From a virus (Duplodnaviria; Heunggongvirae; Uroviricota; Caudoviricetes), in the IMG/VR virus record IMGVR_UViG_3300033066_001908: DNA of 19,870 nucleotides; one strand, given 5' to 3'. This document shows positions 1 to 19,870 of this stretch, piece by piece; position 1 is the first letter of the stretch; every line of letters starts with the position of its first letter. A program made the position numbers and the translations under genes. A model generated the notes under the pieces. The model was not told the origin of the DNA. It searched no databases and saw only the letters and a list, made by a program, of their open reading frames with translations.

Positions 1-35
1 CCGGACCCACTATTCAACCAATGCGAGCCCGGCAT
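1..35 (-). CDS. Probable start of the next downstream gene (partial, MPGSHWLNSGS..., runs off the window)
   Basis: ATG at 35, 3 nt after the TGA of the 623-aa gene, preceded by an AAGGA SD-like motif; frame open to the window edge. Only 11 codons visible. Confidence 0.35.
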   Translation of the reverse strand, partial: MPGSHWLNSGS

Positions 36-38
36 GTT

Positions 39-1910
39 TCAGTCCTTCGTTGGATCCCAGCCTCGGGTCGGTCCGACACGTGCAAACGGCTTTCCTTCGA
101 TCAGAGAAGGCACGTATGACGTTCCCATCGTGTCACTTACGTCACCACGATGAACTGCGTCCAAGAGGTTACCCTTCTGACCAGACCCGAGCATTCTGGT
201 ATAAGGATCCGGATCTGTCGATACCGAGGTTGCGGCACGCAGCATCTCAGGTTCAAACGGCGGCGCTTCCGGATGGACCTGCAAAGCCTTCACGTTGTGC
301 TTCTGAAAGTGTTGTAACATCGAAGGCCTGATTTTCGTGCCAATTGTGTAATGAAGTGTCGGTACTTCCAGATATTTACCGACACTTTGTGCAGGCGAAA
401 CCATCATGGTCCCAGGCCGCGGAGTCCAGTTCCGCTCAAGCGTGTGGTACTGTACGACATCGTCCGGGGCATAGTCGCCCCAAAGATCCGTCAACCGCAC
501 GTGATCGATCATACCTCGGGTAGCCAGTTCGACGTTCCGACGATGGACTGACATCCCGGAGGCCTTGTACGCATTTCGAAAGGCATCCATAAAGTAACGG
601 CGACCTTCGCCGATCCCTTTGTGTTTGACAATTTCTGCCGGATTTGGAAGTCCGGACGAGAGAACATCCCCCGCTTCAATTGGATCACCAGGTTTGACCG
701 ACACAGTTTGTTCAGGTGGAACATAGTGTTCTTCGTTGTTGATATCGACGAAGTTTCCACCCTGTGGGGCCGGTCGGATCTGCTTCACGACTCCATCGAA
801 CTGGGAGTGCGTGGCGCCACCTGGAAAGTGCTCTGGCACTTGGGCTAATTGGTTAATCAAATCGAATCCGGTTGGCCCGGCACCAGCGATACCACCGGAG
901 TGTTTCGACGACAGCGAACCTTGCGTCAGCTTTTCGGACAAAGCCTGGCCAGCCGCAATACCCACATAATCGCCAAGCGGAGCGAGCCGCCCCCGTTCTC
1001 GGTGTCCAACATCGCGGGCATAAACACCCCCATCGGCAGGGCCGCCCACCAAAGGACTACGAACCAGAATGTGATCATGTCCAGCATCGCTAAGCTCTCG
1101 CAGAATCTTTGGCGTGACTACTGTGTTACGTGCATATCCAGCCACGGGTGCGGCAAGTAAGGCACCCACGCTGTCTCGATCAGAAGTTGGGACTGGAAGT
1201 CCTCGAATGGAATTCGGGTCTCCCGGTTCTTCATCGTCCACAGCGGACACGAGCAGCCGGTGAGCAGTTTGCTGCAGCTGTTTAGCGAAGTACCCAGAGT
1301 TTGCCGTAGCGAGTTTGGTGTCAATGACCCCACGCCGGGCACCGTACGCCCCGGCGAAGTATTCGGCCGGGGAAAGACCCTCGGAGTAGTTGTGAAGAAT
1401 CGGGAGCGCAATGCGGTTCCCATGATGATCCTCATAAGCCACATCGAAACCACGGAGACTCCGAAGATTAGTCGGATTGCCGCGCGAGCCCGAAAGGACT
1501 TGTAACGCGAGAGGATTCTTCTCAGCCAGGCTTTCATTATAAATGTCTTTCGTTAATGCGCCGCCTTCCTTGTCCATGAGGGCGTCGAGCTGTGCCTGAC
1601 GGTCCTCGTCTGACAAGTTTTTCTGCGACAAAACTTGACTGATCTGCCGTCCGATTCGGCTACGCGCAGCTTGTGTGGCAGCGGCCGGACGCAGATGCTT
1701 CAAACCAAAGGTGTTGCCACCCGACAGATAAGCAGACTCTCGAGCAACCTGCATCAGCTTGTGGACTGTGTCCCGGTACTGTTCTGGTCGTTTATCGATG
1801 ATGTCCTGCAGGAGCTTCTCAGTTGTACCCTTATCGAGCACAGTACCGTACCGGCGTAGTTCCGGAGGCAGTGCTTCTTGCACCAAAAGTTGGCCCATTG
1901 TGGTTTGCAT
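39..1910 (-). CDS. rpoC: RNA polymerase beta-prime subunit, C-terminal part (rim helices, F-loop, bridge helix, trigger loop, jaw), 623 aa
   Basis: Starts MQTTMGQLL (cf. RpoC DTTVGRAIL). SGSRGNPTNLRSL matches SGARGSAAQIRQL. Bridge helix GLSPAEYFAGAYGARRGVIDTKLATANSGYFAKQL matches [35 protein letters not shown]. Trigger loop AAGQALSEKLTQGSLSSKHSGG matches [21 protein letters not shown]. Jaw hairpin VKPGDPIEAGDVLSSG. TAATG overlap with the upstream gene. The symbol denotes homology only. Confidence 0.93.
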   Translation of the reverse strand: MQTTMGQLLVQEALPPELRRYGTVLDKGTTEKLLQDIIDKRPEQYRDTVHKLMQVARESAYLSGGNTFGLKHLRPAAATQAARSRIGRQISQVLSQKNLSDEDRQAQLDALMDKEGGALTKDIYNESLAEKNPLALQVLSGSRGNPTNLRSLRGFDVAYEDHHGNRIALPILHNYSEGLSPAEYFAGAYGARRGVIDTKLATANSGYFAKQLQQTAHRLLVSAVDDEEPGDPNSIRGLPVPTSDRDSVGALLAAPVAGYARNTVVTPKILRELSDAGHDHILVRSPLVGGPADGGVYARDVGHRERGRLAPLGDYVGIAAGQALSEKLTQGSLSSKHSGGIAGAGPTGFDLINQLAQVPEHFPGGATHSQFDGVVKQIRPAPQGGNFVDINNEEHYVPPEQTVSVKPGDPIEAGDVLSSGLPNPAEIVKHKGIGEGRRYFMDAFRNAYKASGMSVHRRNVELATRGMIDHVRLTDLWGDYAPDDVVQYHTLERNWTPRPGTMMVSPAQSVGKYLEVPTLHYTIGTKIRPSMLQHFQKHNVKALQVHPEAPPFEPEMLRAATSVSTDPDPYTRMLGSGQKGNLLDAVHRGDVSDTMGTSYVPSLIEGKPFARVGPTRGWDPTKD

Positions 1911-2152
1911 TACCGGATTCCGGGAAGAATCAGATCATCTTGTGTCATCTGGGTCGTAAATACCGTTTGAGTGACACCGACAACCTGCAACAACTTGTCG
2001 AAGTCCGCATCACCTGCTTTGGCGGCCATGATCGCACGAGCGAAGTCAGCCGCTACCAGGACAGGTGTATTATGCACAGCGTCACGGATAACAATCCGTG
2101 ACGCAATGACTTTTACTGGTCGTCCGTGGTCGTCGAGGTATTCAAGGATCAT
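1910..2152 (-). CDS. Hypothetical protein, 80 aa, between the two RNAP genes
   Basis: ATGA overlap with the upstream gene and TAATG overlap with the downstream RNAP gene; globular-looking composition; no recognised family. Confidence 0.8.
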   Translation of the reverse strand: MILEYLDDHGRPVKVIASRIVIRDAVHNTPVLVAADFARAIMAAKAGDADFDKLLQVVGVTQTVFTTQMTQDDLILPGIR

Positions 2153-3042
2153 TGTACAACGACTTGCCTTTGCTGCCGGGACGCTGCGATCATGTGCATG
2201 ACCATGTTGGCCCGGTCCTGCACGCTACCTTCAGCGGCCTCAGCCTGTTTTGGTGGAGGGAACATTTCAGTGATTGACGGAGGCGGCGTTGTGACGGCAA
2301 CCTTTTCGAATGGAATACCAAGTGACAATGCCGCATCTTCCAGATCAAAGTCTTCGTCCGCAGCAGTCTTTGGTGCGATCGCCGGCGCGAACTGCATTTG
2401 CTGCTGTTGAGGTTGTGCGTTTGGATCCTGCCCACCGGCAGCATTCGGATCGGCTCCCGGAGCTGCAACACCAGGGCTTTGGACGTTAGCGCCCATCGCG
2501 CCGGCCATCGATGGATCAGTGCCAGGTGGCGGGCCGAGCATGGCTTCCGGCGGAATCTCGACTTGAACCCCAGCCTTGTTGAGGGCTGTGATGATTGCCA
2601 TCAGGAACGTGTTCGTTTTGTAGAGCTGCAGTGCGACTTCATCGCCACCTTTGCTCTTCTTCGGGCCAGCGGCACCGGCCGCGCCAGGCATACCAGGCTG
2701 TCCGCCTTGCTGCATAGCTTGCTGCACAGCCTGCGTGACGACCTGTTGAATCATCATCATCATCTCAGGAGGTGGGCCAGCTGGCGCACCCCCAGCCCCG
2801 CCAGACGGATCTCCACCTGGAGGCGCTCCGGAGGGATCGCCAGGAGGCGGCGCACCGCCCATTGATGGATCGCCGCCTGACGGGGGAGCCCCACCTTGAC
2901 TTGGATCGCCGCCAGGAGGAGGAGCCCCGCCAGCGGCTGGATCGCCACCGGCTTGTCCTGCCGGAATGAACGCGGCCTTTCGGAGACCGGTGTTGTTCTT
3001 TGCCAGCTCCAACAGAAGTGGGTTGAGCTTCATCGTGGACAT
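2149..3042 (-). CDS. Gly/Pro/Ala/Gln-rich low-complexity protein (about 297 aa), function unknown
   Basis: Fills the gap after the RNAP fusion gene. Start ATG 3042 has a GAGGA SD; the GTG at 3057 (GTGA overlap) is the alternative. GGDP repeats, MMMM and QQQQ runs, no Cys. Confidence 0.82.
   Translation of the reverse strand: MSTMKLNPLLLELAKNNTGLRKAAFIPAGQAGGDPAAGGAPPPGGDPSQGGAPPSGGDPSMGGAPPPGDPSGAPPGGDPSGGAGGAPAGPPPEMMMMIQQVVTQAVQQAMQQGGQPGMPGAAGAAGPKKSKGGDEVALQLYKTNTFLMAIITALNKAGVQVEIPPEAMLGPPPGTDPSMAGAMGANVQSPGVAAPGADPNAAGGQDPNAQPQQQQMQFAPAIAPKTAADEDFDLEDAALSLGIPFEKVAVTTPPPSITEMFPPPKQAEAAEGSVQDRANMVMHMIAASRQQRQVVVQ
2800..2949 (-). repeat. In-frame tandem repeat encoding (G)GDP-x-x-GGAPP, five degenerate units
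   Basis: Plus-strand GGATCGCC/GGATCTCC cores start at 2807, 2834, 2867, 2903 and 2939 (spacings 27, 33, 36, 36 nt). Translation: GGDPAAGGAPPP GGDPSQGGAPPS GGDPSMGGAPPP GDPSGAPP GGDPSGG. Confidence 0.85.
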
Positions 3043-3053
3043 AAGGCCGGTCC

Positions 3054-6000
3054 TCACTGATCGGGATTAAGGATTTCTACTTGCTGTCCGAGGTGCCCGA
3101 GCCCGCGTTTGAAGGCCTGGATCGCTTCGGTCTTGGTTTTGAACCGCATTGGCTGATCGTTTGTACGCGCTGAAGTTGCCGCATACAAGCCCCCTAAATA
3201 CTCCTGACTGGGCTGGTACATCGGCCGGAATTCAGAAACGGACAATAGATTACGACTTGGCATCATCTTTGTATAGGCGTCACGAACAGCTTCATGGGTC
3301 GCTGGAACGTGGAACTGCATCGCATCCCCATCGTAATCCCCACCGAAACCTTTGATTACGATCGGCGAAGTTTCCAGGTTGTGGCCCTTGGTCAATCGCG
3401 GTCGGAAGGCCATCACACCATACCGGTGCAACACCGGTGCGCGGTCAATGATCAGCGGACGTTCTTCCATAACTGATAGCAAAGCCTGTCGGGCAGTGGC
3501 GTGTTTGCCATGCACTAAAGCCGCTGCGCGCATCGGTGACATGCCGCGCTTGACCATGTGACGGACGATGAACGGCTGGTAGATCTTCCATGCAGAATCT
3601 TCTGGTACGCCGACCTGATCCATGTCGAGGTCTGGATTCGGAATGATGGTGGATCGCCCAACGAGATCTGTAGTGCTGCCCAGAAGTCGGCGCTGAACGA
3701 CAGACCATTTTGGTGATGTGCCAAGGACATGTTTGAGAACCCCTTTGACTTCTTGTTCCTGGAGCTTTGCTGGCGCGGGATCACCCAGACCAGCGACTGC
3801 GCGCATAGAGTTATACAGCGCCAGACGTTCTTCCGAAACGTCTGCAAAACTCTTCTTATTCTCAGCCAGGTTCTGGTTGGTCTCGAAGAGATCGCGGTAC
3901 AGGTAATTTGGATCTGCCACCATGGGCACGTCCGATCCTTTCATCTTGGATACTGGACGAAATTGTGGTGGCAACACCGGCGCAGCGGTCCAAAACCACT
4001 CACGAGGGTGCAATCCTGTCTTCTTAATGCCCAACAGAAAACCAATCTTCTTGATTGCCTCGTCACGGGCTGTCTTACGTCCGTTGCGAACATCATATGC
4101 GGTGCGAGCTAGCTCAGTATCGACGTTCATTCGATCGAGTGCATTGTACAACGCATCTGGTCCAGTCTGATCGCCGAACTTCTCGCGGCCGGCGATGATC
4201 TCCGTGTATTGGTTCTTGGTCAGACCCAGCAGCTTTCGGATCGGATCTTCCATGACAGGGTTCGGCATGCGCTCAGTCAGCGGGATCTTTGCCCATCGAC
4301 CGCCATTGGCGCCGCCAAACAACTTCTCATCAAACAATCCGCCTTCGATCGGCTTTAGATTGCCAGAGTTCCAGTCGACTGTATCGGGTCGTTGCAGTAC
4401 GCGATCACCAGCGAGATCGTCGATGTTCTTCTGGGTCATCGCCATGATCTGCGTACGGGTACCGGTGCGGACTGGATTGATACCAGCCGCCTGCAGATTG
4501 CTGACGAACTTCTTATAGACAAATGGAACAGGCGGATCAGGAGGCTCCCGTCCGCTCATGACAGCGGCCCAGTATTCAGGATTGCGCTGGCCACGCACCA
4601 GGCTACCGTCACGAGCGACCTCAGTGCCACCGTGACTCAGGATGGCATTGAGGTGGAGCATCCCCCATGTTTTGGATCCTTCAGGGCCACCCTTCGCAGG
4701 AGCTTCGTCTGCCGTGTAGGTACCAAGACCACGTGCGGAGGCCTTCGATTCTGAAATGTGATGGAGCTTCATCAAGAAGCTGTTACCCACAAGCACACCA
4801 GGAATCTTACGACCGGTGACAGGATCCGTCACGTCTTCGGTGTCGGACATACCGTGGCGCTGCAACTCTTGCTGCGTGAAGTTCGCCAGGTCATCGATGT
4901 TATCGAAGTCTTTCACCCGGTAACGTTGACCAGTGACTGCGGCGATCTTGCCCAACAGCATTTCGGGAACCTGGCTGGGGTTTGATCGAGAGATCACACC
5001 CAACGGGTTCTGCAGAAACTCGAGCGGCTTACCGTCTTGCGCGACTGGCATCTCGTGATCAGGGATCACTGCCGCCACGACACCCTTGTTACCGTATCGA
5101 CCGGAGACCTTGTCACCGACCTGCAGTGGCATTGTGGTCTTCACGGCAACCGTGACACCTTTGTCCGTACGATGCACGTCGGTCACGATCCCCGGAGCTT
5201 CATGCTCCCAGGTTTCAGACTGATCACTGAAAGCGTGTGCCCGGGCGCCGGACACGTCGCCAACACGAGGCCGCCGCTTAGCGACGGCCAGCATCAGCGG
5301 GTCACCGTGTTCAACACGTTGTCCAACTTGAATGACGCCATCGGGACCGAGCTTGTCGAGCTGATCCTTCTGGAAGTTACCGGAGAAAATCGAGGAGAAC
5401 TTTCGCTTATCGACCTGACTGTTGTCAGGACTGTTCTCGATCATGCTCTTGTACATATGCTGTGAAGCAAAGCGTTTCGCGGCCGACTCGCTGATCACCG
5501 TGGCGTCTTCGAAGTTGTAACCTCGAAGCGGCAAGTAACCAGTGCGGACATTCAAACCCAATGCGGTCGCGCCGGTGTCGTCTGTGTAATTGCTCTTCGC
5601 CAACAAGTGGCCCGCGGCGAACTGTTGTCCTGGTTGAACCAACGGCTCCTGGTGCAAGTATGTCTTCCGCGCGGAAGGCATATTCTGCGCCAGCTCGTGT
5701 GTCTGCTGCGTACCGTCTTGATATTGGACCGTGATACTGTCGGGCTTCACATCGAGCACGCGCCCAGGTTGCGCGGCCCGTACAGCACCCATGCGTGTCC
5801 CGTAGGCTTCTTCAAAGGACTGATCGGAATCAGGGCTGCCTGACTGCACAAAGGGTGACTCGCCTTTGTTAATCGGCAGTGCTTGGGTCATCATGCGTGC
5901 CGCCATCGCGACGCGCTGACCCTTCATGCCCGACTTCATCGGAACCATATTGGCCAACGGAGACAGTGCGTGCTCCATGTGTGGCACCTGGTAGTCGACC

Positions 6001-7559
6001 GTGTCGGACGAAACCAGGCTAATCTTTCCATTCTTGAGCGCTGGCACGTAGTACCTGGTCTGTCCGTTGGGATGTGGGTTTCCGGGCGCTTCGTAGATGT
6101 GCCCGCGAGCCAAAGCTTGCCGTACCCGCATAAAGGTATCGTTGTCCATCTGCTGTCCGACCTGCGGTGGCGTCACACCAGGGAAGGCCAGCGTCTTGCC
6201 GAACAGCGACATCGGATCCTTCCAGACCGTCTGACCAGTCCGGACATCCTTGAACGGAGCATAGACCTCGCCATTTGGGCCTTTACGAAGGTTCCGAACC
6301 ATGCGAGATTCCACCCCGGCACGTTCAGACTCAGGTGTAACCAGAAAGTCGAGGTACCCAAAATGTGACGGTTGTACCGATCGGGAAGTCTTCGGAATGG
6401 CATCGGACGAAGGCAGACCACCATAACCCATACGGGTCACGCGCATCTGCTGGTCGAAAGTCATTGCCGGGTTAATACCTTCCGTCGATTGGGCCAGACC
6501 ACTGTCGAGCAAAGCGCCCCGGACATTCTTGTTCAGGGCGTTTGTCAGTACGGTGCCCAGCATTCCCTTTCGGGAAGAGCGCCAAAGCAATTGCCGCAGG
6601 TTGTTGTGTCCGCCGTTGATTCGCTCAGCGATGAGATCCTCCGGTCCGACCAATCGCATAAAGCCCAGATGATCACGATCGTCTTGTTCTGCGGCTTGCA
6701 GACCCAGCCGCTGTAGGAACTCCGGGTTCTTACGATTCTTGACCGCCAGCAACCGACGTGTGGTTGCCAGGATCATGTCAGCTGACACCTTGTCAAATGG
6801 TTGACCCAGTGTCTGTTGATTCACGGCCGGATCCAACTTGGTGCCTTCCATCGCAGCCCTGATCGCCATCTGCTGTTGTTCAGCTGTGGCGGGCTGTGCG
6901 TTCTTGACCAGACGTTGATAGAGTTTCAACGTGTCACCGGCCGAACTCTTCTTGAGATTCACGGCGGCCAGGTCATTGCCCCAGGCGTTCCGGAGTTGTT
7001 CTGTGCTGGTACCCATGGCCTGCAGGAGCGGCACAATCGGGATCTTTGCCTGCCCCACGCGTACTCGAAAGATACCGGTTTGCGGGTCCATAAAGATACG
7101 ATGGGGGACACCTTGACCAGGCAACACGTTGACGTGTGCCTCCAACTCTCCATTGTCCTTTTCGCGGGTATAGACCCCGGGTTTCAAGCGAAGCTGACTG
7201 GCCACCGTGTACTCGGTGCCATTGTCAATCATTGTCCCACGATCCGTGTAGTACGGAATCTTCGCCAACGTAACCCGGCGGCTATCAAGGGTTTGCCCGG
7301 TTACATTGTCAACCAAATGAGCATCGGCCCGAAGTCGTCGACCGACAGTCTGTCGTGAGAGCAAGGCCTGCTTTTGAACAGCCAGCGGAACATGATCCGG
7401 ATCATCATAACCCGGGTTGGTGAACTTCAACGTGTGGGTCTGTGACGCGATCGGCGGCAGCTTGGTAACTGCCGACAGCGCACTATCGAAAATCGCCCCT
7501 CGGACAGCCGCTGGATCGTCGACCGACCGTCCGGGCGGTTGAAGGGGATCGAGATTCAT
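3054..7559 (-). CDS. rpoBC: RNA polymerase fusion protein: complete beta subunit joined to the N-terminal catalytic part of beta-prime, 1501 aa
   Basis: Beta motifs: IPYYTDRGTMIDNGTEYTVASQLR, RVTRMGYGGL, SHFGYLDFLVTPE, GYNFEDA, GDKVSGRYGNKG, NPLGVISRSN, MKLHHISESKASARGLGTY. Beta-prime motifs follow in frame after about 4460: PDTVDWNSGNLKPIEGGLFDEKLFG, PVLPPQFRP, LLGSTTDLVGRSTI, RAPVLHR and catalytic GGDYDGDAMQFHVP (motif at 3324-3344). TAATG overlap with the upstream gene. The symbol denotes homology only. Confidence 0.95.
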   Translation of the reverse strand: MNLDPLQPPGRSVDDPAAVRGAIFDSALSAVTKLPPIASQTHTLKFTNPGYDDPDHVPLAVQKQALLSRQTVGRRLRADAHLVDNVTGQTLDSRRVTLAKIPYYTDRGTMIDNGTEYTVASQLRLKPGVYTREKDNGELEAHVNVLPGQGVPHRIFMDPQTGIFRVRVGQAKIPIVPLLQAMGTSTEQLRNAWGNDLAAVNLKKSSAGDTLKLYQRLVKNAQPATAEQQQMAIRAAMEGTKLDPAVNQQTLGQPFDKVSADMILATTRRLLAVKNRKNPEFLQRLGLQAAEQDDRDHLGFMRLVGPEDLIAERINGGHNNLRQLLWRSSRKGMLGTVLTNALNKNVRGALLDSGLAQSTEGINPAMTFDQQMRVTRMGYGGLPSSDAIPKTSRSVQPSHFGYLDFLVTPESERAGVESRMVRNLRKGPNGEVYAPFKDVRTGQTVWKDPMSLFGKTLAFPGVTPPQVGQQMDNDTFMRVRQALARGHIYEAPGNPHPNGQTRYYVPALKNGKISLVSSDTVDYQVPHMEHALSPLANMVPMKSGMKGQRVAMAARMMTQALPINKGESPFVQSGSPDSDQSFEEAYGTRMGAVRAAQPGRVLDVKPDSITVQYQDGTQQTHELAQNMPSARKTYLHQEPLVQPGQQFAAGHLLAKSNYTDDTGATALGLNVRTGYLPLRGYNFEDATVISESAAKRFASQHMYKSMIENSPDNSQVDKRKFSSIFSGNFQKDQLDKLGPDGVIQVGQRVEHGDPLMLAVAKRRPRVGDVSGARAHAFSDQSETWEHEAPGIVTDVHRTDKGVTVAVKTTMPLQVGDKVSGRYGNKGVVAAVIPDHEMPVAQDGKPLEFLQNPLGVISRSNPSQVPEMLLGKIAAVTGQRYRVKDFDNIDDLANFTQQELQRHGMSDTEDVTDPVTGRKIPGVLVGNSFLMKLHHISESKASARGLGTYTADEAPAKGGPEGSKTWGMLHLNAILSHGGTEVARDGSLVRGQRNPEYWAAVMSGREPPDPPVPFVYKKFVSNLQAAGINPVRTGTRTQIMAMTQKNIDDLAGDRVLQRPDTVDWNSGNLKPIEGGLFDEKLFGGANGGRWAKIPLTERMPNPVMEDPIRKLLGLTKNQYTEIIAGREKFGDQTGPDALYNALDRMNVDTELARTAYDVRNGRKTARDEAIKKIGFLLGIKKTGLHPREWFWTAAPVLPPQFRPVSKMKGSDVPMVADPNYLYRDLFETNQNLAENKKSFADVSEERLALYNSMRAVAGLGDPAPAKLQEQEVKGVLKHVLGTSPKWSVVQRRLLGSTTDLVGRSTIIPNPDLDMDQVGVPEDSAWKIYQPFIVRHMVKRGMSPMRAAALVHGKHATARQALLSVMEERPLIIDRAPVLHRYGVMAFRPRLTKGHNLETSPIVIKGFGGDYDGDAMQFHVPATHEAVRDAYTKMMPSRNLLSVSEFRPMYQPSQEYLGGLYAATSARTNDQPMRFKTKTEAIQAFKRGLGHLGQQVEILNPDQ

Positions 7560-8443
7560 TATACCGCCGGAGGTTGAAGGACCAGATGAGGTGGAGCTGG
7601 GTTACGAAGCTGTTGTGCTCGGCGTCGAGCCAGCAATGCTTCCTGCAGAGCCTTCGAGTCACTGGTGTTTCGCGCATACTGGTAAGCCAGAATCCCGGTC
7701 GGGACACCGGTCACAGCTGCGATTGTTGCCAGGCTACCAGCACCGGCACCAGCGACGTTCTTGAGTGCGTTTCGAGCCCACGGGTACGTGACCAGGGCGT
7801 CCATGCCACCTTCAGCAGTCTTCCGGATGATCTCACGGGCTTCGTTCAGACAGGCCACCTTCGGGTGCAGGCCTTGGATCGCCTGTTCGTATTCTTGCTT
7901 GGCCGCGTTCAGGTCTTCATCAGCAATGCCAGCGCGATGCTTATCCGCCAGCCAGTCAACCAGCTTCCAGCCGCCAGCGCCCGCAGCCAAACCGCCGCCA
8001 ATCATCGCAGGCCCTTGCCACCACTTAGCGGCCGGGTTCGTGGTACCCAGCGGGTCGGCCATCTGCAGTGCTGGTTTGAGTGCGTTGTCATAAAGTCCAG
8101 TTGCCACGCGGCCCAGCGTGCTTTCAGCCATCTTGCTCGCGGCCAACATCTCCTGACGACGTTGTTCTTCCGGATCCATCGGGACTGGGACTTCAACCGG
8201 CAGGGCGGCGCCTGTCCTTGTTGTGGGTTGCGGCGGACCGCCAAGCAGCGACGGGACTTCCTTGCCTACGCGGGCCAAGGCGCCCAGTCCGAACATACCA
8301 ACGCCAGCACCCAAGACATTCTTGAGTGCCGCGATGTCCGCCAACTGCGACGGGTCATGTGCCCGCTTGCTGTAGGTGGAGAGCCGGTGGAGCGACAGGG
8401 CCTCGTAACTCGAAGGGCACTTTGCCTCTTGGGATTTCGCCAT
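7559..8443 (-). CDS. Ala/Gly-rich protein with three glycine-zipper-like hydrophobic segments (about 294 aa); possible virion internal/ejection protein
   Basis: Segments VLGAGVGMFGLGALA, AMIGGGLAAGAGGW and VAGAGAGSLATIAAVTGVPTGILAY. ATG 8443 has a GGAG SD, but the start is uncertain because it overlaps the upstream gene by 89 nt. Function is inference. Confidence 0.75.
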   Translation of the reverse strand: MAKSQEAKCPSSYEALSLHRLSTYSKRAHDPSQLADIAALKNVLGAGVGMFGLGALARVGKEVPSLLGGPPQPTTRTGAALPVEVPVPMDPEEQRRQEMLAASKMAESTLGRVATGLYDNALKPALQMADPLGTTNPAAKWWQGPAMIGGGLAAGAGGWKLVDWLADKHRAGIADEDLNAAKQEYEQAIQGLHPKVACLNEAREIIRKTAEGGMDALVTYPWARNALKNVAGAGAGSLATIAAVTGVPTGILAYQYARNTSDSKALQEALLARRRAQQLRNPAPPHLVLQPPAV

Positions 8444-8777
8444 AGATCTGACTCCACTCAACGTAAATTCGCATGCCGTTATGTTCAGGGACGTAGTTTC
8501 GAGCGATAAAGGAGATCAGGTACCAGCCATTCGCAGCACGGTCTTGGATTTCCTCATAAGCCTTTAACTGTTCTGGATCCCACAAGTCAAATTGTTTGCA
8601 ATGAAAATCTGCGATCTGTTCGATCGCATCAACCTCAGCAGCAGTCAGGGCAATCTGGTTTACGCCGCGGAGTGGGGGGAACTCACCGTTAGGAACCCAT
8701 TGAATTGGGCCGCCGTGTGCTGATGTTGGTCCGCCTCGCTCCTGGAAATACTTGAACAGAGACCCTGGCTGATTCAT
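8355..8777 (-). CDS. Hypothetical protein, about 140 aa (MNQPGSLFKYF...)
   Basis: ATG 8777 lies 1 nt after the stop of the upstream gene. The longer ORF call from 8987 overlaps that gene and is unlikely. Aromatic-rich, globular composition. Confidence 0.75.
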   Translation of the reverse strand: MNQPGSLFKYFQERGGPTSAHGGPIQWVPNGEFPPLRGVNQIALTAAEVDAIEQIADFHCKQFDLWDPEQLKAYEEIQDRAANGWYLISFIARNYVPEHNGMRIYVEWSQIYGEIPRGKVPFELRGPVAPPALHLQQAGT

Positions 8778-8778
8778 C

Positions 8779-9189
8779 TCAAATTCCGTATCGAGACCTC
8801 GTCGGCGTTGGGGCTTGCAGCCGAGCCTCACCGAGTTGGTGCAGTTCCGCGGCCTGTTGACGCAAAGCTGCTGCAAGCTCTGCTTTCTGAACATCTGCCA
8901 AGAATGGCGGACGTTTGATCTTACCGGGATCCTCAGGTGCCGACAATGTACCGAGTCCAGCGCCGATTCCAGCGCCAAGACCAGCACCAGCTAAGGCGGC
9001 AACGCCACCGGCATGGATGGCACCATTCAATGGTTGGCCGAGCCCGCTGAAGAAATCCGCAATCGCACCGGCGGATTTTGCAAATACACCGGCCGCCTCA
9101 AGACGTTCGTCCAGGGCGGCACCGTGTAGACCTTCTTCGGAGCAACGAGCCAGAAATCCAACTCGAAACGCTTGTTCTTTCGTGAGCAT
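8779..9189 (-). CDS. Hypothetical protein, 136 aa, with one glycine-zipper segment
   Basis: AGGTGG SD before ATG 9189; N-terminal helix EQAFRVGFLARCSEEGL; hydrophobic AGGVAALAGAGLGAGIGAGLG. Confidence 0.8.
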   Translation of the reverse strand: MLTKEQAFRVGFLARCSEEGLHGAALDERLEAAGVFAKSAGAIADFFSGLGQPLNGAIHAGGVAALAGAGLGAGIGAGLGTLSAPEDPGKIKRPPFLADVQKAELAAALRQQAAELHQLGEARLQAPTPTRSRYGI

Positions 9190-9196
9190 TGTCCAC

Positions 9197-9619
9197 CTAG
9201 TTTGGTAGGATGGCCCCTGGCACCAAATGCGTCTGTTTCACAGTCGCAACGTGCTCACGATAATAGCGTTGGACATTCTGGTCCGTAAGATCACCTTGAT
9301 GCACGGCCTGACGTCCGACTTCGAACATCGCCTCCACAAGGCCTTTGATCGCACGACAGTATTGCGTCTTCCAGGCAATTTCTGACGGACTACCAACGTG
9401 CTTTGATCGCTCGATGTGATCCAGCAGCTTCATGTTACCGATGGTGCGATCGCGCCAACCCGGCAACATGATTGGTTTTGGATCCGATGTCTCGCCGGGC
9501 TTCGGTTCGGAGTCGATGACGTAAACACCGCCACCCTCAGCCCAGAACGTCAGAGATCCGTATTCATAACGATTGCCCACCTTCTTCGGTGGCTCTGGCC
9601 AGAAGTTCTTCTTCGGCAT
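9197..9619 (-). CDS. Hypothetical protein, 140 aa
   Basis: Fits between neighbours with 7- and 10-nt gaps; normal protein composition; no recognised family. Confidence 0.78.
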   Translation of the reverse strand: MPKKNFWPEPPKKVGNRYEYGSLTFWAEGGGVYVIDSEPKPGETSDPKPIMLPGWRDRTIGNMKLLDHIERSKHVGSPSEIAWKTQYCRAIKGLVEAMFEVGRQAVHQGDLTDQNVQRYYREHVATVKQTHLVPGAILPN

Positions 9620-9629
9620 GTTCAGCTTT

Positions 9630-10100
9630 CTACTTGGAGTCGTGCATGGCGCGAAAGGCCTGCAGACGTTTTGGTTCGTCCACCATGTGCCAGAACAGGT
9701 ACGAGACCAGGTTCCAGATCAGGGACGCCAGGATCCACCCAAGAATGAGACCAAGACCAACCACCGGTTTACCATCGACCATTGGCGGTTGCGCGAAGTC
9801 TTTCGATTCATCTTCAGGAGGTGGGCCGTCTCCGACAGGCTCTGGGCCGACCATCTTGGCTGCAGCACCAACCGCCCCCTCACCAGACTCGGCGAGCAAC
9901 TTCACGTACGCAGCACAGGCTTTCTGTTGCTCGTCACGTTGAAAAGGGTTGAGCTGTCCGGCCCGGGCAGCCATCCAGTCATAAGCAGCCTCGCCTGCCG
10001 CAGTGGCAAACAGGGCTTTCTGGCCGGTGTATCCCTTCGCGGCAACAGCCCAGGGAACAACATCAGCCTTAGCGAGAGAAGCGGGGGCATCCTGAACCAT
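9630..10100 (-). CDS. Hypothetical membrane protein, 156 aa, C-terminal transmembrane helix
   Basis: Hydrophobic VVGLGLILGWILASLIWNLVSYLFW near the C-terminus; AGGT SD; 6-nt gap to the upstream stop. Confidence 0.75.
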   Translation of the reverse strand: MVQDAPASLAKADVVPWAVAAKGYTGQKALFATAAGEAAYDWMAARAGQLNPFQRDEQQKACAAYVKLLAESGEGAVGAAAKMVGPEPVGDGPPPEDESKDFAQPPMVDGKPVVGLGLILGWILASLIWNLVSYLFWHMVDEPKRLQAFRAMHDSK

Positions 10101-10106
10101 GGGTAC

Positions 10107-10451
10107 CTACGACTCGATGTCGAATGTGGGATTCGGAAGACCTGGAAGATCAACCTCCAGGTAGTTTTCGTAGATGCGAACTCCGTCAAGGTCGCGAGCA
10201 AGTCGGATGATGTACTGAATGTCAACCTTGGGCTTGGGATCAATGAACGTGATCTGCATCACGTTACCCACAAGGCGAAGCTGAAGATTCAAAGTATTAT
10301 CACGCGACTCGATCGCTACACCTGACTGAACGTCAAGCCGACCACCCAACAAGGTCCGCAACTTCTCCAGCGTCGGCTTGAGTCCGGTTAATGCCGGCCC
10401 CTTAGTAAACGCTGCCGAAACTGCGGCTTCTGCTGTGATGTGTTCGGTCAT
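10107..10451 (-). CDS. Hypothetical protein, about 114 aa (MTEHITAE...)
   Basis: ATG 10451 with AGGA SD just downstream of the stop at 10466; beta-strand-like alternating pattern in the C-terminal half. Confidence 0.7.
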   Translation of the reverse strand: MTEHITAEAAVSAAFTKGPALTGLKPTLEKLRTLLGGRLDVQSGVAIESRDNTLNLQLRLVGNVMQITFIDPKPKVDIQYIIRLARDLDGVRIYENYLEVDLPGLPNPTFDIES

Positions 10452-10465
10452 GACATGTTTCCTGG

Positions 10466-11476
10466 TTATCGGTACTGCCAACGCCCCTGTTGCGCTGGAT
10501 AGTATTGGGGCCAATAATATGTTGGCTGCTGCACCGTCACGGTAACATTTTGAACTGGCTTAGTCAAAGGTTGCGCCTGCGCCGGCTTTGGATTCTTCTG
10601 TCGTTTCTGCGTAATGGCCTTGCCCCGAGGGGTCCGATAGGTCAATTGATCCGCATCGCCGAGCAGCAGATTCGCCAATTCATACGGGTCAGATGGGATG
10701 TCATCCTTTCCAACCAAGCGCTTTTCTTCTTTACCGTTATTCAAAATGATCAATGTTGGCAGGCTTTCGATCCTATAACCCTTCAACATACCGGTAAGGT
10801 GTTCATCGAAGTCCAGCACGGCAATCAAAGCCTGTGTGTCCCGCGTCGAACAATTCCAACCGCCAGCTTCCAAGATATGGGCTGCTGCCTTGACTGGCTC
10901 GCATGGCTTGCACCATGTGCCACCGACAATCAGCATCTGGCGAATCGGCGGGTTTACATCCTCGACAGCTGATGCTGGTTCTTCCGCGCAGGCCATAGCG
11001 ACAGCAGACAACGGGGCCACAGGCACCATCGCAATTTGGTTGCTGTGATGCCGGTTGTTGTGTCGGCCAACCGGACAATGATCGCATCGGCAGCCAGGAC
11101 CGCAGGTACACGGCTGCTGACAACGACAGTGCGGGCCGCAAACACCATTATTTGGCGACGGTCCGGGGCTCGGATCGGGATTCGGAGAAGGGTTGTCCGG
11201 TTTCTTACAGTGGCAGTATTTGCCGCATGGACAAGGGATATCGATGATCCCGTCGCCCGATTTCACCTTCTTCGTACCGTGACACTTCTCGCAATATTGA
11301 TGGGTTTCATCACCGTCTTGGTTGTCGTCAGGCTTGTCGGGTTGAGGCGTAACGTGTCCGCCAGGGGCCAGCATCCACATCAAAACAGTGACGCGCGCCT
11401 TCTCGAACTGCAGGTCATTCTGGTCGGCAGTTGGGCTGCCGATCAGAGACGCCAGGAGTAGAAGTGTGTAGGTCAT
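10466..11476 (-). CDS. Exported Cys-rich protein with a C-terminal thioredoxin-like domain (WCKPC), about 336 aa
   Basis: ATG 11476 lies 2 nt after the upstream stop. N-terminal hydrophobic leader MTYTLLLLASLIGSP. Clusters CEKCHG...CPCGKYCHC and CGPHCRCQQPCTCGPGCRCDHC. Thioredoxin fold motifs GGTWCKPC...YRIESLPTLIILNNGKEEKRLVG (cis-Pro motif). Confidence 0.85.
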   Translation of the reverse strand: MTYTLLLLASLIGSPTADQNDLQFEKARVTVLMWMLAPGGHVTPQPDKPDDNQDGDETHQYCEKCHGTKKVKSGDGIIDIPCPCGKYCHCKKPDNPSPNPDPSPGPSPNNGVCGPHCRCQQPCTCGPGCRCDHCPVGRHNNRHHSNQIAMVPVAPLSAVAMACAEEPASAVEDVNPPIRQMLIVGGTWCKPCEPVKAAAHILEAGGWNCSTRDTQALIAVLDFDEHLTGMLKGYRIESLPTLIILNNGKEEKRLVGKDDIPSDPYELANLLLGDADQLTYRTPRGKAITQKRQKNPKPAQAQPLTKPVQNVTVTVQQPTYYWPQYYPAQQGRWQYR

Positions 11477-11478
11477 GA

Positions 11479-12390
11479 TTAGAAAATGTCTCCGAGATTG
11501 AACTTCTTCACTGGGTATCCATCCAGGTCGCTGTAGGCCCACGAATCCTGCATGGAGAGCATGTTCCGTTCGATGACTTCAGCGTCGATCCAGAACGAGC
11601 CCAGTGGTTGATCGAACGTGGTCGGACCAGACACCCAGTCCGGACCCCAGCTATTTTGACACAGCGCACCAGGTCGACCTGACTCGTCGTCTGCGGCAAT
11701 GAACACCATCTGGTGTCCCCAGTTGCCGCTTGGACGCAGAAAGCCGGCCTTGTCTCGCACATTCGTGAAACCCTGGTTTGAGGCCACCGTGACCGGATAA
11801 CCGGCCGCGATGGCATCGCAGAGTTCCGAGAACGTCGTCACCAGCGAAATGGTTTTCACCAAGTGCTTACGTGATTCAGGTTCCAAGTCATCAGGGCAAC
11901 CCGCGTCTGGCGCACCCCACTGCTTGGCCCGGTTACCGTCGTACACGCTCAGGTCGATTTTGCCATACTTCTGGCGAACCAGAGTACCGCCACGCTTGAC
12001 CCACTCAGCAGCCCAAGCACCAACAGAGCCATCCCCGTTTCCGAGTTGGCCCTTGCCGATCTCAACACGGCTTCCAGCATAGATCGGTTCCGTGGCCGTT
12101 TCCGCGATATACTCGGACTTGTTCATCACAAATTCGAGTGCGCGCAGAATGTCCACAGCACCACCGGCGCCCATCGAAACGCAGTCGCCAATCGTCTGGA
12201 AGCGTGGCCGCCACTTGTCTTTACCACCGACCGCTTTGTACAGCGCCTGGTAAAGTAAAGTCCGTTTACCTTTACCGGCACCAACAGAGCCCGTGGCTTG
12301 GGATCCGGACACGAACTGAGGGAACTTCTGAGCAGAAGCAATCGCCTCAACTTCTTTTGGCTTATGGAGCCACCCACAAAGATGCAACAC
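11479..12390 (-). CDS. Papain-like cysteine peptidase (clan CA, C1-like), 303 aa
   Basis: Catalytic elements in papain order: FQTIGDCVSMG (oxyanion Gln, catalytic Cys), WGHQMVFIA (His), CQNSWG (Asn). GTG start overlaps the upstream TAG. Confidence 0.88.
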   Translation of the reverse strand: MLHLCGWLHKPKEVEAIASAQKFPQFVSGSQATGSVGAGKGKRTLLYQALYKAVGGKDKWRPRFQTIGDCVSMGAGGAVDILRALEFVMNKSEYIAETATEPIYAGSRVEIGKGQLGNGDGSVGAWAAEWVKRGGTLVRQKYGKIDLSVYDGNRAKQWGAPDAGCPDDLEPESRKHLVKTISLVTTFSELCDAIAAGYPVTVASNQGFTNVRDKAGFLRPSGNWGHQMVFIAADDESGRPGALCQNSWGPDWVSGPTTFDQPLGSFWIDAEVIERNMLSMQDSWAYSDLDGYPVKKFNLGDIF

Positions 12391-12911
12391 TATTTGGTTC
12401 TCCCGGCGGCGTCCTTGCAGCCGTCAGCCATCAAACGGTAATTGTCAAGCAGCTTCTGCTTAACAGACGAGTCGGACAGTGCTTTCGCGTCGTCAAAGCC
12501 CATCGCGGTCCAGATCCGGGAGATCTCGGCTTTGACTTTCAGATATTTACCTTGCGGCCATCCGACCCGCTGAAGCATGGGCTCCATGCTTTCCCCGAGC
12601 GTTGTGGTCGTGACATCCGTGTCATTGGGCAGACCCTGAGCGTAATCCGCGGTACCGGCGTAAATGCCATACAGCAGCACGCACAAGGAGTGCGGCACTG
12701 CGTCATCCGCCAAGGCCTTGGCCATACCGGCTTTAGCGTTGAACGGGTCAGTCGGCGCCGGGGTAGGATTGTCAGGCTTGTTGTCTGGTTTGTCGGGCTG
12801 AACCACTTTAGGTTCAGGGAACAACACACTGCAGCCGCTGATTGAAACCAACGTGCTGCAGCACAGGACAAGACTAAGCAGGGCTACCAGGAGCTTTGGC
12901 TTTGGGGTCAT
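12390..12911 (-). CDS. Predicted lipoprotein, about 173 aa
   Basis: ATG 12911 with GAGG SD; basic N-region MTPKPK, hydrophobic h-region, lipobox ISG-C, then a Pro/Asp/Lys linker (PDKPDNKPDNPTPAP) and a helical domain. Confidence 0.8.
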   Translation of the reverse strand: MTPKPKLLVALLSLVLCCSTLVSISGCSVLFPEPKVVQPDKPDNKPDNPTPAPTDPFNAKAGMAKALADDAVPHSLCVLLYGIYAGTADYAQGLPNDTDVTTTTLGESMEPMLQRVGWPQGKYLKVKAEISRIWTAMGFDDAKALSDSSVKQKLLDNYRLMADGCKDAAGRTK

Positions 12912-13512
12912 TTGGAACCTCGGGTGATGGCACAACATTGTGATGCTTAACGAAAAACAGGTCATTCAGTTCACGGAGTCCGTCGAGCATCTTGCCCTTG
13001 AGCGCAGGCCCGTCAATCGCGGAGGCCTGTTCAGCCAGATGGAACAACGAATCGATGTCCTGCTGGGCACTGGAATTGACCAGGAACTTGCCGAGCGCGT
13101 CCTTGGCGTCTTTTTCAATTACGCTAACGACTGCATCCACCTTCGTATCAACCTGGTCAACAACCTTGTCAGCCACTGGTTTCACGAGCGGCTGCAGAGC
13201 TGCTGGCAGCAGGTGTAACAGCTTTTCTTCAACGATTTTGGCCACAGCTTCAACACTGACGCCGATCCCTGGAGGCCCCGGAGGGCCAGGCACAGCCGGC
13301 AAGCGCGTAAGCGCAACATCACGGCTGTGATTAGCCATGTAAAAACAGAACCAGCCGGCCAGGCCAATGCCGAGCACAACACTGCAATTGAGTGGCTGTG
13401 CCAGCGTGTCTGCTTTGAAGTTGTGGTAGCCGCTCAACAGAGCAAGCCCAACCAAAGCAAGTCCCAAAGCGTACAGAACAAAGTGGGTCTTCTTAACAGG
13501 GGTCGCGTCCAT
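12874..13512 (-). CDS. Membrane protein with two N-terminal transmembrane helices, 212 aa
   Basis: FVLYALGLALVGLALLSGY and VVLGIGLAGWFCFYMA; GAGGT SD; soluble helical C-terminal region; overlaps the lipoprotein gene by 38 nt. Confidence 0.8.
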   Translation of the reverse strand: MDATPVKKTHFVLYALGLALVGLALLSGYHNFKADTLAQPLNCSVVLGIGLAGWFCFYMANHSRDVALTRLPAVPGPPGPPGIGVSVEAVAKIVEEKLLHLLPAALQPLVKPVADKVVDQVDTKVDAVVSVIEKDAKDALGKFLVNSSAQQDIDSLFHLAEQASAIDGPALKGKMLDGLRELNDLFFVKHHNVVPSPEVPNDPKAKAPGSPA

Positions 13513-13544
13513 GCTTACCTCGTCGTGGCTGAGAGTGCGGTGAA

Positions 13545-14603
13545 TCAGAAGAGCTTATTGGCAAGGCCACTCACTAGGCCAGCCCAGAGTCCCGTCTGTT
13601 GGGCGTATTGTTGTCCAGCAGGGCTGAGGCCTGCAAGACCACCTAGCAGCTTTCCGGCCATCAGGCCAGTTGCCGAACCCATGACGGCGCCCATACCACC
13701 GCTGACCGCAGCTTCTGTCGCAACGCGCGCAATATCCCATGGTGAAACATGGCTCTGTTGCCGTGCGGCGCCAGCGGCACTGACCAAACCACCAATCAAC
13801 GCAGCATCGCGAGGAGGGGTGAACATCTGGGCGCTATTGTCGCCCCAATTTGACTTTGAACCGTACGGATTTGGCATCGCGTTGGCCCAAATCGCTTGGT
13901 TGAAAGCATCTACGGGAATACTCGGCGTGAACATCGCACCCGTGCTATCCATCGCATCTTCAAAAGCGAAGTTTGCCCGCTTGGGAAGATCTGCCGTCCA
14001 GGGAAATGGAGATGTCAGATCATGCCCGGCCGAACTGGCCGCACTGGCTCGAATTAAACCTGGCACGGCACCAGCTGCAGCGCCCATCATGCCCAGAGTA
14101 TGTGCCCAGTGTGAGTTACCGATCAGCTCGTGTTCTTTATCCTGTGGGCCGCCTGGTGCATATTTCGGAAGCACAGTACGCAAGCTGGCGGGAATGACCG
14201 CATCAGCCACGCGACCAAGCCCATAACCGCCCAATCCGCCGATCGCGCTTCCGACCAGTGTGGTGGTTAAGGCGTTTGGCCCACCGATCGCCTTGTTGGC
14301 ATAGCTAAAAAAATCAGCGGCCGGCCGGGTGAGATCACTCACCCGGAACGAAGATTGTTTGACGAAGTACACATAGTCGTGTGTGGGCAGGTCCGCCGCC
14401 TGCTTGATGTTGTTCTTTACCAGGAATGCCGCATCGATACCTTGATACGGCGCCGGCGTGTTCATCCAGATGGTGCGGTTCCAAAGATCCACAGCAACAT
14501 CCGGGGCTTGCAGTTCCATTGCATGCTTGTGACCCCAGCTCACGATGTCCCGCGCGTGATCAGTCAGCTGGACAATGTCGTGGGAGAGGTCGCGCCAGTT
14601 CAT
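13545..14603 (-). CDS. Ala/Gly-rich, Cys-free protein with several glycine-zipper segments (about 352 aa); possible virion internal/ejection protein
   Basis: ATG 14603 gives an ATGA overlap with the upstream stop. Segments GSAIGGLGGYGLG, LGMMGAAAGAVPG, GGMGAVMGSATGLMAGKLLGGLAG and GLWAGLVSGLA. Function is inference. Confidence 0.8.
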   Translation of the reverse strand: MNWRDLSHDIVQLTDHARDIVSWGHKHAMELQAPDVAVDLWNRTIWMNTPAPYQGIDAAFLVKNNIKQAADLPTHDYVYFVKQSSFRVSDLTRPAADFFSYANKAIGGPNALTTTLVGSAIGGLGGYGLGRVADAVIPASLRTVLPKYAPGGPQDKEHELIGNSHWAHTLGMMGAAAGAVPGLIRASAASSAGHDLTSPFPWTADLPKRANFAFEDAMDSTGAMFTPSIPVDAFNQAIWANAMPNPYGSKSNWGDNSAQMFTPPRDAALIGGLVSAAGAARQQSHVSPWDIARVATEAAVSGGMGAVMGSATGLMAGKLLGGLAGLSPAGQQYAQQTGLWAGLVSGLANKLF

Positions 14604-15328
14604 GTGTTTCGCATCCCGAAGTACCGGCTCCACAACTGCTCGTATGGTGCCATGAGGCTAAACTTGGAAGCGGGAGTGGTATCACCACGTTCCCACGCGT
14701 TTCGCCACAATTTGTACCCATAGACGTTTTCTTGGTCTAGTTCGGGTGTTGGGTTGATCATCATGTGCGACATGTCCCGACCGAAAGGGCAACCCTGTGC
14801 GGCAGTTAGAATTGTGGCGTCTGGCCGCGTCGGCCAGTGATCGTGGATGACATCCATCAGGTCCGCAACCGGTTTGTCTGATTCCTCCAATTCATTTTCC
14901 GCAGAATCGACTGCCCGTTGCGCGATGGCGCTTCCTGCTGGAAGCCTAAGCAGATAAGGCGAAAGGCCGTGACGATCTGGATCGCGCACGGCCAGGAATG
15001 GACTTTTGGGTAACGGTTGAGTCAGCACGTAATCGTTGTCGACCCAAACACCGCCATGACGGAAAAGTGCTGCGCACATGAAGCGCAGTCGAAAATTCTG
15101 ATGTTTGGGATCTTTGTCACGCGTCAGCTCGTCTTCCGGGACGATCTCAGCGCCGTCCTTGTATTCCGCCGGTACAGGTAATACCCCCAACCAACGCTGA
15201 CTTCCGTAGACGTAGGCGTGATGTTCGTACCCAGCAGAGAGACACGACTCAATCGAGAGTCGTTCCATACGTGTGATTGGCTGAAGGTGCAGAGAAAAAG
15301 ACAACCCGATTGTCGGAGCGGCGAGCAT
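14600..15328 (-). CDS. Glycosyltransferase, DxD-type GT-A (GT32 / capsular-synthesis-like), 242 aa
   Basis: RLRFMCAALFRHGGVWVDND resembles the D-x-x-R...L-x-x-x-GG-I-Y-x-D-x-D signature of GT32-like enzymes. N-terminal RLSIESCLSAGYEHHAYVY and late YGYKLWRNAW segments fit that family. TAATG overlap upstream. Confidence 0.75.
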   Translation of the reverse strand: MLAAPTIGLSFSLHLQPITRMERLSIESCLSAGYEHHAYVYGSQRWLGVLPVPAEYKDGAEIVPEDELTRDKDPKHQNFRLRFMCAALFRHGGVWVDNDYVLTQPLPKSPFLAVRDPDRHGLSPYLLRLPAGSAIAQRAVDSAENELEESDKPVADLMDVIHDHWPTRPDATILTAAQGCPFGRDMSHMMINPTPELDQENVYGYKLWRNAWERGDTTPASKFSLMAPYEQLWSRYFGMRNT

Positions 15329-15900
15329 TAGGAACCCTTCCCGACCGAGTTCCTCCCGAGGACTTTACTTCGGCGAACTGCGATCGTGATATGAAAACGG
15401 TGCTTGTCTTCATTGGGAAGGCTGCTTAGACCATAACTCCGTCGAAGCCTTTCCAGTGCCGGCGAATGCACCTGGATGAACCAAACCTTTTCCATATCAC
15501 CCCACCCTGACGGCTTTACCGTCTGTACCGGGCCGAGTGTGTATGGAAACTGATGTCCACGTTCCGTGATCTTGTCCGCTCCCCCGATCTGCTCGATTTC
15601 ATCTGGGTTCATGACTGTGATATGCGCGTTGTACTGCCCAGTAGATTCTTTCTTGGGTAGCTCGATCCCTTGTTCGCCCAAGGCATCGAAAGCGCCGCGA
15701 CCCAGTGCATTTGGTACGTTGAGCAGCAACCAGCCGCTTGACGAGACGTACAGCGAGCCCATCAGGGATTGCACCGTTTCCGGCTTCCCTGCCGTCTTAC
15801 ACAACATTGTGTGCGCGTACGACTGATCGTAAACGCGCTGCTGCAACCTCATGTTGAGCATGGCTTCAAATTCTGCACCGATCAAATTCAGTCTGAACAT
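15328..15900 (-). CDS. 2H phosphoesterase superfamily protein (LigT / Acb1-like), 190 aa
   Basis: Two H-x-T-hydrophobic motifs: NAHITVM (about 15613-15624) and RFHITIA (about 15382-15393), about 77 residues apart as in the 2H fold. Confidence 0.82.
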   Translation of the reverse strand: MFRLNLIGAEFEAMLNMRLQQRVYDQSYAHTMLCKTAGKPETVQSLMGSLYVSSSGWLLLNVPNALGRGAFDALGEQGIELPKKESTGQYNAHITVMNPDEIEQIGGADKITERGHQFPYTLGPVQTVKPSGWGDMEKVWFIQVHSPALERLRRSYGLSSLPNEDKHRFHITIAVRRSKVLGRNSVGKGS

Positions 15901-15968
15901 GGTCTCGCTTCCCCAGGTTCCCCTTCTGGAGTCCTCTTCACGTGCGCGGAGTCTACCGCAATCGTGCA

Positions 15969-15998
15969 GTTCCAGGTATATCGGCGCTTACCTGGAAC
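15969..15998. promoter_or_regulatory. Perfect 10-bp inverted repeat with 10-nt loop (GTTCCAGGTA-N10-TACCTGGAAC)
   Basis: Directly visible in the only large intergenic gap, about 70 nt upstream of the ATG at 15900. No U-tract on either side, so not a classical intrinsic terminator. Role unknown. Confidence 0.5.
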
Positions 15999-16069
15999 AC
16001 AAACTATCGCTACAGCCTGTGCTAAGTCGACCAGAACAATTGGACTTCCCTGTCGTCATGTTCTGCTAC

Positions 16070-16136
16070 CAACCGGCGCCTCGGTTAAACGAGATGGGGA
16101 AATTAGATAGACAACCGGCTGTTTTTGCAACCGGTT
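16070..16136. repeat. Three copies of CAACCGG (16070, 16112, 16128) that can also form small hairpins
   Basis: Read directly. On the minus strand, CCGGTTG-CAAAAA-CAGCCGG forms a 7-bp stem (one G-U) immediately after the TAA at 16135. Candidate operator/promoter element or weak terminator. Confidence 0.5.
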
Positions 16137-16785
16137 ATGTCAAGTTCCTGAGCTTAATTGGCCGGCGCCCAGCCACCAGGAAGATGTCTTTCTTGGGCAA
16201 AGTGCGTTCAGAAACGAGCGTCAGCGAACTCCGAAACAGTGTCTCAGCCAAGCCCCAGCCCTGCATCTTCGTGACCGGATCGTTACGAAAAGCACACACA
16301 GCCAGGTATGGGTTTGCTGGACGATTCTCCATGATGGCTTCGTAAAAGGCACGCCAAAAGGGCTGCTTGCCGGTGGTCATCTTGATTCGGCCCAGCGTGT
16401 GTCGATGGTCATATGGCCGAAACATTTGATCGCGATCCTTTGCGATCTGACACAGCTCCGTGATCATCGCCCAGTTTTGTTCTGGGATGTAGATCTTGTG
16501 CTGCTGGCACCAGGCCACGTACTGATCGTTGTAGACATTCAGCAAGTGGGGAGCGTACTCCGGCCACACATCCTCCAACTCAGCACCACGCTTGATCAGG
16601 CCAAGAACGGCACGCTGCTCATGTCGAAGCCGCTCAGGCTCCTTGATGTGCAGTGTGAAAGCATTCAGTAACCAGAGCACATCTTCCGGGATCCCGTAAC
16701 GCGGCCCTTCGCTGGGCAGCAGTAAGCAGTTTTCAATGCACTCGTCCAGCCCTTCCCACTCACCGGCGCCCATGAAGGCTCGCAT
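16135..16785 (-). CDS. Hypothetical protein, 216 aa
   Basis: AGGA SD, ATG 7 nt after the glycosyltransferase stop, normal composition; no family recognised. Confidence 0.75.
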   Translation of the reverse strand: MRAFMGAGEWEGLDECIENCLLLPSEGPRYGIPEDVLWLLNAFTLHIKEPERLRHEQRAVLGLIKRGAELEDVWPEYAPHLLNVYNDQYVAWCQQHKIYIPEQNWAMITELCQIAKDRDQMFRPYDHRHTLGRIKMTTGKQPFWRAFYEAIMENRPANPYLAVCAFRNDPVTKMQGWGLAETLFRSSLTLVSERTLPKKDIFLVAGRRPIKLRNLT

Positions 16786-16792
16786 GGTCTTC

Positions 16793-19700
16793 CTATCGAA
16801 ATGGTTGAATCAAATCCGCACAGGCTCGGTAGGAGCCTCGAAGAAACCGTAAGGTCTCGCAGACCTGGCGCATTGTGATCTCTTGCTCGAGCTTGGCCCG
16901 CTTCCGACTGCCGATCCCGATCTCTGTACTACCGGTGCAACTGTCGACGTGCTGCCGGTAGTACAAAAGTGGCCGTCCGGAAACATAGAACTTGAGATCT
17001 CGGGCGGCAGCCCGAAGGAAGAAGTCCGTATCAAGAGACGCCTTGTTGGTCTCTGTGTCGTTGAAGTCCCAGTAGCCGCCCAACTGCTCGAAAGCTCCTT
17101 GGGTAAAACCAGAGACAGGGTTAATGGCAAAATACCAGGATCCAGGATATGGATAGGTAGCTTCCAGCACGCGCATGCTGCCACCGAAGGCCAGCACGGC
17201 TGCCGTGAAGATATCGGATCCGCTCTCGCGCAGACCGTGTGCGGTATACCAAGCCCGCATGGAATGGCTGACATCGTCTGCATCTTGAATCATCCAACAT
17301 TTAGCAGACTCGCGAGCCAACACAGCATTCACGGCCATGAACTGGCCGATGTTTCGTATTGTCTGGAAGACCTTCACGCCTGGCATGTCTCTCGCTTCGA
17401 TCATGAACCAATCAGCTTCACGACTTTGCGAGAAGTCATCCACCAGATAGACGGTCATGACCGCCTTCTCTTGTGCCAGCAAGCTCTCAAGAGCCGCGCG
17501 TGCCCAATGCACTTGACCGCGGAACGGCAACACAACACTGACAGCAACGGTGCCCGGCAGTGGCGGCAATTCCCCTGGGATTGAGAACAACGGTTGCGTT
17601 GCCGGGTACCTGGCACGACTGGCTGCCACGGAAGCATGGCGACTGTTACGACCGCAAGCGATCGCATTAACCTGGAAGTCCGCCAGACTGTTGCAGAGAG
17701 CACCGGACAACCAGAAGTCGATCATGGTTTGTTTGCGAAAGCATGTTCGACCAACATCAAACGAAGCATCCGTTGTATCAACCATAAATTCCAAACCAGT
17801 GTCCCGAGTTTCGGTCACCAGGCGGATAGCTCGCGCTGGATCGTTAGCCACACCGGCAGCCGCATCCAGAATAAAGTCACTGGTCAGATCATCACGACAC
17901 GCAAGCGCCGCACCCAACCAGGAGCGACAACACGACTCGTGATAACGCAAACGAGTATCTGACAAATTGGATCGTAACTGGCTTAACTGGTCCTCGGATC
18001 CGACCGCATGCACAACCACATAGGCTTTCGCCTGATTAAGCAACTCAGTGGCTGCTTTTGTGTTATGGGCTGAATCGTCAGACAACTTGAGCACGGCATC
18101 GCAGACAATAGTCCGCTCAGGCAATGGTCGAATCGGGATGTCAGACATCCGTAGTTGCCGCAATTGCTTTCGACCGGTGCCGGTGGGATTCTTCAAGGTC
18201 TCACGCAGGTACTGGTGAAAGTTCATCGCGGCAACGTCAGCTCCAAAGTATTTTGCTACCGGAGGCAGCTCCGTCGCGGACGGTCGAGCCTTCATATCCA
18301 GAATCGTTTTGGCTAGTACAGCCGGATCGTCACCATCAAATGTGGTCCATGGCGTGTGTGCCCAATTCGGATCGTGATGGAACTCCCCGACAGCTGAGAC
18401 AGTTGGGCCAATCACCGAGCAGCCTTGCTGCAAAGCTTGCATGAGCACCAGTCCGAAGCTCTCGTGTTTGCTGCAAAGCACCAGCATGTCGACGCCAGCC
18501 AACAGATGATCGAGGTCGTCAGAAAACTCCATCCAACGGTACCGACCCGGAAGGATCCGTTTCAGCATGTCCAGGTATGGCTCTGGCTTGTCCCACTCAC
18601 TGAGGTTACCAATGTGGAGGAACTTGTAGTGCGGCGGCAACATGGCGACCGCTTGTGCCAATAACTCTGGCCGTTTGTTCGCATCCGCCCGACCAGCGAA
18701 ACAGATCACGACGTCTGCGACCTTGAAGCCCAGCTCCTTGTGTCGGATGCTGAGCACGTCTTCACGATGATCGCAGGTCTTGACCCCAGGATAGATCACC
18801 ACGACGTCTTCGCGACGTTCCGCAGGAAAGGCGAGCGCGGCCAGGTATGAAACCGCCACTGAGTGTGACGTGAATGGATCAGATGAATAGGCCCACGCTC
18901 GCGTGTAGTAATCATACCCCGAGTTGTGGGCCACAGCCACTACCGGTCCAGAATAACCGGCAGGAATACATTGGCCGATCCGCTCAAGCCCTGTATAGGC
19001 AAGAACGTCAGGCTTCCAGCGCGCGATCGCATTTGCTGCAACCTGTCGATTAGATCCACAGTCGATGACTTCGACCCCCAACGCCTGAAATTTGGCGACC
19101 AGTTTTTTATTATGCGCTGTTCCATCAACAGATACGCATCCAACCCACTTGATGCCATCGGCTTCTCCACGTTCAAACAGTTGTTCAGCCCATCGTTCTG
19201 TCCCACCGAAACCAATCGGGGTGCAGAGGAAGACGGCTCGGACCTCCGGCTTAGTGAAACGGAACTTCACGGTCGGAAGATCGTCGATTTCCGCGTATTC
19301 GTGCAGCGAAGGGATCTGGGTTCCTTCGAAGTAGACCTGCTCAACGTCCAGCGGCACTGATGCCAACACGAAATCTGCTGTCACAGCCATTCGTTTAATG
19401 GTTGTGGACAGGTTTGCGTGTTTGATACACCAGTCTGGACCTGTCAATTCAGTATAGACATCGATTCCGCGTGGCTGGGGCTGTCCAATGAGGCTTTCAC
19501 CGTCAAGAACCACTCCAGCGACCCACAGAACGTCGTCTCGACGGAATTCCAGTCGACTTTGAAGGTCTGCGTAGTCCCGACACAGCAAAATGCCGCGGAA
19601 TGGTCGATTCGCAGTACGCCAACGGTACCTATGCTCCCGTGTCCAGGCGGATACCGGGATTTGGACCTTCCGGAAGCTCTCTAAGTAGGCTGTCCAGCGC

Positions 19701-19870
19701 GCAGCACCGCGTCGAGCACTCAGATAGTCCCTCACGAACTCTTGGGCAGCTCGTACATCTTGCGGCACGACCCGTAAGTGCTCGATGAACTCACCAATCC
19801 ACTCGCAACTGGCATCGTCCCTAAACTTGTAGACCAATTCACTGTCCGACAGCACTTCCAGGTCGGGAAT
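16793..19870 (-). CDS. Multidomain glycosyltransferase (GT4/GT-B domain plus C-terminal GT2/GT-A domain), more than 1020 aa, probably 5'-truncated
   Basis: GT4: GFGGTERW, FAGRADANKRPE, DMLVLCSKHESFGLVLMQALQQG. GT2: VSVVLPFRG...VYLVDDFS...IQDADD...LGGY...DTDFFLR...YYRQH. The frame stays open upstream of the GTG at 19855 to the window edge (IPDLE...), so the true start probably lies outside. Confidence 0.88.
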   Translation of the reverse strand: MPDLEVLSDSELVYKFRDDASCEWIGEFIEHLRVVPQDVRAAQEFVRDYLSARRGAARWTAYLESFRKVQIPVSAWTREHRYRWRTANRPFRGILLCRDYADLQSRLEFRRDDVLWVAGVVLDGESLIGQPQPRGIDVYTELTGPDWCIKHANLSTTIKRMAVTADFVLASVPLDVEQVYFEGTQIPSLHEYAEIDDLPTVKFRFTKPEVRAVFLCTPIGFGGTERWAEQLFERGEADGIKWVGCVSVDGTAHNKKLVAKFQALGVEVIDCGSNRQVAANAIARWKPDVLAYTGLERIGQCIPAGYSGPVVAVAHNSGYDYYTRAWAYSSDPFTSHSVAVSYLAALAFPAERREDVVVIYPGVKTCDHREDVLSIRHKELGFKVADVVICFAGRADANKRPELLAQAVAMLPPHYKFLHIGNLSEWDKPEPYLDMLKRILPGRYRWMEFSDDLDHLLAGVDMLVLCSKHESFGLVLMQALQQGCSVIGPTVSAVGEFHHDPNWAHTPWTTFDGDDPAVLAKTILDMKARPSATELPPVAKYFGADVAAMNFHQYLRETLKNPTGTGRKQLRQLRMSDIPIRPLPERTIVCDAVLKLSDDSAHNTKAATELLNQAKAYVVVHAVGSEDQLSQLRSNLSDTRLRYHESCCRSWLGAALACRDDLTSDFILDAAAGVANDPARAIRLVTETRDTGLEFMVDTTDASFDVGRTCFRKQTMIDFWLSGALCNSLADFQVNAIACGRNSRHASVAASRARYPATQPLFSIPGELPPLPGTVAVSVVLPFRGQVHWARAALESLLAQEKAVMTVYLVDDFSQSREADWFMIEARDMPGVKVFQTIRNIGQFMAVNAVLARESAKCWMIQDADDVSHSMRAWYTAHGLRESGSDIFTAAVLAFGGSMRVLEATYPYPGSWYFAINPVSGFTQGAFEQLGGYWDFNDTETNKASLDTDFFLRAAARDLKFYVSGRPLLYYRQHVDSCTGSTEIGIGSRKRAKLEQEITMRQVCETLRFLRGSYRACADLIQPFR

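Follow-up and report, generated by a model that had tools for sequence, protein, structure and literature searches.

A two-barrel phage RNA polymerase divided into a beta::beta-prime-N chain and a beta-prime-C chain

Introduction

How is the catalytic core of a two-barrel RNA polymerase (RNAP) divided between genes in a large uncultured tailed phage, how could that division have arisen, and what might the enzyme be used for? The window, by which we mean the whole stretch of 19,870 nucleotides analysed here, carries at positions 39-7559, on the minus strand, four translationally coupled genes that encode the catalytic core of a bacterial-type enzyme in two chains (table 1). A prediction made earlier from the sequence alone described a 1501-aa chain in which beta is fused to the N-terminal part of beta-prime, and a 623-aa chain with the remainder of beta-prime. 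That observation is confirmed, while the interpretation placed upon it is partly supported. Taken as a whole, the locus is likely to be best explained by an RNAP of two non-covalently assembled chains, with an origin by fusion followed by fission and a use in the virion.

Table 1. Genes and protein features of the RNAP operon in the window.
Feature	Position	Strand	Content or basis
P0001, 1501 aa	3054..7559	-	all of beta plus beta-prime N-terminal part (clamp, catalytic double-psi barrel), in frame; 0 Cys
P0001 beta portion, residues 1 to ~1034	4458..7559	-	Rpb2_3; Rpb2_6 = beta double-psi barrel with flap (599-949)
Beta/beta-prime fusion junction, residues ~1026-1045, ...AAGINPVRTG/TRTQIMAMT...	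4425..4484	-	alignment
P0001 beta-prime N-terminal portion, residues ~1035-1501	3057..4457	-	Rpb1_1, Rpb1_2; ends in loop before TTxG(R/Q)
Catalytic Mg-binding motif D1408-Y-D1410-G-D1412, within GGDYDGDAM	3324..3338	-	alignment A1, motif census
P0002, 297 aa	2149..3042	-	Pro/Gly/Ala/Gln-rich, conserved hydrophobic core; kept in the window's subclade
P0003, 80 aa	1910..2152	-	hypothetical protein gene between P0002 and P0004
P0004, 623 aa	39..1910	-	beta-prime C-terminal part: funnel, bridge helix, trigger loop, C-terminal region; 0 Cys
Bridge helix, P0004 residues ~190-212, GARRGVIDTKLATANSGY...	1275..1343	-	regex match; alignment with T. aquaticus beta-prime
Trigger-loop N-terminal arm, P0004 residues ~322-340, ...EKLTQGSLSSKHSGG	891..947	-	alignment with Thermus beta-prime

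The two chains and their operon

Pfam boundary mapping and alignments with solved structures agree on the partition. P0001 matches Rpb2_3, Rpb2_6 (E 1e-54), Rpb1_1 (1168-1239) and Rpb1_2 (1362-1432, E 2e-19); its residues 32-1057 align with cyanobacterial beta and 1105-1496 with Bacillus subtilis beta-prime 142-539, while 1133-1483 align with residues 189-545 of cyanobacterial gamma (625 aa). PDB beta chains match the beta portion at E 1e-69 to 1e-47, and homologues of 1450-1520 aa share 48-83% identity with P0001 at 99% coverage. The fusion junction had been placed near 4445-4480 and is found there. At this junction beta lacks its C-terminal tail and beta-prime lacks roughly its first 15 residues; the zinc ribbon of beta-prime, which would follow closely, has also gone, leaving a gap of ~32 residues relative to bacteria and phage Carin-5. 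In alignment A1 (32 relatives), D1408, D1410, G1411 and D1412 are invariant. The chain ends in PSQEYLGGLY...VEILNPDQ and a stop codon, just after the PSQ segment as originally read. Because both double-psi barrels lie in P0001, the whole floor of the active-site cleft is contained in one polypeptide.

The second chain opens with MQTTMGQ, and so starts at the TTxG motif. P0004 matches Rpb1_4 and Rpb1_5 (E 2.5e-22), and its residues 2-476 align with about 660-1153 of an actinobacterial beta-prime of solved structure; the bridge helix and trigger loop are in a different chain from the barrels, as had been claimed. The catalytic His of the trigger loop is retained, other residues stand in place of the Met, Arg and Phe found in the bacterial motif, and E326, T329, Q330, K336 and H337 are invariant in alignment A2. 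The second beta-prime zinc site has been lost from P0004; the cysteines at this site are retained in an IMG/VR subclade. A poor AF2 monomer model of P0004 (pLDDT 59) matches bacterial beta-prime chains only, at E ~1e-19. P0001 and P0004 would be expected to come together non-covalently, giving an enzyme of the usual crab-claw form.

The two RNAP genes are not adjacent: the original prediction missed P0002 and P0003, which are conserved, coupled and lie between them. The stop codon of P0001 is separated by 11 nt from the ATG of P0002 at 3042, from which the length of P0002 is counted and which has a GAGGA Shine-Dalgarno sequence 8 nt upstream. The P0002 stop and P0003 start overlap as ATGA, and the P0003 stop and P0004 start as TAATG. 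P0002 is 50% (L031) and 41% (L032) identical to its counterparts and had no match in Pfam and PHROG searches. The P0003 family comprises 92 representative clusters, and in all three of the distant members sampled the next gene downstream encodes beta-prime-C. Homologues of P0002 and P0003 are not strictly free of cysteine.

Might the split be only apparent, the 1.1-kb interval being removed, or the halves rejoined into a single chain by a split intein or recoding? These genes often carry inteins and homing endonucleases, RNAP genes of other phages are interrupted by introns, and a sister clade (see below) shows that a single chain is workable. However, a search of positions 1-8000 against Rfam families, introns included, gave no match at E<=1, and the interval is occupied by two conserved protein genes whose starts and stops overlap, so that a ribozyme core would not fit. 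On either side of the break the alignment with beta-prime reaches the very end of the protein, leaving no space for intein halves, and in Salmonella phage Arash 4.8 kb separates the halves, with nine other genes between them, some on the opposite strand. Against these four observations the intron and intein explanations fail, and we consider it highly improbable that the halves are rejoined in any of these ways.

Distribution of the layout

The fused-and-split layout is not peculiar to the window but common to hundreds of phages, both metagenomic relatives and four cultured isolates: it is found in at least 120 protein clusters, in 27 IMG/VR contigs (a search for the same partition that the original prediction had proposed), in Arash and in the three Vibrio phages D69, D148 and D181. 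Every related locus long enough to show both parts has the same partition, and the break does not shift along the alignment from one to another. The chains are of 1525 and 606 aa in Arash and of 1527 and 609 aa in the Vibrio phages; all four share with the window the beta::beta-prime-N and beta-prime-C arrangement, the start position and the clade. Arash nevertheless has only 28% identity to the window phage, and the cultured phages differ in their intervening genes, in having no P0002 or P0003 homologue, and in having few cysteines (1-4 per chain) where the window chains have none. Their records label the genes 'beta' and 'beta-prime' or hypothetical, and the Arash paper does not discuss RNAP gene layout (PMC10585845). 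We found no published description of this layout in the literature.

The window is from a single metagenomic contig, and the layout could in principle be an artefact of assembly or gene calling, or a decaying bacterial rpoBC pseudogene. More than 100 independent contigs, drawn from different studies, repeat this partition, as do four isolates that have been sequenced; the open reading frames are intact, the catalytic residues are invariant and the family clade lies outside bacteria; the probability of either explanation is negligible.

Origin of the fusion and the split

Trees place the family in a clade of its own (support 100), made up of a split clade (97-99) and a full-fusion clade (89-94), with bacteria outside; these are SH-aLRT values from a quick search, with composition heterogeneity flagged, and the sample had bacteria picked by similarity, no archaea or eukaryotes, and Carin-5 on a very long branch. 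The family is a divergent lineage of phage RNAPs that groups separately from the bacteria in the sample. To this extent, the proposal of an independent architecture in a divergent lineage stands; the fusion, however, is shared at the same junction with a sister clade of single-chain enzymes, and so is not independent to the split phages.

This sister clade is as large as the split one, and together with its identical junction and zinc-ribbon loss is what is novel here. It contains at least 120 clusters of beta::beta-prime proteins of ~2050-2110 aa (~2060; for example, L040 3989-10189, P0244-P0363) carrying Rpb2_6, Rpb1_1, Rpb1_2, Rpb1_3 and Rpb1_5, and a search for a cultured member found none. 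The proteins are likewise cysteine-poor (median 4) and come from phage contigs of comparable length (140-200 kb). They differ in having no fission, with Rpb1_3 recognizable across the site, and in a catalytic motif that is mostly NADFDGD, as opposed to GGDYDGD in the window. The alignment shows junction register and zinc-ribbon deletion to be identical in the two clades, and because of this the split is most simply read as a later fission in a surface loop. Probably, then, beta and beta-prime were fused and the N-terminal zinc ribbon was lost once, in the common ancestor of this large phage clade, after which one daughter clade would have broken the gene just before TTxG(R/Q), at a variable loop on the surface that runs unbroken in the sister clade, and other genes would have come into the gap.

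The two architectures form reciprocal sister clades, and the tree alone therefore gives no direction of change: either direction requires one change inside the family. In the reverse order, an ancestral beta-prime would already have been split after the barrel, as it is in jumbo phages and cyanobacteria, beta would have been fused to beta-prime-N, and the single-chain clade would later have re-joined the halves; splits at the same domain boundary are indeed common in phages (RP13, IME392, phiKZ-type). However, in the outgroups (bacteria and Carin-5) beta stands alone and beta-prime is undivided, so that fusion followed by fission takes two events and the alternatives three. Furthermore, the break in the window comes about 35 residues after the point at which jumbo-type beta-prime-N profiles, and the split genes of IME392 and RP13, stop, and the connection at the site in the full-fusion clade is short and clean. 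We regard the reverse order as unlikely, though well short of negligible, and prefer fusion followed by fission.

Proposed use of the enzyme in the virion

We lean towards an enzyme that is packed into the virion, injected with the DNA and responsible for transcribing early genes. P0001-P0004 have no cysteine in 2506 aa, compared with 73 in 4176 aa for the other open reading frames of the window; for P0001 and P0004 (2124 residues), about 37 would be expected at the window's own rate, and the off-frames of the P0001 gene hold 72 and 50 TGY codons. Cysteine is absent from 95 of 120 proteins analysed from the family (query included). The N4 ejection cassette (gp50, the virion RNAP, with gp51 and gp52) is matched exactly in this respect, having no cysteine in 4294 aa, while N4 intracellular enzymes have 0.9-2.2%. 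The cassette proteins leave the particle by way of the tail and refold once inside the host (PMC13434306). The link between cysteine absence and ejection is an analogy computed here, not a published rule, and homologues of P0002 and P0003, as well as the IMG/VR subclade with cysteines at the second zinc site, depart from it. The likeness is functional only: both are operons of an RNAP with small partners, and P0002 and P0003 are likened to gp51 and gp52 as small partners free of cysteine, not by sequence. The N4 enzyme is single-subunit, T7-like and not homologous, and N4 is a podovirus.

Evidence from within the family comes from purified Arash virions, in which Gp206 gave 3516 spectra, the most of any protein, and Gp216 gave 1210, although the authors allow that abundant proteins or enzymes were possibly carried over into the preparation (PMC10585845), and such bottom-up mass spectrometry proves neither two separate chains nor specific packaging. 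The RNAP gene follows the portal gene in Arash and D69. Three complete relatives and Arash each have a single Rpb2_6 locus and a sigma70_r2 protein, and a sigma-like protein, Gp10, is present in Arash (PMC10585845); the window (19.9 kb of an 83.9-kb contig) and L031-L033 yielded no gene for sigma, alpha or omega. With a single RNAP set, early transcription would depend on the host if the enzyme were not packaged, and this enzyme may be the phage's only RNAP.

An ordinary intracellular polymerase for middle or late genes, never packaged, in which cysteines and zinc sites were lost by drift or adaptation to host redox conditions, is a serious if lesser possibility. It would fit the lack of recognizable structural genes in the window, the carry-over that the Arash authors allow, and the cysteines still present in the fully fused clade; it fits less well with the rank of Gp206 among the virion spectra, the position after the portal gene, the complete absence of cysteine from both chains and the single RNAP set of the relatives.

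Comparison with known RNA polymerases

Wolbachia has a fused rpoB-rpoC gene. As in the window, the enzymes of Helicobacter, Wolinella and Wolbachia join beta head-to-tail with beta-prime in one reading frame, but they are cellular enzymes of ~2900 aa that keep beta-prime whole, have zinc sites and are partnered by alpha and omega, and they are unrelated in the tree; none is known to have undergone a subsequent fission. The Helicobacter and Wolinella fusions are those of Zakharova et al. (1999), as cited in PMC1557499.

Cyanobacterial and plastid RpoC1 (gamma) and RpoC2 likewise divide beta-prime between two genes a short way past the catalytic barrel. Their break falls about 60 residues further along and leaves TTxGR in gamma, in line with the original prediction; beta is a separate gene, and the enzymes work in cells as holoenzymes that include alpha, omega and sigma.

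The phiKZ-like and AR9-like jumbo phages have a two-barrel RNAP with beta-prime split after the catalytic barrel, one set that is packaged in the virion, and no alpha or omega; they differ in that beta itself is in two to three pieces and is never fused to beta-prime (PMC7598289, PMC7824862). They were originally said to use other splits, which holds at the level of residues (about 35 upstream) but not of domains, as their split is also placed 'following the DPBB domain' (PMC7598289). They have two RNAP sets and no sigma, whereas the window's relatives have one set and a sigma. The jumbo-phage sequences have also moved much further from bacterial RNAP.

The mReC phages (Weinheimer & Aylward 2020, PMC7481178), Cobetia phage Carin-5 and Vibrio phage Va2 are tailed phages with a bacterial-like beta and beta-prime that branch deeply outside bacteria. 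In Carin-5 a sigma gene adjoins the RNAP genes, and the zinc ribbon has been kept. The suggested kinship with metagenomic tailed phages is not borne out by Supplementary Data 2 of PMC7481178, where all 48 rows examined give a separate beta (900-1520 aa) and an unsplit beta-prime (900-1390 aa) and several contigs have two RNAP sets, compared with the one fused and one shortened chain of the window.

Architecture of the polymerase core

In cellular RNA polymerases, beta and beta-prime are two large subunits that are held together by alpha and omega. The window is predicted from its sequence to encode a phage RNA polymerase core in which these subunits are both fused and split, resulting in two chains encoded within a four-gene operon. 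The minus strand carries every long ORF of the window, including P0001, where beta is fused to the N-terminal part of beta-prime (beta::beta-prime-N), and P0004, which encodes the remainder (beta-prime-C). The junction between beta and beta-prime (...AAGINPVRTG followed by TRTQIMAMT...) is found at 4425-4484, where the original prediction had placed the fusion; as also described there, P0001 ends shortly past PSQEYLGGLY... and P0004 begins with MQTTMGQ. Pfam Rpb2 and Rpb1 domains confirm the partition into beta::beta-prime-N and beta-prime-C. The observation itself is therefore confirmed for the ORFs, the junction and the chain ends, although it was incomplete in leaving out P0002 and P0003, the two small genes between the polymerase halves.

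Coordinates of the operon genes in the window and of the single-chain genes on two contigs from prokaryotic genome bins
Feature	Coordinates	Strand	Product	Domains or composition
P0001	3054-7559	-	1501 aa	Rpb2_3, Rpb2_6, Rpb1_1, Rpb1_2 (Pfam)
P0002	2149-3042 (from ATG)	-	297 aa	Rich in Pro, Gly, Ala, Gln
P0003	1910-2152	-	80 aa	
P0004	39-1910	-	623 aa	Rpb1_4 and Rpb1_5 (PF04998), E 2.5e-22 (Pfam)
L040	3989-10189		2066-aa ATG-start ORF	Rpb2_3, Rpb2_6, Rpb1_1, Rpb1_2, Rpb1_3, Rpb1_5
L041	3929-12100		Same single-chain form as L040	Two inteins, the first directly past the catalytic DxDGD motif

The double-psi barrel and flap of beta are located at residues 599-949 of P0001 (Rpb2_6, PF00562, E 9.6e-55), followed by Rpb1_1 at residues 1168-1239 and the beta-prime double-psi barrel at residues 1362-1432 (Rpb1_2, PF00623, E 2e-19). 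P0001 is matched by beta chains in the PDB with E-values down to 2e-69; against solved structures, its residues 32-1057 align with cyanobacterial beta and residues 1105-1496 with Bacillus subtilis beta-prime 142-539, while P0004 residues 2-476 align with actinobacterial beta-prime ~660-1153. The Mg-binding DxDGD triad (D1408, D1410 and D1412) is invariant in an alignment of 32 sequences, and the catalytic motif of the window protein reads GGDYDGD, a variant confined to the window's subclade. The bridge helix GARRGVIDTKLATANSGY is present at P0004 residue 190, and the trigger loop keeps the catalytic His337 with three neighbouring bacterial consensus residues replaced. The N-terminal zinc ribbon of beta-prime is deleted, and the second zinc site, CxnCxxC near the bridge helix in bacteria, reads VRSPLVGGPADGGVYARDVG and lacks cysteine. 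Both barrels, the Mg triad, the bridge helix and the trigger loop of a bacterial-type two-barrel RNA polymerase are thus found here, and its two zinc sites are not. The two chains would assemble into a normal crab-claw core; this reading is supported because the best fold matches of an AF2 monomer model of P0004 are all bacterial beta-prime chains, the model being poor (mean pLDDT 59) and used only to confirm those matches.

The remainder of the window encodes a 358-aa protein with 18 Cys and a weak thioredoxin match below the Pfam cut-off (10466-11542), a protein with a 2H phosphoesterase ('Swiss Army Knife') domain (15328-15900) and, at 16793-19870, a glycosyltransferase with both GT1 and GT2 domains, which extends past the window edge and has at least 1025 aa. 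The remaining window ORFs have no family match.

The operon and its two small genes

P0001 to P0004 form one tight operon. The P0002 ATG lies 11 nt past the TGA of P0001 and is preceded by the Shine-Dalgarno sequence GAGGA, 8 nt upstream; P0002 and P0003 overlap by ATGA, and P0003 and P0004 by TAATG. Judged by sequence conservation, P0002 and P0003 are real genes. Counterparts exist in three relatives, at 50% and 41% identity for P0002 with the third compositionally similar, and at 62%, 47% and 32% identity for P0003. A P0003 profile recovers 92 representative clusters among 1.8 billion proteins, nearly all ~80 aa in length, and the three distant members sampled are all flanked by a P0002-like Pro/Gly-rich gene on one side and a beta-prime-C gene on the other. 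Neither protein has a usable family match in Pfam, PHROGs or the ESM Atlas. Complex prediction for P0003 with beta-prime-N residues 1290-1501 and P0004 gave a score of 0.00, which weighs neither way.

The gaps in other subclades carry different small genes, and a P0002 profile finds no match among their ORFs. Recurring small gap proteins, which either start with MPFKS.AQRR...ATPKGKKLPE.VK or contain the motif ..AL.KLG(F/L), are seen in these loci (L005, L008, L015, L021, L023 and L030); L021 also has a LAGLIDADG-like ORF at 14352-14890 and L023 an ORF at 15387-16021.

Other origins of the break were considered. An intron separating the halves is contradicted by the absence of any Rfam family at E<=1 in window 1-8000 and by the interval itself, which is fully taken up by two conserved coding genes, leaving no space for a ribozyme. 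A split intein is rejected on the protein ends, both of which align with beta-prime up to the break with no unaligned termini, and an assembly artefact on the recurrence of the partition in more than 100 independent contigs and four isolates.

Distribution of the split layout

The window is part of an 83.9-kb metagenomic contig, and its polymerase belongs to a large clade with few cultured representatives. All of the best 120 clusters of P0001 relatives are 1450-1520 aa in length, with 48-83% identity and 99% coverage; their contigs reach 385 kb, and some of the genes are interrupted by inteins or LAGLIDADG genes. A further set of relatives at 31-49% identity is held by 27 IMG/VR loci, and every locus long enough to show it has the same partition: the fused gene ends at query residue ~1496, and the beta-prime-C gene follows 0.5-2.2 kb downstream on the same strand and aligns from P0004 residue 1-4. 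Among cultured phages, the layout is found in Salmonella phage Arash (1525 + 606 aa), where 4.8 kb separate the halves, and in Vibrio phages D69, D148 and D181 (1527 + 609 aa). The window has the Arash-type partition, with beta through the barrel in one ORF and TTxG at the start of the other.

Among the best 120 'longer' relatives of P0004 there is no unsplit beta-prime; these proteins have Rpb1_5 together with inteins or extra C-terminal domains. In many of them (P0124-P0243) beta-prime-C is extended C-terminally to 1100-2100 aa, the extensions including NUDIX, AAA-type kinase, PF18905 or InPase domains. In the close relative L031, the gene for a 1117-aa NUDIX protein (17553-20906) comes after beta-prime-C; the window stops 38 nt past P0004. 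Family contigs L038-L043 are binned in MAGs labelled Thermoguttaceae, Planctomycetaceae, Leptolyngbyaceae, Bacteroidales and Cytophagia, labels that may be binning errors or hints of the host.

A full-fusion sister clade and the probable order of events

A scan of prokaryotic genome bins revealed six family members on phage-sized contigs, and in two of them (L040 and L041) a single reading frame runs through beta, beta-prime-N and beta-prime-C. Searching with the L040 protein gave at least 120 clusters (P0244-P0363), all listed ones scoring above 1670 bits and most of them 2030-2115 aa in length, on contigs that reach ~200 kb; no cultured phage in the searched collection has this single-chain form. 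The window does not contain such a complete rpoB-rpoC fusion, as P0001 stops at 3054-3056 and two genes precede beta-prime-C. An rpoB-rpoC fusion of bacterial type that is unrelated to the phage family was also noted, with an open frame of at least 2016 aa and the full Rpb2 and Rpb1 domain set (L075, 1356-7403); its 7.4-kb contig is binned in a MAG labelled Gammaproteobacteria.

Concatenated beta and beta-prime sequences were used for trees under LG+C20 PMSF, with a quick search and SH-aLRT support. The family forms one clade (support 100) that lies outside the sampled bacteria (100). The split forms, with the window, Arash and D69 among them, all group together (97 and 99 in two trees), with the full fusions as sister group (94 and 89; 100 once the long-branched L041 is left out). 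The two clades have the same junction register (...G(I/V)xVxxxG followed by xxLxxxPLTDxxI...) and a common deletion of ~32 residues that removes the beta-prime zinc ribbon, which is kept in bacteria and phage Carin-5. At the fission point, full-fusion proteins are continuous (...VINVGGN-ATTAGRIL...) and bacteria carry an insertion that varies, while the break falls at one and the same alignment column in every split subclade.

The tree alone gives no direction to these changes. By parsimony, fusion would have occurred in the stem of the family and fission later in the split clade, because in the outgroups beta stands alone and beta-prime is undivided; this order requires two events and the alternatives three. 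The idea of an independent fusion-plus-split architecture is partly supported: the window belongs to a divergent phage clade outside the sampled bacteria, as proposed, but its fusion junction is common to the full-fusion sister clade.

Sigma factor and number of polymerase sets

The family probably has a single, sigma-directed polymerase, because a single Rpb2_6 locus and a single sigma70_r2 gene are present in Arash and in each of three complete split-clade relatives; this is seen in relatives, with no sigma detectable in the window or its close relatives. In one IMG/VR subclade, the fused polymerase gene is preceded by the sigma gene on its own strand, at a distance of 8-9 kb. A sigma-70-family gene is located at ~500-2100 in five family loci (L005, L009, L011, L016 and L030) and is also noted in G001-G003; it is absent at the corresponding position in the window's subclade. 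No alpha, omega or sigma gene was found among the 19 ORFs of the window. Pfam detected no sigma in the window, and a phage-sigma profile detected none there or in the close relatives L031-L033; this profile was built from four sequences, one of which was the wrong strand of L127, and still recovered five true sigmas at E<1e-50.

Cysteine absence and proposed virion packaging

P0001-P0004 contain no Cys in 2506 residues, and the other 15 window ORFs contain 73 in 4176 (~1.7%). At the window's own rate, ~37 would be expected in the two polymerase chains; 72 and 50 TGY codons occur in the other two frames of P0001. Cysteine is likewise lacking in 95 of the 120 best family proteins listed (query included) and in 80 of the 120 best longer beta-prime-C forms listed. 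The median count is 4 in the full-fusion clade, and bacteria have 7-29.

On a narrow balance, we favour packaging of the polymerase in the virion. In purified virions of Arash, Gp206 is the most detected protein with 3516 spectra and Gp216 has 1210; the presence of both chains in virions is known only for this phage (PMC10585845). A suggested parallel is the ejection cassette of phage N4 (L131, NC_008720, 34523-47523), where gp50 (vRNAP, 3500 aa), gp51 and gp52 have no Cys, and the intracellular polymerase and replication proteins have 0.9-2.2%. All three cassette proteins are ejected, the polymerase being unfolded or loosely folded in the capsid; cysteine absence goes unmentioned in that paper (PMC13434306). 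Lack of cysteine might more generally mark phage proteins that are ejected. The cysteine-free likeness between the window operon and the N4 cassette is our own and indirect, and it is not strict for homologues of P0002 and P0003.

A fuller scheme of ejection can be outlined, which we regard as rather unlikely when taken as a whole. The operon would encode a bacterial-type RNA polymerase that is free of zinc and cysteine and independent of alpha and omega. Inside the capsid the enzyme would stay unfolded or loosely folded; it would then travel through the tail along with the DNA and regain its fold in the host from two chains, while P0002 and P0003 would act as co-ejected helpers, like gp51 and gp52 of N4. 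Passage of the tail, or refolding, would be easier for two shorter chains than for a single chain of 2100 residues, and fission could have been selected for this reason.

Novelty and significance

In the searchable literature, with subscription-only papers outside its scope, no published description of the fused-and-split or single-chain phage layout was found. Fusion of beta to beta-prime and splitting of beta-prime are each known singly; what appears new is their combination and the zinc- and cysteine-free form, and the full-fusion sister clade is also a new finding. These sequences suggest that in a large and widespread phage lineage the same catalytic machine works with its subunit boundaries redrawn, as a single chain of ~2060 residues in one clade and as beta::beta-prime-N plus beta-prime-C in the other. 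Both clades lack the N-terminal zinc ribbon, and the window's subclade has additionally lost the second zinc site and all cysteines. The sister clades amount to a natural fusion-and-fission experiment on a central enzyme, and offer a compact bacterial-type polymerase of one or two genes for structural and synthetic-biology work. If the polymerase is indeed carried in the virion, it would be a second, unrelated case of an injected polymerase beside N4, and the cysteine-free signature would provide a simple and widely testable sequence marker for ejected phage proteins.

Comparison with known polymerases

Metagenomic phages with beta and beta-prime (mReC; Weinheimer & Aylward) were selected for separate beta and beta-prime proteins, each of at least 800 aa, with the motif NADxDGD (PMC7481178). 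The window falls outside this definition, as its beta-prime is in pieces of 467 and 623 aa and its motif is GGDYDGD. In the accessible part of Supplementary Data 2, all 48 of the 48 rows pair two different proteins (beta 900-1520 aa, beta-prime 900-1390 aa), and several contigs list two beta/beta-prime pairs, as on one of 308 kb with pairs of 1362+1009 and 1019+899 aa (PMC7481178); several mReC contigs therefore have two polymerase sets per phage, whereas the window family has a single set. Six IMG metagenomes carrying family loci are absent from the mReC contigs in that part of the list. An unsplit beta-prime is also found in cultured phages Va2 and Carin-5 and in Rhizobium phage Y65.

The cyanobacterial split into gamma and beta-prime occurs ~620 residues into beta-prime, after TTPGR, and leaves beta separate, whereas in the window beta is fused and the break comes ~60 residues earlier. 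Gamma (625 aa) residues 189-545 align with P0001 1133-1483, so that the original prediction was right to call the cyanobacterial split slightly later. It had also held that jumbo phages split elsewhere, which is true of the residue but not of the domain boundary. According to PMC7598289, the beta-prime split of both phiKZ-type enzymes comes 'following the DPBB domain', at a point shared with cyanobacteria. For IME392 and RP13, the split genes stop at ~P0001 1465, ~35 residues short of the break, as do the jumbo-type beta-prime-N profiles (PHROG 2987 and 2986). The domain boundary is thus the same as in the window and the residue is not, and the event is probably not the same. Only the beta-prime split is comparable, as phiKZ/AR9-type phages have beta in two or three polypeptides, whereas in the window it is whole and fused. 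These phages have a virion and a non-virion set, paralogous to each other, and lack sigma, in contrast to the one Rpb2_6 locus and the sigma70_r2 gene of the window's complete relatives.

Follow-up and report, generated by a model that had tools for sequence, protein, structure and literature searches.

The window analysed here is a 19,870-nucleotide stretch of DNA from an uncultured large phage (IMGVR_UViG_3300033066_001908), and at positions 39-7559 it holds four adjacent genes on the minus strand. Read in their own direction, they encode a 1,501-residue chain (3054..7559) that carries a complete RNA polymerase (RNAP) β subunit joined to the N-terminal catalytic half of β', a low-complexity protein of 297 residues (2149..3042; 302 residues from the GTG at 3057), a small protein of 80 residues (1910..2152) and a 623-residue chain that carries the C-terminal half of β' (β'-C, 39..1910). 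The start of the 80-residue gene overlaps the preceding stop and its own stop overlaps the start of β'-C. The translated 297-residue protein shows Gly/Pro/Asp repeats together with Met and Gln runs. Neither of the two intervening proteins had a match in Pfam or PHROGs.

The fusion chain matched Rpb2_6 (9.6e-55), Rpb1_1 and Rpb1_2 (2.1e-19) in Pfam, and β'-C matched Rpb1_5 (2.5e-22) and Rpb1_4. Residues 813-824 of the fusion chain form the β motif GDKVSGRYGNKG, in which the conserved GDK...GNKG lysine motif is intact, and the catalytic DxDGD triad of β' is preserved as GGDYDGD, its three aspartates (D1408, D1410 and D1412) being invariant in 22 homologues. By its predicted domains, the enzyme is a two-barrel multisubunit RNAP of the bacterial β/β' type, divided into two chains. 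These are the sole polymerase domains found in the window by Pfam. No Pfam match to RNAP alpha or omega was obtained among the window ORFs, and a search for a T7-like RNAP gave no match, yet it gave none in control genomes either. Both Cys4 zinc sites of bacterial β' are missing, as neither chain holds a cysteine; the second of these sites is lost with the cysteines of β'-C. Such sites are a conserved feature of cellular enzymes and not a requirement of the fold. Cellular fusions of β to β' in one reading frame occur in Helicobacter and Wolbachia, where rpoBC retains a whole β', its zinc sites and the alpha and omega partners. In contrast, the β' of the window is cut after its catalytic half and lacks zinc-ligand cysteines. 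The crAss-like Cellulophaga phage phi14:2 carries in its virion another two-barrel polymerase, gp66, which is a very divergent, single-chain protein from a podovirus-like lineage.

The same architecture, a β/β'-N fusion of about 1,500 residues and a β'-C of about 610 residues, is found in Salmonella phage Arash (gp206 and gp216, OQ632216) and in the Vibrio phages D69, D148 and D181, as judged from Pfam domain order and from full-length alignment to gp206 and gp216. These enzymes are homologous to the window RNAP over their full length (28-30% identity, 87-98% coverage), with 28% identity over 98% of the length between the fusion chain and gp206. The gene order differs: nine genes separate the two RNAP chains of Arash, whereas only two small genes do so in the window, and the fusion gene of Arash is closely preceded by the portal gene, which in the relatives of the window is far away.

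A program count returned zero cysteines in each of the four proteins, as the first-pass annotation had stated, so that 2,501-2,506 consecutive residues are devoid of this amino acid. TGT and TGC never occur in frame in the four-gene block, compared to 218 times in the remaining two same-strand frames. A single mutation would turn 409 of the 2,124 RNAP codons into a cysteine codon. The remaining 15 genes of the window encode 68 cysteines in 4,008 residues (1.70%). There are 22 in a glycosyltransferase fragment of 1,025 residues and 18 in a thioredoxin-like protein, in agreement with the earlier hand counts; the claim that the bias is not genome-wide was thus borne out. The probability of finding no cysteine in 2,501 residues is 2.6e-19 when the window's own cysteine frequency is taken as baseline and 1.2e-11 for a baseline of 1%. 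Cellular β and β' are themselves cysteine-poor, with 0.59% over 149 proteins (from a scan of genome contigs that returned mostly cellular rpoB-rpoC) and a single cysteine in some β subunits. This baseline predicts about 12.5 cysteines for the two RNAP chains (Poisson P ~4e-6). The absence of cysteine from the 80-residue protein is not significant by itself and the low complexity of the 297-residue protein favours few cysteines anyway, so the strong signal sits in the two RNAP chains. We rejected a general avoidance of oxidisable residues, since methionine is abundant (3.6%) in the fusion chain.

The first-pass annotation had left open whether homologues are cysteine-free as well, and for close ones the answer is positive. 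In 102 fusion-chain homologues of normal length (48-83% identity) we counted 7 cysteines in 150,447 residues (0.005%), against 1.13% in the flanking genes of the family and, in the window, 0 against 1.70%. Among complete β'-C homologues, 57 of 67 have no cysteine, and the 53 with at least 45% identity contain 4 in 33,493 residues. The positional homologues of the 297-residue protein in three related genomes (G001, G002 and G003) are all cysteine-free, as are 5 of the 7 homologues found in loci. Homologues of the 80-residue protein in 6 loci mostly have 1-2 cysteines, which places this protein outside the strict rule. The family is represented by hundreds of contigs that stem from numerous sequencing projects. 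Three phage-like contigs fell into bins of Thermoguttaceae, Leptolyngbyaceae and Bacteroidales metagenome-assembled genomes, which points only weakly to diderm hosts.

A further 18 homologues carry one to three large inserts each, holding 4-25 cysteines. Intein or homing-endonuclease domains were detected by Pfam in many inserts, and most begin with Cys and end with Asn. Only 3 cysteines in these homologues fall outside the inserts. Every insert with the intein-type terminal Asn is followed in the extein by Ser or Thr and never by Cys, so the spliced protein remains cysteine-free. At greater distance the exclusion is less complete. The fusion chains of Arash and the Vibrio phages are strongly suppressed, like that of the window, with 1-2 cysteines. 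The β'-C chains of Arash, D69 and two further members, L058 and L069, have exactly four cysteines in a zinc-site pattern (DC...TCx6Cx2C), so that Arash and D69 keep the four zinc ligands whereas the clade of the window has none. Elsewhere in the mature RNAP, Arash, D69 and L069 have 0-2 cysteines; the fusion chain of L058 is of intein-bearing length and has 7. More distant members of the family (L137-L139) have 4-13.

Could this pattern be inherited from a cysteine-poor ancestor that lost its zinc sites by chance and whose descendants never regained cysteines? The low β/β' baseline and the relatedness of the sequences would lend themselves to such an explanation, but members down to 48% identity still contain only 0.005% cysteine, although hundreds of codons are one step away. 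Other rare residues turn over freely: in a 22-sequence alignment, 27 columns are variable for Trp, 187 for His and 256 for Met, while Cys appears once. The inteins lodged in the very same genes are cysteine-rich. We therefore consider chance and inheritance a hardly credible explanation; these comparisons indicate that the absence of cysteine is a family rule kept by purifying selection.

Comparable suppression is known in Schitoviridae, whose large capsid-packed RNAP is ejected into Gram-negative cells (N4 gp50 and DEV gp71, with the ejection proteins gp51/52 and gp72/73). Their ejection proteins contain 0.00075-0.0055% cysteine compared to 0.865% proteome-wide, and the virion RNAP 0.00075% across the family, a suppression similar to the 0.005% reported here (PMC11445570). 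The earlier statement that the N4 virion RNAP lacks cysteine is correct and extends to its relatives, passage through the periplasm being the published rationale (PMC11445570). The window enzyme is not a member of this group: the Schitoviridae RNAP is a single-subunit, T7-like polypeptide of about 3,500 residues from short-tailed phages, with an unrelated fold, whereas the window enzyme is a two-barrel multisubunit RNAP from a lineage with a sheath gene.

The closer parallel in fold leads to a different conclusion about cysteine. Taking the subunits of phiKZ from the annotation, as Pfam profiles lacked the sensitivity to detect them, and assigning its gene numbers to what we presume to be the virion and non-virion enzymes, we counted 16 cysteines in 2,614 residues (0.61%) for the virion RNAP. 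The non-virion RNAP contains 1.16%, as do the other phiKZ ORFs, and annotated structural proteins contain 0.55%. Packaging thus does not require freedom from cysteine, the depletion in the phiKZ virion RNAP being no more than twofold, and the proposal that absence of cysteine is the signature of a packaged RNAP does not hold in general. In phiKZ-like (Chimalliviridae) and AR9-like phages, a β/β' RNAP made from late genes is packed in the head and injected for transcription of early genes (PMC7824862, PMC13282480); an injected multisubunit RNAP is hence not new in kind. Those virion enzymes consist of four or five polypeptides and lack a sigma factor; the same phages also encode a second, non-virion set. 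The present enzyme differs by its two chains, by its lack of cysteine and, in relatives, by a single set associated with a sigma-70-family factor.

The window contains no structural gene and, as its contig ends 38 nt beyond β'-C, nothing in it demonstrates packaging. Complete or longer relatives place the RNAP directly upstream of head-tail genes, which bears out the suggestion that homologues sit among structural genes. The arrangement of a single RNAP set with β'-C followed by head-tail genes is found in G001, G002, G003 and Arash (one β module each in G002, G003 and Arash). In the relatives, β'-C is followed on the same strand by orthologues of the Arash structural proteins gp218 and gp222, and then by the major capsid protein, the sheath, a probable tape measure and the baseplate. 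Two genes upstream of baseplate J, G002 and G003 encode cysteine-free orthologues of the Arash sigma factor gp10. A three-sequence profile searched against PDB chains places them in the sigma-70 family (E 1e-15 to SigA structures); Pfam sigma profiles had given only weak hits in these two genomes. The probable tape measure has 0 cysteines in 1,174 residues in G003 and in 1,288 residues in G002; for the G003 protein, the identification derives from its place in the gene order and from a language-model lead with a score below 0.9. The conserved upstream genes and the other large cysteine-free proteins of G003 had no match in Pfam or PHROGs. Between 4 and 18 cysteines remain in G003 structural proteins such as the sheath, the tube and a gp222 orthologue, so that total exclusion is specific to the RNAP, the sigma factor and the tape-measure-like protein. 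Enzymes that are presumably cytoplasmic, including glycosyltransferase and terminase, contain 1.1-1.7% cysteine overall in these genomes.

Virion mass spectrometry has been published for Arash, the nearest cultured relative and the only one with such data. No protein has more spectra than gp206 (3,516, with 128 unique peptides), which outranks even the major capsid protein, and gp216 has 1,210 spectra (PMC10585845). The SNF2 helicase gp217, which adjoins the RNAP, and the sigma factor gp10 follow with 1,148 and 467 spectra (PMC10585845); both are cysteine-free (472 and 234 residues, respectively). The three most cysteine-depleted long proteins of Arash, gp229, gp206 and gp4, are its three top-ranked virion proteins. 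A second sigma factor, gp196, has 3 cysteines in 345 residues and is missing between Gp194 and Gp197 in the corresponding rows of the virion table (Gp193, Gp194, Gp197; PMC10585845). The preparation, purified on a sucrose gradient, yielded a list of 116 proteins that includes ribonucleotide reductases, and the authors allow for carry-over of abundant proteins (PMC10585845).

This carry-over could also have brought in an RNAP made only after infection and never injected, which would replace the host RNAP, as happens in T7, and would have lost its cysteines for another reason, such as zinc or redox independence or immunity to thiol- or zinc-site-directed attack on RNA polymerase. The window, with neither packaging signal nor structural gene, is compatible with such an enzyme, as are the cysteine poverty of cellular β/β' and the cysteines tolerated by the phiKZ virion RNAP. 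We nevertheless regard it as unlikely: the other presumably cytoplasmic enzymes have normal or high cysteine contents, methionine is not depleted, and the exclusion of cysteine from the probable tape measure and the baseplate-module sigma factor, the place of the RNAP genes with the head-tail module and the top rank of gp206 in the virion table would all be left unexplained.

Alternatively, a packed RNAP might not serve as the injected early transcriptase but be a passenger on packaged DNA, or play a structural or DNA-organising role in the head, its composition following a general rule of low cysteine in virion proteins. The depletion of phiKZ virion proteins as a class (0.55% versus 1.16%), the 0-1 cysteines of several Arash structural proteins and the very large number of gp206 spectra for an enzyme of which few copies are needed point in this direction. 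It is difficult to reconcile with catalytic motifs that are intact and strongly conserved, with the sigma factor and SNF2 helicase that accompany the RNAP among the Arash virion proteins cited above, or with the cysteines kept by the G003 sheath, tube and gp222 orthologue, and we judge it quite improbable.

We favour, with a probability of roughly 60%, a polymerase that is packed in the virion and whose delivery into the cell initiates infection. Of the encapsidation claimed in the first-pass annotation, what stands is the rank of the Arash homologues among the most abundant virion proteins; the window itself does not show it. By homology, the two RNAP chains would be expected in virions. Their synthesis would be late, alongside that of the head and tail proteins, and they would enter the capsid together with the cysteine-free sigma factor from the baseplate module of relatives. 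At infection the RNAP would be delivered via the tail and would transcribe the first phage genes without host polymerase. An enzyme free of thiols and zinc would form no stray disulfides or oxidised cross-links, either during oxidising extracellular storage or while being threaded, at least partly unfolded, through the narrow tail channel and envelope, and its refolding would not depend on metal uptake. Ejection, the unfolding and refolding steps, early transcription and this reason for the exclusion of cysteine are put forward as a model only. Unfolded passage through the oxidising periplasm, as first suggested, may not apply as such: since a sheath gene is present in relatives and Arash is a myovirus, the tail tube may bypass the periplasm. 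Against the model, the proteomics comes from a relative only 28% identical to the window RNAP, cellular β/β' are already cysteine-poor and distant family members less strictly depleted, and an enzyme made of two chains, of about 240 kDa, would need to unfold, pass and reassemble.

A tentative extension, which we hold to be possible rather than probable, is that a contractile-tailed phage carries in its head a complete bacterial-type holoenzyme (β/β'-N, β'-C and a sigma-70-family factor) that is threaded into the cell and reassembles there without zinc, thiols, alpha or omega, its cysteine- and zinc-free design making it injectable. Cysteine suppression in ejected N4-like polymerases is published; what is new here is its occurrence in a multisubunit, probably sigma-dependent enzyme. 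If this extension is correct, the family would represent a third independent origin of cysteine-free injected polymerases and would provide a minimal self-assembling RNAP core. As the family is large and has cultured members on Salmonella and Vibrio, the favoured model is directly testable. Should it prove right, it would demonstrate that a cell-type and probably sigma-dependent RNAP can withstand storage outside the cell and regain activity after delivery with neither zinc nor thiols, which would bear on the minimum that a two-barrel polymerase needs to fold and assemble. Total exclusion of cysteine would then be a cheap, sequence-only marker of tail-delivered proteins, usable in phage genomes without culture or proteomics.

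The minus strand carries every real gene of the window, including those of a split RNA polymerase (RNAP). The fusion chain (1,501 aa, 3054-7559, minus strand) is a complete β joined to the N-terminal, catalytic half of β′, with Pfam matches to Rpb2_6 (9.6e-55), Rpb1_1 and Rpb1_2, and the remaining C-terminal half of β′ (β′-C, 623 aa, 39-1910, minus strand) matches Rpb1_5 (2.5e-22) and Rpb1_4. Tightly spaced between the two chains, on the same strand, lie the genes of a 297-aa low-complexity protein with Gly/Pro/Asp repeats and of an 80-aa protein, neither of which matched a family in Pfam or PHROG. The β motif GDKVSGRYGNKG and the β′ triad GGDYDGD are intact in the fusion chain and the three triad aspartates are invariant across 22 homologues; judged from these motifs, the RNAP of the window looks active. 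The two genes directly upstream of the fusion gene, at 7559-8296 (minus strand, 245 aa) and 8355-8777 (minus strand, 140 aa), both made too long in a plain ORF list, encode proteins with one Cys each and without family match. The 140-aa protein is kept in 60 related loci, where its homologues are Cys-poor.

The first-pass annotation had counted by hand no cysteine in the four proteins of the RNAP block, 22 in a glycosyltransferase and 18 in a thioredoxin-like protein, and had dismissed a genome-wide bias. A programmatic count reproduced these figures: the four proteins contain no Cys over 2,501-2,506 residues, whereas the remaining 15 genes of the window contain 68 in 4,008 aa (1.70%). TGT and TGC codons are absent from the coding frame of the block but occur 218 times in that strand's other two frames, and 409 of the 2,124 RNAP codons are one mutation away from Cys. 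At the window's own Cys frequency, the probability of finding none is 2.6e-19. Cellular β and β′ subunits provide a fairer baseline (0.59% Cys in 149 proteins, certain β subunits having a single Cys), from which about 12.5 Cys would be expected in the two RNAP chains against none observed (Poisson estimate, P ~4e-6). The 80-aa protein makes no statistical contribution, and its homologues mostly contain one or two Cys.

The thioredoxin-like protein (10466-11476, minus strand; 18 Cys in 336 aa, 5%), whose Pfam Thioredoxin match is under cut-off, is encoded a few genes upstream of the Cys-free block. A 362-aa protein at 13545-14633 (minus strand) likewise contains no Cys. Its homologues in 52 related loci have a mean Cys content of 0.33%, and the one in G001, the closest IMG/VR relative, is the last of four consecutive Cys-free proteins (636, 612, 326 and 441 aa; 49376-56247 of that contig). 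They too may be internal to the virion or delivered.

A protein search returned 570 relatives, and Cys was counted in the fusion chain of the best 102 of normal length (48-83% identity). Ninety-five contained none and seven contained one, amounting to 7 Cys in 150,447 residues (0.0047%). Homologues of β′-C were Cys-free in 57 of the 67 complete sequences (80 IMG/VR loci); those with at least 45% identity contained 4 Cys in 33,493 aa, all of which fall among the ten N-terminal residues of two ORFs whose start calls may be wrong. The ORFs flanking the polymerase in the same loci have 1.13% Cys, and suppression in the family is about 100- to 240-fold. The absence noticed in the window thus extends to its close relatives. 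Chance plus inheritance could be proposed as the origin of this pattern; in an alignment of 22 sequences, however, the number of variable columns is 27 for Trp, 187 for His and 256 for Met, whereas Cys was seen once. Since rare residues turn over and Cys occurs a single time, inheritance from a Cys-poor ancestor cannot account for the pattern, and we consider this explanation extremely improbable. On the evidence of these sequences, Cys exclusion is a family rule maintained by selection.

Eighteen homologues contain large inserts, one to three each, with 4-25 Cys in the inserts of each homologue. Many inserts show Pfam intein or homing-endonuclease domains, and most begin with Cys and end with Asn. 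All but three of the Cys of these homologues lie inside inserts, and the first extein residue after Asn-ending inserts is always Ser or Thr, never Cys. With a Ser/Thr extein nucleophile and Cys confined to the inserts, the spliced polymerase stays Cys-free. Intein-type inserts entered the polymerase genes repeatedly, with up to three per fusion-chain gene and at several different sites (homologues P0009-P0112). The enlarged β′-C of two loci, L010 and L056 (8 and 10 Cys, inserts unmapped), resembles the insert-bearing chains. In some relatives β′-C is extended at its C terminus by 300-750 aa, and the added part is likewise Cys-free (918-1,369 aa with 0-1 Cys; loci L034:18579-22688, L035, L039:16008-19727, L066, L076 and L079), and the extension in L034 contains a P-loop kinase-like domain (AAA_18/AAA_33).

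Four distant relatives (Salmonella phage Arash, OQ632216; Vibrio phage D69; loci L058 and L069; 28-44% identity) have exactly four Cys in β′-C, which form the canonical zinc-site pattern DC...TCx6Cx2C. The fusion chains of Arash, D69 and L069 contain 0-2 Cys; that of L058 is of intein length (1,832 aa) and has 7 Cys at unmapped positions. As the distant relatives keep zinc ligands only, free cysteines were removed family-wide, and the clade of the window further lost the last zinc site. The contigs more distant still, L137, L138 and L139, are phage-like, measure 162-204 kb and carry this polymerase with 4-13 Cys. All three fall in MAGs assigned to Thermoguttaceae (Planctomycetota), Leptolyngbyaceae and Bacteroidales, which hints weakly at diderm hosts; L138 and L139 have a far longer open frame (2,066-2,387 aa).

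The argument that this would be a virion enzyme depends on relatives and not on the window's own genes. Among cultured phages the myovirus Arash (PMC10585845) is the closest; its gp206 aligns with 98% of the fusion chain at 28% identity. Sucrose-gradient-purified particles yielded the most spectra of all proteins for gp206 (3,516; 128 unique peptides), with 1,210 for the β′-C chain gp216, 1,148 for the adjoining SNF2 helicase gp217 and 467 (100% coverage) for the σ factor gp10 (PMC10585845). The three long Arash proteins poorest in Cys, gp229 (2 Cys in 2,548 aa), gp206 and gp4 (0 in 1,097 aa), are exactly the three ranked highest in the virion. The preparation comprised 116 proteins including ribonucleotide reductases (2-11 unique peptides), and the authors allow for carry-over (PMC10585845), so that the mass spectrometry is good evidence and not proof. 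Encapsidation, which the first-pass annotation had proposed, is thus backed by the abundance of the Arash homologues in virions, but in a relative this distant, the window itself having no bearing on packaging. That the polymerase is not injected, and lost its Cys for some other reason, seems to us unlikely.

The SNF2 protein gp217 (L001:23127-24545; SNF2 by Pfam), encoded by the gene after β′-C in Arash, has no Cys in 472 aa; no SNF2 orthologue was seen next to β′-C in G001 or in G003, a related genome. Three further Arash helicases, gp193, gp197 and gp198, contain 5-9 Cys. Of these, gp193 and gp197 appear in the virion list, each by 2 unique peptides; the parts of that list covered do not show gp198 (PMC10585845).

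In Arash, G001 (51% identity), G002 (197 kb, 96% complete) and G003 (204.8 kb, terminal repeats, 100% complete), β′-C is followed on one strand by orthologues of the Arash structural proteins gp218 and gp222, the major capsid protein, the sheath, a very long protein and baseplate J, so that the homologous RNAP adjoins head-tail genes. In the assembly covered, the contig carrying the window (L083) ends 38 nt past the β′-C gene, at the position taken by head genes in relatives. Two β′-C-bearing contigs are of about 84 kb (83,870 and 83,989 bp). As the 85.5-kb contig of G001 is 42% complete per CheckV and keeps synteny with the window on the upstream side of the polymerase, the ~84-kb contig of the window is probably a fragment, a piece of a ~200-kb genome running on into head genes and not a complete 84-kb phage.

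The gp10 orthologues (G003:141787-142521; G002:182099-182914; Cys-free at 244 and 271 aa) belong to the σ70 family (E 1e-15 against solved SigA chains). Like gp10 itself (L136:11892-12596), these short factors are encoded in the baseplate module, two genes upstream of baseplate J; the protein is Cys-free in all three phages and virion-associated in Arash. The second Arash σ factor, gp196, contains 3 Cys in its 345 aa and was not found in the covered parts of the virion table, which list Gp193, Gp194 and Gp197 (PMC10585845). G002, G003 and Arash have a single β module each, so the same enzyme would have to serve the whole infection, unless host polymerase starts it. A polymerase that is packaged and yet is not the early transcriptase appears to us less probable still than one that is not injected.

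Overall Cys content in G003 is 1.63%; among its long proteins, depletion is strongest in the fusion chain, β′-C and a 1,174-aa protein encoded between the sheath/tube genes and baseplate J, whose G002 counterpart has no Cys in 1,288 aa. The 1,174-aa protein has tape measure families as its language-model neighbours (a lead only, at score 0.88) and is probably the tape measure, which likewise exits through the tail tube. The sheath, tube and gp222 orthologue of G003 retain 4-18 Cys; total exclusion is therefore limited to the polymerase, σ and tape-measure-like protein and does not cover all virion proteins.

Phage phiKZ, with paralogous virion and non-virion multisubunit RNAPs, offers a comparison, in which we take gp80, gp149, gp178 and gp180 to be the virion RNAP and gp55, gp68, gp71, gp73, gp74 and gp123 the non-virion one. 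Cys content follows virion membership: 16 in 2,614 residues (0.61%) for the virion RNAP and 100 in 18,200 (0.55%) for annotated structural proteins within 142 kb, against 33 in 2,850 (1.16%) for the non-virion RNAP and 297 in 25,614 (1.16%) for other ORFs within the same 142 kb; the tail protein gp181 has 1 in 2,241 (0.04%). The proposal that freedom from Cys is the signature of a packaged RNAP holds only in this weaker form, as the packaged RNAP of phiKZ is not Cys-free.

The window's enzyme belongs to the Arash-type family of two-chain phage RNAPs, on which the only literature found was the Arash isolation paper, giving virion detection and not the architecture or Cys pattern (PMC10585845). 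Jumbo-phage reviews described multisubunit RNAPs of the phiKZ and AR9 kind only. Suppression in the family is of the same order as in N4-like ejection proteins (0.00075-0.0055% Cys versus 0.865%; PMC11445570). The N4 and DEV virion RNAPs, whose Cys suppression has already been published together with a rationale, are alike in working but unrelated in fold, so the window's enzyme is no member of their family. Those of phiKZ and AR9 have four or five chains instead of two and come from genomes with two RNAP sets, against one in relatives of the window; unlike them, the enzyme of these relatives has an associated σ factor.

A general defence against oxidants was considered as the cause of Cys loss; Met is not depleted in the fusion chain (3.6%), which argues against it. 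Passage through an oxidising periplasm had been put forward earlier, but contact with the periplasm is doubtful in a contractile-tailed phage, and oxidising storage together with threading through the tail accounts for the Cys pattern equally well. We favour, with a probability of roughly 0.6, a polymerase that would be synthesised late, packed into the head together with a Cys-free σ factor and sent through the tail to start transcription. We infer that it would unfold, refold and transcribe early. Without thiols or zinc sites, no disulfide or oxidative cross-links would form during storage outside the cell or passage through a narrow channel, and refolding would be possible without metal.
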